A stretch of 64,000 nucleotides of DNA, from assembly GCA_000091205.1 (NCBI GenBank), contig AP006489.2; one strand, 5' to 3'. Within the stretch, counting starts at the first letter, position 1; each line of letters starts with the position of its first letter. The notes beneath the pieces were generated by a model. That model was given only the letters and a program-made list of their open reading frames with translations. It did not search any database and was not told the origin of the DNA. The position numbers were made by a program, and so were the translations under genes. Below are positions 1-64,000 of the stretch, piece after piece. The DNA is from Cyanidioschyzon merolae. Taxonomy: Eukaryota.

Positions 1-235
1 CCGACACGAGCGTACATAGCGCACATGCGCGGAAACCATATACGGTCTCTTTCTACCCATTTATTGATATTCCTTCACTGAAGCAATCGTAGAGACAGAG
101 CAAGCGCGCCACGGCATGGTCTACTGCTCCAGTGCGCGCCCTGTAAACGAATACTTTTCTCTAAAGCAGTTTCGCACTGACGAGGCAGGTAGCGTCCATC
201 GAGCGACAGCGCTGTAAACGCCTGCGAACTCGAAC

Positions 236-3200
236 ATGCCGCCACGTAAGCGCAGGACAACTGAGCTTGAACGTTTGGGCGTGCACCTCGAGGAAAGCGT
301 GTCGGACGCTGTACCCGTGCGACGTCAGGTGCGATCACGGACGACGGAACGTGTTCGCGGAGGCCGGCACGATGATGAAACAACGGAGCAGGTGCATTTG
401 ACGGGGTCAGACACATCGGATACACAGAAGCAGCCAAAGCCTATGCCAGTTCAGCAGAAGCAGCCCAGAGCTGCCGTATTGCAGACGCCGAAAGAAACGC
501 TTTCCGAGCAGCTTGATCGTGCGCTATCTCCGTTGCTCCCGTTTCTCTCTTGGCCTCTGCATGATTCGAAAGATTCTGAACTTGAAGATGCGCACTGGCA
601 AGCCCAGCTGGAAGCCGCTGCGACCCAAACTGAGCATTTCGTGGAAGAGCTGGGAAAAGATGCGTCCCATGAATCAGGAATTGACGCAGCACTCGCCCAG
701 GCGCTCTGGTGTCTCTATCTCGCGAGCGCTAGCTCTTTTGAAGCAGAACCCAAGCGCAGCGTCGTGACTTGGCCAGATGTCGCACGAACGCGGTGGACCC
801 AGCTCCTGCGGCGCCTTCTGCATCGGAACTTGCTTAGCAAGGCGGTTCTCGTGCGTTGGCTCCCGCCTGAGAGCTGGCAACAAACCGGTTTGGTGAGCGA
901 GCTCGACGAGCCGGCACAGTGGACGCGGTCAGTGCGGCGACTTCATACCCGAATACATTACACTCAACCAGTGTACCAGGTTTTCCGGGAACAGCCGCTA
1001 GGTTTTGCAAGTCTGCTCAGTGCTTTCACAATCTGGATGGAAAACGCAGATGCCTTTTCTACTGACACCAAACTAGACGCATCGAGCAACATGAAACCCG
1101 ATCACGCCCTAGATGCGATCGTTAACGAGCATCTATCGACTTTTCACATAGAAACAAACCGAGCATACGACTTGGGCATCCAAATGCTGATCGCTATCCA
1201 TGAATGGAAACTGCGGCAGCATCGAAAGGCTGCACTGCTCAACTCGGGGCCTGCGGCTGGCCCTGGAGCTGAACTGCCGCAGCCACGAACGCCAGAGGAG
1301 CAGCAGCAGCAGCAGCAACGGCACTCGCTGCCCGATTCCGGTGTCTGTATCCGTTGCCGGACGCTAGTCGAGATCGAACAGGCCTTGATCAACTGGCTAC
1401 GAGGTGTCCCGTCTCGTAACGCTGCGCAGCTCTTGGGGTTCCGGCTCCAGCAGCTGCAGTCCGCTGCGGCCTGTGTGACGTACCAAAAAGCGGTGCCCGA
1501 AGAGCGCCTACCGGAGGCAGTGTTTCTGGTGGCCGCACGTCTCATTCACGAGAGAATCGTCTCACTGGAACAGCTGTGGCCTCATGTGGTGAACGCGGAT
1601 TATGAGGACGCCGCCACCGTCGGAACTGACGCAACGCTAGCAACGAGTGGGCAGACATCGACAACCGCGTCGCCACCGCCAAAACGAAACACTGCTGCAG
1701 ATGCGCGTTCAGCGAGAGCAGCGCCCATAGACCCAGCGAGCGCTGTCCAAAGCAAGCCCTGGGATGAGCTGGGAGCCTTCATCACTGCCCAAACGAAAGC
1801 ACTTGCGCGCGTGCGCCTGGTTGAACGCGACTGCAGCAGAGAGCAGGCGTCAGCATCGGAGCGGGGTTCGCAGGCATCAGCGGCTACGGCCTCGCGCGAG
1901 ACAGACAACGCTACCAAAGCGGTCGACGCCGTCTACGATGCCCTGAGCATGCGAGGCATTCTTGCACCAATAGCTGGCGAACTTGCTCTCTTGGCTGCAC
2001 TGATCGACTATGATGAGTTGCATCTGGTCGAAACCTGGATCCAGCGTGTGTGGCTGGCAGACCTGACCGAGAACGCTACCCTTTGGCACTGCCGGCGGGA
2101 GCTTGTCTACGCAGCTGCTCCGCTTCGATATGCCCTGTTTGCCTACATCATGCGTCATATTAGTCAAGTTACGGGAAACGGATCCCGCGTCGTGATGGCG
2201 ACCGGCGCTGACGCTGCCGCGGCTGAGCCCAGCGACGAGAACAACCATGCCAACGACACCAGAGCACTGCTTCTTCGTGTTTGGCGCCTGCTCGGTGGTC
2301 ATCTCGTTCAGCGTCCGGAGCTTTTCAAGGCGATGTGGTCTATTGTGAGCAGTACGAGAGCAGTGAAGCGTGCTGATCCTGCTGTTGATGCGCATGAAGC
2401 ACAGGTAGATTCCACAGTATCCGCCTTCTGGGCGGGTGACGGAATTCTTCCTTGCTCGCCTCTACTTGCTGTGCTGTTCTCCCAGGGGAGCGCGGCGGTT
2501 CCAGGTTGGCTCTTCGGAGATGCTAACGCTGCACTTTCCTCGCTGCCCTATGCCTACCGTTATGCTTTGTACCTGAATGCCTGTGCGACCTGCGTGCGTC
2601 TTTCGAGCTCAGCTGAGCCACGTGCTTCCGTACTGATCCCGTTCTGGCATGCCCTGTACCGAAGCATGAGTCGACGTCTGCTACGTCGACTCGCCGGCGA
2701 TACGATTGGTTACATTGCCAAGTCGCTCGAGCCGATGCTCTACAGTGAACCGTGGGCTGTAGCGCGCATCATCCTGGACCAAGTTCAAAGCTACGATAAC
2801 CTCGTGGAGCCTGTTGTGGAGATGCTTATGTGGCTGTTGCGAGCTCGGACGGACCTCAGTTCCGCCTCAGACGGGGAGCGAGTGCATGCGCTCGCTTTCG
2901 CGCTCGATGTCTTCTTCGCGCTGTTCGTCGAGGAATTAGCGGGATCTGCACAGAACGGAACCCAAAGACCTCGCATTCGCTCTCAAGAAAGCGGTGGCAG
3001 TCTGGCGAGCTGGTTCCTCAACACCATTGAACTCGTTGTACAGCTCAGTCGGCGCATGGTAGAGCACCTTGCTGCACTTTTGCCGTCAAATGAGAACGAG
3101 ATCCATGGCTACGAAAGCGTCGATCCGGCGTTCACTCTGCAGCAAGTGCTGCAGGACTGCTGGCGTGCGCTCTTACAGCTGGCTGAAAGGCGCATCATCC

Positions 3201-5254
3201 GGGGTGATTACGCATTCTACGCGCTCATTCAGCGAGCCCTGGAATGCATGGGCGGCATTCAACCATGGGATGATGAGATGCTCAACAACAGTGGTCTAGA
3301 ATCGCTGGCAAGGCCAGCGATTGAGCAGCCAACAAACGCCGAGACATGGCGTTTCCTGCAGACGGTGTTTGAGCCAGAGACGGCAGACGCAAGCTCCCCT
3401 ACGCTTGCGCTGCTCGTGGCACTCGACGCTGCCAAACATGAGTTGCTCCAGGAACTCGCGGCTGGCAAGTGGCCGCTGCGGACGGCTACCGTGCTTCTAG
3501 ATGCCCTGCATGCGACTTTTCTCCAACTGGCCAGTTTCGGAGAGAGGCAGCGCGCGGCCTCGACAACGGTGACACAGTTGTCTAGTACAGAATCTGCATC
3601 GACCTGTTCCGCTGAACGTTCATCATCTGCACCGAGTCTGGGTCTCGAGAAAATCGGCGACTCACTTTGCATGGAAAGTTTCCTGTGCTTGTGTCGCATG
3701 TGGGGATACAGTCGTCCGTCGGCACCACTGGCCGAAACATCTCGAGTCGACGTGCTTGAGCGGCGGCTTGGCGTTATGATAGCTGAAGCCGACACTCACC
3801 ATCAAGATCGCTTGCGCAAAGCCGGGGTCGCGAGCTTTGCCGAGCTCGTCTCGCTTGAATGGCTTCACGCTTTCTGGCGCAATGAACAGCCGCCCGACGG
3901 CCCGAAGTCCTGCGCCTTGGGCACGCGACCGTTTGACGACATCGTCAACGCGGAGAACGACCCCGAGCAGCGGAATATGCGCATACAGATTGTTGCCGAG
4001 TTTCTCCTCGAGCGCTGCTTCCTGCCGTGGGTCCTGATGAAGCCAGCTGCCTACAACAGTGCCATTGCGTGGATAGAGTTGCTTGCGCAGGATCCAAATC
4101 CGACGCCCTTCAATGTGCTGCTCCTGCTTACACTTCTTTTCAAGACAGCTTTTCTGCAGATCGTGGGTATGACCCGCCTAGAGTGCATTCGCCTCGCTCG
4201 CTTCGTGCGTCAGGCGCTGCGTCTCACGGATCGATGGCTTCGATACGGACCCGATGCGTGGCAAAGATATCGCTGTTCCAGGGTGACTTTTCAGGGGCGT
4301 GGCGGTACTCCGTGTCAATGGGCGCAGTACGTCCTCTGGCACGGAATCATGCGCGAAAAGATGCTCAACACAGTCTGTGAAGCGCTGGAGAAGCTGCCCG
4401 AGTCGCTGGTTCACGATCCCTCAATGCAGGACGCTAACGCGGGGTCGCCGCTCCTGTCCACGACGACGGCAAGCGCACCAGGCCCCCAGGATGCGCCATC
4501 CCGAACCGATTCGTTGGAAGAGCACCGCCACATGACGCTGGGCAATATGTTGCGGGCGTTGAACGTTATGGTAGAAGAGTTCCCGTCGCGTAACCAGACT
4601 GCTTCTGAACGTATGGAAAAGGCACTAACCAAACTAATCGAGCACGAGCAGAACGCGACCGAGGATCAACAGCACACCGATATCCTGACGCTCGCAACAA
4701 GCTACCTGGGCCACCTCCGCAGTCGTCAGCGTTGCGCCGCGGCTCGCCAGCGGGCAACAGCGCCACCCGCAGCGAGCAGTGTACCGGCCACGTCCCGTAT
4801 GGGATCCAAGGAGCGCGCCACAAACGGCGCGCTCATCGAGAAAGCGTCGTCCAAGCACCTAGATGTGTCCACAGAGGCTGCGGCCGCTACGCATCAGCCG
4901 GACAGTCGTCACAAGACAGCGCCCGATCACCAAACCGGGGCGGCAGCGCAGCGGCGCTCTGACGAGACGCCCCAGCGCAACCCTGATGGGCGTCGTCCAC
5001 AGCGCGGAGCCCGCACATCGAGGCCTTCGAGGGTGCGGCATTGGCGCGGCAGCGGCGCCCAAGCGCGGAGTCGAGTCACCGCACTAGCGCTCGCGGGAAC
5101 CAGCTGGACCCAAAGGACGTATCACAGGCTCGTGCTGCTGCGTCGACGGCATCACAGCGTCCACACATGCGCCAAGCGCGGTCGCAACCTAGTGGAGCTC
5201 CTTACGACACCGCTGAAGACAGCAGTAGTTGGAAAGGCTCTCGGAGGACCCTAG
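236..5254 (+). CDS. THOC2: THO complex subunit 2-like protein (THOC2/Tho2 family), 1672 aa
   Basis: Uninterrupted ORF from ATG 236. Internal segments 'LPYAYRYALYLN...' and 'DQVQSYDNLVEPVVEMLMWL' resemble the conserved THOC2 core (compare human 'YQHRYRLYGQW' and 'QIQKYDNLITPVVDSLKYL'), and 'QYVLWHGIMREKM' resembles 'HVVHKWHYKLTKA'. The long basic, Ser/Arg/Ala-rich C-terminal tail is typical of Tho2. (CAG)7 at about 1296-1316 encodes a Q-run. Confidence 0.65.
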   Translation: MPPRKRRTTELERLGVHLEESVSDAVPVRRQVRSRTTERVRGGRHDDETTEQVHLTGSDTSDTQKQPKPMPVQQKQPRAAVLQTPKETLSEQLDRALSPLLPFLSWPLHDSKDSELEDAHWQAQLEAAATQTEHFVEELGKDASHESGIDAALAQALWCLYLASASSFEAEPKRSVVTWPDVARTRWTQLLRRLLHRNLLSKAVLVRWLPPESWQQTGLVSELDEPAQWTRSVRRLHTRIHYTQPVYQVFREQPLGFASLLSAFTIWMENADAFSTDTKLDASSNMKPDHALDAIVNEHLSTFHIETNRAYDLGIQMLIAIHEWKLRQHRKAALLNSGPAAGPGAELPQPRTPEEQQQQQQRHSLPDSGVCIRCRTLVEIEQALINWLRGVPSRNAAQLLGFRLQQLQSAAACVTYQKAVPEERLPEAVFLVAARLIHERIVSLEQLWPHVVNADYEDAATVGTDATLATSGQTSTTASPPPKRNTAADARSARAAPIDPASAVQSKPWDELGAFITAQTKALARVRLVERDCSREQASASERGSQASAATASRETDNATKAVDAVYDALSMRGILAPIAGELALLAALIDYDELHLVETWIQRVWLADLTENATLWHCRRELVYAAAPLRYALFAYIMRHISQVTGNGSRVVMATGADAAAAEPSDENNHANDTRALLLRVWRLLGGHLVQRPELFKAMWSIVSSTRAVKRADPAVDAHEAQVDSTVSAFWAGDGILPCSPLLAVLFSQGSAAVPGWLFGDANAALSSLPYAYRYALYLNACATCVRLSSSAEPRASVLIPFWHALYRSMSRRLLRRLAGDTIGYIAKSLEPMLYSEPWAVARIILDQVQSYDNLVEPVVEMLMWLLRARTDLSSASDGERVHALAFALDVFFALFVEELAGSAQNGTQRPRIRSQESGGSLASWFLNTIELVVQLSRRMVEHLAALLPSNENEIHGYESVDPAFTLQQVLQDCWRALLQLAERRIIRGDYAFYALIQRALECMGGIQPWDDEMLNNSGLESLARPAIEQPTNAETWRFLQTVFEPETADASSPTLALLVALDAAKHELLQELAAGKWPLRTATVLLDALHATFLQLASFGERQRAASTTVTQLSSTESASTCSAERSSSAPSLGLEKIGDSLCMESFLCLCRMWGYSRPSAPLAETSRVDVLERRLGVMIAEADTHHQDRLRKAGVASFAELVSLEWLHAFWRNEQPPDGPKSCALGTRPFDDIVNAENDPEQRNMRIQIVAEFLLERCFLPWVLMKPAAYNSAIAWIELLAQDPNPTPFNVLLLLTLLFKTAFLQIVGMTRLECIRLARFVRQALRLTDRWLRYGPDAWQRYRCSRVTFQGRGGTPCQWAQYVLWHGIMREKMLNTVCEALEKLPESLVHDPSMQDANAGSPLLSTTTASAPGPQDAPSRTDSLEEHRHMTLGNMLRALNVMVEEFPSRNQTASERMEKALTKLIEHEQNATEDQQHTDILTLATSYLGHLRSRQRCAAARQRATAPPAASSVPATSRMGSKERATNGALIEKASSKHLDVSTEAAAATHQPDSRHKTAPDHQTGAAAQRRSDETPQRNPDGRRPQRGARTSRPSRVRHWRGSGAQARSRVTALALAGTSWTQRTYHRLVLLRRRHHSVHTCAKRGRNLVELLTTPLKTAVVGKALGGP

Positions 5255-5427
5255 CGACGCAGCACACCGGCAACGAAGCCGAGCGTCACCAGCAAGCTCC
5301 TTCGAGCGAAACCTCAACGAGTCATCGAATGCAGGCATTCTTCCAACGCGCCCAAGCCCGTTAGGCTGCTCGAGACGTGCTGAAACCGAGGATTTATTGC
5401 CGACGTGAGAGAGAAAGTTCACCAGGA

Positions 5428-7345
5428 CACGTGTCGATGCACGCATGCACGCATGCATGCCACCAGGAAGCATCTGGAAGCGCATTGTTCAGCTGCATGT
5501 CAGTGATGCACATGCATAAACGGACGTATGCATACGTACGAACAGGAAGCATCTGGAAGCGCATTGTTCAGCTGCGTGTCAGTGATGCACGTGCATAAAC
5601 GGGCGTATGCATACGTACGAACAGGAAGCATCTGGAAGCGCATTGTTCAGCTGCGTGTCAGTGATGCACGTGCATAAACGGGCGTATGCATACGTACGAA
5701 CAGGAAGCATCTGGAAGCGCATTGTTCAGCTGCATGTCAGTGATGCACATGCATAAACGGACGTATGCATACGTACGAACAGGAAGCATCTGGAAGCGCA
5801 TTGTTCAGCTGCGTGTCAGTGATGCACATGCATAAACGGACGTATGCATACGTACGAACAGGAAGCATCTGGAAGCGCATTGTTCAGCTGCGTGTCAGTG
5901 ATGCACATGCATAAACGGACGTATGCATACGTACGAACAGGAAGCATCTGGAAGCGCATTGTTCAGCTGCGTGTCAGTGATGCACGTGCATAAACGGGCG
6001 TATGCATACGTACGAACAGGAAGCATCTGGAAGCGCATTGTTCAGCTGCGTGTCAGTGATGCACGTGCATAAACGGGCGTATGCATACGTACGAACAGGA
6101 AGCATCTGGAAGCGCATTGTTCAGCTGCGTGTCAGTGATGCACGTGCATAAACGGGCGTATGCATACGTACGAACAGGAAGCATCTGGAAGCGCATTGTT
6201 CAGCTGCGTGTCAGTGATGCACGTGCATAAACGGGCGTATGCATACGTACGAACAGGAAGCATCTGGAAGCGCATTGTTCAGCTGCATGTCAGTGATGCA
6301 CATGCATAAACGGACGTATGCATACGTACGAACAGGAAGCATCTGGAAGCGCATTGTTCAGCTGCGTGTCAGTGATGCACATGCATAAACGGACGTATGC
6401 ATACGTACGAACAGGAAGCATCTGGAAGCGCATTGTTCAGCTGCGTGTCAGTGATGCACATGCATAAACGGACGTATGCATACGTACGAACAGGAAGCAT
6501 CTGGAAGCGCATTGTTCAGCTGCGTGTCAGTGATGCACATGCATAAACGGGCGTATGCATACGTACGAACAGGAAGCATCTGGAAGCGCATTGTTCAGCT
6601 GCGTGTCAGTGATGCACATGCATAAACGGGCGTATGCATACGTACGAACAGGAAGCATCTGGAAGCGCATTGTTCAGCTGCGTGTCAGTGATGCACGTGC
6701 ATAAACGGGCGTATGCATACGTACGAACAGGAAGCATCTGGAAGCGCATTGTTCAGCTGCGTGTCAGTGATGCACGTGCATAAACGGGCGTATGCATACG
6801 TACGAACAGGAAGCATCTGGAAGCGCATTGTTCAGCTGCGTGTCAGTGATGCACGTGCATAAACGGGCGTATGCATACGTACGAACAGGAAGCATCTGGA
6901 AGCGCATTGTTCAGCTGCATGTCAGTGATGCACATGCATAAACGGACGTATGCATACGTACGAACAGGAAGCATCTGGAAGCGCATTGTTCAGCTGCGTG
7001 TCAGTGATGCACATGCATAAACGGACGTATGCATACGTACGAACAGGAAGCATCTGGAAGCGCATTGTTCAGCTGCGTGTCAGTGATGCACATGCATAAA
7101 CGGGCGTATGCATACGTACGAACAGGAAGCATCTGGAAGCGCATTGTTCAGCTGCATGTCAGTGATGCACATGCATAAACGGACGTATGCATACGTACGA
7201 ACAGGAAGCATCTGGAAGCGCATTGTTCAGCTGCGTGTCAGTGATGCACATGCATAAACGGACGTATGCATACGTACGACCAGGAAGCATCTGGAAGCGC
7301 ATTGTTCAGCTGCGTGTCAGTGATGCACATGCATAAACGGACGTC
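5428..7345. repeat. Minisatellite: about 24 tandem copies of a 79-bp unit in 4 variant types
   Basis: The period is 79 bp ('gaacagg' recurs at 5540, 5619 and so on). Unit: GAACAGGAAGCATCTGGAAGCGCATTGTTCAGCTGC[G/A]TGTCAGTGATGCAC[G/A]TGCATAAACGG[G/A]CGTATGCATACGTAC. The variant order is A B B A C C B B B B A C C D D B B B A C D A C C. The array lies between the convergent 3' ends of THOC2 and coatomer beta. Confidence 0.95.
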
Positions 7346-7567
7346 AAGTTCCCAAAGCAAGCTCTCATCAATAAACAGACGCACAAGAGGGCTTGGCGCA
7401 AGTGCCTCAATGTTGCCGATACCAGCGTTGGCAGTTGGGGCAGGTGCCGGCATCCCGCACTTTGGATGCGCCCAGCGTTTCACGTCCAACGCGAGCTGTG
7501 CGATCGCGAGCACGAGAAGGCTTCAAGTGTCCATTACTAGGCGAGATGCCGTATTAAGATGCATACT

Positions 7568-10500
7568 TTAGACCATGGCGTCAACAAGCGACGCGGTTTG
7601 GCCAAGTCGCTCACCAAGCGACAAGGCAAGCCCCTGGGTCTTGCTCCGGATCCGAACCGTGCCCTGGATCGTGCCATCTGCAAGGCGCTCTGCGCTGAGA
7701 TTCGCCAGCACATGCTCGCCAAAGACACTCGTTGCGTACAGGTTTGCGGCCAAAAAACCGCTCTTGTTGTTCGCATGGCGCGGGCTCTGACAACGCATGT
7801 GCAACGTCTCGGAAACGAGCGCAAGTACTGCGTCGAGGCTACCCAGCCGGGAACGGATCGTCACCTTATTCTCCCATTCAAACTCTTCCCACATACTGCA
7901 AAATAGAGCCTCGTTGATTTCGCTTGGTTGCAGGTACTCGATGACATCGAGATGGATTTCGTGCAGCGCTATCACACAACCGGAACCGTCTTCAACGCCG
8001 CTGTTTGCCGCTGAACGTCCATAGTCGAATACGAGATTGCCGAATATCACTCCCGTATCCGTCGACGACACTTTTAGTGCCACACGTATTTGTTTGGACT
8101 CGTGTGGCCCCAGGACCAGCGGACTCGGTCGCTCGCACAGTCGCAAATCGCCCAGCGTAAATAACTCGACGCATACGTTCTGCAACAGGTGCTCCGTTTG
8201 GTTCAGCAACCACAGGTCTAGGAGGATGTCGAACTGGTGCATGGTGATCTGTGCTTCCACGTAGACGGGATCGCTGAGCCCCGACAGCGCATGCAGGTGG
8301 CGCAGATGCAGGTCGCGCAGCGCGGCGCGACGTCTCTGGTCACCGCACGCCGCGAGTTCGATGTCGTCCACGTTCGGGTCTGTAGCGGGAACGACAGCGG
8401 CCGGTGTACCAGAACGGCCAAGCGCACCGATACTCGTAGCAAATTGCGCTCGTTGGCCTCGGTTCATCGCCATACTGCTAGCACGTCGCGCTTGGAGCAG
8501 TCGGAAATCAACGAGCGCCTCCACGGGGAGCTGCTCATCGAGGGCGCGCGCTTTGGCTTTAGCATCCTCGGAGGCGCGGTGGCGTTTCAGCATTTCACAA
8601 AATGCCAGATGAGAGCTCTCCAACCAAACGTGGTACGTGAGTGCATCGAGGCTGCCTTGCATGGCCTGAAGTAGCACCTGGAGGCATGATTGGATCCGCT
8701 GTGCTGTGTCCTCGTCGAGACGGGTGACGGTCTCCGCGTGCAGCCGATCCCGCCCGAGACGCAGCAGCGACGCGCCCAACAACAGCGCATAAGCCATCGC
8801 GCGGCGGCAGACCGCCGGGGTGCAATGCAGATCGGCGGCTTCCGACCTCACCTGACTGAGGCGCAGGGCGAGTTTCGTCAGCGCTGTCATAACAGAAACC
8901 CAAAGGAAGTGATCACCCTGCAACAACATGCGACGTAGTGCAGGCGTCGAGAGCGCATCCGCATCACGGAGCGTTACATAGCTACTGTCGCCGAGACTTA
9001 GCTCGCTGCCTTGAAACGCGTCCGCAGTCTCGGTTGCGTACGTTCCATCGGGGAGCACGCGCGGCCGCGACGACGTATTCGTCACCTTTTTGGAGCTGAT
9101 TGCTGTGCTGCTCATCGACGCCGACGCGCTCGTGGGCGTGGCTGACCATGCCCTATCCGCCAATTCTATGGGAGGCACCGCCATTTGCGAGTCCTCATGC
9201 TCAAGTTCAGTGGGAGCCAGCGCCTTGTCGCTGCCCGAACCTGTCAACGGCAGATGACCGATCTGCTGCGAAATAGCCGCAAACGCCTCCATGGCTTCGC
9301 TCGGCTTCGCACAAAACTCACAAAGTGTCCAAAGTACTCCACGAAAAACGCGGACAGCGCGAATCAGAGGTAGTGCAACCAGCAAATGCCGCAGCACGGG
9401 TTCGCGCATTTCCACATAGCGCTCACCGAGCTCTCGCAGAAACGAGACTACATCGAGTCCAGCGAGGCCAACTGCGTCTCCCATAAAATCCGTAAGTGTG
9501 CCCAGGATCTTCGCGGCAATTTCCGGATAATGAATTACGGACTGATGGATGGCTCGAATGAGCATCCGCCGATAGTTCAGCGCTGCATCGGAGGCAGAAT
9601 CCTCCGCGGAGATATTGTCCGCCAGTCGATGCAGCTCCTTGCGCAAAGCAGAGGCCACTTCCTCTACATTTCGAGGCCCGATCATGTCCATGACAAGATC
9701 AAGCACACGCTGCCGCACATGCAGGTCCGGGGCTGAGAGCGCTCGCAACAGTTCTGTGAGCTGTTCCTGAATGATCGGGGCGAAGTGTTGCCTCAGGTCT
9801 GTTATACGATCAAGCAAGATGAGCTTGACGTTATTGTCGCTCTGCGTCACAAGCAAGTTACAGTACGTCGATACGGCAGCACGAACAGCTGTAGGCGCTG
9901 CACTCAATCGGACCAGCACCTGCGCTGCCTCGAAAGCTACAGATGCATTCGATGACTGTAGCAATGCGAAAATGAGCTTCACGAACGTGCCTCTCTCCGC
10001 CAGTTCATCTGTTCGAAAGCGGCGCACAAGTTCTAGAGCGGCAAGCTGCATAGGTTCACTCCATGAAGGCAGCTGCTCAGCATGCTGGAGAAGGTATTTT
10101 GCAGCCTGACGTTGATCCGCCTGAATCAATACCAGGAACGCGTTCCTTCGGCAATTCTGATCGTTTTCGTTTTCCAGATATTGTACGATGTGCTCAGCTG
10201 CGTCAGGTATGAGCTGCGGGAAACGTCGCTGTATCGCACCGATTGCCAGCAGTGCGTTACGGCGAACGTAAGCGTGACGGTGTTCGAGGTTTTGCCGAAT
10301 AGCCGGCACGAGTGGCTCCAGTAACTCCGCCTCATTCAGCTTACAACAAAGACGTAGCGCGCAACCCCGCGAGTACTCATTCGGATGAATAAGCTCGTTT
10401 CGCAGTAAATTGCAGACCAAGATCATCTCTGGCAGCATCTTGCCGTCACGACCAGTCTTATCAACGATCTCGAGATAAATGAAACACAACTTTCGAAGCT

Positions 10501-11143
10501 GATTATCCTCGTTCGGTAAGACATATCGAATGACCGCCATGAGAAGCGAGCCTTGCTGCGTCGCAGGGATTTCACCGTTCAGCTGCATGAGAATGAGTAC
10601 GCGTAGCGTTATGACCTTATCTGCGACGTCGGTGGACTCCAGCCCCTGACGCAGATCGTTCACCGTCCAAGCGGCACCTTGGGCAGCGAGCTTCCGGATT
10701 CGCGACAGCCCGAGCCCCAATACAGACTCCACCAGACCATCCTCCCCAGTGGCTCCGTCCTCGGAACCGTCACCAGACTCATAGCCGTTGCTTGCTGCAG
10801 CAGTTGCCGCTGCCGCCGCCTCGGCAGCTGCCGAGAGCACGTTTCCGACGAAGCGTTCCACCTTGGCTAACGCGCTGCCTTGGATGCCTCCTATTCTGCT
10901 GAGGGACTCGCGGGATAAGGCAGCAGCTGTGGATCGAGCAGGAAGTTTGGTAAGCGCTACTGGTACCCCAGGCAGGGCACCCGCTTCAGCAACGTTCGCA
11001 TCAGACGCGGTCGGACCTTCCAGCGTGCTCTCCATAGCGCTGCCACCGAGACGCCGCTCGCCCAAGCTTGAGCGCAACAGAATCGGTACACCCTTCTCAT
11101 AACTGATCAAGAGTGTGCATTGCTTCTCCAAAGCGGTCGTCAT
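7568..11143 (-). CDS. COPB1: Coatomer subunit beta (COPI beta, COPB1/Sec26 family)
   Basis: '[84 protein letters not shown]' is a near-colinear match to my recollection of human COPB1 '[84 protein letters not shown]'. Downstream '[53 protein letters not shown]' matches the adaptin-N trunk. The track ORF runs to 11215 with a GTG start. The first in-frame ATGs are at 11143 and 11035, so the true start is uncertain. There is an A/G/S-rich N-terminal extension of about 130 aa relative to animal COPB1. Confidence 0.9.
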   Translation of the reverse strand: [1191 protein letters not shown]

Positions 11144-11318
11144 CGCAAGGACTTGCCCCAGCCAGTGGACGTCGCAGAGCGTCGCTGAACGGTGCGTACA
11201 GCTGCTGTCCAGCACCGGCGCTCTCGCGCAAATGTACGAGAAACCGCCTGGCGATATGCGCGCGCAACGCGCTCAGTCACGACATCGATTGTGACACCTC
11301 ATCGCTTACAGTGCATGT

Positions 11319-11319
11319 A

Positions 11320-11354
<35 letters not shown>

Positions 11355-11355
11355 A
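11319..11355. repeat. (GGC)n microsatellite, about 12 units
   Basis: A run of cggcggcgg read directly, in the coatomer-beta upstream region. Confidence 0.9.
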
Positions 11356-11439
11356 GGGATGGAATATTTTTGGTTTGACAAAGCGATTCCGTGTAGCCTG
11401 GATCCTAGATGGCGGAATAGATATCGGTATTCGGCAAAG

Positions 11440-11600
11440 CGTCTACCGTGCAGCGCTCTAGCTCCCAGTTCCATGACCCATACCTCCTCTCGGATATGCT
11501 GGTCGTTCCGTACGTTCTATCGTTTCTTGGCACTGCCGTTTGGGTTGTGTTCCGCGTGAGTACAACAACTGCCAGTGGATACACAGGTGTCGCTCTCCGC
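11440..11600 (-). repeat. Internal fragment of a SINE-like dispersed repeat family (copy e)
   Basis: 'cctctcggatatgctggtcgttccgtacgttctatcgt' aligns to the family core 'cttcatctcggatattctggtcgtttcgtacgccctatcgtgtg' seen at 17.4 kb and 60.4 kb. Confidence 0.6.
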
Positions 11601-12097
11601 GCATCATCGCCGGGATTGTCCCAAGTCACAGACTAGTCACAGACTAGACGGCAGCTCTCAGAGAGGCACCTTGATGCCCAGTGCACGTGCTGGACATGCG
11701 CAATGACAGTGTACTCATGAAGCGCTAATCATCTCTCCAAAAGAAGCTTTTCGGAGTTCTGCATACTTAGCGGATTCTAGAAAAGACGATTCCCCAGAGA
11801 TGGAGCAATCGTTTCTCTCAATATTGTACTCGAGCGCGACGAGAAAAACCTGCTTGCAGAGTCGTACGTTCGAGCATCCGAAGCGGCAGCGCACTTTTTC
11901 CATGTCATCTCCAGAACGGCCTCGACTCTGTGTTGCGAACGGAAAGCTGGGGGTGCCTCGATCCCGATCGTTTTAGAAGACGCTGCTTGCCCTGCTTTCC
12001 TGGGCAGAGTACGTGCCTTTGGTCGTGATCCAACGAATCGTCTTTACGGTCTCAGATTGGCCGCTCGCTCTCGTTCATCCACCAGAACCTGTTTCAG

Positions 12098-15000
12098 CTA
12101 GTTTGAGGAACGCCCTAAAGAAGGTGTCGTGCTTCCCGTTGGACTGGCAATCGTACGGAACGCCTCACGAGCACCCGAATACTTCCAATCAACCGCTTCA
12201 ATATTAAGCAGTACAGAGTCCGCATCAAATACAAATTTGATAGGAAGACCGGCCAGCATCAGGGTACGTCCAGTCATCCGCAGCAAATTGCCGGCGTACT
12301 GGTAGACGCCGCTGCGTGCAGCCTCTATCGCACCGGTCAGGGTATTCCGTTGCATCACACCAGGACACCACTCTTCTACTTCGTAGACTCGCTCGGCATC
12401 AAGTCCTCGCAGGCGTAAGCGAGGCTCCAGCCGCCCAACTTCGCGTATCTGGTTGAACGCGAACACTAACGCACGGTTGCGATCCGCGGAAACGTACATC
12501 CAGGCACAATTCTGGGTGCGAAACGGACACCACAGCCGATACATATCTCCAAACAGTACAACCGGAGCAACCTGCCGATACAATTCAATGTAGTGTCGAA
12601 TCTCTCGGAGCTCATCCTCAGACAGGACACGCGGGTCTAATTCATACCCAAAAGTACCGCACATGGCAACCAGAGATCGCGTCTTCATCGGAGCGCTCCG
12701 CAGCGTCTGGTGATTCGGCACGGTGGACACGTGCGCGGCAATTGCCTTGGCGGGTGCCCAGAGCGAGGTGCCCGCCTGGATCCGCATCCGACTCGACGCA
12801 TCCGTATTGTCGCTGGTCCATATCTGGGAGCTGTAGTACAGAAGGCCAGCATCGAAGCGGCCGCCGCCACCGGCACAAGTCTCGAAAAACACGTCAGGAA
12901 ACTGCTCCTGAATACGGCCCAGTACTTCGTAGAGCCCGAGAATATAGCGATGCGCAATCTCGCCTTGTCGTTCAGGCGGATGCACTGCGCTGTAGACTTC
13001 CGTCAGGAACCGATTATTATCCCATTTGATATAGCTGATTGCACACGAGCTTAGAATCGTGCTCATGGTGTCGACGAGCCAATCGCGAACTTCGCTGCGT
13101 GTCAGGTCGAGCACCAGCTGGTTGCGGCCCATGGTCTTGCCGCGACTTGGAATATGCAGCGCCCAGTCCGGGTGCGCCTTGAAAAGGTCCGATTCGACGG
13201 AGACCATCTCTGGCTCGACCCAGAGACCGACCTTGAGACCCGTGGCGGTCAGCTCGCGAACCAAACCATGCAGACCGAAAGGCAACTTGGTCGGGTTCGG
13301 GTACCAATCGCCCAGGCCGTCCGAGGTGTCGTTGCGTCGGCCAAACCAGCCGTCGTCAATGACGATCATCTCAATTCCAGCACGTTTCGCTACCTCTGCG
13401 ATCTTCAGTACGGACTCGTGCGAGAGCTGGAAATACAGCGCCTCCCAGGTATTGAGAAGCACCGGCGGGATGTATGTGCGGAACTGCGGCGGCTGCAGGC
13501 GATCCCGTATCAGCCGATGGTATCGACGACTCATCTCTCCGATGCCTTGCGCACTGTACGTAAGGATCACCTCTGGCGTGATGAATTCCTCATCAGGCTC
13601 GAGGTTCCAGTAGAAGCCCTGGGGATGAATGCCAATATTCAGGCGCGTACGCCCGGTCTCGCTCACCTCACACTCCACGAGAAAATTTCCCGAGTAGACG
13701 AGTAGCGCAGCGAACGCTTCACCGGTATCTTCGTTCGGCTCACCAGCAGAGATAATTGCGAACGGGTTGTGCTGGTGTGAAGAGCCACCGCGTGTGGAGC
13801 CGAACGAGGTCTGCCCGCTGCGCAGATGCCGTATCACCTGTTGGCGTTCTCGTGCCCAACTTCCGGATAACTGTGTCAAGTAGTAGTCGTCAGTTTCAAA
13901 GTCCAGCGTCGCTGACATCGCTCGGGTAATGATCACATTAGCGTCACCCTCGTTGCGAATGCGGCAATGACGAGTGATCACATCGTAATCATGCACAACA
14001 CAGTAGATGAGCTCCACCACCAAACCGGTGACGTTGTCGACCATTTCCACAATTAACGTCGTCGCTTCGTGGACGTCCTCGGTGAACACAGCTGGCATGT
14101 AATTGGGCATCGGAATTTTGCCGCGACGGATGCGGTGGCGACGATACGTGAAGGGCGACAACGTGGATCCATCCTCATAGATGACACCAATCGAGGGAAT
14201 GCGGTAGTCGCCAGTTCCGCTATCGGAGATTTCTAGCAGCTTCACGTTCTTGCTAATTGTCTCTTGATCCAACTTACCCCAGTTCACGACGGATGCTGTT
14301 GATTTCTGCCCCGAGTCCAGATCCAGCTCAGAAGCGGTCTGCATGAGCGATGGAGCTTGTTTGCCTCCGGCTGTGCTCTGCTGGACGCTCTGAGGTCCTT
14401 GTGGGCCCTCCGCTGCGCTACCGCTCACCATTCGAGCGGGCGCCTCCTTGGGAGCGCCCATGCTGTCGCGTTTCCCGCGATTCCAGTCGAGACGCGGACT
14501 GGTTATCACTGATGCCAACGAGTGCTCTGATCGCGACAAGTCCAGCGCAGGCGTCGAGGCGAACCGATGTAGCGAACCAGGTGCCGTGCTGCTCGCACGA
14601 TCCGAGGCATCAACAAGCTCTCCGCCTGCCTCACCACTGGGTAAAATTGCTTGTGGCTGCGTTTCTGTCACCTTCTCCGATGCGGATTGACTGAGCGATT
14701 TCCCGCCGCGCTGCAGAGCGCGCTCCAAAACATCATCAGAGAGGTCCTTGTCCAGATCGACAGCCGAGCCTTTCATGCGTTCCATGTGCCATAATCGCCA
14801 GGAGGCGTTTTCGAGACGACGCGGTCTGCCGGTGTTCTCAAAGTCACCAGAGACCGCAGAATCATTCTTCGCGCGTGTGAATAAACGCCATTTCTGCTGC
14901 AGTTCTTGTTCAGAGGAAAACTGCAATTCATCGAGACCCATGGTTTGCATGATGTTCGGCTCCACGGCTGACGGAACAATGCCATGGGGATCAAATGGTC

Positions 15001-15406
15001 CTGGAACGTTGCCCAGGCTCAGGTATGTCAAGTTGTCATCCGTTTGGAGCCATGATCCATAGTAGAGATGTTCCAAATTCCGATTATCGTCGATTCGGAA
15101 AGCATACAACGTCTCGCGGGAGTAGAGCCGAAATATGCGTGTCGACGGATCGAAATACACACCAGGCCGGGCTAGCAACGATTGTTGGCTTGGTCGGAGT
15201 GCTGCTTCTGCTCCTGCGAGGCTGGACTTGCCATCCATACGTCCAATGGTGAACATTCCGGTGTTAGCGTTGGAACTCGACTCCAAAGCCAGATGCGAGA
15301 GCGCGGCGCCAACGAGGGCGGGATTGTTCCCCTGATCACCCGCTTGTTGATACACGCTCGATCCAGCAGCTTCGAGCATGCCAGCACGTTCTTTGACCTC
15401 GACCAT
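12098..15406 (-). CDS. GH36 alpha-galactosidase (melibiase-type) with N-terminal low-complexity insertion containing an AreA-N/DUF1752-like module
   Basis: 1102-aa ORF from ATG 15406. The GH36 N-domain reads 'RETLYAFRIDDNRNLEHLYYGSW'. The catalytic region 'KRAGIEMIVIDDGWFGRRNDTSDGLGDWYPNPTKLPFGLHGLVREL...GLKVGLWVEPEMVS' carries the DDGWFG hallmark of GH36 alpha-galactosidases. An insertion of about 280 aa that is S/A/G-rich (ORF aa about 150-430) contains 'QKWRLFTRAKND...RRLENASWRLWHMER'. Confidence 0.85.
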   Translation of the reverse strand: MVEVKERAGMLEAAGSSVYQQAGDQGNNPALVGAALSHLALESSSNANTGMFTIGRMDGKSSLAGAEAALRPSQQSLLARPGVYFDPSTRIFRLYSRETLYAFRIDDNRNLEHLYYGSWLQTDDNLTYLSLGNVPGPFDPHGIVPSAVEPNIMQTMGLDELQFSSEQELQQKWRLFTRAKNDSAVSGDFENTGRPRRLENASWRLWHMERMKGSAVDLDKDLSDDVLERALQRGGKSLSQSASEKVTETQPQAILPSGEAGGELVDASDRASSTAPGSLHRFASTPALDLSRSEHSLASVITSPRLDWNRGKRDSMGAPKEAPARMVSGSAAEGPQGPQSVQQSTAGGKQAPSLMQTASELDLDSGQKSTASVVNWGKLDQETISKNVKLLEISDSGTGDYRIPSIGVIYEDGSTLSPFTYRRHRIRRGKIPMPNYMPAVFTEDVHEATTLIVEMVDNVTGLVVELIYCVVHDYDVITRHCRIRNEGDANVIITRAMSATLDFETDDYYLTQLSGSWARERQQVIRHLRSGQTSFGSTRGGSSHQHNPFAIISAGEPNEDTGEAFAALLVYSGNFLVECEVSETGRTRLNIGIHPQGFYWNLEPDEEFITPEVILTYSAQGIGEMSRRYHRLIRDRLQPPQFRTYIPPVLLNTWEALYFQLSHESVLKIAEVAKRAGIEMIVIDDGWFGRRNDTSDGLGDWYPNPTKLPFGLHGLVRELTATGLKVGLWVEPEMVSVESDLFKAHPDWALHIPSRGKTMGRNQLVLDLTRSEVRDWLVDTMSTILSSCAISYIKWDNNRFLTEVYSAVHPPERQGEIAHRYILGLYEVLGRIQEQFPDVFFETCAGGGGRFDAGLLYYSSQIWTSDNTDASSRMRIQAGTSLWAPAKAIAAHVSTVPNHQTLRSAPMKTRSLVAMCGTFGYELDPRVLSEDELREIRHYIELYRQVAPVVLFGDMYRLWCPFRTQNCAWMYVSADRNRALVFAFNQIREVGRLEPRLRLRGLDAERVYEVEEWCPGVMQRNTLTGAIEAARSGVYQYAGNLLRMTGRTLMLAGLPIKFVFDADSVLLNIEAVDWKYSGAREAFRTIASPTGSTTPSLGRSSN

Positions 15407-16227
15407 GTCAGTTCACCTCTCGTCTAGTTCTTGCACAGTTGGCCAAAGGTGCGACGTGAGGTCTCGATCCTAGAACACAGGGTCAGACTAATATGAAGGC
15501 GCAGAAGAGCGCTAGTGGCGTATTGGATTCGTGTTTGCGTGAAGACTGCAGCGCGCCAGCAAGCGGTCAACGCGTGCGACTAGTTCCTGGTATCCAGCGT
15601 GACACAGAAGCGATCCTTAATCGAAAAGGTGCTCCTATTTCGCCGAACGTATGTCGTTCTTTAGGCTACCCAACGAGTACAACTTGACAGTGACGCTACG
15701 GCCGGGCTCTTTAGCGCACCTCAGGTTCTTCTTTTCGCGCACAAGCACTTGCCCTAGAAGCACTGTCTTCGACGATCAGAGGCGTGTCTATCCAGAATGC
15801 CTGAGTTACGCACCAGCACGAGCACGAGAAATACTTGCCAATACGGGTCCCTGTAGCCGGGTAAATCAAAGCTACCCGAAACGGTACGCTGAGCCAACCC
15901 AGTACCCACCGGAAGCCTTCACCACGAGACTGCCACTGTGCACGCTTCCAGTGGACAGGCGACGTCCCAAGCGAACCTGTGCGTAAGCCCCGTTCGTTAC
16001 AACGTACTGCAAGGTGCTGTCGCCGGACGCCACAACCAAAGCTCTTGCCGAGGGCTTACCTGCCTCGAAGCACCGCCCTGGTGGCCGCGGCTACCCAGTC
16101 AGCAGCGCGATGCTCCGCGGCGGGCGGCGTTTTCTGAGCAGCGCGATCGCCGCAGCGGCCCTCATCCCGAGGCGTCTGTGCGTCTACGGTGGCGACGTCG
16201 CTGACTGGCCCGCGTCTGATCCGTATG

Positions 16228-16310
16228 CGATTTTTTTCATTGACAAAACGTTTACTTAGGCCAGCGTTCTCCGATTATGCGCTTTTTTGTTTCTTTCTTT
16301 TTTTTTGTGT
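16228..16310 (-). repeat. 5'-truncated copy (3' A-rich tail only) of the SINE-like family (copy a)
   Basis: 'cgatttttttcattgacaaaacgtttacttaggccagcgttctccgattatgcgcttttttgtttc...' is identical in its first ~55 nt to the ends of the copies at 17335 and 60262. Confidence 0.7.
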
Positions 16311-17334
16311 AATAATCTGTATGAGATCGCCGCAGCGCATGTGGCTAGGTGTGATCTGCTGTGCGCCTTCGATGGCGTCTGTCCATGCGCATTGGTGTGC
16401 CTCAATCAAGGAGAACGCTGCCCTGCTTGCCCCATTCCTATTCATCGATCATTTTTCCAACTATTAAGGGGTATATCTTTTATATTCGAAGCGTGACTGT
16501 AAGAGCTTATGGATACATATGTAGTTCTGGGATTCGTGGTCGTTTTTCCGAGTGGATCCTTCGACACTTTGAGGCAGCAGTTCGATACATCATTAGAGTC
16601 AGGATTATTCGTGACGATCCTATAACATGGGCTCGTAAAATCACCGATATCATGATCGAATTCATATGTACGAGCTTCCAAGCTTCTTTATTGCCTACAT
16701 ATAGAATGCTCAGAGCACGCACTCCCCAGGTTATTGATCGTCCCCTGTGGAGGCAACTCGTGGGCGCACCAAAACGCACCGCTGGATTGACGGGATAAAA
16801 CAACGCGACATCGTCCTTAGGCGATGTGAAAACAAGCCTATGCCGACGTTTCACTAAAGTTGTCATGTATAAGGATCGATTTTGTTCGAAAGACTAGTTC
16901 TTCTGTCGTTTTTGCTTTCGATGAGACGGCATTCGATATCTGCTCGATACATCTCAGTGGATATGCTTCCAGAGGCTCCCGTCTCTTCTGTTTGAATTGG
17001 ATACGTTCTGGACTCGTACATTAGTCCCCCGCACGGTCGCTTCGAGTGGAGCCTGCGTCACCGTATTTCGCGAAGGACGCGTAGACAAATCGAAATGTCT
17101 CGATTTGTCCCCCAAACTCGCTTTTCGATTCGGTAAGTTTTGCCTCACGGAACACATCGCGTGTCACGGATCCTTTATCGAACAATAGATCATGCCCTTG
17201 CGCGTGCGCTAAGTGGATTAGTCGCCGAGTGCTTCGCCCAGAGAAAGCGCATGACCTGAAGGCACAGACTCTGCACGAAAGCAGAGTAAGGCGATCAGGT
17301 TCGCCTTCTGTACTCGTCGAAAGTATGCACTGAT

Positions 17335-17645
17335 CGATTTTTTTCATTGACAAAACGTTTACTTAGGCCAGCGCTCTCGAATTATACGCTTTTTTGTTTC
17401 TTTTTCTTTTCTTTTCCTACTTTTTTGTGTTTTTTCAGTGCGCGGTGAAGTATCCATCAAACACCCTACCTCCATGTTACATTACCTATACTTCGTCTCG
17501 GATATTCTGGTCGTTTCATACGTCCTATCGTGTGTGCCTAGAACCTGCCTTTCTGTATCCGCCTTTGCACCTGAACCGCTCGAGCAGATAGTTCGTAGAG
17601 CTAGAACAGCATTTCTATACCATAGAGGGCGTCGGCTCGAGGGGT
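17335..17645 (-). repeat. SINE-like retroposon copy (copy b); element sense on minus strand, A-rich tail at 17335
   Basis: Aligns along its length with the copy at 60262-60548. It ends 'agagggcgtcggctcgaggg' (17624-17643). It lies in the divergent GH36/GT4 intergenic region. Confidence 0.7.
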
Positions 17646-18507
17646 GCTTCACCCGACATAGAATCGGGTCTCGTCGTCGGTTTGTGCTCGGACAGTCCGC
17701 GAATGTAGGCTTGGCTTCGCTGCACGACACGCTGGAGAAACTTGCTGTTAGTATGAATCCTGGGAGCCGCCTCTCTCCTTCGTGATCATGCATGGAATGC
17801 GTCGTTGGTTGGCAACGCGGGTTTGTGCTTGACACCCACCAGTGGGTAGGCGCAGAAAGCGCACTGGGCCCGTGTGCGCATCCGATTCGCTGGACCTTAT
17901 GCCTAGAAGGTAGATGCACCGATCGATGAGACGAGCGTTCACGCGCCGTACGTCATTGCTCGACGGAGACGTGTAGCTGGAGTTGTGTGAACACCCCAGC
18001 ACGCCCAGGCGCCTCCGCTTCGAAAGGCTTACCGATCCTGTATACAAAAAATGAAAACAGCAAGTAAAGCATCCATTGGAACATGCATCTTCGCATAAAA
18101 TGTGTAGGAATCAGACACCATTGACGAAAGTCGTACTCGATCGCTCCCATCAACATTCCTCGACTGCTATTAATGGAGCTGGAGGGAACGAAGAGACGAC
18201 CGATTTCTAAGCCCGATATAAGACAGACGGATTCTAATCTGTTCATAAAAAAGCCAGCATATGCTCGTGTTTATCATAGTGGCACGAATTCAAAACATGA
18301 GCGCATTCGTGCGTTCCCCCTGAATAGAGACGCTCCATCGATATCTGACTAATGCGCATCGCGCGCGTTCCGCATTGCCAGGGCGCAGCTGAATGCACCA
18401 CGCTGAAAATCTGTGGTGGATACGAGAGGATACCGGGTAGGCGCGTCTGAATTCGGCATTTGTAGTTGTTGTGTGTTGCTGACTCTCGTCCAACGACTTC
18501 GTGCACC

Positions 18508-20391
18508 ATGGAGGCAACGTTCACCCCACTTCTTTCCAAAGTATCAGGAAACCCTACCTCGCCCTCGAGTTCATCGACAGATGATCTCCCTGCGGGAGTT
18601 CTTCCCTATGAAGACTTCGACTTTGCGCCGTACCTTCAAGAGGTGAAGACGGAGGAGGATCTGCGGAAGACGTGGCGCGTATTCACCAAAATGAAGGATG
18701 TGCTTGAGACAGGGCGAAGGCTCGAGAACTTTTCTTGGCGCTTGTGGTTTGCGAAGCGTAGCCAGGGCGAGACGCTGGACGAAGAGGAGCTTGTTAAGGA
18801 TCTCACCCAACTCGAGAAGTATGACCTTGACTTGCAGCGCGATCTCCAGCGCATGCGCCAATCGACGGAAGGTGTGCTGACAAATATTTTCACCGATCAG
18901 GAGAAGAAACGTTTCGAGGAACAAGAGCGTCGGGAGCAGCTTCGTCTGCTTCTAGAGCACCTGGAACGTCTGAAAGCCATCAAGGAGGAACACAGTTTGC
19001 CGGACGATGCGCTGGATAAAATTTTGAACCTTGTTGACGACGCTTTTGGGGAAATGGCTGATGCGGCGGCTGCTGCCCAGCAGCAGCAACAACAGCAGAT
19101 CTCCCTGGACAGCAAAGCGCCCCGCGTCGTTCGCCTTCCGCGCTCTTACGCCGACGTGCTCGAGACCCTGGAGCGCATTCGAGCGGAGCTGGCGCTCATT
19201 CCGTCGTGCGTGGCGTTTGGTCACTCGTTGGAGCGCAATGGAGCCAATAACTTCCTGCTCTACCTCTTGCGAGAGCTTGTGGATAGTTTCATATTTACAC
19301 TAGTTGTACCAAAGGACGGCCCAATGCGTGAGGACTTCGAAGCGCTCGGGTGCCGTGTTGAGCTGTTGGAGACGACGGCTGAGTCGTTTGCGGATCATGT
19401 CAACAAGCTGGTGTCGAGTCACTCATTTCTGATTGCCAATACAATCATGCGCGCAGAAGCTGTCATTGCGGCGGCGAAGCATGGCACACCTTCTATCTGG
19501 GTGATTCACGAGGCCTGGCCTCAGGATCAGTTTGATTACTACGCGAAGCAAGTATTTCAAATGGCTCACGTCGATGGTGACCTCATCCGCCAGGGATTTG
19601 CAACCGCTAGTCGTATCGTTTTCCCTGCCCACGTTCAGAAACAGTGTTACGCTGGATTATTCGAGCCGCATCGGTCTCAGGTGATCTACAACGGCATACC
19701 ATTGTCTGCCATCAATAGCTACCGCTCGACGCAGAATCGCGACCGGGTTCGAGCAGAGCTCGGCTACCAGCCGACTGATCGTCTGGTTGTCCACCTGGGA
19801 ACAATTTGCAAGCGGAAGGGCCAAATCTACACAGCACGTGCTTTCAGCCTACTGAGAAACGATCCGGAAATCCAGCAGTCAGGATACATGTGCAAGCTGC
19901 TCATGGTTGGAGCTCGTTTTATTCGTGACCATGAAATCGCCTATCAGCAGGAGATTAAGGCGGAACTCGAGGCTGCTGGCGCAATTCGCGATTGCACCAT
20001 CCTCGAAATTCAGAAGAATGTTTTGCCCTATTATTTGGCCGCTGATATTCTGGTCGTGCCATCCTTGAACGAGGTCCTGCCGCTCGTGGTGTGCGAAGCC
20101 ATGGCGTTTGAGCGACCAGTGGTGGCGAGTGCCATCGACGGCATCCCCGAGGCAATCTCAGATGGTGTCGAAGGTTTTCTGGTGCCACCGGCAGACGAGC
20201 AGAGCCTGTACGAACGGGTGAAACAACTCATTCTTGATGAGAATCTGCGGACGGTGATGGGCAAGAATGGGCGCAAGCGGGTTTTGGGCCAGTTCAGCTT
20301 CAGCGCGATGGCGAACAACTATCGCCAGGTTATTCAAGACGCTCTGAAGGACAAGCCCTCAGCGGCCGCTGCGGCCTTGGAGGCAGCGTAA
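18508..20391 (+). CDS. GT4 (group-1) glycosyltransferase with N-terminal AreA-N/DUF1752-like module and coiled-coil/poly-Q region
   Basis: The C-terminal half is classic GT4: 'VVPSLNEVLPLVVCEAMAFERPVVASAIDGIPEAISDGVEGFLVPPADEQSLYERVKQLILDENLRTVMGKNGRKRV' (EX7E motif). The N-terminus reads 'EDLRKTWRVFTKMKDVLETGRRLENFSWRLWFAKR'. The track ORF starts at a TTG at 18466; the first ATG is at 18508. Confidence 0.85.
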   Translation: MEATFTPLLSKVSGNPTSPSSSSTDDLPAGVLPYEDFDFAPYLQEVKTEEDLRKTWRVFTKMKDVLETGRRLENFSWRLWFAKRSQGETLDEEELVKDLTQLEKYDLDLQRDLQRMRQSTEGVLTNIFTDQEKKRFEEQERREQLRLLLEHLERLKAIKEEHSLPDDALDKILNLVDDAFGEMADAAAAAQQQQQQQISLDSKAPRVVRLPRSYADVLETLERIRAELALIPSCVAFGHSLERNGANNFLLYLLRELVDSFIFTLVVPKDGPMREDFEALGCRVELLETTAESFADHVNKLVSSHSFLIANTIMRAEAVIAAAKHGTPSIWVIHEAWPQDQFDYYAKQVFQMAHVDGDLIRQGFATASRIVFPAHVQKQCYAGLFEPHRSQVIYNGIPLSAINSYRSTQNRDRVRAELGYQPTDRLVVHLGTICKRKGQIYTARAFSLLRNDPEIQQSGYMCKLLMVGARFIRDHEIAYQQEIKAELEAAGAIRDCTILEIQKNVLPYYLAADILVVPSLNEVLPLVVCEAMAFERPVVASAIDGIPEAISDGVEGFLVPPADEQSLYERVKQLILDENLRTVMGKNGRKRVLGQFSFSAMANNYRQVIQDALKDKPSAAAAALEAA

Positions 20392-22936
20392 CAGAAAGGC
20401 GCCCCAGCCTCAATATAGTATAGGAAGTCAAGCTACGAGCGCTTCCGAACAGAGACATCCGTACGAGTTCCAGCCAGTGGATTAAAGCGGTGACGCGTTT
20501 GGTGGAGCATGCTAGCATGCCAGTGATCGCTCTGCCATATGCGGCTATGATTCCCGCTGTTCCCGAGAGATTGTGCGTACAGGCGCTGTACCCGCCGAAA
20601 CGCGTCACCGAAACGTGCATCGCACGGACGTGGATTCGGTGACCTCAGGTTCGATGTACAATTCACAATTCTGTTCCATATTCGGAACACTGCTGTGCAA
20701 ATGATTGAACATTGACGCGTTTGCCTCAGAGGTGATGTACATGCACCTGCAGCTGTCATCGTCGGGACCTGTGGGGAGTCTGATGCAATGCAGTGGACAG
20801 GAATCGCGTGAACAAGCTGCCGAGCGAGGTCGCCAGCGAGTTGTCGTCGTGAGAAGCTCCAACACACAAGCTGAGGCGATCACGGATGTTCGTCGCCCAT
20901 TGATGCGGAGGGCGGAATCAAGTATTCTAACGGGAGACCGCAAGACGCATCAACCGCTTTCGGGGAATGTGCATTTGAGAAGAAGCTTCTGTGTCCAAGC
21001 GTTTTGAATGATCGAACGCTCCTCTCGCCTCGGTAATCAGGTGGGATCCGTGGATGGAAGGAGATTCAACAGGGTGTGAATGCGCTGCCCATGACCCTGG
21101 AAGAGACCCTTGCTCCTCTACTACCGTGCCGAATTCAAAAAGAACACTGAACAGGTCGTTTTGTGACTGCCTGTAAATTTTACGAGTTTCAGTGTAGAAT
21201 AAGAACTTCGATATTCCAAGTACAACAAGAAGGGCTGGTGGATTCAAATTTAGATTTAGATTTCTCGGTCGTCGTCTAGGAGTGGAGTTTCGAACGCTTT
21301 GCATCTCGAATTCGTTGTGTCACCCGAATCAAGATGATCAGCGACGCCCTAACGCAAGAGTTCGTAGAATAACCGATATGAGTATTCAATTCATATGCAC
21401 AGTTCTGTGCGATTCTCCTTGCGTTAAGTGCAGCATGCTCAAAACATGCATTCGTCAAGTTTCCGATGGATCTGTTTGATGGCTGCTCATTTTTCCAGCG
21501 ATTAACGGCGCTAAATTAACGAGCAGAAGAGCTCGACGACGACCCCTGGTGATATTATCACAAGTTCATGCCGAAATTTCACTGGCCTTGTCACAGCAAA
21601 TATTCTATCCCGTTCCAAAGTCAATTCATGCTCTTCATGTGTCCACTTACAATCGTGATGTGATTTCTGCAAGATACTTAGGTGAGAATGTGAATCCAGA
21701 GGCTTCCGTCTCGCCTGATTTTGTTGAGAATTCTCTTGATCTCGGACTTTGGTCATCGCAGCTATCCCTTTTAGTCGAGAGTGCGTCGCCATTTTGCAGG
21801 AAGCAAGCGTAAACCGATGCAACTCTCACGACATTTTTTGTTTCTCCTTGATTTTCGTTGCATTACTTGTTTTATCATTGATAGCATCGATTTTCCACAT
21901 ATGCTCTATCGAATGGCCCAAAGTTAGTTTGCGTGTCCAGCGGAGATTCTACTCGCCAAGGGGATCGCCCAAAAGAGTTCCATGATAGCACCATACGGCA
22001 CCGAGCGCGGATATGGACCACGGCATTGCAGGGAACCTTTTCTTTCACATGCAGAGCAGGTACCGAGCGAAGACGCACGCTTTTGCATGCCGCAGGGCAG
22101 CTCTCGGAGAAGGAGGACCCCCGGTGGACGTACTGGCGAACCTGATCACGGTCAGGCGTCACCGCTGCGGAGGGCGTATCGTGGCTGCATACAAAGCATA
22201 TGAAAATGCCATGCAAGGTGTAGATCGCTTCTCCCTTCTGTGCATGAAATTCGTCGGCAACAGCCGGATACTTCAAAGTAGAAGTTTCACGGTGTCATCA
22301 AAATCCTTCGAACGTTGTCAACGCAGTAGGAAAGAGAGGAGAGACCGACGCATTTAAAGCTCTAGATTAGATGAAAGAAAAGGAGCCGAATCGAGAAAGA
22401 GATTGTATAGGCTGATAATGATAATAATTGGAAGAAATCAAATCGTTAAAGTGTACGCCCGAGTTAGACGGCCTGTTCCATTGTACGTTGCCACGTTTAG
22501 ATATTCGAGATACAAACATGAATCCATCGCACTCGTCCTCGTCAGGTCTAGGCGTATCCTCAATTAGCACCAGTTCTGGATATGTTTCAAGAAATCTTCA
22601 CGAGTCATAGCAACTGTGGTAAATGAAAACAGCAGGCTCGTGTGCAAAGCCGCTGGTCCGCGTGTTAGGGACAGCGTCGCAACGACCCAGACGCGACGCC
22701 ACAGCAGTTTCGTCATGAATTTCGACAACCAGTCATCGTCCCACGCTTTTACCCTAAGTATTCGACGCGAGAAAAGCAAGTTGCACGGCAAATACGGGAT
22801 TCCAAGGAACGACTGAAGCCTCTGGGCGTAAGTCTCTGCGGGCTATACGTCAGACTGTACGCGAAAACCCATACCTTTTCTGTCTCGTTCACGGAGTGTT
22901 GTCTGGTTAGCGAGTTGCGTGCGTACAGCGCGTCGA

Positions 22937-24088
22937 ATGACCTGGCTACTAAGAAGACCAGGACTCTGCTGGGGAGTCCACGGTCACGGTCTGGAACTGC
23001 TACGCTCACGGTTGCTCGAAAGCACGAAAACGAGACCGCTTCTGGTCAGCGCTGCTGCTTGGCTGCAATCGAAAAGCAGACTGTGCACGACACCGGGTGC
23101 TGCTTCGGAGCCTACAGCGCAAACCACTGTTATCCCCAGGAACGAGTGGACTCCAGAAGAAGACAAACTATTGCAGACTCTTGTTGAGCGCCATGGACCC
23201 CGCTGGGCGCTCATTGCCAAAGAGCTGAACTGCTTGCTGAAAAAGGGGCTCGAGCGCTCGCCATCGAGTTGTGCCATGCGTTACAAACGAACTCTGAACC
23301 CCAGTATCCTGCGAAACCCTTGGACTCCCGAGGAAGATGCAACTATACTGAAGCTCTACCGGGAAATAGGCCCGCGATGGGCCGAGATAGCTCGACGCAT
23401 GGCTACGCTTGTGCAAGAAACCACAGATTCCACGGCCTCATCGAAGATTTACCAGCGAACGGACAAGCAGATACTCGACCGCTTTCGCGAAAAGCTTAAT
23501 CCCCAACGCAAGTCCACCAGATGGACCTATGCGGAAGATCAGCAGCTGAAAGCGCTGGTCAAAGAGCAGGGCCCAGGTCGCTGGACAGCGATCGCTGCAA
23601 AGTTACCTGGACGTACCGCGAAAGATTGTCAGCTGCACTGGCGACGATGTCTCGATCCGCGGATATCTCGAAGCTCTTGGACAATAGAGGAAGATGAGAA
23701 ACTGAAAATGCTCGTATCTCGCCACGGCAGGCGATGGGCACTTATATCGAAGCTCATGGGTAACCGCAGTGATATCCAGTGCATGCATCGATGGAGCAGC
23801 AAACTCGATCCGTCCATACGTCGCGGGCCTTGGACGCCGTTGGAGGACCAGGCACTCATTGAGGCGTATGCAGCTTGGCAGAAAAATACAATACGTGAGG
23901 CCTCCATTCGACAATTGCGGATCCGCGGACACAGAAACGTCTGGATCTGGGCAGCACGAGCGGTTCCGGAACTTCATGGGAGAAGTTCGAGTCAGTGTCG
24001 TCAGCGTTTCATGCAGCTAGCAGCATCGAGAAAATTGCCTCAAGAGCTTTTGAAGGATAACCGACACGAGAATCGAGCGACCTCATGA
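22937..24088 (+). CDS. Myb/SANT DNA-binding protein with about 5 tandem Myb repeats (SNAPC4/c-Myb-like); 5' end uncertain
   Basis: Repeated 'W(T)xEED..L..LV..hG..W..IA' units: 'EWTPEEDKLLQTLVERHGPRWALIAKEL', 'PWTPEEDATILKLYREIGPRWAEIARRM', 'RWTYAEDQQLKALVKEQGPGRWTAIAAKL', 'SWTIEEDEKLKMLVSRHGRRWALISKLM', 'PWTPLEDQALIEAYAAW'. The N-terminal 60 aa of the ORF look non-protein-like, so an upstream exon is likely. Confidence 0.7.
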   Translation: MTWLLRRPGLCWGVHGHGLELLRSRLLESTKTRPLLVSAAAWLQSKSRLCTTPGAASEPTAQTTVIPRNEWTPEEDKLLQTLVERHGPRWALIAKELNCLLKKGLERSPSSCAMRYKRTLNPSILRNPWTPEEDATILKLYREIGPRWAEIARRMATLVQETTDSTASSKIYQRTDKQILDRFREKLNPQRKSTRWTYAEDQQLKALVKEQGPGRWTAIAAKLPGRTAKDCQLHWRRCLDPRISRSSWTIEEDEKLKMLVSRHGRRWALISKLMGNRSDIQCMHRWSSKLDPSIRRGPWTPLEDQALIEAYAAWQKNTIREASIRQLRIRGHRNVWIWAARAVPELHGRSSSQCRQRFMQLAASRKLPQELLKDNRHENRATS

Positions 24089-24783
24089 ACACAGTGGAAG
24101 CGTGCTTCGTGGCGTCTCGCTGTTTTTCCCCGTGACCCTTGCAGCTGAGGCAGCGCGATTCGCTTAGGCCCGTAGAAGTTCAGGTACTGACGAGTGCACA
24201 GCGGAAGAGCTCGCTTGAGGCGCCCTGGCCGAGCGCTGGCAACATTGCAGAGACAGACGCAGATATCTCGTACAACCCAAAGCATATCCGACACTGAGCG
24301 TATGTGTGTTTCACATCTTGGGGCTTGGACTATGGATGCCCCTCCTCATTATAGCTTTCTGGAAATCGTGCAATGGAGAACCCGGTACGAGCAGAAGAGT
24401 CTTAGAACGCGCATCGAACTTGTTGCAAGAATGCAATGACAGTTTTGCCGGAGAGGTGTATGTTCCTGGTTGCTATGATATCAAATACGAGGCCATTTCT
24501 CTGCAAACTTTTTTCAAAGTTTGGTATCCTTGGGTCGCTTTCATGGTTCGATCACACGACTAGCCGCATCCGCTGTCAAGAACTCTGTACCAGGGGGTCC
24601 GTAGGGGCTGATTACGCGCAATAGTTGGGCGGGAACGCCTATGCTGTGCAATCCAGGAGACATGCTGCCCTAGTCGAAATGTACATAACTGGGGTATCCT
24701 CTAGGGAAGCTGTCGTATACGCGCATATCCTTGGTTGCTGTATGATGTCCGATGGCATATCCGTAAAAGTTTTGCGGATCGTA

Positions 24784-25518
24784 TCATATAGCGTGGAGAG
24801 CACGCCAAGTCCACTGGCTAAAATTGACCTCTCCGAGAAACGTTGCAGCGAGCATTACTGCACTCATGGACGGAATGGGCACGAGCAGCAACTGCGTTCG
24901 ACGCAGAAACGGTAGAATATCATAACCAAGCCAGCTTATATACCAAAAGTATGCGTTACTGAAAAGGTAGAGCGCGCAGCTTGCAAAGCGGCTACGGACC
25001 AGGAAACGTAGGAGCACACCCTGCATCACGTACAAAGGCAGGAATACTCCTCCAAATAACGCGTTGCAGTAGACGTCCAGTGCATACATCCATTCCACAC
25101 GCGGCGACTCGGGTTCCATCCAGGATTCTGAAGAATAGCCTGCAGTGGGATCGGCAAGGAAGCGGTTCGCAATCACGACGTAGAGACTACTGAACACCAG
25201 GGCGACGATACCAAACCAGAGAATAGTTTGCGAGGCAGCCAGGCGGAACCCAGCCTTAACTGACCAACCAGAGTAGACGAGCCCATACAAGAAACAAGTC
25301 ATGAAAAAAGACGAGAGGAAAAGCACAAGAAACGCTGGATCGTCGCGGCTCCACTGCTTCTTCGTTCGCCGGTGATAGCGCGTCGCGCGGTATAGTTTCG
25401 AGGGTGCCAATGACGCCAGGCAGGTCATCTGGTATACCGCATAGTCCCAGTCCATTTGCGACCAGTTGAGGGCTCTGGAGAGATATCTCCTTCCAGTTTG
25501 GCTCCATGGTCTACTCAT
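24784..25518 (-). CDS. UNC50: UNC-50 family protein (yeast Gmh1 homolog), Golgi membrane protein
   Basis: 'YLSRALNWSQMDWDYAVYQMTCLASLAPSKLYRATRYHRRTKKQWSRDDPAFLVLFLSSFF' compares with my recollection of human UNC50 'YLRRLFRFRQMDFEFAAWQMLYLFTSPQRVYRNFHYRKQTKDQWARDDPAFLVLLSIWL'. The multi-TM C-terminal half matches too. The track ORF extends to 25641; the ATG at 25518 gives the conserved length. Confidence 0.85.
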   Translation of the reverse strand: MSRPWSQTGRRYLSRALNWSQMDWDYAVYQMTCLASLAPSKLYRATRYHRRTKKQWSRDDPAFLVLFLSSFFMTCFLYGLVYSGWSVKAGFRLAASQTILWFGIVALVFSSLYVVIANRFLADPTAGYSSESWMEPESPRVEWMYALDVYCNALFGGVFLPLYVMQGVLLRFLVRSRFASCALYLFSNAYFWYISWLGYDILPFLRRTQLLLVPIPSMSAVMLAATFLGEVNFSQWTWRALHAI

Positions 25519-26200
25519 AGAGGCACCCTGTTTCCGAGACGATGCGAGAAACAGGTGTGGATCACTGCGCATGAAAGCGAGCTGGTTGGCGCCTAAATGG
25601 ACTCGCACTCCATACCGTTGCGACGCAGCGCAGCGCGTCATACCTTAAGCCCGTGCTTCTAAAAAGTATACGCTTGTGTGAAACGTATAGAGAGATGCGG
25701 TAGAGTTAATCACTGAAGAGCGCTTTGCACTTCATTTTTTGTTCTTGTAAGAGTTTTAGAAGGGCTGCGAACGGCTACGCGTTCTCAGTCGCAATTCGAA
25801 GCACTAGTGCGAGTTTAGCGAACGCTGTCCCGTCTATGCTCTTGTCATGCGCCTGCGGAGAAAAGTGGTCTACGTATCAACCGTAGAATTGGGGCTGAGC
25901 TCTGGAACCGGAGAATTATCTTGTACGAACGTTTGCGAGGTCCTTCTCTGGTGCTTGCCTGAGCGACAGCGCAGCTACTTCCCGAGCTAGCGTGTTCTCC
26001 AGGATACTGCGCTTTCAGCAGCCTTGCGTGTAACGTGAGGTTGCGAGGTTCGGGTCTGGTGCTTACCCGAGTGACAGCCCAGTTAGCTCTCGTTACAGCG
26101 CATTCTTCAGGGCTTTTTTGTATCCCGTGCGGGACAGTGGAACGCGAAAGGTCACTCACGCTCCGCAGCCTTACGCCTCCTGCTACAGAACAGAGGTTTG

Positions 26201-28021
26201 ATGCGACATTCCGCCCTGTGTGTCCAGAAGCTGCGCGTATCGCAACGCTCGCGAGCTTGTCTGTTCGCCAACGGTCACGGGAGGATGGTCCCTGCAACCC
26301 GAGTACCAACGAAAGTCGTAACAACAAACTCGTGGCCTGATTCCAACTGGAAGCAAGTGCAGTCTTTGTTTCGAGGATTATGGTCCGAGACGGTGCGACC
26401 GCAGCAGTGCGCTGATGATCTCTATCTTTCCGAGCGGCGACGACGACTCGAAGTCTTTGCACGGCGGTCTCGCAGCTGCCTCAAGGCGTGTTGTAACAGC
26501 ATGCGGCGCTTTGTTCGTGCCGCTGTGTCTTCGCCGCGCCAAATGATTGCGAGCTCGCGCTGGAAACATAAGCTGCATGAATTTGACGTCATTCTAAGGT
26601 ACTTGGGAAAGTTGCTTTCCCATGTAGACGCCCGTACTCGTCAGTTTTGGATCAAGTTATTTGTAGTGCAGATGGAAGAAGAAATTCTGGAGACGACTGC
26701 GAACATAGAAAGCATTGTATCACTTGCACCATGTCGAGCGGTGTGCTACGAATGGCTTCTACGCGTCGGTGCATGGCGCGAATTTCGCACTTCGCTGCTG
26801 CGCCATCAAGAAGGGCCAATCGACGCTATATGCTCATACAAGAAGGCGGTTTCGCTGGTTCCAGGCGACGGAAGAGCCTATTTCGCTATTGGATGCGCGT
26901 TGCGTTTGGTGAGGCACGCTTTGCCGAGTGCTCCAGGCGCTCACGCAGCTGCATCGTCTTCACTGACTACCGGAAAGCTGCCTGGCACCGAGGAACTGGT
27001 CTGGCTCGCTCGAGGATACTGGTATATACGCGCATGCCTCGCGAGCACTCGCCAGCATTCAGACGCTCGAAAGCGCTTAGTTGGCCTTGTTCGCAGATCT
27101 TCGACCCTGGCATCTATTTTGCTCCCACAGAGTAGATGCTCCGAGAATCGTAGCGGTATGGGCGAGCTCAATTCGTACAGAGATTCTGCTGACGCTTCCA
27201 CATGTCTAGGCAGTGCTACAGGAGCGGCTGCGCGTGGCGCATTGCTCGCGCGCCCGGCAGCGCACCTCCTAGATGCACACTGCAGTCTCTTGACGAACGC
27301 TTTTGATCAGATTTGCGCCTGGTTCGAGGAAACAGCAAACGAACTGACAGCTGATAACCACGATTGTCCGGCGGTGCACCTTATCACGGCGGTGGTGTTT
27401 AGCCACGCTGATGCCGGAGCTGTGGGACCAATATGGCGACTGCTCCGCACGTGTTGTTTGAGCCAGTTACAGGCCGGTGCAGGGATTCTTGCTGATTACG
27501 TCACAGCGCATCGAGATATTGTTGAGCAGGCCCCGCCGGGCGCTGTCGTTTTTCTGCAGGCTTGTAGGGATCGTTACCTTGCGCACGGTTCCGCGAACGA
27601 TGCCGTAGCACAAAATGGAGCGCTCACGCTCCTCAGCCCGGCAGTGGTTGCTGCGGTGGATGACTTTTGCGACACGCTCGAGCTCTGCAACGACCGGTTT
27701 TTGCCTGCACCTATCTCCCCAGATATTTCCACGAGTTCGAAAACAAGGTATTTGCGAGCTGCACTGCCCGAAGAGCGCGTATTCGGGGGCTTCACTCCAA
27801 TATCGCAGGTATACGCGAATATAGTTGACTTTTCACATGATCGCTCTTTTGCTGAGGATGCGACACGAGTGCTGGGTCACCTGCACCTGTCGACATCTGC
27901 CATGCATGCAGGCTATGCGTGCGCGATGCGCTTGAGGAAACTTGAACATTTGGTCACAAAGCTCCGACGTCAAGCACCCCGGCAGCCGCTGGCATCGACG
28001 GGTGCACTGCACACTGGGTGA
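26201..28021 (+). CDS. Hypothetical 606-aa protein; weak EST1/SMG7-like TPR signature only
   Basis: Long uninterrupted ORF with host-like codon usage and GC. 'AICSYKKAVSLVPGDGRAYFAIGCAL ... LARGYWYIRACL' is faintly reminiscent of the Est1/Smg 14-3-3-like repeat ('Y..A..L.P..G...LA.L ... YYYLRSL'). No firm domain call. Confidence 0.45.
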   Translation: MRHSALCVQKLRVSQRSRACLFANGHGRMVPATRVPTKVVTTNSWPDSNWKQVQSLFRGLWSETVRPQQCADDLYLSERRRRLEVFARRSRSCLKACCNSMRRFVRAAVSSPRQMIASSRWKHKLHEFDVILRYLGKLLSHVDARTRQFWIKLFVVQMEEEILETTANIESIVSLAPCRAVCYEWLLRVGAWREFRTSLLRHQEGPIDAICSYKKAVSLVPGDGRAYFAIGCALRLVRHALPSAPGAHAAASSSLTTGKLPGTEELVWLARGYWYIRACLASTRQHSDARKRLVGLVRRSSTLASILLPQSRCSENRSGMGELNSYRDSADASTCLGSATGAAARGALLARPAAHLLDAHCSLLTNAFDQICAWFEETANELTADNHDCPAVHLITAVVFSHADAGAVGPIWRLLRTCCLSQLQAGAGILADYVTAHRDIVEQAPPGAVVFLQACRDRYLAHGSANDAVAQNGALTLLSPAVVAAVDDFCDTLELCNDRFLPAPISPDISTSSKTRYLRAALPEERVFGGFTPISQVYANIVDFSHDRSFAEDATRVLGHLHLSTSAMHAGYACAMRLRKLEHLVTKLRRQAPRQPLASTGALHTG

Positions 28022-28231
28022 TTTGCGTCGTATGCAGGTTGCTTCGTCAATCGCCTCACGGGCGGATGGAGCGTCTCGTTTGCGTAAGGAATCATGGCGG
28101 CGTCTCCGATATCGAGTTCTGCTAGACAAAGGCGTTTGGATCTGGTGGGTGACTGGAATTCGGTGACGAAAGCGGTATGACATGAATTTGGGGCGCCAGT
28201 CGAGCACATGTGGGACTTTTCGATGACCGCT

Positions 28232-28244
28232 CCCCCCCCCCCCC
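28232..28244. repeat. Poly-C homopolymer (C13)
   Basis: Read directly, just 3' of the 26201-28021 gene and at the start of an AT-richer segment. Confidence 0.9.
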
Positions 28245-30494
28245 AGAGCAGTATGATCTAGTTTTGCGCTCGTGGGTATACCCTGGACATCGTGTAAGCG
28301 TTGCTCATCAGAAGAAGCGCGGGATATGCTGTTGGATTGTGCGGGATACCTGATTGTCGACATCGAGCGCGCTCTAGAAAGGTACGCTATGACCGGTCGT
28401 GTAACGCTCCTTCTCGCAATTGGCCAGGGGAGCTCCGGCGTATATCGCGTCGCTCATCCCAAATATATGTGACTGTTCACGATGATAGCCCATCATGGGG
28501 AACTTTTTATCCACCGCTCGGCCGTTCACTTGGAATCGAGCGTAAGATGCTGCTGTGCGTGATCTATTTGTGAGAAAGTTCCCGTGCATGTCCTAGTAAC
28601 TCTACAGCTGCTGGTGGTGCTTCAGGAACATGTTGGGTTAGGATTTGGCCGAACGAACGTTCGGAGAGGACGAAAATCGATAGCTTTATGGAAGAACTTT
28701 AAAGGATGAGAAGCGCATTTGAAACGATCGCGCGTTTCCGCCTTCTTGGTACAGCGATATGCTCACCTTGAGAAGAGATATCCACGGGTAGCTACGGCCA
28801 CATGCAAACAAGGGCGGCAACTCGACCAGTTTGCGCACGAGATCCTGGGCGCATGCCTTCACCGCATAAACTCATGCTTCACTTTCTAACACGCTCCTCT
28901 GACTTTTTTCCATGGTCTAAATCCACGATCCTAACCAGATTTCCTCTGGAGGCGCTCACGCCACAACGGAAAACGAAAGAGACCTCAGTGATTCCATTCT
29001 ATGGCTGTTCCATGAAATGACGCACTTGCCCACGATCGGAGACTCTGTCGAGGGAAACGCGAATTATACAAGGAGGGCACTCAAGGCCACGGTTTTCCAC
29101 GGCTGGCGTACACAATCCGGGACCCAAAAAGTGGAATGGCTGAGGTGGCTATGGGCAGTAGCCGCAAGCTCCCGAGCACCTGTAGATTCTTTTAGTCCTT
29201 CGACTCAACTTTGTTTCACCATTGATATATTGTATAGCAGGAGATCGAAATCTTTACGCAATATACCGTTTAGACAGCAGACGGATCGCATTTAGGATAT
29301 ATATGTTCCTTTACGAACAATGCAAGGAGGACTGCATTCCTTTTTCAGCTCAGTCATACCACAGTACTCCGATGGCCCAGGGACTCCGAAAGAAAGAATT
29401 ATGTGCGCTGCGCTCTAAAAAACTGCTACTGTCCGAGCGTGCTCGTAGACAATGGTAAAAAAATTGCCCGATAATCACCCCACGAAAAGCAAAAGTGGCG
29501 GTAGATGCACTAATAAGCGTCTTTGTTTCTCAACTGCCAGTTCATGTGATCCTGAAACACTGGGATACAGTCGCAATAAAAAGTCGAAGATCGCGCTCGG
29601 CAATTTTGCATAGACATCGCAACCACAGCTTTCCTGGTATTCAGCGATCGGTTTGAAGTAGAGGGACGTCGGTTTGGTTTTCAGTCGATTGAACTTGCTT
29701 CGAACGAAACAATCAGAGCGCCCTTGGGTATTCGAGGAGACAGGCACCCATTGTATGTACGATCGAACTCGAAGAGAAGAACAACATCATCCGTTCGAGC
29801 TGCAGTGGATTCATTCGGCAGCCTCAGTTTCGCTCATAGAGACGGCTCATAAAACAACGCCCAGTACTCGCTCGAATCATTGAAGACTTTTCCCTGACGT
29901 TTGGCGATGTGCTTCTATTGGACATCATGGCGCCCCATCATTCCCCTTGCGTTCGAGCTTTTTGCAGATTGTATTGAGGTAGGGCTGCTTTTCATTCTTC
30001 CATACGCTCCATGGTTTATCCCCATCGAAGGAGCGTTTTCTGTGGCAAAAAGTAATGATTGCTTCGCTGGGTGATTCCTTGAACCTTTGATCACGATGAC
30101 ACCGGAACACATCTCGTTTTTCTTCCACAAAAGCTTCACCCTTGGAAACGTCTTCATATAAGGGCTTGAAGGGAAGTTTTCATTTTCAAAAAGTAAAAAA
30201 TCCAAGGGAGAGCTGTGTACATGGAACTGGAGGATCCTGGAGGACCGGTGTCGCCGGTTGCACGAAAAACCCGCAAAGCAGAGCCAAGCAAACAGGAACA
30301 GGCGAAGACAAAGAAGGAAAGGCCGGAGGCCCAACGCCAGATGCTGCAAGAAAGCCGACTGTACGACGAGATGGTGGTGAAAGCCTGTCTTCCTAAGCAT
30401 ATCAAGGATCCCTAGAGGGAAAAGTTGCGAGAGGGTATCAGCAAAACGTGTCGACTCGTACTCCAAGAGTACCGTCAAGGCGTCGTCAGGACTG

Positions 30495-32501
30495 ATGCAT
30501 TTGGCGAGGGAGATGTACGAAGACGTGGCGCACATGGAAAAGGTCGAGGTTCCGGAAGAGGTTTTCGACAAGACGTTTATTCGTCACCTGATGCTTGGTA
30601 CAGAGGAAACGCGGAGGGAAACTGAGCTACTGCATGCCCTCCACGAAAACTTCGTGGAATTCCGCTTCGAGGGTACCCGATGCAGGGGTGACCGGGATAT
30701 TTACACATATGGGGCGATGAAGTACATCACGAACCTGAAGAACCATTTGACAGTGAACCTCGAACGTTACATGATACGCGCCTTGTTTGCACTCTACCCG
30801 GGCATCTGTCCCAAAGGAATATCAGCGATTATCAATGGCATCACGCACGATCGCAAGCTTGAAGATGACATCGAATTTGTCGACAAGAAGGCGTCAAACC
30901 AGAGCACGAATAAGGTGTCCGTCATCCGTGCGGATTTACAAGAGCACCGTGCAGTCATGGAGCTGCCGAATCCAACAGACAAGATATCAGAGTTGAGAAA
31001 AGATAAGGGAAGATACTATCGCCTCGTCCTGCTGTATTTCGTGGTTTTGGACCGAGAACTCGAACGCAAGGCACAGGTGAAGCTGAGTGGGGGAAAATGA
31101 AGAGTGGGAGAGACGGAAGGCTTTCCATATGGGGAAGCGCTTCTACGTCGTTCTAATGTGCACCATCAAGTCACATTTTGTGACTATCGACTCCGCAGTC
31201 ATTCATGGCATCATGAAGGAGATCAGTCCGGAGTTCGATGTTAGCAGGGAGGAATTCTCCGGTGAAAACCGGGAGACGTTCTGGAAGAACATCTTCGATT
31301 TCAAACGTCTGAGGGTGAGCAAACAAAAGGTACTCACTGGGATGATCGAAACCGATGGAGTAGTCATGTGTGTACACTATCGGCGGTTGAAGAAAGATCG
31401 TCCAATCCCCGCCTCGGCGAACCATGAAGATGAGAAGGAGGCGGATCCTGCGAAGCAGGAAGCGGAGGATAACGACTTTGTTGTTGACGTGACGAAGCAT
31501 GAAGATGAGATGGAAGCGGGTCGTGCGACGCAGGAGGTGGAGGATAACGACTCTGTCGTTGGCGCAACGAAGCATGAAGAAAACAAAGAGGAGGATCCTA
31601 CGACACAGAAAGTGCAGGATAACGACTTTGTCGTTGGCACGGCGAAGGATGAAGATGAGAAGGAGGCGGGTCCTGCGACGCAGAGAGTGCATGCGAACGA
31701 CTTTGTCGTTGGCGCGGACCCCGGAAACACGAATATCATCACCATCCCTGCTCCCAAGCGTGCGGAATATGGTACTGATGGCAACTTATGTCAGAAAGAC
31801 ATGCGACTTTCGAGGTTCTCGAGAGCGAGATACTCTCGAGAATCCAGTATAATGAAAGCAAGGAAGAAAATCGAGACGTGGAATGCTAGACTGAAGGAGT
31901 ACCTGGAAGTTTTGAGCGAGGTGACGAGCCGAGGAGCGGACTTTAAAGCTTTTCGGAAATTTATGAAAGTTCGCGTTGCTCATTGAGATGCACTGTGTGA
32001 GGAGTATACAAAGCCGGGTGGGCTCTTCTGCGAATGAACTTGTATTGCCGGAAGCAGCGCGCATTCGCGAACTTTTTCAATGAGTTGAGCGCCCTGAAAG
32101 AGGATGAAAGTCAGAGGCTTGTAATAGCGTACGGAGCAGGGCGCTGGATGACCCAAAAAGGTACTACACCAGCTCCAACGACAAGAACGTACAAAGAGTG
32201 TGCACGGCGTTTTGTCACAGTACCTGTAGATGAGTTCCGAATATCGTATACACACCATGAACTGGGACGTACACTTCAAAGGGTCGAGATGGAAAAGTGC
32301 CAGGGGAGTCCTGAAGACATAGCAAAGTACGGACCGCTGCCGGAGGTGCAAATGGAGAGGAGGACAAAAGTGCGAGGGCTACTCGCATTCGTAAGTACAA
32401 CCAACGACGGCAAGAAACGTATGGAGTTTGTGAACCGAGACTTTAACGCCGGCATCAATATCAGGAGATGCGCGGTGATGGAGAAAAGGCCTCCACAGTA
32501 G
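30495..32501 (+). CDS. Fanzor/TnpB-like RuvC endonuclease, about 650 aa, split across three frames (introns or frameshifts); possibly a pseudogene
   Basis: ORF A is 30495-31100, ORF B is 31087-31986 and ORF C is 32034-32501. RuvC-I is '[17 protein letters not shown]' (about 31705-31740). A TnpB-type pre-zinc-finger segment reads '[22 protein letters not shown]' (compare TnpB 'LeYKa..G..vv.Vdp.yTSq.C'). RuvC-III is '[13 protein letters not shown]' (about 32436-32470; compare 'D.NAA.NI'). The A/B junction falls at a G5A4 homopolymer and needs a 1-nt frame change. The B/C junction needs a length change congruent to 2 mod 3. Confidence 0.65.
31420..31727 (+). repeat. Four in-frame tandem copies of a 75-nt (25-aa) unit ending in the RuvC-I motif
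   Basis: '[25 protein letters not shown] / [25 protein letters not shown] / [25 protein letters not shown] / [28 protein letters not shown]'. The nucleotide units are about 80% identical. Confidence 0.85.
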
Positions 32502-32760
32502 ACAAGAGAGAATTTTAAAGGACAACTGCTCAAAGTGGAACTATATGAGAAACAATTGGAACCAGTCGTAAGTGGCCGATCCAAGAAGACGGGGAGGCGT
32601 CTGCACGTCAGTTCGAGACTGCTTGTCTAGGGCGGGTTTATCGCCACCACTGTGCACCGCTGGCGGCGGTCGACTTTTGGAAGGTATTCGCTAGAGGTGC
32701 TGTTTATAGGGATCAAGTCTCTGAAGCGAGATGCTTTCACGACCTCTGCCGCTCCAGACG
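32400..32760 (+). ncRNA. Predicted position of the Fanzor omega-RNA (overlapping the 3' end of the nuclease ORF and extending downstream); not directly recognisable
   Basis: By analogy with TnpB/Fanzor loci, where the guide RNA scaffold overlaps the 3' end of the nuclease ORF. Local inverted repeats are present, for example 'tagacaag' at 32502 paired with 'cttgtcta' at about 32625. No conserved motif was verified. Confidence 0.2.
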
Positions 32761-32802
32761 AGAGAAAAACAACGATAACTTCGGGGCCGGAGAAGTGTTG
32801 AC

Positions 32803-35157
32803 ATGAAGGCGCTGCACGTGGCGGAGAAGCCTTCAGTTGCACGTCAAGCCGCAGCTGTGCTTGGACATGGTCGCGCGGAGCGAAAATGCAGCTGTTCTCC
32901 ATATCACCCCAACTGGTTCTGGTCTGGTGTGTTCGAGTTCAGCGCCAAAGACGGGACGCGCTTCGTGGTCGACGAGCAGGTCTTTACATCTGTGAGCGGT
33001 CACGTCGAGGAGCTAGACTTCGTCACACCTTATCACAAGTGGAGTGCCTGCGAACCAGTGGACATATTTCGGCGGGACCTGGTGCAAACTCGCCGCTTTG
33101 TGCCGGAGAGGAACGCAAAGGTGGCGCAGAATCTGGGGCAACTGGCCCGTACGTGCCAGTACCTTGTGCTCTGGCTTGATGGCGACTCTGAAGGCGAGGC
33201 CATATCAGATGAGGTGCAGCGAATTTGTAAGCTGCCTCCTAGCATGGTGTTCCGTGCCCGTTTTTCGGCAGTAACGCCCAGGGACCTTTTCCGAGCCTGC
33301 GCTACGCTTGACCGGGTGAATGCGAAAGTTGTCGAGGCCGTATGGATTCGTCAGGAAATCGACTTGCGTGCTGGGGCCGCATTCACCAGGTGGCTAACGC
33401 GGCACATACAGCGCCATTACCCACAAGCGCTCATTTGCACATCTGCAATTGTCGCCTCGCGGCGTAAGGGTGCCTCTGGAACTTCCAACTTAGGGCGGAA
33501 CGAACGCCTGCAGGGGAGCGGTGTTTCTTCTGCTGACGCTGCTGTGGTGAGCTACGGACCCTGTCAGTTTCCGACACTCGGCCTTGTCGTGGATCGCTAC
33601 CGCGAGCGGCGCGAATTTCAAACGAAGCCCTTCTGGACGATTCGCATGCGTATTCAGACGACTGGCGATCGAGCCAGCGGGAATCAAGTCGAGCTTTGCT
33701 GGGACCGGGCACGCATCTTCGACCGCTTTATTGCATATGTCCTTTTTCAGAGGCTCCACGATGCGGTACGGTTGCCAGGCGCCTTACGCATGATCGCTTG
33801 TGAGAAGCAACCAGCTCACCGAAGTAGACCGTTGCCGTTATCGACGGTAGAGCTCCAGAAAGAAGCCTCCAGAAAACTCAAGCTATCTTCAGCGCAGACT
33901 ATGGAAATAGCCGAGCAACTCTATCAACAGGGCTATATATCTTACCCCCGAACGGAGACGGATCGATTCCCAACAGACGATCGTGGTATATCGAACCTCA
34001 AAGCACTCATTACCCTGCAATCTGAAGACCAGAGATGGTCATTGCTAGCAAAGCGGCTGCTCGAAACCGACGACGTATCACGTGGTGGGTTCAAAGCACC
34101 GCGCGCGGGCAGCCATGATGACCACGCGCATCCGCCTATTCATCCTACCAGCGCTGCACCGCCCGGCACCCTGAGCGGCGATGCCGCCCGACTCTATGAG
34201 TATATCGCTCGCAGATTCCTGGCTTCATGCTCTGCGGATGCCAGTGGCGAACGCACCATCTGGCGTTTCGCCGTCTTTTCGGGTGCATCGGAGGCGCGTA
34301 CTGAAGCACCACAGGAGACGTGCATGTTTCCCGCGAACACGGTCTTAGAGACATTCACGAGCAAGGGTCTTCGTATCACGAATCTGGGCTATTTGGAAGT
34401 TTTTTCTCCATATGAGAAGTGGTTGGAAAGCACTTTGCCAGGCGATTTGGAATGCGGTGCTGCGGCTCCAGAGCATTTTTGGCTGACGGAGCTGCGTCTT
34501 GAGGAATCGATAACAGAGCCCCCCGCGCTGCTCTCTGAGGCGGATCTCATCGCTGCTATGGATCGCCACGGCATCGGCACCGACGCGACGATTGCAGAGC
34601 ACATTAAGAAAATCCAGGAACGTCATTATGTGGTGAAACAAATCATAGCGGAGGAGCGGCGCCGCCAGTCTCATCGAGCCGGAACACAGGTGCACGATGC
34701 CGCCGCGAACAGCAGCGACGAGTGCGATGCCTCACAAGTGACGTCTCGGGCACACTCTGCGACGAGAACGCGGGAACGTTGTGGGCTCGTCTCAAGGAGC
34801 AGCGTACAGCGTTTCGTGCCTATGAAACTGGGCCAAGCTCTCGTCGAAGCATTTGAAAGCTGTCACGTGCATTTAGCGCGCCCCAACCTTCGTGCTGAGC
34901 AGGAAAGGCGCCAAAAACTTGTCGCCAAAGGAGAAGCCTCTGGGTCAGAGGCACTGGATGAACTCCTAACGTCTTTTGCGGAAGCGTTCCGACGCCTCGT
35001 GCTCGAACGCAGCAAGTTTGATGCGACGTTCTGCAAGTTCTTTCCGAAAGCAGAGCCTCCTTCGCTTTTGCGTGCTCCTGCCGCTCTAGAACTCACTCAG
35101 AGCAGCGTAAGACGTTCTTGTGTTGTGCCCACGGACGAATCGAATGCGAACGAATAA
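32803..35157 (+). CDS. TOP3: DNA topoisomerase III (type IA)
   Basis: The TOPRIM N-terminus reads 'MKALHVAEKPSVARQAAAVLGHG' and 'LVLWLDGDSEGEAISDEV'. The catalytic-tyrosine signature is 'GYISYPRTETDRFP'. 784 aa with a low-complexity C-terminal tail; ATG at 32803. Confidence 0.92.
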   Translation: MKALHVAEKPSVARQAAAVLGHGRAERKCSCSPYHPNWFWSGVFEFSAKDGTRFVVDEQVFTSVSGHVEELDFVTPYHKWSACEPVDIFRRDLVQTRRFVPERNAKVAQNLGQLARTCQYLVLWLDGDSEGEAISDEVQRICKLPPSMVFRARFSAVTPRDLFRACATLDRVNAKVVEAVWIRQEIDLRAGAAFTRWLTRHIQRHYPQALICTSAIVASRRKGASGTSNLGRNERLQGSGVSSADAAVVSYGPCQFPTLGLVVDRYRERREFQTKPFWTIRMRIQTTGDRASGNQVELCWDRARIFDRFIAYVLFQRLHDAVRLPGALRMIACEKQPAHRSRPLPLSTVELQKEASRKLKLSSAQTMEIAEQLYQQGYISYPRTETDRFPTDDRGISNLKALITLQSEDQRWSLLAKRLLETDDVSRGGFKAPRAGSHDDHAHPPIHPTSAAPPGTLSGDAARLYEYIARRFLASCSADASGERTIWRFAVFSGASEARTEAPQETCMFPANTVLETFTSKGLRITNLGYLEVFSPYEKWLESTLPGDLECGAAAPEHFWLTELRLEESITEPPALLSEADLIAAMDRHGIGTDATIAEHIKKIQERHYVVKQIIAEERRRQSHRAGTQVHDAAANSSDECDASQVTSRAHSATRTRERCGLVSRSSVQRFVPMKLGQALVEAFESCHVHLARPNLRAEQERRQKLVAKGEASGSEALDELLTSFAEAFRRLVLERSKFDATFCKFFPKAEPPSLLRAPAALELTQSSVRRSCVVPTDESNANE

Positions 35158-35908
35158 GACATATTTGAGCGCAACATGATGCACAGGCATCGCTGGATTC
35201 AACAGTACCGCGACTCTGGTTCCTGTGGGCATGTGTCGCTCAGGTTGGTGCCGCCCATGCGAACGATCTGCTGAGACACTTCAGCACTGATTCTCACTCT
35301 TGCATCCATCGCTCGCTGCAGCGTCGCCTTTTGCGAAGCTTCAAGTCGCCCAAGGCGACGCATTCTGAGCAATGCTTCCGAGTCGTTTTCGGCATCTGCG
35401 CTAATCATACTTGCGACGGTCTTTACGAAGGCTGTAAAGGTCATATACCGCAGCTAAAACATGATCTCTGGAGTTTCGGTCATGTACTCGAAGGGAACAA
35501 TTTAATGCCGGCCCCGCGAGGGATTCACTGCGACGTACGAGGATTCTATCGTGCTCTCAACTGAAAAAATCTTTCGAATGTGAGAAATCGCATCCTCCGT
35601 TCTCACAAAAGCACCAGCGATATTCATGTCGAGCCAGAGTATCACTGTTCCAGGCTTGATCGCAAGAGAGAGGCGTAGTTGGGTACCAGTCAGGTCAGTT
35701 CAACGCCAACCGATGCCGTCGTAGCCTTCCAACGTCACCTCCACTTCTCAAGAACTTCAGAGAAAACTCTCATTCATAACCGACTCAGAACGGGATGCCC
35801 GAAATGCGACGACGCAAGTGTCTCCGTCGACACACGCACTCGATGACAGCTGCCTTAAGTTTCGAGGACCGGCGTTCGCAGTCCCACCGCGATGCGCCCA
35901 GCGACTCC

Positions 35909-36373
35909 TTACTCCTGTATGGTAACCTCAACTTCCACACCGGGCTCGATAGAAACAGCAGTAATACTTTTCACTACGTCAGTGGGCGCTTCAAGGTCAA
36001 TAATACGTTTGTGAATGCGCATCTCGAAACGATCCCAGGTGTTGGTTCCCTCTCCACACGGTGACTTGCGCGTCGTGATGCGCAGACGACGTGTCGGCAG
36101 CGGCACTGGACCTTTTACTCGCATGAGCCGCCCCTTCTCAGACGACGCACCTGATGACGCTCCCAGCAGCGCGCCATCGACTCGCATCTGCGAGCGTTCC
36201 GCGCGAGAAACTGCTCCCTTGCTTTTCGCGCCCTGAACAAGATCAAAACAGACCTTTTCCAGCGCTCGCACGTTTCTCGAAGCTAAGGTGATCCGTATTT
36301 TATGAAAAGGCTCCGATGAAGTCTCATAGCCAGGCTTCTTTGCCGGTCCAAACCCCACTCCAGGAGTCGCCAT
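35909..36373 (-). CDS. RPS20: 40S ribosomal protein S20 (uS10) with a 31-aa in-frame insertion or unspliced in-frame intron
   Basis: '[30 protein letters not shown]...[69 protein letters not shown]' matches eukaryotic uS10 ('[74 protein letters not shown]...[14 protein letters not shown]'). The start is taken at the ATG at 36373; the track ORF extends to 36433. Confidence 0.85.
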
Positions 36374-37148
36374 GGTTTCCGAAACAACGTTTGTGTCCGC
36401 GCAGCCTAGTCGCCAGCACAGGTTGCAATGCACATTTCTCTACGTACCTGCGGCAGGTGGCGCTCGGACGACGGCGGGACGAGGCGGCGAGAATAGAGAC
36501 AAAGATGTCATCGCGATCTGCGTGGACATGAGCCGGCCCGCTCGCACTGGAGCAGTGAACTCTGCGGCAGCACTGGTGATGCCCACGAGGACGACCTGCC
36601 GGTGAAACGAACGATGTGAATGGCAGTACGCTGAATGCCTGCCAAACACATGGACGGCTTCGTGCGTATGTAAGCGCATATGCTGAGCAAACGTCGCTTC
36701 CTGTCCGGATATCGTCTTTTCGGACCCGTTTGAACATCCGGCTGTTCGGTGGACACAGGTTGCGGCGCGCTGTACCGCCGCTCAGACAGCCACGAACATC
36801 GCATCGTGCGTCATTGCAACGCTCGGGAGCAGCGTATCATAGCCGGTGCAGCACATGAGAGGATTCCCGCTCGATAATACCGCGCTTCGATACAGGAGCG
36901 CCTGCATCCGAACGCCAATCGATTCGGGGACGCTGCATTCACCGGCTTTGCCAGCATAGCAAAATGCTGTAATTCGCGAACATCCCCTACAGCGCCCGCT
37001 CTTACAACGCTTTTAGAGATTGCCACGCTGACGACATCGCCGGACAATGACGAACCTCGTTCAACGCGCCTGCCAGCATGGGGCGGCGGCGAGCGCGCAC
37101 GCCCCAACACGTTTCGCTAAGGGGGGGGTGCCTTAGGCAGGTCTTCGA

Positions 37149-37177
37149 GCGGCGGCGGCGGCGGCGGCGGCGGCGGC
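37149..37177. repeat. (GGC)n microsatellite, about 10 units
   Basis: Read directly, in the divergent RPS20/GDT1 intergenic region. Confidence 0.9.
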
Positions 37178-37243
37178 ACACGTCTATATCCATGGTGCGG
37201 TGCATCGCGGATAGCTGAGCTTCAACTGCAGACTTTCGGTGCC

Positions 37244-38407
37244 ATGTTCGTGTACGCAGTACCGAGGAGCAAGCGGCGAGCTGCTGATGATATCAATTGC
37301 CTGGGGAGCACAAGCTCTAGGCTTTGGAGACTCAATGCTGGTGTCGAGGGAGTACCGGAATGGCGAGTTTCTCGCTTTGCGCAGCATACCCGCCCACGCA
37401 CGACGCTTCTTTGGTCGCATTCATGTGAACGACAAAGTCAGCGTTTGAAGCCCGTCACGAAACTTTCACTGGAGGGTGCTAAAGCGACGTGCAATTTGCA
37501 AATAAATGAGGCGAAAACGCGGCAAAAGAAGCAGCATTTGGGTGCTTTCGCGGGGAGGCTGAGCTCCAGCCTCGCCGTTATCATCCGTTTGTGGAAGGTA
37601 TTGCGACGGACTGTTGGCCTCGAGCGTTGTTGCGCGGCGCTTCGTCTTAGCGGGGTGTCTCTTTCCATGGCGTGCGCAGCGGCGCCGCAAGGTGCTCTGA
37701 TAGGATCAGTCGTAGCAGCTGCACGGACGGTACCAATTCTAGGGCCTGCGTTTGAGGCGTTTGCCCTCGTGTTTTTCAGTGAGTTTGGTGATAAATCCAT
37801 GTTTAGTACTGCGTTGCTATCGATGCGGTATGGAACACGTTCTATGCAAATGGTTGTCCTATTGGGCTCAATGGCGGCGCTGACGACAATGACGTTCATT
37901 TCCTGCTTTCTCGGCAGATTGATGTCGTTTCTGCCGGCGCGGATTACGCTCATACTCTCTGTACTGTTGCTAGCTATTTTTGGTGTTCGCTTCCTGCAAC
38001 AAGCAATTGTAGCATGGCGAAGAGATCGAATACGCAGTGCTACAGCAAAACCAGGCGAAGACGAGGGCGATGAGGAGGCAGCAGCTGCCCGGGATCTCGA
38101 GCGCTACAGGATTTCCGTCGATGATACAGCACCTGCTGTTTTCGCGAAAAGTTTTACGATCATCGCCTTATCTGAATGGTGCGACCGAAGCATGTTCGCT
38201 ACGATGGCGTTGGCGGCCAGCACGAACGCGTATGCAGTGATTATTGGAGCCAGCTTGGCGAATTTCGTCTGCACTGGCATGGCCGTAGCTGGTGGCTCAC
38301 TCTTTCACAAACTACCGGAACGCATCGTCAACTTGGCTGCAGGCGTCCTGTTCCTAGCGACAGCCGCGTATACGTGGCTCTTTGAGTTGCCAGAAGCGGA
38401 TTCGTAA
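37244..38407 (+). CDS. GDT1: GDT1/TMEM165 family (UPF0016) putative Ca2+/Mn2+:H+ antiporter
   Basis: Two E-x-G-D-(K/R)-(S/T) motifs in hydrophobic context, 'FFSEFGDKSMFSTALL' and 'LSEWCDRSMFATMALA', flank an acidic loop. This is the duplicated-motif topology of UPF0016. The conserved core starts near the ATG at 37667. The N-terminal 140 aa of the track ORF (ATG 37244) may be a presequence or may not be coding. Confidence 0.85.
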   Translation: MFVYAVPRSKRRAADDINCLGSTSSRLWRLNAGVEGVPEWRVSRFAQHTRPRTTLLWSHSCERQSQRLKPVTKLSLEGAKATCNLQINEAKTRQKKQHLGAFAGRLSSSLAVIIRLWKVLRRTVGLERCCAALRLSGVSLSMACAAAPQGALIGSVVAAARTVPILGPAFEAFALVFFSEFGDKSMFSTALLSMRYGTRSMQMVVLLGSMAALTTMTFISCFLGRLMSFLPARITLILSVLLLAIFGVRFLQQAIVAWRRDRIRSATAKPGEDEGDEEAAAARDLERYRISVDDTAPAVFAKSFTIIALSEWCDRSMFATMALAASTNAYAVIIGASLANFVCTGMAVAGGSLFHKLPERIVNLAAGVLFLATAAYTWLFELPEADS

Positions 38408-41400
38408 CGCGCAATCTAGACGGAGCATTGTCCTTGGCTGAGCGCTGCAGACGCGGATTTGCGCTGCCTTCGGACCACACTTCCTGGTGCACGCGGAATG
38501 TGCGTCGCAGATGCATCCGAACAGCGGTCGGTTCGACCTCGTTTTGGTACAGCTGACGCTGCACAAGCCATAGGCGACAGCCGCATGCAGCTGGAGCCTT
38601 ATTACTGTGTAGCATGCAATACGGGAACGAGCATGCTGGTGAAACATCGTCCTCTCAAGAAAAGCAACAACTCCCATGCAAGCGGAACTCCATAAAGCTA
38701 GGTATGGATAGACGCACATGGAAATGGACAGGAATCGCTTTTCGACTGTTGTGGCCGAGCTAACGCTATTATTCAGTCCAATGTGCGTGGCCTGCATACA
38801 AACTCGTTCAACCTGGAGTGACGCAACGAAGTAGGCTGTCATCCGAAACAGGATTTTGGATGTGGAAGCTGCGCGGATGAAAATACACGCCCCAGTGCGC
38901 CGAGAGCCCGTGGATGTACGGCGTCCTGAACGATGCCAGTTTTGCATATCACGGGCGCATTCTGGAATACAAGCGATTTCGTTCAGATGCTGTTGCGGTG
39001 TATTCGCAAATTATCTATCGGAGTTGTCGACCGCAGGATGACGACTTTAAGGCATTGCAATGTGTGCACCTTAGCCTAGCTCGAGCGCGGTTTTCGGTAT
39101 CACGTAGGGAACTGTACTTAGTAAAACCTTGAAACCCTTGTCGACAGAAAGTTTCCGTTCATTTTGTCGTAGTTGAACAGCTTGCACAGTAGCGGAGGCT
39201 CTCCACTGTGCCGCTCTACCAAGCACCGAAAGGGGCAGGTCGCGCGAAAAGGACACGAAGAGCGCCCGCCGCCCGCTATAGAGATAGCCCTGCCTGTTTC
39301 ATGCGAGCTTCATTTGTTAATACCCTACTATACTCGTACCATATTAAAATGAAAAACTGAACTGTTCGCTCCGCCCTTGCTTCAATTTTTCCGAACTTTT
39401 TTCCTTGTAAAGTCTCGATATCCAAAGTGCAGCATTTCGGATTTACGGATTCATGCTTCATTTTACGATTCTCTGTCGTTTTTACCAGGGTAGCTTCTTC
39501 GACTCTTTGATGCCGAAGTTCATGACGTCATCGTCACCAAGATGGTACGGAACGTCCTCGTATACGGGTTTCTAAGTTACCGACCTCATTATCCGGTTTA
39601 CAGACACAGGCCTCTACTCTTCATTTTCTTTACATGTAGCATGATGAAAAACACGCATACATCACGTTTTCGATCATTCTGTTGCATATGAACTCGTGGG
39701 CGCAGCTGTCTGTGCCGCTGAATTGATGAGGAAAAATCTCGACTCCATCCTTAGATACATTCTTCACATGCTCGTGCCGAAAGTTTATCGTCCTTGTCAG
39801 GCCATATCATCCATTCCGCTAGAAAGAAGAATACTCCTCTCTTTCAAGGCATCCGGGAAACCAGATTCTACAGCAGCAAGAAGTGTCGCATAGAATGTGC
39901 TCCCAGAGGCTCCCGCCTCCTCAGCTCGCATGGAAATTGGCCTCGGGCTCAGTATTTAGTCATCGCAGCGATCGTTTCCGGAGGAGTGTGTGCCACCGCT
40001 CTGCACGACGGGAGCATAGCCTTATGGAAATCACTCGATTTTTCCTCAAACCTTGATTTTCCTTTTGTACTTATTCTATCTTGTCCAACATTGCAGAACA
40101 CAGTTCTCGTTCTATCAGAGCAGCCTGCCCTTCTGCGCCCAGCTGACAGAGTACACGCCGAGGAAATCACCCAGAAGAATCACGTGATCTTGGAGTACTA
40201 CTCCGGGCCCCGAAACAGAGGTAGCATCGAGCGGAGCCGTCAGTACGCGTCAAGGGCATGAACCGAGCGAAGAAACATTCCTTCATGCGCCGCGTACCAG
40301 CGCTCAGAGAAGCAGGTATGGTAGACCTGTGCGGACACCTCACTGTACTCAAGTATCGCAGCTGCGAATGGCGCACCGAGGATACCTAAAAAAGAAGATG
40401 AAAATGTCGAGCGAAGCGTACATCGCAACTTGCGCCCGTGAATCTCATGCGTCTATAACGGCATAGAGGTGCGAAATCCGGAATTTAACGCTGCTAACAA
40501 TGCACCTCAATTATTGACAACGTAGAGGCATGGACAGGCGATGCCATCGTCTTCGAAACCAGAGATAAGCAAAAGGAGGGGAAAGCAGTCGCAAACCAGC
40601 GCACATAGGGTTCGTGTTGATGACAGTTTGAAGAGCCCCATACGTTAGTCTACACGCCCCTGCTGAATGATTCGTTCGAACCATTCTGACATTAGTGTGA
40701 ATTGTAGTACAAATGACTACAGCAAGGATCCTGGGGGCATAACAAGGCTGCTGGAACCAGGGAATCGACTTGCGCTGAACCGCAGTGAATGGAAACAATC
40801 AGAAAGCAGGAATCGGAAGTTAACGGTAATCGAAGCTCCAGTTCGATGGTCGATACGCGCACAGCTGCGCGGTGCGCCGTCGAGGCGCCTCAGGGCGTCG
40901 TTCGCGTCTCGCCACCAGCAGCGGCGGCGCATTGGACGACACACACGACGGCTGCGATGCTACCAGAGCGCAATCGACCAATTCGCGCTTCTAGCTCTTG
41001 CCTGTTTGGCTACGAGCCTGTTCACACCGAACTTTGTGTCTATATTGGTCGTCTTTTCTGAGCACGAGCCCGAGGAAAAAAAGGCATATTCTCATACTTT
41101 TAAGTAATGTTTGTTCAAACTTTTGGTGGAGCTGACTTTCTGCAGAGCGTAAAATCTGGGCGCTCCCGCCTGCAGACGTGCACTTCTCGCTGGCACTTAC
41201 GAATGCTGCGGCGGGGTCGTTTAACGTTTGCGATCCAGCTTCAAGAGCAGCAACCTGGGCGTGGGACAGATGCTGTTGAGTCAGAGGCAAAAGTGGCTTG
41301 GGGTGAAGTAGGCGCTGGCGAAGACGCAGACAACGGAGCTTCTCAGGCAACGGATGTCGACATGCCGATGCCATCGCGTCCGCGGCGCACGGGTGCGACC

Positions 41401-42167
41401 GTGGACGCGGACGGCAAAAGCAACGTTTGGGCTATTGAACCGCGCGTGTATACTGAGTCTAGCGGGGAGTCTGTGACAAAAAAGTATCTGGCCTTAGCGA
41501 TTGCCGGTTTTGTCGGCCTCGCAATAATTGTGCTTCGCTTTCTGCCACTTACAAACGCTGACCAGATGTAGTGAATGGGAATCTATCAGTCTGCTTATCG
41601 TTGATGGGCATGCAGAAGAAGGGCATCGCGCTCGGCTGTTGATGTTGGCTCACCTGGCAGCAGTTGTCGCTCGTCCAAGCCCGAAGAAAATGGAGGTAAA
41701 TGTCGCTGCAGCGTGACATCCACATGCAGTTTTCGTGCTGCTCGATTCTCTATCTATCGAGCAAGCGCTGTATGCTTAATTTTAAATGGACTTGCACCCG
41801 TGCTCACATGCATATCTTTGCGAATCTGGAGCTAGACGTGCAGGGCGTAAGTTCCTTTACTCGGATCCTGGGTCTGTCGGCACGATAACTGGCCCTGTTT
41901 ACGAATAAGGATCATGCTCTGTTTAATTGTTTGCCTGCATGCTGTCCTGCACACTGCACATAGAGAGCTAGCATCGAGGCTTAGCATCCCGGTGCAAACA
42001 GGAAGCTAGCTGAGGAACTGGTTCCACTTCAGCGTCCCGCATACGAACTTGCGATACTGGCCGCGAGCCGCCAACAAACAGCGCACCTTCCGTTCAGACA
42101 CCGGCATCTATTTGCCTGATCGGCCGCAATTCCGCCTGCAACCGAGGATCCTGTTCAACATGCGCTA

Positions 42168-43724
42168 CTAGCCACGATAGCCAGAGTTCAGCACCGCTAT
42201 GGATGAACGTGCTGCCCGGCCGCGGCGCGTCGCTGCGTTCCGTTCAGCCAGTGCGAGCTGGTCGCGTCGCCAGCGCTCAAGCACTCGACGTGGTGGAATA
42301 CTGGGATACGGCTGCGACGCTGCGGGTCCAGTGAAGCCCATTGCAGCTGCGTGGGCGAGCTCCTGATAAGCCAGCACCATCTGCTGGCGCTCTTGTCGAG
42401 CAATGCAGACAGGTAGCTGCGTGCGGTGATGATCATGCACACGCTGGCGATAGTATCGCCAGAGAGACCGGTGTGCAATAGTTCGTCCACTCGCACCTAG
42501 TTGAAGGCCAACAACTTCTTCATCTGGTGGGTGCGTAGATCTCGGTGCCTCGGCGACCGAGACCCACTTTTCCCATGGCGCTAGAGCGACAAACTCAGCC
42601 TCACCCGCAGCCTCATGTGGCGTGCCTGGAGAAAGCGCTTCGCTCGCATCCGCGGCAGACGACAGCAGCGCGTCTGCTCGTACTGGGGTAAAACTGTAGA
42701 ATTCCTGATACTCATCCCAAACCTCCTCCTGATCAAAATCGGGCAACCGGCAGTGCCCAGCATCTCGCATATGATTTCGACAGGCCTGTAAGCTGCTGAA
42801 TACCTCCGCACGACGCTCGAACAGCTGCTCCGCGGAGTCCGTAGTGTCTTGCGAGAGCGGTACGACCCTTCCCCCGAACACGCAACAGTAGCCAAGACCG
42901 ACCTTGACTCCCAGGTATCGTACGAGTCCGGCAAGATCATAGCAGTACTCTATATAGGGCACAAAGAATGAGTGCTCTTTGGCCATGTGGCGGAGATTTG
43001 CAAGGAGAGCGCCGCTGCGCTCCTGTTCTGAAACATTCTCGTCAACGGCAACCTTGTGGTTACAGAAAAGACATTCGTGGATATCAAGGGGACGCGCTTC
43101 TTGCATGCGCTCAGCGAGCCAAGCGTCCAGGTCTGCAGTTTCGAGACTCGTTTCCTTTGATGCACCGGAGATGAGCTGCTGGTGCTGCTCATCAGATTCT
43201 GGGATGCCAAGTTCTCGCAGCTTCTCTCGATGCCTCGCGGTGCGCTCGTGTTGTTGCAGAACTTGCTCACTGGAAAACTCTTTCAGACACCAGATGCATG
43301 CCACACGGCGGCTGCTGGGTTGACGCTCGCCGTTCACGGCTGACGACCTCGCAAATCGAGCGGCGGAGAACAGGGCGTCCTCAGGTATCGCAGACCCCAC
43401 CGATACTCTCACGCTGTAGCTGCTCCAGGGTTCCTGGCTGCTTGGAGTGCTCTCGTCCTCGAGCACGCCGAGATCCATCTGAATAGTTTCGTCGCCGCTT
43501 TCCCAGTTCCTGCAGTGTTCCGTGAAATCAGCCTCCGATAGAGGTGGTAGTTGAGCGGTGCGACGCTTCAGGTTGACGCGGTGCCAGTCAGAGCGGTAGT
43601 GCTGCCGTCTCTTTTCGAGCAGTGCCTCGGGCGAATGCGCTTTACTGGGAGCAGAGTGGCCGTTGTTGGCGTCTGAAGCAGCGACCGCGTCCGCCGGAGA
43701 CCACTGGCAGGCTACGCAGTACAC
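42168..43724 (-). CDS. REI1: REI1/ZNF622-type C2H2 zinc-finger pre-60S ribosome biogenesis factor
   Basis: 'YCVACQWS...HYRSDWHRVNLKRRTAQLPPLSEADF' matches the REI1/ZNF622 N-terminal finger ('C..C...F......H.KSDWHRYNLKRR.A.LPP'). Further C2H2 fingers read 'CIWCLKEFSSEQVLQQHERTARH' and 'HECLFCNHK'. The ORF begins with a GTG, so the initiator Met is probably on a short upstream exon. Confidence 0.8.
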   Translation of the reverse strand: MYCVACQWSPADAVAASDANNGHSAPSKAHSPEALLEKRRQHYRSDWHRVNLKRRTAQLPPLSEADFTEHCRNWESGDETIQMDLGVLEDESTPSSQEPWSSYSVRVSVGSAIPEDALFSAARFARSSAVNGERQPSSRRVACIWCLKEFSSEQVLQQHERTARHREKLRELGIPESDEQHQQLISGASKETSLETADLDAWLAERMQEARPLDIHECLFCNHKVAVDENVSEQERSGALLANLRHMAKEHSFFVPYIEYCYDLAGLVRYLGVKVGLGYCCVFGGRVVPLSQDTTDSAEQLFERRAEVFSSLQACRNHMRDAGHCRLPDFDQEEVWDEYQEFYSFTPVRADALLSSAADASEALSPGTPHEAAGEAEFVALAPWEKWVSVAEAPRSTHPPDEEVVGLQLGASGRTIAHRSLWRYYRQRVHDHHRTQLPVCIARQERQQMVLAYQELAHAAAMGFTGPAASQPYPSIPPRRVLERWRRDQLALAERNAATRRGRAARSSIAVLNSGYRG

Positions 43725-44292
43725 GTGCTATGCTGCTGGTGTCGCAACGTGCACCAGCGACGTCGCAATCGAACCATTGTCAAGTTGCATCTGCTCGGAC
43801 ACGTCAAAAGTCGCCTCGTTCGTCGAGCGGCCTAGAAAGAGCCGCAGCTTCGCGTGTCAGCGAGGCGCTTCTAAGCTTGATTCGGTACAGTGGCAGCCGC
43901 CAAAGCACCCAACGGAGTCTTTTTCACAGTCGCCCGATAGTTTGCACTCAAGTAACAATTTCAGGTAAATCGAAACGACTCTTGTTCAAAAAGTCAAGTG
44001 GCTCGCGCTCATTCGACAGCAGTTACCTGTTGCAGCCCCGTGAAAACGTATCGCCCCGTTGCAACAGCAAGACAGAACGGAGAATCCTAACATTTCTATT
44101 CATCACAACCACTCTCATAGTCGTCTCGGAGGTGCCTCTTACGCTAGAGATCGCTCAGGTTTACTTCTGCACTCGTCGAGGGCTTGTCGAGTCACCTTGG
44201 CGGGTGACTATACGCTCCTTGCTAGCATTTTGTGGCGTGTAGAGCGCTCGGTAGTCCAGAACGTTGCAGCGACTGCACAAGAACAAGCACTG

Positions 44293-44586
44293 ATGCTCCC
44301 GGTCGGACTTGTCCGCGGTGCCGTTGGTCAGCAAGTCACTGTGGAGCTGAAAAATGGAAAGCACTGCACTGGCGTTTTAACTGGTGTTGATCCGTGGATG
44401 AACTTGAACTTGGAGAGCGCACGAGTAACTGGGGCTTCACGGGCCGCGACAACGGACTCGGTCGAGCAAGCGGCTTCCTATGCTGCGCTCCATATCCGTG
44501 GAACAATGATCAAGCTCGTGCAACTTCCGAGCAAAAGCTGGGAGTATGCACAGGATGAGCGCAAGCCACGGCAGCTCCGCGAGTAG
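44293..44586 (+). CDS. Sm-like protein (LSm2/SmD1-type Sm fold)
   Basis: 'MLPVGLVRGAVGQQVTVELKNGKHCTGVLTGVDPWMNLNLESARV...LHIRGTMIKLVQLP' carries Sm1/Sm2 motifs (compare LSm2 'LVDQEVVVELKNDIEICGTLQSVDQFLNLKLDNI...IFIRGSTVRYVYL' and SmD1 '[27 protein letters not shown]...LSIRGNNIRYFILP'). ATG at 44293; the track ORF starts earlier at 44059. Confidence 0.75.
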   Translation: MLPVGLVRGAVGQQVTVELKNGKHCTGVLTGVDPWMNLNLESARVTGASRAATTDSVEQAASYAALHIRGTMIKLVQLPSKSWEYAQDERKPRQLRE

Positions 44587-45562
44587 CCGCTCGAGAGCGT
44601 CCTGGTCAGAGCCGTCTGCTAAAATTCGTAGTGTACCTCTGGAAGCGAATTTGATACGGTTTATGTTCGAGGAGAAGCTGCTCCAAACCGTACAAGAACA
44701 CGGTGTGGTAGCTGTGGTGTCCACAGAAGCGAAGGTTGCTACGACTTGAGATGTTTTAGGTGGAATAGCCTACCATCATATCTACAGGTAGCATTTTTAT
44801 GGGGTACAGCGCAAGCCTTGCGCATATGTATGTGGTAAACTGACGCGAGGTCTGGAATTGTGCCATGGCATTGCCTGGGAATACGAAGACGCTCATTCGA
44901 CTCCATTTAAATTTCAGAGGCAACAAGTAATGTATGCGCGCTTCTTCCATACCACGGGGGCCCTAGAGGCAGATCCATCTATGCTTCCTGCCTGCCTGCC
45001 TGGCTGCCTGCCATTTTCTCTACCTACGTGCAGTTTTCGCGTTCCACAGGAATGAGGTGCGTGTATCTCTGACCTCCTCTGGAGGAGATTGCAATATGCT
45101 TGCCAGCCAGTGCTCCAAATATCCGAACGAAGACGCGCTGACTCGAGAAGCAAGTAGAGCGCTTTTAGGTTATCGGGTATCTGCGTCTCAGCTTCGCGAT
45201 CGTGAAGTTCATTCACCAGGTTCCCCATTTCCTATGTACATTCTCTCGTTCATGTGCGTAGCCACGACATGACCAGGAGATATCGCCTGCAGCGGCCCTT
45301 CAAGTGCAGTTCACAAACCACATGCTATTTGGCGCTCGAAGCATGCCGCTGCAAAACAACAGTTGCAAATGCAGAATCCAAACTTCTATCTCGACATGCC
45401 ATGTGCTTTGTTCGATGCATTCCATAGCGCCTATTGAGGAATATTGCAAGGTACTCTGCCATTTGCGAGCTGTCGCACCAGCAACATTCCGAACTGTACA
45501 GCTCCGGTGCGCTTCTCACAACCGCGTCATTTTCCTCCCGCTCTGATGGGCTGCGTACGCGA

Positions 45563-45931
45563 CTAAAATTCTCTTGACACCGCGAAAGTCGGAACCAGAG
45601 ATTCGAGACCTCGAACAGCGCCCAAGTTTTGCGGTGCCGCTGCAGACGGTGCTGCCGTGCGACCTCGCACTGGGGCCGGAGGCAGCACGCCCGCCAAACC
45701 CAGCAGCTTAGCGACGCGCTCAGACGGCTGGGCGCCCACGGACAGCCAGTACTGAGTTCTTTTCACGTCGAACTGAACGAGCTTCGCCCCTCGAATTACC
45801 CGCGGGTTGTAGGTTCCGACGTGCTCGAGGAAGCGGCCGTCGCGTGGTGCTCGCGAGTCCGCCACCACGATACGGAACACCGCCGCGTGTCGACGCCCAT
45901 GCCTCGCAAGACGTATGCGGACTGGACTCAT
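45563..45931 (-). CDS. MRPS16: Mitochondrial ribosomal protein bS16m (MRPS16)
   Basis: 'VRIRLARHGRRHAAVFRIVVADSRAPRDGRFLEHVGTYNP...QYWLSVGAQPSERVAKLL' matches the bS16 signature ('IRLAR.G.K..P.YRIVVADSR.PRDGRFIE.VG.YNP...YWL.VGAQPS'). Confidence 0.85.
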   Translation of the reverse strand: MSPVRIRLARHGRRHAAVFRIVVADSRAPRDGRFLEHVGTYNPRVIRGAKLVQFDVKRTQYWLSVGAQPSERVAKLLGLAGVLPPAPVRGRTAAPSAAAPQNLGAVRGLESLVPTFAVSREF

Positions 45932-47386
45932 GCGCTCCACAGCGTTCAGTTCTGGCGATAAGCTACGTAGGAGCGTCTATAGCACGGCTGCTCTGAAGCT
46001 GCGGCTGATTCGGGCAATACGCATCCAGGATGCTTCGAGGGCGCGCGTGCTATGTTCTGCCCCGTATCCCTTTATTTCTGTACCTAAATGTACAAGAGGG
46101 ACACAGTGCCAAGGTGACACTTTCCGCTCGACCATTGCCGACACTTGTCCCGATGCTCCTGAACAGTAGATTCGTGCAACTTCCACGGATCAACGTGTCC
46201 CCTGCAGTTGCACTTCAACGAGCCGCTGTGTATTTTGTGGTCACGCTCTCGGAAATCCGTGATTTTTGCGCTACTTCGCGAGTGCCAGGTACTCCTGGTG
46301 CAAACGCGAATGCGAACAGCACCAGCAGGGAATAGCAACCGACACTTATTCATGCAGCGGCAATGAACAGTGCAGCCTGGTGTAGAATCCTGCATGGCCG
46401 CCCTGCATGCAACGGGTGGAATGCCGTGTCGGAGGCCAGCCATGACCTTTGCCTGTTTCGTGCCCACATTTCAGGTTCGGACAGTCTAGGCAGACGAGTT
46501 CGAGGCCTTGCGAGCCATGGACCAAAAGGTGAAGGTACTGCAGCATGCCCTTCTCAGTGGTGGTTACGCTGGGAACATGATGCAAGCGGCATCGGCGGCG
46601 GCCACTTTTATCGGCCCTGGACGCACGAGCAATGAGCGATGCGATGCTTCAGTACGCAAAATTCATCATGAAACAGCATCTTTAGAGGATCCCTGCAGCG
46701 CCCGTGGATTCCTCGAACTTTTGACGCTGGCTGCGGGCTTCGAAAAGAAGAATGGATGCAGCAGCAGCGGCGTTCAAGGATTCTGTGCTAGATTCCAGAG
46801 CAACTGAAACTGTATGTGTAGGGCTTGAGCTCTCGTGCGAAGCATGTGGAGCGAGTAACCACGAGAAGCGTGTGCAAGACCTGATTGCTTTGCTCACAAA
46901 TGGAACGGAATCCCTCCGCAGTACAGAAGCCGCACATGGACAAGCCGAACTGGTCTGTCGGCTCACGCAAAGACAGGATAGACACGATGTATTGAGGCGA
47001 ATTTCAGGGCTCCTGCGAAATACACAAAGGCCGTAGTTCGAAAATACAATAAATTGCTGCGTTCATCCAGAACGACTCTCCCGAAGATCCTCTTCCGGAA
47101 CCCTCTCGAACCGTTTCTAGATGTTAGTAACCTGAACCCTTGAGATGCATCCAACGATGTGGCCATGTGCGAGTAGAGCAAAGTTCGCAGAGCCTGATGT
47201 GTCGTTGACCAGCGGACTACCGTAGTCTACGAGGTGGAAATCGAAGCAGCGCCTCACCAATGTTAAGTCATAAATGATCGCTCAGGTATACGCCCATTCA
47301 AATCAGAGAAGATAGCTCATCCATGAAACGCGTGCACAAAAGAAAAGATTCTTCCAAATATTTGCTGCCAGAACGCGATGTCTATA

Positions 47387-49789
47387 TTAATCACAAAGAT
47401 CAACAACGATCGTGTCCGCCAGACAACCGGAGTTCTCAGTACGATCATGCCAGCTGCTGTTATTTTGAAGCGTTTGTGACTTTCGCTCAGAGAACGGCTC
47501 GAACGAAATGGCCCGCTCGCATTTCATGCTGGCTCGCAAGGCAGACGGCTCCGACTCAGCCGCCATTGTATGCATAAACGTCCCATCTGGAAGGACGTCA
47601 ATGAACTCCTCTTCTGGATGCGCGAATTCTAGGGCCTTTCGAAAGAACTCGCAGACCTGTAGCATGTGCAGCGGGGCCGGCTTGTTCGTCACTGGGCAGA
47701 TGAATCGCTTCGTTAAGCGACTCATTTCAATATAACTGATCGCGTCGAAGCACTGAAGCTGCGTACTGCCCCGGACTCGAACTGGTATTTTGATCCGTGT
47801 TCGACTGAGCGGACATAATAGCGAAATCCGCACCGATTCAATGTCAAGATCATCATCGCCGGCCTGGACGGCTGGGCACAAAATTGCTCTCGCCTTTTCA
47901 GCTGAAGGTCGCTTCCGGGCAAGGACGCGTTCTAGTTCGAATTCTACGGAGAATAAGTGCGCAGATTGTACAACGAAAACGTAGAACTTCTCTGCCGGCC
48001 ACGGACAGACGTGCTCTTCTAAACTTTGGTTAATATCGAGCCGTAGTAAAAGCGTTCGACCCCCTGTCCCCAACTGAACTTCTTTCCGGTATGCTTTTTG
48101 AATGGGAAGTGTAAGATCCACATATTGTGCTGCTTTCTTGATATCCACACTATGTAGCTGTGACGAACTCGAGGACTGCAAACTAAGCCACGCACGGCAA
48201 GAGGCTGGAAAAGCGCAGTCCCATGATGAAATTCGCCTATTAGAGACTTCAAAGCAACGCAAAACAATCGCCGTTCGGAGACTCGGCATTTTGGGGAGCA
48301 TTTTGTCCAGTGGTACCGGAACAGAAAATTCCAGAGATGTTGGGAGCCCTCGTGTCAGCTTCTTGCAGAACGTACGGTCCGTGGTGAAATCATTCTGCCT
48401 GGTATCAAATGATATGTTGTCCACAAGAGACAGAAATGACTGAATGCTCTCATCGCAACCAGATCGAGCGTTTTGTGCTTCCAAGGCAAGTGCCATGACA
48501 TCATCCGTCCATAATCTGCTGAAGGAATCTGCTTGATTTGCAGTGCCTCTTGGATTCCTCATAACCCCGGGAGCTTGCGAATTCGCCAGGGTGCGTTCCA
48601 GAGGATTCATAGGCATCTCCTGCGTGATGCCGGTGCTCTGCACATGCTGCACGGCAGCCATGGTTTCGTGGATACGGTGCAAATGGGCACCGTTCAACTG
48701 CGATGTCTCCGAGCGGCCTTCCTCGACTTCGCCAGAAGTGCCGTATCGATCGATCGGAACAAGCACACCGTTTCGAATGCAAAATCTCGAAGAACGCAGC
48801 CGCCTCGGTGTCCATCGAGGTGGTAATTCGGATGGATGCGGATGCGGAGCCAGCCAACTGATCGCCGTGAACGGCGGACGGATGAAGGCATCCTCGGTAA
48901 ACCCTCGACGTTCCTCACTCGCACCTCTGTGTAGAATCTGGACTCGCTCAGCGTTGGCTGTGAGCAGTGCATCTTCTGTCACGCAAAGACGTCCGACAGT
49001 GGACGAATCTGCACCGTCAGCGACTTTCAGAACGAGGCTCAGCAAAGTAGCCGCATTTGTGCCTCGACGATGCTGCACATTCAGCATGATCCCGATATCC
49101 ACGACACGCTCTTTGGTGAACTTACCAAAAACCTCCATCCGCCCACGAAGCGAAACGTCTGGGCTCCATCCCTGGTGGGTTAAAATTGCCCTAACTGCCT
49201 CCGAGGGATTCGTTCCTCCGTAACCCACCATTTTGGCGAGGAGCCAAAAGCTTGTGAACACAGGAGGCCTTGACCAGAGCTGCAAGATTCGAGTCAAGTT
49301 CTCGGCACCAAAGCATCTCTCGGCCAAAAACCCTCCAGAAGGTGTTGCTCGCGAGAACGGCCTACCAAGTAGGCGTTCTGAACCTGCTGGGCTTTGCGTC
49401 TCGCAAGCGAACCCACTGGGCACAGAAAGAGAACTAAAGGAACCCCTGATTCCATCAGGTGCCTCCTGTGAATGGTCAGCTGAGCAGTCCTGGAAAGACT
49501 CCCGCTCCAGACCGAAACTCGACAGCGCGCTCATAGGATAGTGGTCACCTCCTGGGGTACCGTTTCCTGACTGCCCCGCCATGGCATCAGCGAGCAAGTT
49601 ATTGTTCGCCGTGAGCACGAGGAGCTCCTCTGCACTGAGGTCAGCTTGAAGGTCCAGTTCTCCGATATCAACGTCCATCAGCACGGCGTTTACGACTATA
49701 GCTGCGAAGCTAGAAGCCTTTTTTTGACGTGCACCAATTTTAGGCTGTGACAGTGACCGGCCAGTGATGCTTGCCGGAATCGGTAGCAC
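47387..49789 (-). CDS. PIAS/Siz-type SP-RING (MIZ zinc finger) E3 SUMO ligase
   Basis: The C-terminal 'LLCPLSRTRIKIPVRVRGSTQLQCFDAISYIEMSRLTKRFICPVTNKPAPLHMLQVCEFF' fits the SP-RING consensus 'L.CP......P.R...C.H.QCFD...............CPVC'. 800 aa with a low-complexity centre. The ORF begins with a GTG; the first ATG is at 49678, so the 5' structure is uncertain. Confidence 0.75.
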   Translation of the reverse strand: MLPIPASITGRSLSQPKIGARQKKASSFAAIVVNAVLMDVDIGELDLQADLSAEELLVLTANNNLLADAMAGQSGNGTPGGDHYPMSALSSFGLERESFQDCSADHSQEAPDGIRGSFSSLSVPSGFACETQSPAGSERLLGRPFSRATPSGGFLAERCFGAENLTRILQLWSRPPVFTSFWLLAKMVGYGGTNPSEAVRAILTHQGWSPDVSLRGRMEVFGKFTKERVVDIGIMLNVQHRRGTNAATLLSLVLKVADGADSSTVGRLCVTEDALLTANAERVQILHRGASEERRGFTEDAFIRPPFTAISWLAPHPHPSELPPRWTPRRLRSSRFCIRNGVLVPIDRYGTSGEVEEGRSETSQLNGAHLHRIHETMAAVQHVQSTGITQEMPMNPLERTLANSQAPGVMRNPRGTANQADSFSRLWTDDVMALALEAQNARSGCDESIQSFLSLVDNISFDTRQNDFTTDRTFCKKLTRGLPTSLEFSVPVPLDKMLPKMPSLRTAIVLRCFEVSNRRISSWDCAFPASCRAWLSLQSSSSSQLHSVDIKKAAQYVDLTLPIQKAYRKEVQLGTGGRTLLLRLDINQSLEEHVCPWPAEKFYVFVVQSAHLFSVEFELERVLARKRPSAEKARAILCPAVQAGDDDLDIESVRISLLCPLSRTRIKIPVRVRGSTQLQCFDAISYIEMSRLTKRFICPVTNKPAPLHMLQVCEFFRKALEFAHPEEEFIDVLPDGTFMHTMAAESEPSALRASMKCERAISFEPFSERKSQTLQNNSSWHDRTENSGCLADTIVVDLCD

Positions 49790-49974
49790 TACATCGTGTT
49801 ATCAGAACTGTAAACGCCGGTTGTTCCGGGTAGAGTACTGGAACGATCCCGAGGACTGCTGAAGTTTGATCATTGACCAGAAGCTTGCGCTTTCGAGTTC
49901 ATACGCTAGGCGCTCTCGTAGTGGTGTGAGTTAAGGCGATTCTGGAAGAAGGTATCTTTGTACTTCCGTTCACT

Positions 49975-51036
49975 ATGCGAGTCGTAAGTTTTCCACGTTC
50001 GAGTGGCTCTGCCTTGCGGAAACGCACGGAAGCTTTCGCTGGCTTGCTGAGCTACCCATGGTGCCAGCACTCAGCTCTGGAACTATACAGTCGGCAAAAA
50101 GTTTTGAACACCAGGCGATTGAGCTTCCTCGACTCTGGGATGTGCTTATTTGCTGGCGTCCGGACGTTTCGTTCCAATTTCTTAGCGTCTGAGTTGCGCT
50201 TGGCGCGAGCAACACACTTAAATTTGGATTTATGGAGGCGCAACTCTAGTTTACTGCGAAAAACGCACGTTCAATACCGACAAGCTAGCGGTCGCGGTCG
50301 GGGGCCAAGCACGGCCGACTCGTCTGATGTGCGGAAACGGAACTTGAATTTTCTTGCGTGGAGCCTCTCTGCCGCGATATGTACAGTTGGACTCTCATAC
50401 GCATCCGTGCCTTTGTATAGAATGTTTTGTCAAGTTACTGGATACGGAGGCACTGTACAGACGGAAACTGAAGAGTATGAGAATCGATGGAGCGCGCTCC
50501 AATCATCACCAAGCGCTGAAGGGGATACTCGTTCCGAATCCTCAGCGCCGGAGCCGAGCGCGAGTAGTCGCACAAAATCCTCACATCGCCGGGAACGAAT
50601 GCGTATTCGACAAGACGCAAGACCTATTACGATCCGCTTCAATGCGGACGTGAATGCTGCCATGCCGATCACTTTCGTGCCACGTCAGTCGATAGTGCAC
50701 GTTGTACCCGGGGAGGCTGCGCTAGCCTTTTATACCGCACAAAATCAGGCTAATGAAGATGTTGTCGGAATCGCCACCTACAACGTAGTGCCCGCGAAGG
50801 CGGGAGTCTACTTCAACAAGATTCAGTGCTTCTGCTTCGAGGAACAGCGTTTTAAGGCAGGCGAAAAAATCGATATGCCTGTCCTTTTTTTCATTGACCG
50901 CGAATTCAGTGATGATCCTCGCATGGTAGACGTAGATACGATTATCCTCTCGTACACATTCTTCCGAGCGCAGGATGTTTCTCCTGAATTTCTGGCGGAA
51001 CAACAGCGTCAAGCAATCGGGCTCGCAACGAGTTGA
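49975..51036 (+). CDS. COX11: Cytochrome c oxidase copper chaperone COX11 (CtaG family)
   Basis: The TM segment reads 'LSAAICTVGLSYASVPLYRMFCQVTGYGGT'. The copper-binding 'YFNKIQCFCFEEQ' carries the CFCF motif, followed by 'ILSYTFF'. The N-terminal extension of about 120 aa is consistent with a mitochondrial presequence plus linker. Confidence 0.9.
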   Translation: MRVVSFPRSSGSALRKRTEAFAGLLSYPWCQHSALELYSRQKVLNTRRLSFLDSGMCLFAGVRTFRSNFLASELRLARATHLNLDLWRRNSSLLRKTHVQYRQASGRGRGPSTADSSDVRKRNLNFLAWSLSAAICTVGLSYASVPLYRMFCQVTGYGGTVQTETEEYENRWSALQSSPSAEGDTRSESSAPEPSASSRTKSSHRRERMRIRQDARPITIRFNADVNAAMPITFVPRQSIVHVVPGEAALAFYTAQNQANEDVVGIATYNVVPAKAGVYFNKIQCFCFEEQRFKAGEKIDMPVLFFIDREFSDDPRMVDVDTIILSYTFFRAQDVSPEFLAEQQRQAIGLATS

Positions 51037-51563
51037 GATCTGTGGAGAATGACGCTAGGATGGGAACTTGCTTGATAACCTCTTGACCCTCGAGAAACCC
51101 CAACAGTCTATGTGTAGTGCATGCATGAAGGCAGCTACGAGTTAACGATCAGATGCATCCGTCTGAACCACGACAATCTCTGTTGTGCATTAATGGGAAG
51201 GGCATATGTCGCGAGAAAGACTACCAGTCGCGCTGTAAACCAAGAATTCGCCAGAAGAGGTTTCCCGCGGGATCATTTTCTACGAGTTGACTGTTAGGAT
51301 GTTCCAGATAATCTAGTTGGACCCCATATGCAGACTGGTGGGTAAGCGGTGTCAGTGGAATATTGTCCATGCGAGTCTGCAGCGGTGCTAGATAGGAATC
51401 CAACGGTGGAAACAGGAATTTCAAGAAGCCCAGAACGACAGCGTGCACAGGCGTATTTTCATAAAAGGTGCATCAATCCATGCCCGAGGGCACGAATAGT
51501 GAAGTGCGACGAGAGATCCCAAGCTTGCAGAGAAGTTGCTTGCGCGAAGGGTGTGGATGTTCT

Positions 51564-52094
51564 CTACATTTTTCGGATGCGTCGTTTCTTCTGATCGACT
51601 ACCCGCCTTGGGGCAACTGCAGAAGTGCGTTGCATGTCGGGCCGTGCTGTTGCGTTCGCAATAAATGGTAGAAACGATCCCACTCCAAACGTAGTCTGCA
51701 AGGGAGCAATTTGTCTGGCCTGAGGCGAGGTGGGAAGAGTCTCTGTTGCAGCGGCCGCCGCTGAAACACTTGCGCTCACTACTTCCCCAGATTCGGGATC
51801 GTTTATGTCCGGACGACCAGAAAACCCTTCAGAGCTTTCGCGGCTAGGGAGTAGCAAATCTTCGGGAAGGTCGTCCTCCGTCGAAAGGTGCAAAACTATG
51901 TCTTCCAACTCGGAGAGGTAACGGACGAAATTAAACGAGTCTCCATCTGCTGTCTCGAGTGACTTGCCCTCATCGTCCAAAACAGCGCTCGCATCGAGCT
52001 CCAACGCTCCTGACGGAAGACGAAGAGCTGCAAAAAGTGCGTCCAAGCACTCCTCTTCGTAGGCAGCTGCACCACCGCGTTGTCCGGAACTCAT
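51564..52094 (-). CDS. Possible small acidic protein (hypothetical)
   Basis: ORF between COX11 and the aminotransferase gene, with an acidic, S/E/D-rich composition and an internal ATG at 52094. No homology recognised, and it could be spurious. Confidence 0.2.
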   Translation of the reverse strand: MSSGQRGGAAAYEEECLDALFAALRLPSGALELDASAVLDDEGKSLETADGDSFNFVRYLSELEDIVLHLSTEDDLPEDLLLPSRESSEGFSGRPDINDPESGEVVSASVSAAAAATETLPTSPQARQIAPLQTTFGVGSFLPFIANATARPDMQRTSAVAPRRVVDQKKRRIRKM

Positions 52095-52327
52095 ACAGAG
52101 CACCAGTGGAAAGCAAGACTTTCTCTCAATTGAAGACGATTTCAACCAATACGCGCATATCAAAGACCTTCCAGTTATATTTCTACGTGTACTCGGGTAA
52201 CCACAACGTCACCGTGACGAATGACGTACCACTCCGGCAATAGAGAATAGATTTAGCGTTCTTGCATCTCAACACCAGACGCTGCGACAAAACACGTGGT
52301 GATTCTGGGACTGTCTTCCGTGGCGGT

Positions 52328-53716
52328 ATGTTTCTGGCAGAGGCCGTGTTTCGGATACGACAACAGTCAAAAACGATCTCGTACTCAGCACGTCACGAAA
52401 ACAGTTGCGTACAAGGCTTGAAGCTAACTTCAGAGAAACCTGAGGCACGGTCAACTGTGGCGGCACTCTCAAGAAGGGTTTGGAGCCTCCGCGACGAGGG
52501 CGCATACTCAATTCTCGAGCGAGCAAACCATTTAGACAGGCATGCAACAAGCACCGCAGACAAGATTATCCACTTGGAAATAGGTCAGCCTTCAGCTGCG
52601 CCTCCGCAACACGTCGTTGACGCACTTATCAACGCTGTCCAAAGTGGAGAAACGAAGTACACAGACCCGGCTGGCACGCTGAAGCTTCGCGAAGCCATAT
52701 GTGCCTACATTGAAAGAACGCACCAGCTAAAACACGGCACCCTGAGTCCTAATATGGTCGTCGTTGGCCCAGGAGCGAAACCGGGAATAGCTCTCTCGTG
52801 TCTGGCGCTTTTGGAACCTGGTGACGAGGTTCTCGTTCCAGACCCGGGGTTTCCAGCGTATCGAGCACTGATTGAGGTATGTGGAGCTCGCGCTGTAACC
52901 TATACTGTGTCATCAGAGTTTGGATTGCTCGATCCAGCGGAAATCTCTGCTAAAATCACGCAGAAAACGAAGCTTTTGATCCTGAACTCTCCGAGCAATC
53001 CGACCGGTGGTGTTTTATCCCCAAAGACTTTAAAGGAACTGGAACATGTTCTAAAGAGTTGCGGCAGCGATATATGGATTTTATCTGATGAGATATATGC
53101 GCGATGGTTCTACGAAGACAGACAGATCGATGATGAGGCTGCAGGACACGTATCAATCTTTTGTGACGATGAACTTCGATCTCGAACTATCCTCATCGAT
53201 GGCCTTTCCAAGTCATTCTCAATGACCGGGTTTCGCATCGGGTACGCAGTCGCTCCGGCGTTCCTTGCGGAGCGGCTCCGGCTCCTTGCAGTGCATATCT
53301 ATGGATGCGTCGCGAACTTCACCCAAAGCGCGGCTACGACGGCTTTTGTTGAACAGGAAAAGAGTGATGCATATATTCGGAGTCTGATCGAAATGTATCG
53401 AAGGAACAGAGATCTAACTTACGAAACGCTCTCCATCATGAAGGGGTGCTATCTGGCGAAACCTCAGGGTGCTTTCTACGCATGGCTAGATGTATCCGCG
53501 TACGGGATACCGACACCAGATTTGGCGCGGTACTTGTTGGAACACGGCAGAGTAGCTGTTCTCCCGGGAACGGATTTCGGATCTCAGGGAGAGGGATTTT
53601 TGCGGATCAGTTTTGTATGCGATCAGGCCGAGCTACGCGAAGGCCTTGGAAGGTTGGATATTGCCCTGCGAAAAATCGCTCCATCAGGAATACAGCAGAA
53701 ACTCAAACAAAATTAG
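52328..53716 (+). CDS. PLP-dependent class-I aminotransferase (aspartate/aromatic aminotransferase-like)
   Basis: 'LILNSPSNPTGGVLS' and 'DGLSKSFSMTGFRIGYAVAP' (the PLP lysine lies in the SKSF context) are fold-type I signatures. The bacterial-AspB-like core reads 'IHLEIGQPSAAPPQHVVDALINAVQSGETKYTDPAGTLKLREAI'. ATG at 52328; the track ORF begins at a TTG at 52262. The N-terminus is presequence-like. Confidence 0.85.
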   Translation: MFLAEAVFRIRQQSKTISYSARHENSCVQGLKLTSEKPEARSTVAALSRRVWSLRDEGAYSILERANHLDRHATSTADKIIHLEIGQPSAAPPQHVVDALINAVQSGETKYTDPAGTLKLREAICAYIERTHQLKHGTLSPNMVVVGPGAKPGIALSCLALLEPGDEVLVPDPGFPAYRALIEVCGARAVTYTVSSEFGLLDPAEISAKITQKTKLLILNSPSNPTGGVLSPKTLKELEHVLKSCGSDIWILSDEIYARWFYEDRQIDDEAAGHVSIFCDDELRSRTILIDGLSKSFSMTGFRIGYAVAPAFLAERLRLLAVHIYGCVANFTQSAATTAFVEQEKSDAYIRSLIEMYRRNRDLTYETLSIMKGCYLAKPQGAFYAWLDVSAYGIPTPDLARYLLEHGRVAVLPGTDFGSQGEGFLRISFVCDQAELREGLGRLDIALRKIAPSGIQQKLKQN

Positions 53717-53869
53717 ATTTGCAGCAAGAAAATGATATTGGGATCTGCTCGACCTTTCGATTAAGTCGCTTTCTGCAACAGAACGACTTCAGCTAGTGAG
53801 GAACGTGCCAAGCTCGTGTATGCGCCAGATGGCACGACACGGTAACGGTTTAGGAAGCCAGCGGTTCCG

Positions 53870-54799
53870 TTAAAGTGTAAGTTTTTGGAAGAATTCGAGC
53901 AAAAATTCGTAGCTGATTAATGCCAAAGCCGTGTTTGGCACGGTGCGCAACATGCTCGGGCCTAGTCCTCGATAGAAGCTGGATATGCCCTCTCTGTAAA
54001 TCATATTCCGAACTAGATGAAACAGACGGATTCGAGGACCCTCAAGTCCGCTTTGCACTCGAGTTCGCAGGACCTCCAATGGAAAACACACAAGCTGGCT
54101 CAATATCGCACTCGTCAGAGAAGCGATGCCCATGTAATAAACTCGCTGTGCCCCTTCACAATCTATCAGACGTCTTAGGTTTTCATACAGAGCGAACTGA
54201 ACGGAAGCAGCGGGGAATCCAGCCATTGATACCAAGGTACCTCGGTAAAGGCCGCCGAGGCCACCTTCCCCGACAATCTCCTGAAGCAGGTTCCGCATGG
54301 TTGGTCGATGGGCCTCCTTAGTTAGTAAATGTATACATTTTGTTTCATCAAGCATCCTGGTAATTGCCCGAGTCCGCATCAGCCACAAAGGATTCGTCAG
54401 CACTGAGGTTAGAGACCATGCTATCCCAGCTGAAGTTGCACACTTCAATGTAAAAAATGTTGTATCATCCGTCTCCGCCGGGTCCATCCAGGCCTTGACG
54501 CTGGAATATATCGTGAAAAAGGAACCTAAAGCGGGTACCAAAGCAAGCGTTGATGGCACGAGGCCTACAAATAAACCGCGAGGCCCTTCGTCATTTAGTA
54601 TCGTGCGCACTGAACTATACAAGCCAGCGTAACGCGTTCGACGATGTGCTTCACGGCGTTCAGCCTGCATTCTCGTCTTTATGACTTCCAGCGGCTGCGT
54701 TAAAGAGGCAGCAATTGCACCGGAGAGGGCACCTGCCAGAGTGTGCAGAGGAGGGGCAGGCGTGGCCTCACTTCGCTCAGCAACAGTGTCAGCTTCCAT
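53870..54799 (-). CDS. Mitochondrial carrier family (SLC25) protein
   Basis: Three repeats each carry the P-x-[DE]-x-x-[KR] signature: 'PLEVIKTRMQ', 'PLWLMRTRAIT' and 'PLEVLRTRVQ'. 309 aa with six predicted TM helices. Confidence 0.85.
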   Translation of the reverse strand: MEADTVAERSEATPAPPLHTLAGALSGAIAASLTQPLEVIKTRMQAERREAHRRTRYAGLYSSVRTILNDEGPRGLFVGLVPSTLALVPALGSFFTIYSSVKAWMDPAETDDTTFFTLKCATSAGIAWSLTSVLTNPLWLMRTRAITRMLDETKCIHLLTKEAHRPTMRNLLQEIVGEGGLGGLYRGTLVSMAGFPAASVQFALYENLRRLIDCEGAQRVYYMGIASLTSAILSQLVCFPLEVLRTRVQSGLEGPRIRLFHLVRNMIYREGISSFYRGLGPSMLRTVPNTALALISYEFLLEFFQKLTL

Positions 54800-56833
54800 T
54801 CAAAAGGCGAGCTCGAAACTCATGACCAACTACCTCCGCACTACGGTGAGGATGCTCTTCCGATGCAAATCAGCAGCAGTTTCTTATTCGAAGAGTTTTA
54901 GTCTAGGCTGCAGATTTGAACGGAACAGCCAGTGACCTGTTAGCGCTCTCAGCAGCACCCTGTATTCAACGCTACAACGCCGCTATGATTGCGCGATGCA
55001 AAGAACGAACCAAAGCACTTCAATGTGATCGTGCTCATGAAAAAATGCTTTGGCAGGGCGCCCTGCATCGGAACAGAAATCATTCTTTCTCTTTAATATA
55101 TAAAAGCGAGGCATGAAGAGGGCAACTACCAAGGTTTCACATGACGACATTGATGCTTTGTAACATTGAATACATTATAGAAAAACTTCTGCGCTTTTCA
55201 CACCGTTTGACTGATGATAAAAACATAATACGAGATATCTTTCACCGAAGAAGCCTTTGCAGATAGAAAACTCGCAGATAAACAAAATCGGAAGCCGGGT
55301 AACGATACAGCAAGCAGTAATATTCACTGTGCAATAACCGAGATTTTAAAATCACTAGTCCTTCGACACAGATCCCGACGGACTAGGCGTGACGGACTCA
55401 CACATCTCTGAATTTGAGTGGAAATTCGATCTGAGCGACAATTCTACATCAGCGACAATGCCGTCAGGACTACCAAAACCCCTCGTAGGCAAACTCAACC
55501 GCAAGTTTGAATTCGACAAGGTCCGCGCAATTTACCACAGCATGCAAGCCATTAAGGAAAGCTGGGCATTTACAAAGCAGGTCGCTTGTGATTTAATGAT
55601 ATAGGATTAAAACAGACCATCAAAAAACTTTTGTTACGAAAGCGGTAGCCCACTGAAGAAGTGAGTTACATCAGGGTGCATCCCGCTCCTCAGCTCGCGC
55701 GCTCTCGACGCAGAACACACTCAGAAATATCACAAAAAATAGAACACGATTACCCTTCACCAACGACCCAGGAAAACCATTCCTAGTGTATCCATATGCC
55801 TCTCCAGCTTTCCCGGACTCTGAACCATGCCATGCAAGTGCCCTGCTCCAGGCGGGATTTCAGCGCCGCCCCTCTTGGCCACTGAATTGGGTCTATCGCA
55901 AGTCCTCGCCATTTCAGCACGATGCCCACAACGGGCACTGCAATACTCCCACCAAAGCTCGCTCGACACAAGCTCGCTGTACGCTCCAGGACCAGCAAAC
56001 ATTTCGGGTTGTTGATTGGCCCGTCCGGCTCGGCGGAGAACGTGCTTCCGTGCACTGTTGCTGGCGATATCACACTATGACGAGCTTCTCACTTTCGATT
56101 GCCTCGCAATGCGACGTTCGGTCAGCTTGCCGCCCAAGATCTCGTGGCATCCGACTCTGTTTCAATCTCGCCTTCTCCAGATGCTGCAGCCTACGCCTTC
56201 GCACGTGATGGATCTATGCCGTCCAAAGCGCATCGATGTAAATCGTACTAATCGGTTCCTGCACGCGTTGTACGCTCCCGTCGAAGGAGAGGGAGAGCAG
56301 CCCGCACGCGCCCCAGCACCTCCAGCGCCATAGACTAACACAAAACCACGCGACTTGTCGGCCATTTACTTTTCTAACTCACTGAACTAGTATATTCTCA
56401 CGATTCCTGCATATACAAATCGGTAGATGTTGGCGACCCCAGCGCTGTTTCAAGTACCCGGCCAATGTTCGTTCGTATACGACATTTGGACACTCAGGCA
56501 CTCTCTGAATCAAGCGCACGGGGGATCCGTTTCTGGTCAATCCGGCGCGCAGAACGTCGGGATGGGCCCTGAAGCCGTCATTCCGCGTGCCGGTACGCCT
56601 CGTTGAGTCGACCATGCCCGGCTCGCGATAATGCCGAGCCCCGGAGAAGCTGAGTTGCTCCATCTGATTGCCGCACAGCTGTTTGCATGCGTCCTTTCAA
56701 TTTAGGGGCACGGCGGAAGCTACGGCGTTCTTCATACAGGGATCCACGCCCGCCACAAAGACTGTCCCGTAAGCTACCATGCACGATTGAGAACGAGTCT
56801 TGTTGCTCGGCTCAGCTCAGGGTTTCACAACGT

Positions 56834-58985
56834 GCATGCAGCCTGGTATCCCGTAGGTCTCCGTCGCCCCTGTAAAATTCTTTCCATTTCCTCCCCGTAA
56901 CGAAGCAACCCTGAGGGAGCTCCGGCAATGCTCCATACGAAGCTGATCGAAAGCTTCGTAATTACCGGAAGAGAGGAGGCATAGCTCGCCGCGGAAACTA
57001 TCTAGTATGAAACGAATATGCCTACGGTAACATGGCAGGCCTTGATATGAAATATGGGAGTACTTCGAACGGACGCTTGAGGAGTCTTAGGCGCTCGCAC
57101 ACAGTGAGGGAGTTTGCGTTGCTATGGAGGGCTTCCTCGAAGAAAGCGCAGTAGCTCGTATGCAAGGAAGCTAGGCATCACATTTCAACCATCCCCTCTA
57201 TGGGTCGTGCGTCGGTCCGACCCCGCGAGCAATACGATGAGCCTGCGCCCCCACAGTCGGCTCTCGCGATCGTTGCGTTTTCCCTTCTGCGCTTGCTACG
57301 AACTCCATCTCGTCCGCCCAGAGCAGCTCGCCTTTTAACTATAAAGATACCGCTAGAAACTCATCCATCAGTCCCCTCTTTCCTGGGTCAGTGAATTGAG
57401 GGTACATCGCCCACAGGGTGCGGTTCATGAAGCGCTCGAGAGTGGCCGCATATTTTCTTCGGTTTTTGACGATAGTTTGATACTTTTTGGCACAGCGCGG
57501 TAGCTTTCTTTCGTTGCCCACATACAGCGACGACGCGTCAAAGCATTCTGCGATTCATGTGTGTAGCCGCTCGTCCTACAATCAGGCCGTGCTGCATATT
57601 GCGTTCAGAGCATCAGTTGCGCGTCGTCGCGCGAAGTCTTCATCGAGGAACTCCAGAAGAACGTGGACACCATGGAGTCCTATGTCGGAACTTCCGCAGA
57701 CCGTTGCTTGACCAGGCGGCTCAAGACGAGAGAGGCTAGGCGCGCATTATTCGGGTAAGGAGCTTCTCGAGCCTTCACGACGTCCCGGATTTCGCGTTTT
57801 GGAAGAGCCTCCCCGTTGAAGTGTGTTTGTCGGGAGACCTTGGCAACGGTTTCAGACTGATATTTCCGCTCCGACAGCTTTCCTTCCTGTACCACTTCGT
57901 CCCGTTTTCTGAAGGCTCTTCCGCTTCCTTGTCTGGTGGTCCCTCGCCCTTCTCCTTGACTTGGCGCGGCGGCAGAACTGTTGCCGCTATATTCCATATC
58001 CAGGTTTTTCGTCGGGATTCAGACAAACTAGGTGGATTCTAGCACTGCCATTCGCCCGCTCGATGGATCTATGTATCTAATTCGCTCCGAGTACACTTTC
58101 GTCAGTGCTTCCGTGGCAAGCACAAGCATGAGCCGAGGCGCACCTCCTCGCTCGCTCACACGAACCGCAAGAGATGCAACAAAGCAGTTCATGGCGAAGA
58201 AAACAAAGAGGGACTTGTCGAACAACGATCTCATGGGCGCGAGCCACTTCTCTATTGATCCGTGAGCGTAAGAATGGAATTTGGCACCGGAGAAGAAACA
58301 GTCGACTGGATTAAACCATGGAGAATGGGCTAGTGCGAAGAGCAGCTCCACGAAAATCACAGATGCGTACCCCTTGACCACCTTTGGGTTATGGAAATCG
58401 AGATCGTCTCAGAACAGGACAGAAAAATGTGGAAAGAAGGCACCACAAGTGCTTCGACGAAGAAAGAGCTTTTGAGTGATCCAGTCCATTTGGGGATATG
58501 TGGGCGATCGCACGACTGCATTTCCGCATGGGTTGGTGTTGTCGCCATTCTCGCTTGTCTCATTACTAGGAAGATGGTCCTCGCTGGGGGCGCGCTTTTT
58601 CGCTCGTCTATCCGAGTCTCTTCATAACCAACCGTATCAACGGCGCGTAAATTTCCCGTCCTGTGGCTTCATTGAAAGTTCTGCTCTGAACACATATGCA
58701 GCGGAAGGAATTGAGGAGAAAGTCGAGCAGATTAATTTCTATATCATCTGACTCGGGTGCACGGCGTTCAGGATAGGGGCTACGAGAAGGGTGGTTCATC
58801 CACCAGCTGACGGCAGGGCGACTTGCAGTATACATGTAGAGACATTTTGGCCAGCTTCCAGTACCACCACAAAGGCTATCCGCGAATTTTTTGCTCAGTT
58901 TAAGGGATACATCTTTGTGTTGAATTTCTGCGAAAAAATCAAAAAAATACAAAATGACGCGCTGGTGTAGGGGTGCAGGATATCA
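56834..58985. repeat. Inverted-repeat arm 1 (at least 2.15 kb; the partner runs off the window end)
   Basis: The reverse complement of 61848-64000 matches 56834-58985 essentially exactly. ORF-track pairs such as 58032-58265(+) and 62568-62801(-) give identical peptides. No RT, integrase or DDE transposase motifs were seen in the arm ORFs. Confidence 0.9.
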
Positions 58986-59334
58986 GTCCCTATTGAACAA
59001 TATGGTTTGCATCGGAATTGAACACGTTCATCAGAAAATCTGCGCGCTGCGCGCGGAAATATCGGCGCCGTTTTGGAATTTTTTGTCTGCATACCACTTT
59101 ATCACTCCATTCTGCTGTCGAGGAATTCTGGTTCGTCAGCTTGGCAGACTTTTCCCTTTATGCTTAGATCTGAAGCCGTTTTGCAAATTTTTGCTATTTT
59201 TAATTAATTTCGTTTCTTCTGTTTTGTGAAAGAGGGATAAAGGAGTGATTCTTCTGAACAAAGAGCTTGGGTAAACTATTTGGGACTGACGCAGGTTCGA
59301 AAAGTAGAAGTACGATCTCATCTGCGCGGCTCTG

Positions 59335-59555
59335 GGCACCCGAGTCAGATGATATAGAAATTAATCTGCTCGACTTTCTCCTCAATTCCTTCCGCTGCAT
59401 ATGTGTTCGGAGCAGAACTTTCAATGAAGCCACAGGACGGGAAATTTACGCGCCGTTGATACGGATGGTTATGAAGAGACTCGGATAGACGATCGAAAAA
59501 GCGCGCCCTCAGCGAGGACCATCTTCCTAGTACTGAGACAAGCGAGAACGATCAC
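59335..59555. repeat. About 220-bp diverged partial copy (about 95% identical) of the inner IR segment, in arm-2 orientation
   Basis: 'cacccgagtcagatgatatagaaattaatctgctcgactttctcctcaattcc...' appears at 59338 and at 62078, with a handful of substitutions between them. Confidence 0.85.
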
Positions 59556-59879
59556 AAAATCAGCCTTAGTGTTCTGAAAATACAGATACTAACCATCAAA
59601 TAGAAATTCGATATCAATTTTCTTCCTACTTTACGGTAACCATTGAAAGGGGAAAGCATTTGCTTATTCTCAAAAGTTCGGTTTCCAGGCTGAAAGTCGC
59701 ACGAGCCTTCCGAGCCTGCCAAGCTTTCGCTCCACATGCCTCTTTATAGCCTGGTGCTCTAGCAAGGCTTGAACAGCTCGTCCGCTGTGCGGGATAGTCT
59801 GGGACTTCGCGTGCTCAGGCTGTGTCTGGGACTCGCTCTCGTCGCGATGCTACTCTGACACATTGCTTCGCGCTTTTGC

Positions 59880-60200
59880 TTGCAGTGCGCCTGTCTGCGC
59901 GGATTGCAGGCTCTCAGCAATATAATGAATCCCGATCCCGAGTCGGCGAAAAACGCAGCGAGCTTACGTCTTCGGTGGTACGGCAAAGCCGTCCTGTCTG
60001 CGTGCTGCATTCGCACCTGCGGGATAGGCGCTAATGCTGGTGCCCACGATAGACTCGGCGCAAGATAGAACGTTCGAAACGACCAGTATGTCCGAGGGGA
60101 AGGATGGGTAATAGAACTTGAAGATAAGATTACGCATGACTGACGCTTTCCCGAATGCCAATATCGACCCCGCAGTCTGGGATCCATGGTCTACACAAAC
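59880..60200 (+). repeat. Older, diverged SINE-like family copy (copy d), element sense on plus strand
   Basis: '...cgtcctgtctgcgtgctgcattcgcacctgcgggataggcgctaatgctggtg...cgaaacgaccagtatgtccgag...' aligns at about 70-75% to the reverse complement of copy c. It lies tail-to-tail with copy c. Confidence 0.6.
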
Positions 60201-60261
60201 GCTCTCTCTGACAAAAATGCACATTTTCCGCGCTCACGGGTCGCGTGCGATACTCTTTCGA

Positions 60262-60548
60262 ATTTTTTTCATTGACAAAACGTTTACTTAGGCCAGCGTT
60301 CTCCGATTATGCGCATTTTTCTTTTCTTACTTTTTGTGTCTTTTTCAGTGCGCGGTGAAGTATCCATCAAACGCCCTACCTCCAAGATACATTACCTATG
60401 CTTCATCTCGGATATTCTGGTCGTTTCGTACGCCCTATCGTGTGCCGAGCGTGCCGAAAGCGACAGCAGTAGCGCCTATAGCGCCAGTGCGGTCGCTGCA
60501 CGGAGACAGAACGGCGTTGCCGTACCGCAGAGGGCGTCGGCTCGAGGG
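60262..60548 (-). mobile_element. SINE-like non-autonomous retroposon (copy c) with a 12-bp target-site duplication
   Basis: The element is flanked by the direct repeat 'atactctttcga' (60250-60261 and 60549-60560). In element sense (minus strand) it starts 'CCCTCGAGCCGACGCCCTCT' and ends in the A-rich tail '...AAAAAGACACAAAAAGTAAGAAAAGAAAAATG...GTCAATGAAAAAAAT'. This is the same family as copies a, b, d and e. It sits about 50 bp upstream of the 60599 ORF. Confidence 0.7.
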
Positions 60549-60598
60549 ATACTCTTTCGATGTGACACGCTTTCGACGCGGCTACAGCGCTGCCGCAA

Positions 60599-61660
60599 GT
60601 GATGTCGCTGACCTTGTTTCCAGAGGGTATACACCCACGGATTCCTGTGGAACCTCAGGACCTTGTATGCTTGCAGTGTCCTGAAGCTAACCTTGGCCGG
60701 TCGCTGCTTTATTCTCTTGCTGAACGGGCAGCCCTTTTCAGCTCGAACGGGTTGACGTACCACGTGTTCCTCATTGACGGCGACTGTCTCAGCGGCGTTG
60801 TCGGACAAGGCGAGTGTGCCAGAGAGGTACTATGGAAGACTTTGCTAGAAGCCAGAACAGAGGCGACTGTGGAGGAGCCTTTGGCCATAGATCGTGTTTC
60901 TATTGCAGTGTGCCACTCGTTTAAGGAAAGCCTTGCTTGTCTTCGAGGCATTCTGCATACTGTCGAGCAGTTGTCACGGGAATTTCCCGAAAACACGCGA
61001 ACGGTTCCTGAACGAAAGCTTTCACTTCGGACTACTGTATCGCCATTTCCGCATCATGTAAAAGCGAGTCAGAACTTCTCGCTTTTGTCGCTTCCGCATG
61101 AACGGCAAATTTCTCAGAACTTGGAAAGCTTTAATGAACCAAGCTCAACCTCTTTCAAAAGCTTTTCAGAGAGCGTTGCACTTACCGACAATTGCATAGT
61201 GAAAACACCGAGCACGCTGCCAGTATCGAATGTTCCTAGCCATGAATACGTGTTGATTCTTGTTGATGGTATCGGGAATTCTTCGGGTATGCTTGGAAGC
61301 GAATATTACAACACCTGCATCATTGATCTCAGAGAAGAGCTTCGTGATATTTTACGTCAGCTGCTCGCCAGTGCGTACGTTTCAATTGTTTTTCGCGATT
61401 CTCTTATGGGTACGAAAACTGAGAGCATTGCACGCGAGATTCCAATCGAGACAAGCGGGGCTGATGGAACGATAGAAAAAATGCTGCGCAATCTCCTGAC
61501 GAAATCAGTGTTGGTCGAACATTCTTCGATGCCGAACGAAACGTATAGATTATGCTTTCGACAATTCCATCCGTCTGGATCACTCCAGCTTGAGTGGGAA
61601 AGTTTTTTAGGCGAGCCTCTCCATCCCGCTTTTAAATGGCTTCGAAGCAAAGCAGCGTAA
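60599..61660 (+). CDS. Orphan 353-aa hypothetical protein in the core between the inverted repeats
   Basis: Clean ATG-initiated ORF (MMSLTLFPEG...) with no domain I can recognise. Representative segments: 'TYHVFLIDGDCLSGVVGQGECAR' and 'HEYVLILVDGIGNSSGMLGSEYYNTCIIDL'. Confidence 0.45.
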   Translation: MMSLTLFPEGIHPRIPVEPQDLVCLQCPEANLGRSLLYSLAERAALFSSNGLTYHVFLIDGDCLSGVVGQGECAREVLWKTLLEARTEATVEEPLAIDRVSIAVCHSFKESLACLRGILHTVEQLSREFPENTRTVPERKLSLRTTVSPFPHHVKASQNFSLLSLPHERQISQNLESFNEPSSTSFKSFSESVALTDNCIVKTPSTLPVSNVPSHEYVLILVDGIGNSSGMLGSEYYNTCIIDLREELRDILRQLLASAYVSIVFRDSLMGTKTESIAREIPIETSGADGTIEKMLRNLLTKSVLVEHSSMPNETYRLCFRQFHPSGSLQLEWESFLGEPLHPAFKWLRSKAA

Positions 61661-61847
61661 GGAGCTGCGATTCCATGTGTGCGTGCTGATGCATGAATGA
61701 ATAGAGTTCCCTTTTTCCGATTTCTTCGGATATCACCTTCCGGATAGTGATGAAGCAATTTTTCGGCGAAAATGTTCGCTCATTTATAGCGCTGGTCTCA
61801 ACTGGATTAGTACCTACGGCTTGTCTGACTTTTCTTACGAAGTGCAT

Positions 61848-64000
61848 TCACATCCTGCACCCCTACACCAGCGCGTCATTTTGTATTTTTTTGATTTTTT
61901 CGCAGAAATTCAACACAAAGATGTATCCCTTAAACTGAGCAAAAAATTCGCGGATAGCCTTTGTGGTGGTACTGGAAGCTGGCCAAAATGTCTCTACATG
62001 TATACTGCAAGTCGCCCTGCCGTCAGCTGGTGGATGAACCACCCTTCTCGTAGCCCCTATCCTGAACGCCGTGCACCCGAGTCAGATGATATAGAAATTA
62101 ATCTGCTCGACTTTCTCCTCAATTCCTTCCGCTGCATATGTGTTCAGAGCAGAACTTTCAATGAAGCCACAGGACGGGAAATTTACGCGCCGTTGATACG
62201 GTTGGTTATGAAGAGACTCGGATAGACGAGCGAAAAAGCGCGCCCCCAGCGAGGACCATCTTCCTAGTAATGAGACAAGCGAGAATGGCGACAACACCAA
62301 CCCATGCGGAAATGCAGTCGTGCGATCGCCCACATATCCCCAAATGGACTGGATCACTCAAAAGCTCTTTCTTCGTCGAAGCACTTGTGGTGCCTTCTTT
62401 CCACATTTTTCTGTCCTGTTCTGAGACGATCTCGATTTCCATAACCCAAAGGTGGTCAAGGGGTACGCATCTGTGATTTTCGTGGAGCTGCTCTTCGCAC
62501 TAGCCCATTCTCCATGGTTTAATCCAGTCGACTGTTTCTTCTCCGGTGCCAAATTCCATTCTTACGCTCACGGATCAATAGAGAAGTGGCTCGCGCCCAT
62601 GAGATCGTTGTTCGACAAGTCCCTCTTTGTTTTCTTCGCCATGAACTGCTTTGTTGCATCTCTTGCGGTTCGTGTGAGCGAGCGAGGAGGTGCGCCTCGG
62701 CTCATGCTTGTGCTTGCCACGGAAGCACTGACGAAAGTGTACTCGGAGCGAATTAGATACATAGATCCATCGAGCGGGCGAATGGCAGTGCTAGAATCCA
62801 CCTAGTTTGTCTGAATCCCGACGAAAAACCTGGATATGGAATATAGCGGCAACAGTTCTGCCGCCGCGCCAAGTCAAGGAGAAGGGCGAGGGACCACCAG
62901 ACAAGGAAGCGGAAGAGCCTTCAGAAAACGGGACGAAGTGGTACAGGAAGGAAAGCTGTCGGAGCGGAAATATCAGTCTGAAACCGTTGCCAAGGTCTCC
63001 CGACAAACACACTTCAACGGGGAGGCTCTTCCAAAACGCGAAATCCGGGACGTCGTGAAGGCTCGAGAAGCTCCTTACCCGAATAATGCGCGCCTAGCCT
63101 CTCTCGTCTTGAGCCGCCTGGTCAAGCAACGGTCTGCGGAAGTTCCGACATAGGACTCCATGGTGTCCACGTTCTTCTGGAGTTCCTCGATGAAGACTTC
63201 GCGCGACGACGCGCAACTGATGCTCTGAACGCAATATGCAGCACGGCCTGATTGTAGGACGAGCGGCTACACACATGAATCGCAGAATGCTTTGACGCGT
63301 CGTCGCTGTATGTGGGCAACGAAAGAAAGCTACCGCGCTGTGCCAAAAAGTATCAAACTATCGTCAAAAACCGAAGAAAATATGCGGCCACTCTCGAGCG
63401 CTTCATGAACCGCACCCTGTGGGCGATGTACCCTCAATTCACTGACCCAGGAAAGAGGGGACTGATGGATGAGTTTCTAGCGGTATCTTTATAGTTAAAA
63501 GGCGAGCTGCTCTGGGCGGACGAGATGGAGTTCGTAGCAAGCGCAGAAGGGAAAACGCAACGATCGCGAGAGCCGACTGTGGGGGCGCAGGCTCATCGTA
63601 TTGCTCGCGGGGTCGGACCGACGCACGACCCATAGAGGGGATGGTTGAAATGTGATGCCTAGCTTCCTTGCATACGAGCTACTGCGCTTTCTTCGAGGAA
63701 GCCCTCCATAGCAACGCAAACTCCCTCACTGTGTGCGAGCGCCTAAGACTCCTCAAGCGTCCGTTCGAAGTACTCCCATATTTCATATCAAGGCCTGCCA
63801 TGTTACCGTAGGCATATTCGTTTCATACTAGATAGTTTCCGCGGCGAGCTATGCCTCCTCTCTTCCGGTAATTACGAAGCTTTCGATCAGCTTCGTATGG
63901 AGCATTGCCGGAGCTCCCTCAGGGTTGCTTCGTTACGGGGAGGAAATGGAAAGAATTTTACAGGGGCGACGGAGACCTACGGGATACCAGGCTGCATGCA
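61848..64000. repeat. Inverted-repeat arm 2 (truncated by the window end)
   Basis: See arm 1; the inner junction is at about 61848-61850. Confidence 0.9.

Follow-up and report, generated by a model that had tools for sequence, protein, structure and literature searches.

The CMe-1A element of Cyanidioschyzon merolae has a published consensus of 3,169 bp and ~150 copies that are ~80% identical to it (Bao & Jurka 2013, Mob DNA 4:12, PMC3627910). It has no TIRs, no determinable TSD and no transposase, and its class is unknown (PMC3627910). CMe-1 was assigned to Fanzor1 by Bao & Jurka themselves, despite the C4 zinc finger in their motif (PMC3627910). In Fanzors, the canonical Glu of RuvC-II is replaced by Gly or Pro, an alternative conserved Glu lies downstream, and NLSs are common at the N-terminus (PMC10530073). 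In this study, a 64,000-nt stretch of C. merolae DNA (contig AP006489.2, assembly GCA_000091205.1; hereafter the window) was analysed. The locus beside TOP3 is almost certainly a decayed copy of the CMe-1A non-autonomous element, bearing one intron-less Fanzor1 gene.

Two segments of the window were aligned with the CMe-1A consensus by blastn: 30179–31489 with consensus 876–2193 (84.2% identity) and 31641–32667 with 2120–3147 (87.6% identity). Global alignment of the whole element with the consensus gave 85.5% identity, against a usual level of ~80% in the family, and the published CMe-1 protein matched the remnant. The homology to ~80 other copies began at 30175–30183 and ended at 32665–32690; the flanks were unrelated. 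The adjacent TOP3 was identical at 784/784 positions to TOP3-alpha of C. merolae 10D (BAM79581.1 / XP_005535867.1). The window copy and CMe-1A thus share the species, the single-exon protein and the 3' end, and both lack TIRs and a transposase. The sequence-only reading had regarded the locus as a new lineage-specific one. This was not the case, since the family was published in 2013 from the same species (PMC3627910). Its remark that no transposase could be recognised was correct for both the window copy and the published consensus. The GC content was 0.506 for the element, 0.564 for TOP3, 0.556 for the upstream ORF and 0.533 for the whole window. The element was therefore modestly AT-richer than the neighbouring genes, as had been claimed, but the adjacent intergenic DNA was as low (0.494). 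Purines accounted for 59% of the coding strand of the element, a more distinctive property than GC.

Three ORFs on the + strand (30495–31100, 31087–31986 and 32034–32501) and a small upstream ORF (30215–30415), all reported earlier, were found at these coordinates. They were not separate units, as had been assumed, but pieces of one intron-less ORF split by 1–2-nt indels and stops (Table 1). The remnant also reached further 3' than the extent given earlier, to the ancestral stop TAG at 32628–32630, with the element ending at ~32686. At 30215, the ancestral ATG was changed to GTG. The upstream ORF had been described as K/R-rich and NLS-like. It was K/R-rich (K+R, 15/50 in the N-terminal segment of the consensus and 11/48 in the window), but it was the N-terminus of the same protein, which starts with MEKEVEDPGGPVSPAAGKKRK in the CMe-1 consensus. 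Frameshift 2 produced the apparent overlap of the first and second ORFs, and frameshift 3 the gap between the second and third. When the three frameshifts and three premature stops were read through, a conceptual protein of ~690 aa was obtained. Intact paralogs read uninterrupted over every break, for example VRVAHWDALWEEYTKPRWARLRMNLY.

Table 1. Features of the CMe-1A copy in the window.
Feature	Position	Strand	Basis or remark
CMe-1A Fanzor1 element, 5'-truncated degraded copy	30179–32686	+	blastn against published consensus; ends of homology between copies
Fanzor1 pseudogene, remnant of single-exon 734-aa CMe-1 ORF	30215–32630	+	alignment to consensus ORF 906–3110
K/R-rich N-terminal segment of Fanzor1 protein, putative NLS	30260–30340	+	matches N-terminus of CMe-1 consensus
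Premature stop 1, TAC>TAG, consensus codon 67	30413–30415	+	
Frameshift 1, +1 nt relative to consensus	30442 (approximate)	+	
Frameshift 2, −2 nt relative to consensus	31093 (approximate)	+	homologs continuous here
75-nt (25-aa) tandem repeat, 4 copies, in frame	31418–31716	+	just before and including start of RuvC-I strand
RuvC-I motif	31699–31746	+	catalytic Asp codon 31717–31719; GADPG 31717–31731
Premature stop 2, TGG>TGA, codon 520	31984–31986	+	
Frameshift 3, −1 nt relative to consensus	32014 (approximate)	+	
VIAYGAG, canonical RuvC-II position with Gly replacing TnpB glutamate	32121–32141	+	Fanzor-type rearranged site
Block with alternative catalytic Glu (VDEFR)	32190–32252	+	Glu codon 32232–32234
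RuvC-III motif (NRD)	32433–32468	+	R, D, N, A, N and I each in 85–90/92 members
Premature stop 3, TTG>TAG, codon 692	32499–32501	+	ancestral ORF goes on 43 codons
3' non-coding end of element	32631–32686	+	hairpin GGCGggtttatCGCC, conserved CACYACTGTRCAC, degraded terminal hairpin; right-end alignment

The three ORFs could also be viewed as exons of a functional intron-bearing or programmed-frameshift Fanzor gene for an active nuclease, as in Chlamydomonas CRe-1 to CRe-3 (5–10 exons). The three catalytic motifs are all intact in the fragments, and introns are present in some Fanzor genes (PMC3627910, PMC10530073). However, neither the consensus nor the intact paralogs split the family ORF into more than one exon, and what breaks it here are indels of +1, −2 and −1 nt against the consensus rather than intervening sequences. 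In addition, three in-frame stops lie within collinear, alignable coding sequence, the start codon is gone with 875 bp missing upstream of it, and the other long genes of the window are uninterrupted ORFs. A functional gene is accordingly very improbable here.

The decayed-copy reading accounts for a locus that differs from the CMe-1A consensus in several respects. The homology starts at consensus 876, so the window copy lacks the first ~875 bp (1–875), including the upstream region and the 635-bp TE-N2_CMe-like module at the 5' end of the full-length element. With three frameshifts, three premature stops and its start codon mutated, the window copy has no intact ORF. The window copy is dead, with its ORF broken by six lesions; calling it a relic was justified by the stops, the frameshifts and the 5' truncation. 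The window copy also has 4 units of the 75-nt repeat rather than the 1 of the consensus (TRF: period 75, 4.0 copies, 79% matches), and is 213 nt longer there. The number of units was variable among paralogs, and the region was disordered in the AlphaFold model of a paralog (residues 386–469, pLDDT <50).

The repaired window protein belongs to a large eukaryotic family; its 48 homologs had E-values between 5e-290 and 2e-57. A profile built from 92 diverse family members matched the solved Fanzor1 chains of PpFz (9cf0, 1.4e-23), SpuFz (8gkh, 7.6e-17) and GtFz (9cer, 1e-10), and a narrower profile of 13 sequences, from close homologs alone, had no match in PDB. The structure check proposed earlier was carried out on the intact paralog P0001, not on the broken window copy, and the AlphaFold model had a pLDDT of 84 and a pTM of 0.81. 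The top seven Foldseek matches in PDB were all Fanzor1 (E 1e-16 to 6e-14; TM 0.71 normalised to SpuFz), and Cas12 enzymes followed only at E > 4e-3. These results confirmed the Fanzor identity and specified it as Fanzor1, with its fold of REC/WED plus split RuvC. No Pfam or NCBIfam model was matched by the three ORF fragments, as would be expected if the TnpB/Fanzor likeness were a chance mix of short motifs in spurious ORFs. This explanation can be dismissed in view of the E-values, which were as low as 5e-290 for paralogs, 1e-23 for solved Fanzor1 in the profile search and 1e-16 in the fold search. Even intact members stayed below threshold against the TnpB models of Pfam and NCBIfam, with TNB reaching only E 0.07–0.23. 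The Pfam profile search for OrfB/TNB that had been suggested as a check is therefore misleading for this family and would point wrongly against a Fanzor.

Compared with SpuFz1 (8gkh, 9ceu–9cez), PpFz1 (9cf0–9cf3) and GtFz1 (9cer–9cet), the CMe-1 protein showed the same overall fold with a long helical N-terminal half, although the sequence identity was only 13–15%. They have in common the DPG of RuvC-I, the Gly of RuvC-II, the alternative Glu in (D)E(F/Y)(R/K)TS and the NRD of RuvC-III; the TIR/TA-TSD transposon context is absent from CMe-1A. The three motifs quoted earlier were all located in the window (Table 1). RuvC-I aligned with VLMDPGRRDLLY of PpFz1 and VVIDPNKRDILY of SpuFz1, and its Asp column was conserved in 90/92 diverse members. 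Gly occupied the canonical RuvC-II position (AYGAG) in 90/92, and the alternative Glu of VDEFR, 33 residues downstream of this Gly, was likewise kept in 90/92. The VDEFR block aligned with LIDEFRTSSFCPKC (PpFz1) and LLDEYKTSSVCPRC (SpuFz1). The RuvC-III Asp of NRD was conserved in 89/92 members, and the motif aligned with NRDQAAVLNF, NRDMLSTCNM and NRNVAGAFNI of the solved Fanzor1 proteins. The D/E/D positions assigned earlier thus coincided with conserved columns that align with PpFz1, SpuFz1 and GtFz1. Judged from these alignments, the CMe-1 family has retained the rearranged D/E/D triad of the Fanzor type.

A C4 zinc finger (OrfB_Zn_ribbon / TNB) is expected between the TS motif and RuvC-III and was strictly conserved in the original definition of Fanzor (PMC3627910). 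The zinc ribbon that was expected to follow the quoted block was absent in its canonical form from the CMe-1 clade: no CxxC was found in 89/92 members, and 81/92 had 0–2 Cys. CMe-1 itself has only HH-x4-C-x10-C. Where SpuFz1 and PpFz1 have TSSVCPRC and TSSFCPKC, the clade has EKC and RGLL(W/A)(C/L).ST, without CxxC...CxxC. It therefore cannot be taken for granted that the intact members are active nucleases.

The proposed search for other copies and for the element ends was successful, giving 321 tblastn-confirmed copies with unrelated flanks in addition to the homology limits above. The 3' end was common to all copies, and the 5' ends were modular and heterogeneous, starting at consensus 1–7, 638–703, 786 or 876. 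Only 2–3 of the 79 unique copies kept an ORF of at least 650 aa. Conservation by codon position among these 79 followed the order 2 > 1 > 3 (e.g., 0.93 / 0.90 / 0.74), which supports past function of the family. At 50% identity, the CMe-1 clade fell into at least 2,140 clusters, with relatives in algae such as Haematococcus, and its only Pfam label was DUF8286.

The insertion in the window was common to the C. merolae populations of three metagenome samples, with 98.5–99.5% identity. Such retention could reflect a domesticated Fanzor derivative with a cellular role beside TOP3, e.g. a nuclease-dead RNA-guided regulator, and the turning of bacterial TnpB into regulators is documented (PMC10705468). 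However, the locus has hundreds of paralogs whose flanks are unrelated, its divergence from the consensus is like that of other copies (85% here, ~80% in the family), and only adjacency ties it to TOP3. The six lesions leave no long ORF, and the stops refute a domesticated protein for this copy, so that this explanation is barely credible. The window copy is a fixed pseudogene.

The Fanzor omega-RNA derives from the right end and can overlap the stop codon (PMC10432273). When CMe-1A copies were folded individually, most had a terminal hairpin, with three different sequence forms among them. The mean folding energy was −7.5 kcal/mol for the + strand against −4.5 kcal/mol for the − strand (p = 4e-6), a bias in stability towards the sense strand; the window terminus itself gave −7.6 kcal/mol across 35 nt. 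No match for the 3' end was found in Rfam, no consensus structure was obtained by RNAalifold on the MAFFT alignment, and conservation at the 3' end was no higher than over the remainder of the ORF. The hairpin region is a candidate for the 3' part of an omega-RNA scaffold, for the right end of the transposon, or for both. From their homology to SpuFz1, PpFz1 and GtFz1, intact copies would encode a nuclear, omega-RNA-guided RuvC-type DNA endonuclease with an Asp / alternative-Glu / Asp site. The 3' end of the element would give rise to the guide RNA, which would overlap the last codons and end in the conserved terminal hairpin, with flanking DNA read into as the guide.

The 3' hairpin may instead act at the DNA level, as a signal through which a rolling-circle/HUH enzyme (Helitron2, Replitron or IS200/IS605-like) mobilises the element in trans, with CMe-1A as a non-autonomous single-strand transposon and Fanzor as its cargo. 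This is possible, if rather doubtful. The missing TIRs and TSD (PMC3627910), the common 3' end with heterogeneous 5' ends, and the subterminal position of the hairpin, no more than ~10 nt from the 3' end, are consistent with it. The immediate 3' flank was also biased towards T, which occupied +1 in 23/31 and +2 in 29/31. Chlamydomonas provides a parallel, since its Fanzor1 elements CRe-1/2/3 are carried on Helitron2 backbones, with high copy number, a 3' hairpin and frequent 5' truncation, and are non-autonomous like CMe-1A. Unlike CMe-1A, the CRe genes have 5–10 exons and canonical zinc-finger cysteines, and Helitron ancestry is shown for CRe only. No RepHel, Rep or Y1 gene was noticed in the window or at the loci inspected. 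An RNA role is favoured by the G:U-dependent stability of the hairpin on the sense strand, but the same bias would be expected from an ssDNA intermediate of that strand. One role does not preclude the other; the right end of IS200/IS605 serves both as mobilisation signal and as omega-RNA.

The bacterial TnpB of IS200/IS605 (ISDra2, 8h1j/8exa) and OMEGA systems likewise has a RuvC-type nuclease in a TIR-less element, with a structured right end and a subterminal hairpin, and by analogy CMe-1A may share its 3'-end guide RNA. CMe-1A differs in having no TnpA partner, a protein larger by ~300 aa, a rearranged catalytic Glu and a eukaryotic nuclear host. Between 28000 and 35000, no TnpA ORF or domain (Y1 or serine recombinase) of IS200/IS605 or IS607 type was found, and Pfam OrfB_IS605 was not matched above threshold even in intact members.

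This locus matters very little, being a single degraded copy from a repeat family known since 2013 in a well-studied model alga. Its Fanzor1 clade is missed completely by standard Pfam/NCBIfam scans, and since the members carry only a DUF label, automated annotation will keep reporting them as unknown. The clade also deviates from the textbook Fanzor/TnpB motif in lacking the C4 zinc ribbon. A further, rather unlikely reading is that this zinc-ribbon-less Fanzor1 clade is still an active RNA-guided nuclease in its few intact copies, with an omega-RNA ending in the 3' hairpin and a TT(T)G 3' flank bias arising from site-specific, transposase-free homing. The window copy would remain a dead relic even if the clade had active intact members. 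Work on the mobilisation and guide RNA of CMe-1A could start from three features: the structured 3' end common to the copies, the 5' ends, which are modular or truncated, and the bias in the 3' flank. The genetics of C. merolae are good for such work.

The three plus-strand ORFs described in the sequence-only reading, together with the small ORF upstream, were all found in the window, and so were the three quoted Fanzor/TnpB-like motifs (see the table). In a three-frame reading of the region, the ORF junctions were frameshift-like, and an in-frame stop closed one ORF amid continuous coding sequence. The frames were joined into a repaired protein of ~690 aa, which was used as the query for homology search. 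It matched 48 proteins at 52–83% identity, with E-values as low as 5e-290; a handful of JGI metagenomes was the source of all of them. One further, distant relative was 30% identical. Intact homologs were uninterrupted across every break of the window, e.g. VRVAHWDALWEEYTKPRWARLRMNLY. DNA similarity to two homolog loci was limited to ~30188–32684, and the flanking genes were unrelated. A metagenome scan confirmed 321 copies by tblastn. The segment common to 80 fetched loci started at 30175–30183 and ended at 32665–32690 in window coordinates. Because the shared segment has consistent ends and unrelated flanks across loci, the locus is, by sequence comparison, a discrete mobile element of ~2.5 kb with a single ORF. 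Several antisense or overlapping ORFs of 60–218 aa crossing the element, e.g. 29915–30571 (−) and 31171–31692 (−), were without homologs; they look like by-products of the purine-rich coding strand (59% A+G) and the tandem repeat.

CMe-1A is a published repeat of Cyanidioschyzon merolae, with about 150 copies, each ~80% identical to the consensus (Bao & Jurka 2013, PMC3627910). The consensus is 3,169 bp long and encodes one single-exon Fanzor1 of 734 aa, CMe-1; it has no TIRs, and no TSD or class was assigned by the authors (PMC3627910). Its 5' 635 bp are common to another repeat, TE-N2_CMe (PMC3627910). The consensus DNA and protein were taken from the supplementary files of Bao & Jurka. The window element matched consensus positions 876–2193 at 84.2% and 2120–3147 at 87.6%. 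The adjacent TOP3 (32803–35157) is a true type IA topoisomerase by its Topoisom_bac (1e-86) and Toprim matches. It was identical at 784/784 residues to the DNA topoisomerase III alpha of C. merolae 10D (BAM79581.1), which identifies the host as C. merolae and rules out a trypanosomatid or an apicomplexan. The locus had been read as new and lineage-specific; by its match to the consensus, it is a degraded copy of the already known CMe-1A family in the type species. No second Fanzor copy was found inside the window, where only TE-N2_CMe-like fragments were present, none joined to a Fanzor ORF.

Features of the CMe-1A copy and related fragments in the window
Feature	Position (nt)	Strand	Remark
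Small upstream ORF	30215–30415	+	K/R-rich
ORF1	30495–31100	+	
ORF2	31087–31986	+	
ORF3	32034–32501	+	
RuvC-I motif	31699–31746	+	quoted motif, located
Block preceding zinc-ribbon position	32190–32252	+	quoted motif, located; with alternative Glu
RuvC-III motif	32433–32468	+	quoted motif, located
Start codon lost, ATG>GTG	30215	+	vs consensus ORF
Nonsense codon	30413–30415	+	vs consensus ORF
Frameshift +1	~30442	+	vs consensus ORF
Frameshift −2	~31093	+	vs consensus ORF
75-nt unit expanded in frame to four copies	31418–31716	+	vs consensus ORF
Nonsense codon	31984–31986	+	vs consensus ORF
Frameshift −1	~32014	+	vs consensus ORF
Nonsense codon	32499–32501	+	vs consensus ORF
TE-N2_CMe-like fragment	11376–11523	+	74–81% to CMe-1A 5' module
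TE-N2_CMe-like fragment	17465–17668	+	74–81% to CMe-1A 5' module
TE-N2_CMe-like fragment	59582–60191	−	74–81% to CMe-1A 5' module
TE-N2_CMe-like fragment	60375–60550	+	74–81% to CMe-1A 5' module

Lesions were scored against the consensus ORF (906–3110). Consensus positions 1–875 were missing from the window copy. The DNA after ORF3, seemingly non-coding, is mostly former coding sequence, since the ancestral ORF reached a TAG at 32628–32630. The K/R-rich upstream ORF was present as described, but it matched the N-terminus of CMe-1 and thus belongs to the same protein instead of being separate. An NLS role predicted for this N-terminus is plausible by analogy (PMC10530073). The 75-nt repeat unit encodes 25 acidic residues (...KHEE.KEA.PATQEV.DNDFVV...) just upstream of the RuvC-I strand. 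It occurs once in the consensus, four times in the window and 3–6 times in other paralogs (P0001, P0007, P0017). The 25-aa repeat was predicted to be disordered, and every unit closes with the NDFVVG that opens the RuvC-I strand.

The TOP3-adjacent insertion was also found in metagenome samples at 98.5–99.5% identity, and these copies evidently represent C. merolae populations. At this locus, 26–80 substitutions over 5.3 kb separated population samples (L083/L085 versus L084 and the window). The middle ORF was called at 319 aa, not 285 aa, in two of the population samples; therefore, pseudogene lesions are still accumulating or segregating among C. merolae strains.

The exhaustive profile search yielded 2,140 clusters (50% identity) at E ≤ 1e-3 and 321 at E ≤ 1e-30. 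Most were proteins of 600–700 aa, and one came from the green alga Haematococcus lacustris. The family label in the precomputed annotation was PF26935 (DUF8286), whose matches on the homologs were weak or faint. A profile of 13 close homologs gave zero matches in the PDB. The only profile that worked, built from 92 diverse members, picked out precisely the Fanzor1 proteins with solved structures: Parasitella parasitica Fz1 (9cf0, E=1.4e-23), Spizellomyces punctatus Fz1 (8gkh, E=7.6e-17) and Guillardia theta Fz1 (9cer, E=1e-10). In the profile alignments, the family motifs DPG, (D)EFRT(S/T) and NRD.NAA.NI were aligned with their counterparts in these proteins. AlphaFold2 modelled the most complete paralog, P0001 (JGI contig Ga0504780_000149), with confidence (mean pLDDT 84, pTM 0.81), and the sole disordered stretch of the model was the tandem-repeat region. 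In a Foldseek search of the PDB with this model, every one of the seven best matches was a Fanzor1 chain (E from 1.3e-16 to 6e-14), with a TM of 0.71 to SpuFz (normalised to SpuFz); Cas12 enzymes and Fanzor2 followed at E > 4e-3. The reading of the locus as a Fanzor1 relic without a transposase is supported.

The catalytic columns were kept in 90/92 (Asp), 90/92 (Glu) and 89/92 (Asp) of the diverse members. Gly occupied the canonical RuvC-II position in 90/92, with a conserved Glu 33 residues downstream. In the AlphaFold2 model, the predicted triad is D484, E656 and D725. A "rearranged catalytic site" is a defining trait of Fanzors and TnpB2 (PMC10530073). The family pattern is this rearranged site; therefore, the D/E/D assignment made from the sequence was correct.

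Among 79 unique copies, codon-position conservation followed the order 2 > 1 > 3 (0.93/0.90/0.74 at consensus 2201–2300), which indicates that purifying selection acted on the protein while the family spread. Only 2–3 of the 79 still have an ORF that is at least 650 aa long. Judged by its homologs, the intact protein is expected to be a RuvC endonuclease guided by an omega-RNA.

The right end is the source of the omega-RNA in characterised Fanzors, and this RNA can extend across the stop codon (PMC10432273). The 3' end was common to all CMe-1A copies. Within it, the stop codon lay in a short palindrome; a GGCG...CGCC hairpin, the stretch CACTACTGTACAC, which looked invariant, and a terminal hairpin of 7–10 bp were also present. 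The terminal hairpin varied in sequence, with three or more forms: CGUUUUUC-UUUU-GAAAGGCG, GUCGUUCGA-CUU-UCGAACGGC and CCGUCGUUC-GACUUA-GAACGGCG. The MAFFT alignment of 30 right ends gave no meaningful consensus structure in RNAalifold (−1 kcal/mol). Per-sequence folding was used because the hairpin forms pair in different registers. The mean energy was −7.5 kcal/mol for the sense-strand RNA versus −4.5 kcal/mol for its complement (Wilcoxon p = 4e-6), a suggestive bias that fits an RNA or sense-strand role of the hairpin. An Rfam scan of 29800–33000 gave zero matches. Hyper-conservation of the last ~270 nt by an overlapping omega-RNA was rejected; third-position identity was 0.75–0.76 there and no different in the rest of the ORF.

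The 3' flanks were compared in the CMe-1A copies of loci L001–L079. Beyond the point where the published consensus stops (...GAAAGGCG), the first bases were non-random: T stood at +1 in 23/31 and at +2 in 29/31, followed by approximately (T/G)GT.G. In the window, the flank (32687–32700) reads TTCGCTAG. This bias means either that the element extends a few bases past the consensus or that it inserts site-selectively. Should the flank act as the guide, a common target motif would be expected among the copies.

The 5' ends were surveyed in copies whose left end lay clear of the contig edge. About 14 copies started at consensus 1–7, and about 30 switched to other 5' modules at 638–703; the window copy had the latest start of those surveyed, at 876. 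CMe-1A thus comprises sub-families in which different 5' ends have been exchanged on one shared body of Fanzor and 3' end. These modules (L005, L006, L036, L038, L039, L040 and others) lay about 250–330 nt upstream of the Fanzor ATG; one carried a perfect 12-nt palindrome, GGACACGTGTCC, and another an A-rich AAAGAAAAGAAAAA...GCGCACAATCGG block. Most copies had a TATATAA box some 65 nt before the ATG. Instead of or besides an RNA role, the terminal hairpin could serve at the DNA level as a signal to a mobiliser of the rolling-circle type. Such a signal is compatible with the variable 5' ends, the absence of TIRs and the bias in the 3' flank. In Chlamydomonas, Fanzor1 elements are known to be carried on Helitron2 backbones (PMC3627910).

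The C4 zinc finger is a "strictly conserved" part of the original Fanzor/TnpB signature. CxxC was absent between the TS motif and RuvC-III in CMe-1 and 89/92 sampled relatives, and the Pfam zinc-ribbon (TNB) model was only grazed (E 0.07–0.23). Since the clade has no CxxC zinc ribbon, domain scans fail on it: the three ORFs, the repaired protein and the intact and diverse homologs gave nothing above threshold in Pfam-A or NCBIfam. The lack of the C4 zinc finger is the one feature that may merit further work, but it is a property of the family, not of the window locus. DUF8286 apparently represents part of the Fanzor1 clade containing CMe-1 and could be re-annotated as Fanzor1/TnpB-related.

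Follow-up and report, generated by a model that had tools for sequence, protein, structure and literature searches.

A tandem repeat of variable unit number at the start of RuvC-I in the CMe-1A Fanzor1 family, carried in Cyanidioschyzon merolae by a decayed copy

Why should the segment leading into the catalytic core of a transposon-encoded nuclease be present four times in a row? The locus lies in a stretch of 64,000 nucleotides (hereafter, the window) of chromosome 7 of Cyanidioschyzon merolae 10D, where an earlier note, made from the sequence alone, had described four 75-nt units of about 80% identity in a Fanzor ORF and had offered two explanations, replication slippage tolerated in a disordered linker or selection on a repetitive acidic insert. 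Tandem Repeats Finder recovered the array at 31418-31716 (period 75, 4.0 copies, 79% matches, 0% indels, score 374); only one other array in the 64-kb window reached a score of 100, and the in-frame translation agreed with the peptides that had been quoted. The units, whose mutual divergence is 17-24%, lie head to tail as 75-nt (25-codon) blocks inside coding sequence, as in a coding minisatellite. The array ends at the codon of the RuvC-I catalytic aspartate, and the duplicated segment was, as proposed, the sequence N-terminal to and including the first RuvC-I strand; 'DPGNT' continues only from the last unit, the one copy that bears the catalytic DPG. A D-N-D-[FL]-V-V motif is recognisable in every unit, and the composition is acidic throughout, each unit keeping a net charge of about -6 and the three extra units (75 aa) holding 25 D+E and 7 K+R, with a net charge of -18. 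The stretch directly upstream of unit 1 (reading ...SANHEDEKE...) is 12 nt short relative to the family consensus. Two antisense ORFs over the array (31171-31692 and 31377-31784, minus strand) were rejected as genes, as they are probably open because the purine-rich repeat codons leave few stops on the complementary strand.

The array is carried by a copy of CMe-1A, a transposon reported by Bao & Jurka (2013, Mob DNA 4:12, PMC3627910) to occur in about 150 copies that each share about 80% identity with the consensus; that paper describes an element without terminal inverted repeats or an assigned class, with a CMe-1 consensus protein of 734 aa and one unit. The window copy fits this description of the published copies: it aligned with positions 876-3167 of the 3169-bp consensus at 87% identity (84-88% over the comparisons made), thus covering most of its length and lacking the first 875 bp, and it belongs to a multi-copy element of the same host, the proteins neighbouring it being exact matches to C. 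merolae 10D BAM79581.1 and BAM79574.1. A further 382 related stretches were found in metagenomes, and several of the samples containing them (e.g. Ga0078972, Ga0207433) also gave the window locus, at 98.7-99.6% identity.

The gene is a Fanzor1, in agreement with the Fanzor assignment of the earlier note, as profile comparison, fold search and the CMe-1A consensus all indicated. When compared with the PDB, a profile of 128 relatives matched PpFz1 (E=2.1e-17), SpuFz1 (E=3.8e-10) and GtFz1 (E=0.22). A 12-sequence profile gave no PDB match, Pfam scans of three ORF fragments and of full-length relatives assigned no family, and DUF8286 was the only precomputed label of the relatives. The Fanzor1 fold (WED, REC and split RuvC) was tested on an AlphaFold2 model of P0001, a four-unit relative (pLDDT 84.6, pTM 0.82), and not on the broken window copy; in a Foldseek search of the PDB the best seven matches of this model were all Fanzor1 (E 2.6e-16 to 1.4e-13), with Cas12 next, and the target-normalised TM to Fanzor1 structures reached 0.71 at a sequence identity of 12-15%. 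A model that AlphaFold2 had built from a shallower alignment, made up of nearly identical paralogs, scored far lower (pLDDT 46, pTM 0.29) and was discarded as unusable. Among the 128 relatives, the TDG motif of the WED hairpin and the E-F-R motif of RuvC-II are nearly invariant, the latter aligning to DEFRTS of PpFz1 and DEYKTS of SpuFz1, and so is the RuvC-I aspartate (D484 of P0001), which is invariant in the 12-sequence alignment and falls on the DPG/DPN motif when aligned with the solved structures of PpFz1 and SpuFz1. The window copy still codes for all three RuvC D/E/D motifs, which frameshifts have placed in different reading frames (Table 1).

While the assignment to Fanzor stood, the description as an ORF did not, since the array sits in a mere 299-aa open fragment (31087-31986) of a frameshifted, stop-broken gene. 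The window copy has no intact reading frame and, because of its three frameshifts and two to three premature stops, is a dead pseudogene of the Fanzor1 family. At the site of the 2-nt deletion the consensus GAGGAAAAAAATG reads GGGGGAAAATG in the window, and at that of the 1-nt deletion AAGCCCCGG has become AAGCCGGG; the corresponding consensus positions are frameshift hot spots in 7 and 5 sister copies, respectively. Where the window has the TGA that closes the 299-aa fragment, the orthologous alleles L082 and L084 read TGG. Neither the 299-aa nor the 285-aa open fragment matched any record in exact-sequence look-ups. With the copy dead and CMe-1A already catalogued, host biology is unaffected.

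Table 1 Features of the CMe-1A copy and its repeat array (positions are those of the window)
Feature	Position	Strand	Basis or remark
5'-truncated Fanzor1 transposon CMe-1A copy	30179..32684	+	alignment to published consensus (Bao & Jurka 2013, PMC3627910, supplement file 2)
N-terminal Fanzor1 frame remnant (MELEDPGGPVSP..., lysine-rich)	30221..30415	+	ORF list, three-frame translation, consensus alignment
Premature TAG	30413-30415	+	consensus TAC, codon 67
+1 nt insertion, frameshift	30442	+	consensus alignment; frame change visible in three-frame translation
-2 nt deletion, frameshift, in or beside consensus A7 run	31091..31094 (at 31093)	+	consensus alignment
Last WED-domain beta hairpin before linker	31345..31380	+	translation; strands 350-358 and 362-370 of P0001 model
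Repeat unit 1	31420-31494	+	Tandem Repeats Finder, in-frame translation, sister arrays
Repeat unit 2	31495-31569	+	Tandem Repeats Finder, in-frame translation
Repeat unit 3	31570-31644	+	Tandem Repeats Finder, in-frame translation
Repeat unit 4, original unit	31645-31719	+	translation, P0001 model, per-codon pN
GAC, RuvC-I catalytic aspartate codon (GAD/PGNT)	31717..31719	+	translation, alignment of relatives
Premature TGA, ends 299-aa open fragment	31984..31986	+	consensus TGG, codon 520
-1 nt deletion in consensus C4 run, frameshift	32012..32016 (at 32014)	+	consensus alignment
RuvC-II glutamate motif VDEFRISY	32226..32249 (Glu codon 32232-32234)	+	translation
RuvC-III aspartate motif	32433..32468 (Asp codon 32439-32441)	+	translation, 128 relatives, solved-structure alignment
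TAG, then conserved element 3' tail	32499-32501; tail to 32684	+	consensus TTG, codon 692; consensus alignment
Degenerate terminal hairpin at tail end	about 32625-32684	+	putative omega-RNA or transposon-end role

The earlier note had regarded the pattern as unusual for a transposon-encoded nuclease, a view that did not hold within the CMe-1A family, where a multi-unit array is the rule and not an oddity. Distances between the anchors flanking the arrays changed in steps of 75 nt, and the 63 distinct sister arrays contained one (n=4), two (n=7), three (n=14), four (n=21), five (n=12) or six (n=5) units, a distribution that is biased since the 80 loci had been picked as the top tblastn hits of a query with four units. 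Unit number varied between alleles as well as among copies, as in a VNTR: L038 and L040, whose flanks are 99.1-99.4% identical over about 5 kb in either direction, represent one locus and have 5 and 3 units, respectively. Among copy pairs at least 98% identical, the number was equal in 27 and different in 1. In four arrays neighbouring units differed at only 2-3 of 75 nt, a mark of recent duplication. The window locus itself, whose orthologs were found through the neighbouring topoisomerase III gene, showed no variation in unit number, with four units in all six orthologous alleles (L082-L087); these came from six independent metagenome assemblies, collinear with the window over 8 kb at 98.7-99.6% identity, the array itself differing by 1-2 SNPs. 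Units 1 and 2 of the window differed from units 1 and 2 of the sister copy L065 at 5 and 8 nt, respectively, as compared with 13-18 nt among the window units themselves, and several paralogs share both the four-unit architecture and the 12-nt deletion upstream of unit 1. Because the window units are closer to their same-position counterparts in L065 than to each other, the sequence comparison indicates that the array was inherited from a multi-unit source element and not formed in the window copy.

The amino acid sequence of the extra units is under no detectable constraint. Across 148 copy pairs, the arrays gave a dN/dS of 1.12, compared with 0.51 for the 300 nt that precede them and 0.24 for the 300 nt that follow (NG86 sums over non-independent pairs, computed without a phylogeny), and the window's own units compared among themselves gave 0.92. 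In non-terminal units dN/dS was 0.85-1.3 in both halves and 1.3-3.5 over codons 16-25, F giving way to L and G to D. The conserved strand residues D, F, G and D were kept in the last unit only: pN at D19, F20, G23 and D25 was 0.01-0.06 there versus 0.18-0.39 in the other units. Pairs sharing 3- or 4-unit arrays had a RuvC-flank dN/dS of 0.24-0.25, and multi-unit proteins were thus tolerated in lineages that were still under selection. Some features were less simple. Synonymous divergence was lower in the arrays than in the flanks (pS 0.158 vs 0.21-0.31), which is not expected under neutrality alone and may be due to homogenisation, to composition or to a weak constraint on the nucleotide sequence. 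Net frameshifts occurred in 2 of 72 arrays, with 18-29 initially expected, and in 10-77% of the 300-nt flank windows, where homopolymer hot spots dominate and the copies are non-independent; given that spread, the frameshift depletion, which might point to selection for an open frame, is not taken as evidence of selection. Of the 72 distinct copies analysed, 0 had a fully intact reading frame, and the best multi-unit candidate, P0001 (752 aa), is disturbed at its N-terminus and 35 aa short at its C-terminal end.

The structural predictions pointed in the same direction. The only long segment with pLDDT<50 in the P0001 model, residues 386-465, corresponds to the extra units, which are thus predicted to form disordered, low-confidence coil within an otherwise confident Fanzor1 fold, while the last unit was modelled as a helix (465-477) followed by the first RuvC beta strand (478-484). 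In a charge-hydropathy plot the insert fell at H=0.34 versus a boundary of 0.50, in keeping with the disorder that the earlier note had suggested checking. Among the 128 relatives, the median WED-to-RuvC linker is 36 aa long.

The data thus establish the array with its variability, its inheritance and its freedom from constraint, together with the disorder predicted for it and the decay of the gene into a pseudogene, and we consider, with a probability of roughly three in four, that the best explanation is an unstable coding minisatellite tolerated in the disordered WED-to-RuvC linker and carried here by a dead copy. In an ancestor of one CMe-1A lineage of C. merolae, a 75-bp segment that covers the last part of the WED-to-RuvC linker, a short helix and the first beta strand of RuvC, and that runs as far as the codon of the catalytic Asp, would have been duplicated head to tail, with later gain and loss of units presumably by replication slippage or unequal exchange. 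Such changes keep the frame because the unit is exactly 25 codons, which means that the in-frame state of all copies, remarked on in the earlier note, arises automatically and is no evidence of selection. The RuvC active site would be built only by the unit joined to 'PGNTNIIT...', and the upstream units would form a disordered acidic loop, each contributing a net charge of about -6, at a WED/RuvC junction that varies naturally in this protein clade; the extra units would evolve without amino acid constraint, and the multi-unit proteins would be active nucleases. The window copy would have inherited its four-unit array and then decayed by 5' truncation, three frameshifts and stops. Of the two explanations initially proposed, tolerated slippage is therefore the one favoured by an array dN/dS of about 1 (flanks 0.24-0.51), strand constraint confined to the last unit and low-confidence coil; the copy, being dead, is under no current selection.

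Several of these observations could nevertheless be read as signs that the acidic repeat is a selected functional module, an expandable negative loop beside the RuvC site (DNA mimic, autoinhibitor or interaction surface) whose length tunes activity: multi-unit arrays predominate among the sampled copies, the RuvC flank of the carrier lineages was under purifying selection (dN/dS 0.24), every unit retains its charge of about -6, and the arrays combine few frameshifts with a pS below that of the flanks. However, dN/dS is near 1 across the array, including both halves of the non-terminal units, no unit number is favoured among copies with 1-6, and the linker is single and short in the family consensus as well as in every more distant relative; moreover, a purine-rich codon neighbourhood alone may maintain the composition, and the sampling was skewed to the four-unit query. 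We therefore regard a selected module as unlikely, and as very unlikely that the array is a regulatory one, a length-tunable DNA-mimicking or strand-swapping loop at the RuvC mouth that would throttle the nuclease and let lineages adjust self-inflicted DNA damage by way of 25-aa units. It is highly improbable, in turn, that the extra copies act as decoy first strands, any 'NDFVVG' being able to replace the genuine strand in the RuvC sheet and the Asp-less dead conformer serving as a built-in switch: the recognisable motif in every unit would suit such a role, but the strand residues of non-terminal units are unconstrained (as judged by pN and by the dN/dS of codons 16-25), they drift at F and G, and AlphaFold2 shows the upstream units as low-confidence coil.

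The array might also have expanded in place after insertion and death of the window copy, in which case the minisatellite would have grown neutrally in junk DNA and would be unrelated to any protein. The copy is a pseudogene, and the family offers a precedent in the locus with 3 or 5 units at 99% flank identity, but the closeness of the same-position L065 units, the four units and 12-nt deletion common to several paralogs and the constancy of four units in all six alleles make this quite unlikely. As for an assembly artefact from mis-joined or expanded reads, to which the published family consensus, with its single unit, might seem to point, it is scarcely credible: divergence of 17-24% between units is far beyond read-level duplication, four units are present in each of six independent assemblies of the locus, and dozens of paralogs have comparable arrays. 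The C. merolae 10D genome is a finished assembly, which also counts against it. The refuting condition set by the earlier note, a single-copy state in relatives, has no force here: the consensus does have one unit, yet the array is real. Artefact, growth in place and decoy strands were all rejected on these grounds, and the preferred reading remains that of a tolerated, unstable minisatellite.

Compared with the published CMe-1A consensus of one unit, the window copy has four and its sister copies one to six, the window copy being in addition 5'-truncated and broken; no mention of a repeat was found in the available part of Bao & Jurka (2013, PMC3627910). A known Fanzor1 family bears an acidic repeat of one to six units, hidden by the single-unit consensus. 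The solved Fanzor1 structures of SpuFz1 (8GKH, 9CEU-9CEZ), PpFz1 (9CF0-9CF3) and GtFz1 (9CER-9CET) are alike in fold and in domain order (WED, REC, RuvC D/E/D), and in them, too, the 'TDG' WED strand is joined to the 'DPG/DPN' RuvC-I strand by a linker of about 40-45 aa whose sequence is not conserved. Identity to them is only 12-15%, however, and their linkers are not tandem repeats; RNA-guided cleavage has been demonstrated for these proteins, whereas no cleavage assay of any CMe-1 protein was found in the literature searched. P0163, a metagenomic protein of 789 aa from the same Fanzor1 clade, is expanded at the same WED-to-RuvC-I junction, with a linker of 105 aa versus the median of 36 aa, but its insert is an unrelated G/S/N/E-rich low-complexity tract that does not duplicate the RuvC-I strand.

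Intragenic coding minisatellites with variable unit number are familiar from, for example, yeast cell-wall adhesin repeats and mucin VNTRs, and in such classic cases length variation has a known phenotypic effect. The CMe-1A array resembles them in its head-to-tail units of a multiple of three, its variation among copies and alleles, its disordered low-complexity site and its weak residue constraint. In contrast to them, it lies inside a transposon-encoded, RNA-guided nuclease family and its unit holds a duplicated beta strand of the catalytic core. The WED-to-RuvC-I junction accepted 125 or more additional residues at a time when purifying selection still acted on the neighbouring RuvC flank, which may interest those inserting domains into compact RNA-guided nucleases, and the array is a convenient marker of CMe-1A sub-families and alleles in natural Cyanidioschyzon populations. 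Its significance is otherwise modest, as it neither opens nor settles a major question.

Finally, the 3' tail of the element was considered as a source of omega-RNA. Rfam and tRNA scans of the window gave no matches, and the RNAalifold consensus structure of the tail was weak (-3.5 kcal/mol, 2 compensatory pairs), leaving an omega-RNA structure without covariation support. The tail is nonetheless conserved at 0.85-0.90 up to the end of the consensus, and a terminal hairpin at the 3' end of the element was found in most copies.

Tandem Repeats Finder placed the array at 31418-31716, with 4.0 copies of a 75-nt period (79% matches, no indels, score 374), and, together with the in-frame translation, confirmed the peptides and coordinates reported in the earlier note, including its observation that only the last copy keeps the DPG motif. 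The three extra units contain 25 D+E against 7 K+R residues, a net charge of -18. Only one other array in the 64-kb window scored above 100, an unrelated 79-nt satellite (5464-7344; 23.8 copies, 98% matches, no indels, score 3573), directly 3' of the 1672-aa ORF CYME_CMG046C (236-5254). Compared with the Fanzor array, this satellite is much younger and its units are more uniform.

This ORF and the topoisomerase III ORF (32803-35154) match C. merolae 10D proteins exactly, and the window therefore belongs to chromosome 7 of this alga. Bao & Jurka (2013; PMC3627910) describe one Fanzor1 family in C. merolae, CMe-1A, whose members number about 150 and each share about 80% identity with a consensus of roughly 3 kb; the family is without terminal inverted repeats and not assigned to a class. 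The element itself is already known; no description of a variable array in it was found in the literature searched. When the 3169-bp consensus from the supplement of that paper was aligned to the window, positions 30179-32684 corresponded to consensus 876-3167 (87% identity), the first 875 bp being absent. Stops and frameshifts interrupt the copy, and in three-frame translation its reading frame jumps accordingly; it is a decayed pseudogene and not an intact gene. What had been called a Fanzor ORF does belong to the Fanzor1 family, but is merely the longest open fragment (299 aa, 31087-31986) of this pseudogene. The two main frameshifts (31093 and 32014) lie at A7/C4 hot spots common to 7 and 5 other copies, respectively, which points to recurrent homopolymer slippage, rather than shared descent, as what probably killed many CMe-1A copies.

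Array units, lesions and 3' hairpin of the CMe-1A copy in the window, with the 3' ends of two related loci
Feature	Position	Strand	Remarks
Repeat unit 1	31420-31494	+	25 aa, frame of open fragment 31087-31986
Repeat unit 2	31495-31569	+	25 aa, frame of open fragment 31087-31986
Repeat unit 3	31570-31644	+	25 aa, frame of open fragment 31087-31986
Repeat unit 4	31645-31719	+	25 aa, frame of open fragment 31087-31986
Asp of GADPGNT	31717-31719	+	GAC, final codon of unit 4
Premature stop TAG	30413	+	vs CMe-1A consensus frame
Frameshift, +1 nt	30442	+	vs CMe-1A consensus frame
Frameshift, -2 nt	31093	+	in or adjoining A7 run; consensus position 1783
Premature stop TGA	31984	+	vs CMe-1A consensus frame
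Frameshift, -1 nt	32014	+	C4 run; consensus position 2492
Stop TAG	32499	+	vs CMe-1A consensus frame
3' end, locus L030	1915-2271
3' end, locus L014	6166-6525
3' terminal hairpin, window	about 32625-32684

The Fanzor1 assignment is sound. Pfam assigned neither the window fragments nor full-length relatives to a family, and searching the PDB with a shallow profile gave no match; a profile of 128 relatives recognised the solved Fanzor1 chains PpFz1 (E=2.1e-17), SpuFz1 (E=3.8e-10) and GtFz1 (E=0.22). An AlphaFold2 model of P0001, a four-unit relative, built from the 128-relative alignment (mean pLDDT 84.6, pTM 0.82), gave seven top Foldseek matches in PDB that were all Fanzor1 (E 2.6e-16 to 1.4e-13; target-normalised TM up to 0.71), the next being Cas12 proteins. 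The RuvC D, E, D motifs remain readable in the window copy.

The number of repeats, which the earlier note had proposed to compare among Fanzor copies, varies. The published CMe-1 consensus protein has one unit, and distant relatives have single short linkers (P0074, 46% identity; P0060 and P0061, 31-34%; and the 128 relatives, with a median TDG-to-DPG distance of 36 aa), so one unit is the ancestral state. Proteins of the close family have 1 to 6 units. At the DNA level, the flanking-anchor distance in 80 related loci steps by 75 nt, and the 63 distinct arrays, the window's included, comprise 4, 7, 14, 21, 12 and 5 arrays of 1 to 6 units, respectively, a distribution biased because the loci were the top hits of a query with four units. 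Some of the samples yielding these loci (e.g. Ga0078972, Ga0207433) contain C. merolae itself, with an identical topoisomerase protein and an orthologous 8-kb region 98.7-99.6% identical to the window, and we therefore treated the 80 loci as effectively paralogous to the window copy. Several public metagenomes containing C. merolae 97.6-99.8% identical in nucleotides to 10D here, with an identical topoisomerase III protein (loci L082-L091; JGI 3300005573, 3300027863, 3300050360-62 and 3300052694; ENA ERZ27247228 and ERZ27247235; Logan SRR6049666), are a ready resource for population-genetic work on both the alga and its transposons.

Close copies and alleles can differ in unit number, which makes the array a minisatellite of moderate instability. 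Loci L038 and L040, which are one genomic locus (99.1-99.4% over about 5 kb each side), have five and three units; copy pairs at least 98% identical in their flanks shared the unit number in 27 cases and differed in 1, and those at 90-95% identity in 6 and 3. Neighbouring units only 2-3/75 nt apart in four arrays mark recent duplications. The window's own units are 13-18/75 nt apart from one another, while units 1 and 2 differ from the corresponding units of paralog L065 by only 5 and 8 nt, and unit 4 most resembles the terminal units of other copies. Several paralogs share the four-unit layout and an identical 12-nt deletion just 5' of unit 1. This same-position match and shared layout show that the array was inherited from a multi-unit source element and not made after insertion. 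The idea that the region is single-copy and the array an assembly artefact is ruled out, since six of six independent assemblies of the locus show these four units, differing by 1-2 SNPs. Two of these alleles (L084 and L086), about 99% identical to the window elsewhere, carry roughly 50 clustered differences (about 11%) in a 470-nt RuvC-II/III tract (32121-32590), a pattern resembling either ectopic gene conversion with another CMe-1A copy as donor or chimeric assembly of the metagenome.

We give a probability of about three in four to the following reading: in CMe-1A the linker between WED and RuvC-I holds a coding minisatellite, which arose when a 75-bp segment ending on the catalytic Asp codon was duplicated in tandem. 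The extra units would have been tolerated as a disordered loop of acidic character, and the array of the window is now a fossil within a dead, truncated copy. The slippage alternative of the earlier note is supported in its tolerated-linker part by an array dN/dS of 1.12 and by the low pLDDT described below. Nei-Gojobori (NG86) sums over 148 copy pairs of equal array length gave this value (pS 0.158), with 0.51 (pS 0.211) for the 300 nt upstream (WED) and 0.24 (pS 0.307) for the 300 nt downstream (RuvC), subject to the caveats that the pairs are non-independent and that array pS is below that of both flanks; the window's own units give 0.92 among themselves. The RuvC flank stays at 0.24-0.25 in pairs sharing three- or four-unit arrays, implying that purifying selection still acted on lineages after they had acquired arrays and that multi-unit proteins were tolerated. 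That all units are in frame is no evidence of selection, because gain or loss of 25-codon units never shifts the frame. Net frameshifts occurred in 2/72 arrays against 10%-77% of flank windows, a range set by homopolymer hot spots. That the insert is an acidic regulator tuning the nuclease through its length we consider very improbable. The 'decoy strand' idea is opposed by the RuvC-strand constraint, which is confined to the last unit: pN at D19, F20, G23 and D25 is 0.01-0.06 there and 0.18-0.39 in the others, with F drifting to L and G to D in the upstream units. By codon, dN/dS in non-terminal units is 0.85 (1-15), 1.31 (16-22, the DNDFVV part) and 3.5 (23-25).

The insert is predicted to be disordered. 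Residues 386-465 of P0001, the extra units, are the sole long segment of the model with pLDDT <50 (block means 28-49, without secondary structure), and the last unit is modelled as a helix (465-477) and a strand (478-484) with the catalytic Asp at its end. Charge-hydropathy analysis also put the insert well inside the disordered region (H=0.34 vs boundary 0.50), although a folded control segment fell slightly within that region too, which makes pLDDT the stronger argument. Linker length and sequence differ widely among the 128 relatives, and the site appears naturally permissive; P0163 (789 aa), a metagenomic member of the same clade, is expanded at the identical junction by unrelated low-complexity sequence rich in Gly/Ser/Asn/Glu (105-aa linker), suggesting a recurrent hot spot for insertions. 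The array is of modest interest.

Elsewhere in the window, fragments at 11376-11523, 17465-17668, 59582-60191 (-) and 60375-60550 match the CMe-1A consensus over its first ~630 bp alone (74-81% identity), a part common to the separate element TE-N2_CMe according to Bao & Jurka (PMC3627910). Weak tblastn similarity to REC and RuvC parts of CMe-1 (27-31% identity, E about 1e-3) at 56087-56386 (-), 57234-57491 (-) and 63342-63599 (+) may represent another Fanzor1-like relic that has diverged much further, partly within a perfect (100%) inverted repeat (56833-58981/61852-64000; arms of at least 2149 nt, 2870-nt spacer) whose second arm reaches the window end, so that its true length may exceed 2149 nt. 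A 213-230-nt element recurs at 58531-58760, 59336-59565 and 62073-62302. Finally, at the 3' ends of loci L001-L081 a long hairpin ends most CMe-1A copies just before inter-copy similarity stops. At least two versions of its sequence occur, and both can pair (...GGCGTCGTTCGACTTTCGAACGGCGTT... and ...GGCGACAACGTTTTTCTTTTGAAAGACGTTTGCTGTTGC...); the mean z is -1.9 vs shuffles. Degenerate in the window copy, such a subterminal hairpin would hint at the transposition mechanism of CMe-1A or its omega-RNA.

Follow-up and report, generated by a model that had tools for sequence, protein, structure and literature searches.

At the end of the 64,000-nucleotide stretch of Cyanidioschyzon merolae DNA that was analysed (the window), two kilobase-scale arms in inverted orientation enclose a core of about 2.9 kb, and the question is whether this structure is an artefact of assembly, a mobile element with very long inverted ends, a very young duplication or a palindrome that recombination maintains. 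The locus is probably a palindrome of transposon debris around a resident gene (CMG070C), its arms kept identical by gene conversion; it is real but fairly ordinary, and not a new kind of mobile element.

Extent of the inverted repeat

A repeat search and blastn within the window placed the paired arms at 56833-58981 and 61852-64000, where 2149 nt are 100% complementary, a perfect 2.1-kb inverted repeat far above chance expectation. The sequence-only reading, which had given the arms as 56834-58985 and 61848-64000, was correct that the repeat is exact but set the inner limits 4 nt too far (ATCA and TCAC are unpaired). Arm 2 is truncated by the window end, and the suspicion that the arms might be longer than the window shows was borne out by independent hot-spring metagenome contigs about 99.8% identical to the 10D locus: the full arm is about 3.26 kb, with homology reaching window position 55722 or thereabouts (outer limit of arm 1 taken from contigs L007, L009, L013, L022-L026 and L031). 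One wild haplotype has an additional 356 nt common to arm 1 and arm 2. The locus belongs to chromosome 7 of C. merolae 10D.

More than 15 independent metagenome assemblies between them reproduce the inner junctions and outer flanks of the two arms, with the left flank joined to arm 1 in contigs L001, L002 and L020, the core joined to arm 1 in L031 and L032, and the core joined to arm 2 and the right flank in L007 and L013. Five samples also yielded contigs consisting of the arm only (L022-L026), of 3238-3310 nt, the length expected of a collapsed repeat. The core was found only in the reference orientation in the informative contigs (L007, L013 and L022). All wild populations sampled carry the inverted repeat, and its boundaries are unchanged in them; the duplication is therefore older than the split between 10D and the wild strains. 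Metagenome look-ups gave a single genomic context for the arm unit, and no further near-identical copy was found in these look-ups or in scans.

Inspection of the arm boundaries, metagenome haplotypes included, revealed no target site duplication (TSD), so that the check proposed for the outer boundaries came out negative. The best candidate in a search for terminal inverted repeats (TIRs) on the arms was a 13/17 match, which is at chance level and lacks a flanking TA, and a tandem-repeat scan found no tandem sub-repeats in the arms.

Table 1. Features of the palindrome and its surroundings, in window positions
Feature	Position	Strand	Remarks
Arm 1, full length	55722..58981	-	pairing in window limited to 56833-58981; outer limit from metagenome contigs
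Arm 2, visible part	61852..64000	+	about 1.1 kb more past window end
Unique core	58982..61851	.	2870 nt, GC 0.485; L031 and L013 colinear across core
Predicted Fanzor1 (TnpB-like) pseudogene, arm 1	55948..57954	-	tblastn and frameshift-aware alignment with published CMe-1 protein
Predicted Fanzor1 pseudogene, arm 2	from 62879, past window end	+	mirror of arm 1 copy
Probable IS630/Tc1-mariner-type DDE remnant, arm 2	62239..62553	+	motif DDLDFH...LAHSPWFNPVD
Probable DDE remnant, arm 1	58280..58594	-	mirror of arm 2 copy
Partial third arm copy	59336..59565	+	copies 62073-62302, upstream of and overlapping start of DDE-like remnant
TE-N2_CMe / CMe-1A 5'-region copy	59582..60191	-	consensus 22-631, 74% identical; blastn E=1e-103
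Second TE-N2_CMe / CMe-1A fragment	60231..60553	+	60375-60550 corresponds to consensus 84-259, 81%
CMG071C (BAM79593)	58954..59229	+	91-aa annotated ORF; spans arm 1/core junction
CMG070C (BAM79594)	60602..61660	+	352 aa; resident lineage-specific gene; annotated

Transposon remnants in the arms

The Fanzor1 elements described from C. merolae are CMe-1A, with a 3169-bp consensus and about 150 copies, and TE-N2_CMe, of 635 bp and about 70 copies (Bao and Jurka 2013, PMC3627910). When the published CMe-1 protein was compared with the window by tblastn, arm 1 was matched at 57566-56130 (E=2.7e-13), and a frameshift-aware alignment extended over residues 18-699 of 734 with a score of 370. As judged from this alignment, the Fanzor1 gene of the arms is near full-length but a pseudogene: in each arm its region has several stops and at least 12 frameshifts, lesions that are the same in both arms as far as the window shows them. 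On the opposing side, the ORFs of the arm are no longer than those of shuffled sequences in a stop-codon depletion test. Perfect arm identity does not reflect recent autonomous transposition, because the element was already dead, with the same lesions in both arms. The conserved Fanzor1 motif is D...[TS][TS]xx[C4 zinc finger]...RD (PMC3627910). The arms retain FVAGVDPC, YGAG...PSPST and IN..C, and the motif is not intact: the context of the first D is kept (FVAGVDPC versus FVVGADPG), DALWTA stands in the place of DEFRTS, and NRDFNAA is unrecognisable. Colinear tblastx matches (sum E=1.65e-6) also link the arm to a CMe-1A-type copy at 29.9-32.2 kb.

The Fanzor1 identification depends on the published CMe-1 sequence and not on curated profiles. 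No TnpB-type Pfam family was found in six arm frames, Pfam gave no match to the arm ORFs or to CMG070C, the sole NCBIfam match on the arms was the transposase-like region described below, and PDB sequence searches returned chance matches only; the ORFs at 30.5-32.5 kb, though better preserved, likewise had no Pfam, NCBIfam or PDB sequence match.

Fanzor1 occupies the outer side of each arm, and on the inner side there is a region that is probably the remnant of an IS630/Tc1-mariner-type DDE transposase. Its profile matches fall below the cut-offs of Pfam DDE_3 (E=0.04-0.18, 12-14 bits, cut-off 28.6) and NCBIfam IS630 (NF033545; E=0.008-0.013, 15-16 bits, cut-off 100); an HMM built from 11 plasmid IS630 transposases gave E=0.013, and E-values at the database level range from 0.003 to 0.7. 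The frameshift-aware score is 71, versus 39±4 for shuffles, and DDLDFH-(n)-LAHSPWFNPVD aligns at equal spacing with LDNLSAHH-(n)-LPPYSPDFNPIE, with scores that are weak, though above shuffles. A homologous remnant at 29840-30125, also scoring above shuffles, keeps LLLD..HH and LPYAPWFIPIE. The N-terminal helix-turn-helix part of an IS630 transposase was undetected across either inner boundary, and the Fanzor-associated mariner transposase of Pythium PUl-1 gave no alignment to the arm. Scans of metagenomes and a viral collection for paralogues of the arm DDE-like ORF gave this locus only, or nothing. Compared in size with IS630 transposases, the transposase-like region seems to have lost its N-terminal part at the inner arm boundary.

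The earlier statement that the arm ORFs are without RT, IN or DDE motifs therefore does not hold, since a Fanzor1 pseudogene of RuvC type and a probable DDE remnant, both degenerate, can be recognised. By sequence comparison the arms fall within the Fanzor elements, a known class, but their lineage was seen at this locus alone; the proposal of an ordinary repeat present here twice by chance is thus sound as to class but not as to lineage, and family membership does not explain the identity of the arms.

A resident gene and repeat fragments in the core

The core ORF that had been described as an orphan of 353 aa at 60599-61660 is present, but its start is the ATG at 60602, and it is the annotated gene CMG070C, no orphan of an element. 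Two other cyanidiophyte assemblies have syntenic orthologues (29% and 27% identity, E=1e-25 and 3e-27) whose relative orientation is conserved as well, and neither assembly has an inverted repeat of at least 30 nt at the syntenic locus. The homologues found are confined to cyanidiophytes. In Cyanidiococcus the order is mitochondrial carrier, CMG070C, ANTH, with spacers of about 1.8 kb. As the gene keeps its place in relatives where the repeat is missing, the arms were added in the C. merolae lineage and are not foldback-element ends. An AlphaFold model of CMG070C made without an alignment had a pLDDT of 33, too low to use. CMG071C is probably not a genuine gene. Two further predictions, P0008 (269 aa; its homologue search was empty) and P0044, were rejected as gene-calling artefacts in which TGA was read as sense.

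A partial arm copy of 220 bp, about 95% identical and oriented like arm 2, opposite to arm 1, had been noticed in the core and was found again as 230 nt at 95% (213 nt at 97.7%), 575 nt apart from arm 1; among strains, its alleles are swapped with those of the arms. The two SINE-like copies said to lie tail-to-tail correspond to two small inverted copies that do exist (59959-60126 and 60377-60544, 74%), but these are fragments of the TE-N2_CMe/CMe-1A 5' region that face head-to-head. Identity as SINEs was rejected, the copies having no Pol III-type head (tRNA, 7SL or 5S) and matching TE-N2_CMe and CMe-1A. Scans of the sequence found no tRNA, and in Rfam only a chance snoRNA match (E=0.85).

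Arm identity and probable gene conversion

In the reference assembly, the 10D arms differ at 0 of 2149 nt. At two pairs of sites (58096/62737 and 58030/62803), the two 10D arms have one allele and all of the approximately 23 wild contigs have the other; a third pair (57071/63762) has the same pattern in all wild contigs but one. Wild arms are collapsed in short-read assemblies, and the wild allele is assigned to both arms from the lack of the 10D allele in the contigs. The presence on both 10D arms of alleles unlike those of the wild contigs indicates, at the level of sequence comparison, arm-to-arm gene conversion. Divergence between 10D and wild strains is about 0.15% in the arms and about 0.15% in the flanks; arm identity within 10D is thus higher than identity between strains, and derived changes are common to both arms (the wild arms being represented by collapsed assemblies), the pattern of concerted evolution. 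The earlier suggestion of ongoing gene conversion holds up as far as conversion is concerned, but "ongoing" is not proven, since a single tract of about 1 kb suffices to explain all shared differences.

Origin of the palindrome

The ancestral order would have been mitochondrial carrier-CMG070C-ANTH, as persists in Cyanidiococcus. The C. merolae lineage would then have gained two mutually inverted copies of a degenerate transposon, of about 3.3-3.6 kb each, one to the left and one to the right of CMG070C, either by one insertion and an inverted segmental duplication or by two insertions homogenised afterwards, and the TE-N2_CMe/CMe-1A fragments and the 230-nt arm piece would have come to occupy the space upstream of CMG070C. 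Intrachromosomal arm-to-arm conversion, to which the allele patterns point, would maintain identity as in other eukaryotic palindromes, and recombination between perfect arms of 3.3 kb should now and then flip the core.

A possible but doubtful alternative is that one non-autonomous element, mobilised in trans, inserted twice independently in opposite orientations and now flanks CMG070C in the manner of a composite transposon, the copies being identical through a common master copy or later homogenisation. Local hopping is known for Tc1/mariner elements, both arms of the L027 haplotype end at the identical outer nucleotide with unrelated flanks outside, and the arm plus 356 nt comes to about 3.62 kb, close to the Mariner and Fanzor1 element PUl-1 (3620 bp). 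However, neither copy has TIRs or a TSD, TA or other; the element carries at least 12 frameshifts, and metagenome look-ups and scans gave no other near-identical copy; the inner boundary seems to cut the transposase-like region; and the differences from wild strains that are common to both 10D arms would still need conversion.

A very young inverted duplication, the arms of which have had no time to diverge and have undergone no conversion, would account for 2149 nt at 100%, but it is unlikely given the same repeat and boundaries in all wild populations sampled, about 0.15% from 10D, and the 2-3 sites changed on both arms. Much less probable still is a foldback-type or long-TIR transposon with the core ORF as cargo: long inverted arms enclosing a core with an ORF have the general shape of one, but the synteny of CMG070C between the same neighbours in two repeat-free relatives refutes this reading, metagenome look-ups gave one genomic context, with no TSD and no tandem sub-repeats in the arms, and the nuclease and transposase remnants sit in the arms, reading outward. 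An assembly artefact of the 10D reference, suggested by the perfect identity of the arms and the truncation of the repeat at the window end, is practically out of the question, since all four junctions and the arm-only contigs of collapsed-repeat length recur in independent assemblies.

Comparison with known systems

Like CMe-1A, the arms are about 3.3 kb long, hold a Fanzor1 homologue that is colinear and almost complete, and have no TIRs and no recognisable TSDs, but the arm Fanzor1 protein is only about 22-27% identical to CMe-1, whereas a CMe-1A-type copy in the window (30224-32627) has 59-85% protein identity to it. The first 905 nt of the 3169-nt CMe-1A consensus had no blastn match to the arms, and no other part of the window matched the arms at the nucleotide level. 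Members of the CMe-1A family are about 80% identical to their consensus at the nucleotide level and have a TE-N2-like 5' region of 635 bp (PMC3627910), in place of which the arms have the DDE-like remnant; and in contrast to the roughly 150 copies of CMe-1A, two arm copies are seen, mutually identical. An interspersed element of 3.2 kb, with 253 copies and an ORF resembling WSV486 (Nozaki et al. 2007, PMC1955436), is presumably identical with CMe-1A/TE-N2_CMe, given that a Fanzor1 element (SWv-1) is present in the WSSV genome.

The order of a transposase-like region followed by Fanzor1 on one strand, within a similar total length, is shared with PUl-1 and PGv-1, Mariner/Tc1 elements with Fanzor1. 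PUl-1 (3620 bp) and PGv-1 have TIRs of 24-29 bp and TA TSDs (PMC3627910), whereas neither was found in the arms, and the PUl-1 transposase is unalignable while bacterial IS630 transposases align weakly. On an alternative reading, two Fanzor1 genes that have diverged greatly share a DDE-like remnant on their upstream side, and the Fanzor elements of C. merolae, as yet unclassified, would on that account belong to the IS630/Tc1-mariner superfamily.

As in other large palindromes, kilobase-scale inverted arms enclose a unique spacer, arm identity exceeds that between strains, and the boundary varies among strains (by 356 nt). The arms of primate sex-chromosome palindromes and of plastid inverted repeats are kept identical by arm-to-arm conversion. 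In contrast to large palindromes, the arms here consist only of a dead transposon, with no amplified functional genes, and inversion isomers of the spacer were unobserved in the collapsed short-read contigs.

Inverted repeats also characterise the centromeres of Schizosaccharomyces pombe, Komagataella phaffii and Candida tropicalis, which the low-GC core of about 3 kb between perfect inverted repeats resembles, although here a protein gene that is conserved lies in the core. The centromeres of C. merolae are quoted as 2-3 kb long, with a mean of 48.4% GC, one on each chromosome and no recognised sequence pattern; the core GC of 0.485 equals that mean. That the 2.9-kb core with its arms and transposon debris is the chromosome 7 centromere is nonetheless improbable; if true, it would be an inverted-repeat centromere resembling those of some yeasts.

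Significance

These results bring no major change to current understanding. C. merolae is a genetic model whose genome is taken as the "simplest" among eukaryotes, and a perfect palindrome of 9.4 kb is recombination-prone, which is relevant to the engineering of chromosome 7 and to short-read mapping. The arms expose a second, deeply diverged C. merolae lineage of Fanzor1, the eukaryotic TnpB-like RNA-guided nuclease, as predicted from the alignments, and the linkage of Fanzor1 to a transposase-like region may help to classify the main repeat family of this alga, the superfamily of which is listed as unknown. The locus also offers a small, clean case of concerted evolution of an inverted repeat that can be traced in natural populations.

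Structure of the inverted repeat and its recurrence in wild populations

Exact protein matches placed the locus on chromosome 7 (584,452 bp) of C. merolae 10D, and the inverted repeat claimed by a sequence-only reading was confirmed with slightly corrected coordinates (see table): arms of 2149 nt, 100% complementary, flank a spacer (the core) of 2870 nt. Arm 2 stops at 64000 because the window ends there; metagenome contigs aligned to the window give full arms of ~3.26 kb, with arm 2/arm 1 homology reaching window ~55722. The partial arm copy described in the core is real (230 nt at 95%; 213 nt at 97.7%), as is a pair of small inverted copies.

Many hot-spring metagenome contigs aligned to the window are ~99.8% identical to the locus and reproduce every junction, so that an assembly artefact, one of the causes originally proposed, is rejected. 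Arm-only contigs of 3238-3310 nt from five samples (L022-L026) are as expected if the assembler collapses a two-copy repeat. On the arm 1 side, one contig (L027, 2415-2770) has an additional 356-nt stretch of "right-flank" sequence, joined at window ~55719, that is found in 10D only beyond arm 2. Thus, the outer palindrome boundary varies between strains, by either a deletion in the 10D type or repeat expansion. Another contig (L012, 4552-6272) departs from the locus at window 56346 into an unrelated gene for a PB1/UBA-like repeat-rich protein and may reflect either rearrangement or chimeric assembly; a third (L011, 1-4455), probably chimeric, departs at window 60262 into likewise unrelated tRNA-synt_2d and zf-ANAPC11 genes, and its breakpoint coincides exactly with the beginning of a TE-N2 fragment. 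Certain JGI gene predictions for these eukaryotic contigs (L031; P0008, P0044) take TGA as sense, and the resulting "proteins" of 269 and 240 aa, untranslatable under the standard code, are a trap for homology work.

Features of the palindrome, its surroundings and related elements in the window
Feature	Coordinates	Strand	Evidence or remark
Arm 1	56833-58981		
Arm 2 (to window end)	61852-64000		
Partial arm copy in core	59336-59565		
BAM79589, Cox11	49975-51036		exact protein match
BAM79592, mitochondrial carrier	53870-54799	-	exact protein match
CMG071C (BAM79593), 91 aa	58954-59229	+	annotated; starts 28 nt inside arm 1, extends into core
BAM79594 = CYME_CMG070C	60602-61660		exact protein match
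CMe-1A-type Fanzor1 element copy	29840-32627	+	CMe-1 matches 30224-32627, 59-85% identity
TE-N2_CMe / CMe-1A 5' fragments, intergenic	11376-11523, 16199-16310, 17337-17668, 17833-17912		
Left flank to arm 1 junction			contigs L001, L002, L020
Core to arm 1 junction			contigs L031 (colinear, 61851 to 55721), L032
Core to arm 2 to right flank (ENTH/ANTH, ABC1, DUF760 genes)			contigs L007, L013

A resident gene between the arms

The core gene CMG070C has no Pfam domain by Pfam search, and homologue searches found relatives only in cyanidiophytes. When the loci of relatives were fetched via orthologues of the neighbouring carrier gene, the order carrier, 347/355-aa gene, ANTH, ABC1, DUF760 was found in Cyanidiococcus yangmingshanensis and a second assembly. 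The middle genes match CMG070C over their full length (29% and 27% identity, E=1e-25 and 3e-27) in the same relative orientation as in C. merolae, with spacers of 1.7-2.6 kb. Neither locus contains an inverted repeat of at least 30 nt; conservation between species is limited to three genes, and the arms have no counterpart in the two assemblies. Such synteny without the repeat rules out a foldback element with an ORF of its own, and the ORF described earlier as an orphan is a resident gene. The arms were added on both sides of this ancestral gene in the C. merolae lineage. No annotated protein gene lies within them; only CMG071C touches them, across the arm 1/core junction, and this gene, whose protein-collection cluster is a single 10D sequence, is probably an annotation artefact.

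It is very improbable that the core is the centromere of chromosome 7. Few stretches of this size in the window have a GC content as low as its 0.485, which matches the value cited for C. merolae centromeres (48.4%), but the core contains a conserved gene, and the two lowest-GC stretches, 52800-55800 and 58700-61900 (~0.48 versus 0.533 overall), flank arm 1 and are equally low.

Fanzor1 elements in the window

A 3.2-kb interspersed element with 253 copies and an ORF related to WSV486 of WSSV was described by Nozaki 2007 (PMC1955436), and Fanzor1 (TnpB-like) elements, one listed in C. merolae and one in the WSSV genome, by Bao & Jurka 2013 (PMC3627910). According to the latter, CMe-1A has a 3169-bp consensus and ~150 copies, each ~80% identical to it; TE-N2_CMe is its 635-bp 5' end, with ~70 copies; neither has TIRs, the superfamily of both is listed as unknown, and the TSDs of CMe-1A are undetermined. 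The CMe-1A consensus and CMe-1 protein from the supplements of that paper were compared with the window.

A nucleotide search with the 5'-terminal 905 nt of the consensus placed consensus 22-631 at 60191-59582 (74%, E=1e-103) and 84-259 at 60375-60550; the core copies read earlier as "SINE-like" and tail-to-tail are thus TE-N2_CMe/CMe-1A 5' fragments, and their 5' ends face each other. Several such fragments in the window begin with GATTTTTTTCATTGACAAAACG.

The match to CMe-1 identifies 30224-32627 as a CMe-1A-type copy, interrupted by a few frameshifts and one stop (ORFs 30495-31100, 31087-31986, 32034-32501). Directly upstream, at 29840-30125, lies an IS630-like DDE remnant (LLLD..HH...LPYAPWFIPIE), where the 905-nt consensus query gave no match; the copy may represent a subfamily hinting at the superfamily of these elements.

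The arms as dead elements

The CMe-1 protein also aligns with both arms: at 57566-56130 in arm 1 (22% over 526 aa, E=2.7e-13) and from 63267 onwards in arm 2. Frameshift-aware alignment extends from residue 18 to 699 over arm-2 coordinates 62879-64885 (score 370) and is broken by at least 12 frameshifts and by several stop codons. Surviving motifs are FVAGVDPC, aligned with counterparts including LRFSRARYYRESG, and LVYGAG...SPSPSTGAYNAC versus VAYGAG....

A transposase-like remnant precedes this region. Six-frame scanning of the arms gave one weak Pfam match (DDE_3, E=0.18) and an NCBIfam IS630 transposase match (E=0.013), and tblastn against plasmids found two Deinococcus IS630 transposases (E=0.7 and 5). 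Frameshift-tolerant alignment to IS630 scored 71 and 65 (shuffles ~39+-4.4, highest 61), DDLDFH...LAHSPWFNPVD of the arm pairing with LDNLSAHH...LPPYSPDFNPIE at identical spacing. Since these scores were weak and the references picked after the fact, a new HMM was built from 11 IS630 transposases, taken at even steps from the ranked plasmid matches of one Deinococcus IS630 transposase, and searched against all six-frame fragments of the window. Its top matches were 29898-30071 (E=0.0035), both arms (E=0.013) and 16830-17021 (E=0.029). The arm remnant aligns with that at 29840-30125 with a score of 83 (null 49+-5.5, highest 65), and four colinear tblastx matches (sum E=1.65e-6), distributed across 2.1 kb, link the arm to 29.9-32.2 kb. 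The partial copy in the core corresponds to arm 62073-62302, a segment that begins upstream of the DDE-like remnant and extends into its first part. A further decayed transposase may be present at 16830-17021 (+), where the weak match, to the first IS630 catalytic motif (FDETAF...GYASRGSRL), lies ~450 nt upstream of a TE-N2 fragment.

From the CMe-1 matches, the decay and the order of the remnants, each arm is a dead element in which a Fanzor1 pseudogene follows a transposase-like remnant. The Mariner+Fanzor1 elements PUl-1 and PGv-1 have the same layout, although the PUl-1 transposase fails to align to the arm. Searches at the arms yielded neither a TIR nor a TA duplication, and no TSDs are visible there.

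Age, probable homogenization and origin of the arms

Whereas the window copy at 30224-32627 is 59-85% identical to CMe-1, the arm protein is ~22% identical; this, heavy coding decay and the absence of nucleotide similarity between the arms and that copy indicate an old arm lineage. The repeat has the same boundaries in all wild populations sampled, and wild-10D divergence is ~0.15% in flanks and arms alike. The two 10D arms share one allele at each of 58096/62737 and 58030/62803, where every one of the ~23 wild contigs has the alternative; 57071/63762 shows the same split with one exception, wild arms being collapsed short-read assemblies and 10D arm identity resting on the reference assembly. 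Among strains, alleles also pass between the partial copy and the arms (59409, 59465, 59493 and 59549 versus arm positions). Changes younger than the duplication that occur on both arms within a lineage amount to concerted evolution, and a single ~1-kb conversion tract would be enough for all shared differences. Among the earlier interpretations, arm-to-arm gene conversion is thus supported by these shared alleles; foldback element and assembly artefact are rejected.

A single insertion followed by inverted segmental duplication is possible, as are two insertions homogenised later; under either origin the arm boundaries define the homology. Identical decay in both arms shows that the copies are not products of a then-active autonomous element. 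Recombination between the arms would be expected to invert the core. The palindromic pair, set around a resident gene, represents a dead, deeply diverged and previously undescribed member of the Fanzor1 elements, a known class.

Follow-up and report, generated by a model that had tools for sequence, protein, structure and literature searches.

The stretch of DNA analysed here, 64,000 nucleotides long and hereafter called the window, belongs to chromosome 7 of Cyanidioschyzon merolae 10D, an alga used as a model and noted for a genome nearly devoid of transposons. The window has a G+C content of 53% and its ORFs are long and intron-less, including those for coatomer beta, topoisomerase III alpha and Cox11, which are exact protein matches to BAM79575, BAM79581 and BAM79589, respectively. 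In the published survey of this genome (Nozaki et al. 2007, PMC1955436), the class I elements number 26 and are all of the non-LTR type, LTR elements are not reported, eight class II elements are counted, a 3.2-kb repeat with a WSV486-like ORF occurs in 253 copies, and the share of transposons is put at 0.7%.

The original prediction placed five copies of a SINE-like retroposon family in the window, and all five were recovered by self-BLAST, a repeat finder and profile nhmmer (E-values from 1e-93 to 5e-15). At 60262..60547, on the minus strand, a copy of a unit named S285 (285 or 286 nt; nhmmer E=1e-93, match 60263-60547) corresponds to the last ~285 nt, that is the 3' UTR, of a LINE of subfamily B. 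In element sense, which is the minus strand of the window, it runs from 5' CCTCGAGCC... to ...GTCAATGAAAAAAAT 3', with a 3' end reading GAAAAAAA(T), and over its whole length it is 90% identical to the tail of a deleted LINE derivative found in metagenome locus L016. Tail-to-tail with it, at a distance of 45 nt, lies an older and diverged 5'-truncated LINE 3' end of ~330 nt on the plus strand (59888..60216; nhmmer E=2e-21, within a range of 5e-17 to 2.6e-30), which shows 74-77% identity to the family by BLAST and had previously been described as older and in opposite orientation at 59880-60200; upstream of it, LINE-type sequence carries on. On the minus strand at 17339..17913 we find a 5'-truncated LINE 3' end of 575 nt belonging to subfamily A (E=3.6e-212 with a LINE 3' profile), which shares 86-87% identity with the final 545-556 nt of L069, L027 and L025, long copies that bear reverse transcriptase (RT) sequence. 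This copy had been given as 17335-17645, an extent that fell short, since its true length is ~575 nt (17339-17914) and not 310 nt. Also on the minus strand, a copy of 83 nt at 16232..16314 (E=1.6e-18, match 16232-16306) holds just the extreme 3' tail of the LINE, its profile alignment agreeing with the earlier description of 16228-16310 as a tail left by 5' truncation. The fifth copy, again on the minus strand, is an old internal fragment with both ends lost (11449..11579; E=5e-15), matching the fragment proposed at 11440-11600; it covers positions ~57-182 of the S285 model, with 80-84% BLAST identity over 56-70 nt, and shortly upstream of it, at 11322-11352, is a (GGC)n microsatellite, in the intergenic region between the coatomer-beta and GH36 genes. 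Window copies correspond in this way to the last 83, 285, ~330 and 575 nt of the LINE, and the five are a mixture of truncated LINE ends of 83 and 575 nt, two old fragments and a 285-nt unit; the copy at 60262-60547 is the only one among them that behaves as a discrete short element.

Several other repeats share the window. An inverted repeat with arms 100% identical over at least 2149 nt (56833-58981 and 61852-64000, running off the window end; at least 3268 nt in metagenome contigs) encloses the two tail-to-tail LINE copies together with an orphan ORF of 352 aa (60602-61660); the arms were considered as a dispersed repeat and rejected as such, with only one weak match of 65%. A repeat of ~213-230 nt occurs at 58531-58760, 59336-59565 and 62073-62302, and a tandem array of ~27 units of 79 bp, 95-97% identical, lies at 5293-7488 between the THO2-like and coatomer-beta genes. 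At 31696-32618 on the plus strand there is a Fanzor1/TnpB-like coding stretch, with a 75-bp tandem repeat at 31418-31715. The stretch had no Pfam match; its identity to L069 9199-10143, an intact ORF of 314 aa with RuvC-like motifs (VGVDPG, VDEFRTS and NRDFHAAINI), is 76-78%, and many of the fetched metagenome loci contain related ORFs. It is probably the CMe-1A element (Bao & Jurka 2013, PMC3627910) as well as the 'WSV486-like' repeat of 253 copies (Nozaki 2007). Both CMe-1A, which bears Fanzor1, and TE-N2_CMe are C. merolae repeats named in PMC3627910, and their descriptions set them apart from the LINE tails. A single element combining the CMe-1A repeat with the LINE tail was discarded, because spacing and orientation are inconsistent across loci and the Fanzor-like ORF of the window has no tail nearby.

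A parent LINE and its truncated copies

Copies beyond the window were sought with a 21-mer, GACAAAACGTTTACTTAGGCC, taken from the conserved end and identical in three window copies, which was used to scan hot-spring metagenome assemblies that also contain contigs ~99.8% identical to the window. The scan returned 67 metagenome loci, which by their flanks represent 26 sites (or 25, should L017 and L023 be allelic), 19 of them in one metagenome, Ga0078972. BLAST searches with the 285-nt unit, covering the window and the fetched metagenome loci, gave 35 distinct copies, and the further genomic copies anticipated for the element do therefore exist. The 3' terminus ...GTCAATGAAAAAAA is common to all 26 sites, and in element sense every copy ends in ...GGCCTAAGTAAACGTTTTGTCAATG(A/G)A(4-9), followed at once by unrelated flank, although the copies were sampled through a 21-mer from this very tail and its apparent conservation is inflated for that reason. 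The A-rich tail originally proposed is present as a terminal A-run, but it comprises only 4-9 A and there is no long poly(A); being so short and near-constant from copy to copy, the run would seem to be templated by the RNA.

At their other end the copies are highly variable. Sequence is lost from the 5' end only, the 3' end being constant with its A-run, and the 5' extents fall at 33, 39, 46, 54, ~63 (five copies), 100, 162, ~270-285 and 404 nt, continuing to 545, 632, >1600, >2850 and at least 3878 nt. Three long copies (L069, L027 and L025) carry, on the same strand and ~1.0-2.4 kb upstream of the A-run, frame-shifted RT sequence with the motifs ...FAPEQAGFR..., ...FIDFQEAFDTVPH... and ...ADDAVLLA..., which matches Pfam RVT_1 with E=5e-20 as a decayed non-LTR reverse transcriptase. 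Its best relatives of solved structure (PDB) are R2 (1.6e-12) and human L1 ORF2p (2e-9). Two entries from C. merolae 10D, both named 'retroelement, alive', are among the closest database proteins, with RT identities of 84% (P0053) and 81% (P0068), each over half of the query. Since the RT frame stops ~390 nt short of the 3' end, the last ~390 nt are 3' UTR. No intact full-length element was present among the copies recovered, and Pfam found no APE or REL endonuclease domain in translations of the decayed long copies. The 'retroelement' family of the published survey resembles our long copies in being of non-LTR type, from the same organism and 81-84% identical in its RT; the parent LINE is already annotated and counted in C. 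merolae (PMC1955436). Given that the window copies match the final stretches of this LINE, the 'SINE-like family' is the 3' end of a known C. merolae LINE, mostly in 5'-truncated form.

The flanks of the copies add a second line of evidence. Around the copy at 60262, the perfect 13-mer GATACTCTTTCGA is found on the 3' or A-run side (60249..60261) and on the 5' side (60548..60560), abutting both element ends with 13 of 13 bases matching; the duplication of 12 bp reported before (ATACTCTTTCGA) is indeed at both places, but it is one base longer than it was described. The copy at 17339 is flanked by ATGCACTGATCGAT on its 3' side (17325..17338) and ATGCACCGATCGAT on its 5' side (17914..17927), a pair matching in 13 of 14 bases (ATGCAC[T/C]GATCGAT), and the copy at 16232 keeps a decayed target-site duplication (TSD) with 11 of 13 bases matching (16219-16231, ATCCGTATGCGAT; 16315-16327, ATCTGTATGAGAT). 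When 5' junctions were compared with the sequence after the A-run at 18 sites, with all mismatched flank pairs as a control, 11 of the 18 scored at or above the 99th percentile of the control, which was 8 against a score of 13 for the copy at 60262. The lengths of these duplications range from 10 to 21 nt, mostly 13-15, and they start where the A-run ends. Moreover, empty sites reconstructed for 13 insertions revealed a target preference for C|ATC, with C at -1 in 10, A at +1 in 11, T at +2 in eight and C at +3 in eight of the 13.

Truncation from one side, a constant A-run end, variable duplications and a target motif constitute together a signature of target-primed reverse transcription. We consider it very probable that the repeats are 3'-terminal LINE pieces inserted through this mechanism, with the copy at 60262 as a discrete form of 285 nt. 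In such a process, an enzyme of the element would nick the target, preferentially at C|ATC, and the nicked DNA end would serve as the primer for reverse transcription of the element RNA, beginning at the 3' end of that RNA (...GUCAAUGAAAAAAA), with the tail presumably recognised by the reverse transcriptase. Copying would usually halt before the 5' end, so that the 5'-truncated copies would measure from ~34 nt up to several kb and have duplications of ~13-15 bp on either side.

At three of ~25 sites a newer copy either lies tail-to-tail with an older, oppositely oriented copy or is nested within the 3' part of it: in the window (59888-60216 / 60262-60547), at ~8077-8335 of L036, and in L069/L043 beside a long LINE 3' end. 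This arrangement could reflect either the target preference or a crowding of insertions into the few intergenic spots that tolerate them.

As for the age of the insertions, copies differ by about 11%, with a range of 5-20%. Neither the suggestion that the element was recently active nor the one that it contributes promoter sequence finds support. The copies are ~89% alike and every homologous contig has the insertion: the eight contigs that align colinearly with the region around 60262 all carry it, and all loci spanning the positions 16232 and 17339 carry those copies. An empty site was not found for any window copy among colinear metagenome contigs, which leaves recent activity unproven. L074 was examined as a candidate empty site for the copy at 60262 and rejected, as its junction joins the flank of the 285-nt copy of another site (site 26) to the window copy; at 4380-4460 of this locus, in comparison with L056/L057 and the window at 60262, the 3' flank of the site 26 copy is directly joined to the 285-nt copy of the window. 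Such a join arose either through chimeric assembly over the repeat or through ectopic recombination of two copies.

The 285-nt form and the deletion derivatives

The copies that reach CCTCGAGCC fall in two classes. In the LINE-type class the upstream sequence continues as ...ccgattctacgtcgggtgaagcaca|CCTCGAG, while the second class comprises five sites with unrelated flanks (window 60262, L011, L056, L040 and L020) whose copies start exactly at CCTCGAGCC, three of the five directly after the TSD; the older partial copies at L036:8154, L022:5027 and L043:1324 may also belong here. In an alignment and the derived neighbour-joining tree, the five 285-nt copies cluster with the tails of L016 and L053 and apart from the LINE-type tails, from which they differ mainly in one variant segment of ~90 nt, with mean identities of 89% within the 285-nt group and 79% between groups. 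A discrete common 5' end is therefore a property of the five 285-nt copies, set against a family that overall extends from 33 nt to at least 3.9 kb. These observations suggest that the 285-nt form is a discrete unit without RT, made of LINE 3'-UTR sequence alone and having a fixed 5' end.

Internally deleted derivatives of the LINE that lack the RT were also detected in L016 (12720-14430), L053 (122-1530), L013 (1861-2043), L048 and L015. Those in L016 and L053 occupy different sites and have one common junction, where the LINE at ~-2440 is joined beside the start of the 285-nt unit, within a few nucleotides of the CCTC point at which the unit begins. As separately located copies with a single junction, they must have been copied after the deletion arose. 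The derivative at L013:1861 has the same left breakpoint as these two and a different right one, with a CACG microhomology. The breakpoints of L016, L053 and L013 suggest template switching or the propagation of deleted copies.

What the common 5' end of the 285-nt copies represents is a matter of interpretation. Most likely, the 285-nt form is a non-autonomous 'mini-LINE', a putative RNA mobilised in trans through the 3' tail that it shares with the LINE. A more specific version, which we put forward just tentatively, is that of a putative RNA separately transcribed or processed, which would start at a defined 5' end, lack a Pol III head and be copied in trans by the LINE enzyme by means of a conserved and structured tail. 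If this were true, the end of such an RNA may in addition seed the internally deleted derivatives through template switching. With regard to structure, single-sequence folding of the 285-nt RNA was no stronger than that of shuffles on either strand (z = -1.5 and -1.2). In a consensus fold from 15 copies, two hairpins differ between subfamilies A and B by compensatory changes. This conservation is suggestive only, because in essence a single A/B split underlies it and the alignment that shows it also served to predict the structure.

Another reading is that all the short copies, those of 285 nt included, are plain 5'-truncated LINE insertions, their common 5' end marking a point at which reverse transcription or the joining of the second strand is prone to stop; such a hot spot could perhaps belong to a LINE of subfamily B not represented in our sample. 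The continuous range of other lengths speaks for it, as do a LINE-type copy with a tail resembling subfamily B (L072:4985) and a second group of 5' ends, less tightly clustered, between about -69 and -92 within the internal A-rich tract. On the contrary, a hot spot fits poorly with five 5' ends at exactly one nucleotide, with a clade of 285-nt copies separate from the sampled LINE-type tails, and with the two separately inserted derivatives of L016 and L053, whose junction within a few nucleotides of the 285-nt start suggests that an RNA end, or the boundary of a module, recurs there. Plain truncation of the 285-nt copies is the less likely reading, yet a serious alternative. The A-rich tract itself, 69-92 nt from the 3' end, holds the truncation points of the window copy at 16232 and of L010, L017/L023, L041 and L021.

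A genuine SINE, transcribed by Pol III from a head derived from tRNA, 7SL or 5S and with a tail borrowed from the LINE, would also account for five 285-nt copies with a single 5' end, TSDs and their own clade, and a weak B-box-like string (GTTCGAAAC) can be read in the old copy at 60072-60080. As expected for a SINE, a 3' tail common to the partner LINE and flanking TSDs are present. Nevertheless, ARAGORN reported no tRNA-like genes in the window, and Rfam gave no tRNA, 7SL, 5S or other family at gathering score and, when relaxed to E=10 over 59800-60700, only a chance sRNA match (E=6.9). The head related to 5S, tRNA or 7SL that was looked for on the basis of the original prediction is accordingly missing, and the same searches (ARAGORN; Rfam at gathering score and up to E=10) brought up neither such a head nor a ribozyme to explain the fixed 5' end. 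With no tRNA, 7SL, 5S or ribozyme module, the defining head of a SINE is absent, and there is no room for a foreign one because the unit aligns colinearly with the LINE 3' UTR over its full 285 nt. Furthermore, most family members are not 285 nt long, and a sense-strand TTTT located 10 nt before the A-run would in many eukaryotes stop Pol III ahead of the tail. We regard a true SINE as highly improbable. The notion of a stand-alone SINE does not survive either, as the family members align colinearly with the 3' end of a non-LTR retrotransposon encoding an RT, over 34 nt to at least 3.9 kb; what stands of the retroposon family first proposed is its dispersal, its A-run 3' end and its TSDs, but not the SINE label.

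A solo LTR or the remnant of a DNA transposon (MITE), with which a size of ~290 bp and a flanking direct repeat fit superficially, can practically be dismissed: the ends read CCTCGAG... and ...GAAAAAAAT, with no TG..CA pair or terminal inverted repeat in the aligned termini, in agreement with the original assignment to retroposons; the TSDs are variable (10-21 bp) and not fixed; truncation affects one end only; the family runs on into a non-LTR reverse transcriptase; and LTR elements are not reported for this genome (PMC1955436).

Related elements and the mobile DNA of C. merolae

Compared with known retroelements, the behaviour of the C. merolae LINE is that of 5'-truncated L1 insertions, which likewise show truncation restricted to the 5' side, a 3' A-run, variable TSDs of ~10-20 bp and nested insertions. 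The differences concern the A-run, which in the alga is short, nearly fixed and apparently templated, the target, which is C|ATC instead of the TT|AAAA of L1, and the RT, only remotely similar to that of L1 ORF2p and scoring slightly better with R2. Among non-autonomous relatives of LINEs, the eel elements UnaL2 and UnaSINE1 form a stringent LINE/SINE pair, and RIME/ingi, NARTc/L1Tc and HAL1 are examples of deletion derivatives. Like non-autonomous derivatives of LINEs in general, the 285-nt unit is short, lacks the RT and has the 3' end of its parent, and like the deletion derivatives, L016 and L053 keep both 5' and 3' parts of the LINE at separate sites. Unlike these systems, however, the 285-nt unit has neither a LINE 5' part nor a Pol III head, consisting of 3'-UTR sequence alone; its mobilisation in trans and the recognition of its tail are presumptive. 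The searchable literature yielded no description of the short tails, the 285-nt unit or the deletion derivatives.

Altogether, these results do not change the understanding of retrotransposition: they describe LINE biology of an ordinary kind, to which a non-autonomous form adds modest interest. Short LINE tails lacking the RT are scattered through the intergenic DNA of C. merolae, with five in this 64-kb window. The published count of 'retroelement' copies was based on RT similarity, by which short tails of 34-650 nt without RT, the 285-nt form and the deletion derivatives would be missed, and it therefore probably understates how much the LINE has been copied. In practical terms, a defined 3' end, a TSD length and the C|ATC motif are useful for the annotation of the genome and for picking or avoiding integration sites. 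Both the 285-nt form and the deletion derivatives may be mobilised non-autonomously. Should the 285-nt unit prove to be an RNA of its own, copied in trans by the LINE, it would be an analogue of a SINE without a head, and perhaps more successful than any other mobile sequence in a genome that counts among the most transposon-poor of free-living eukaryotes.
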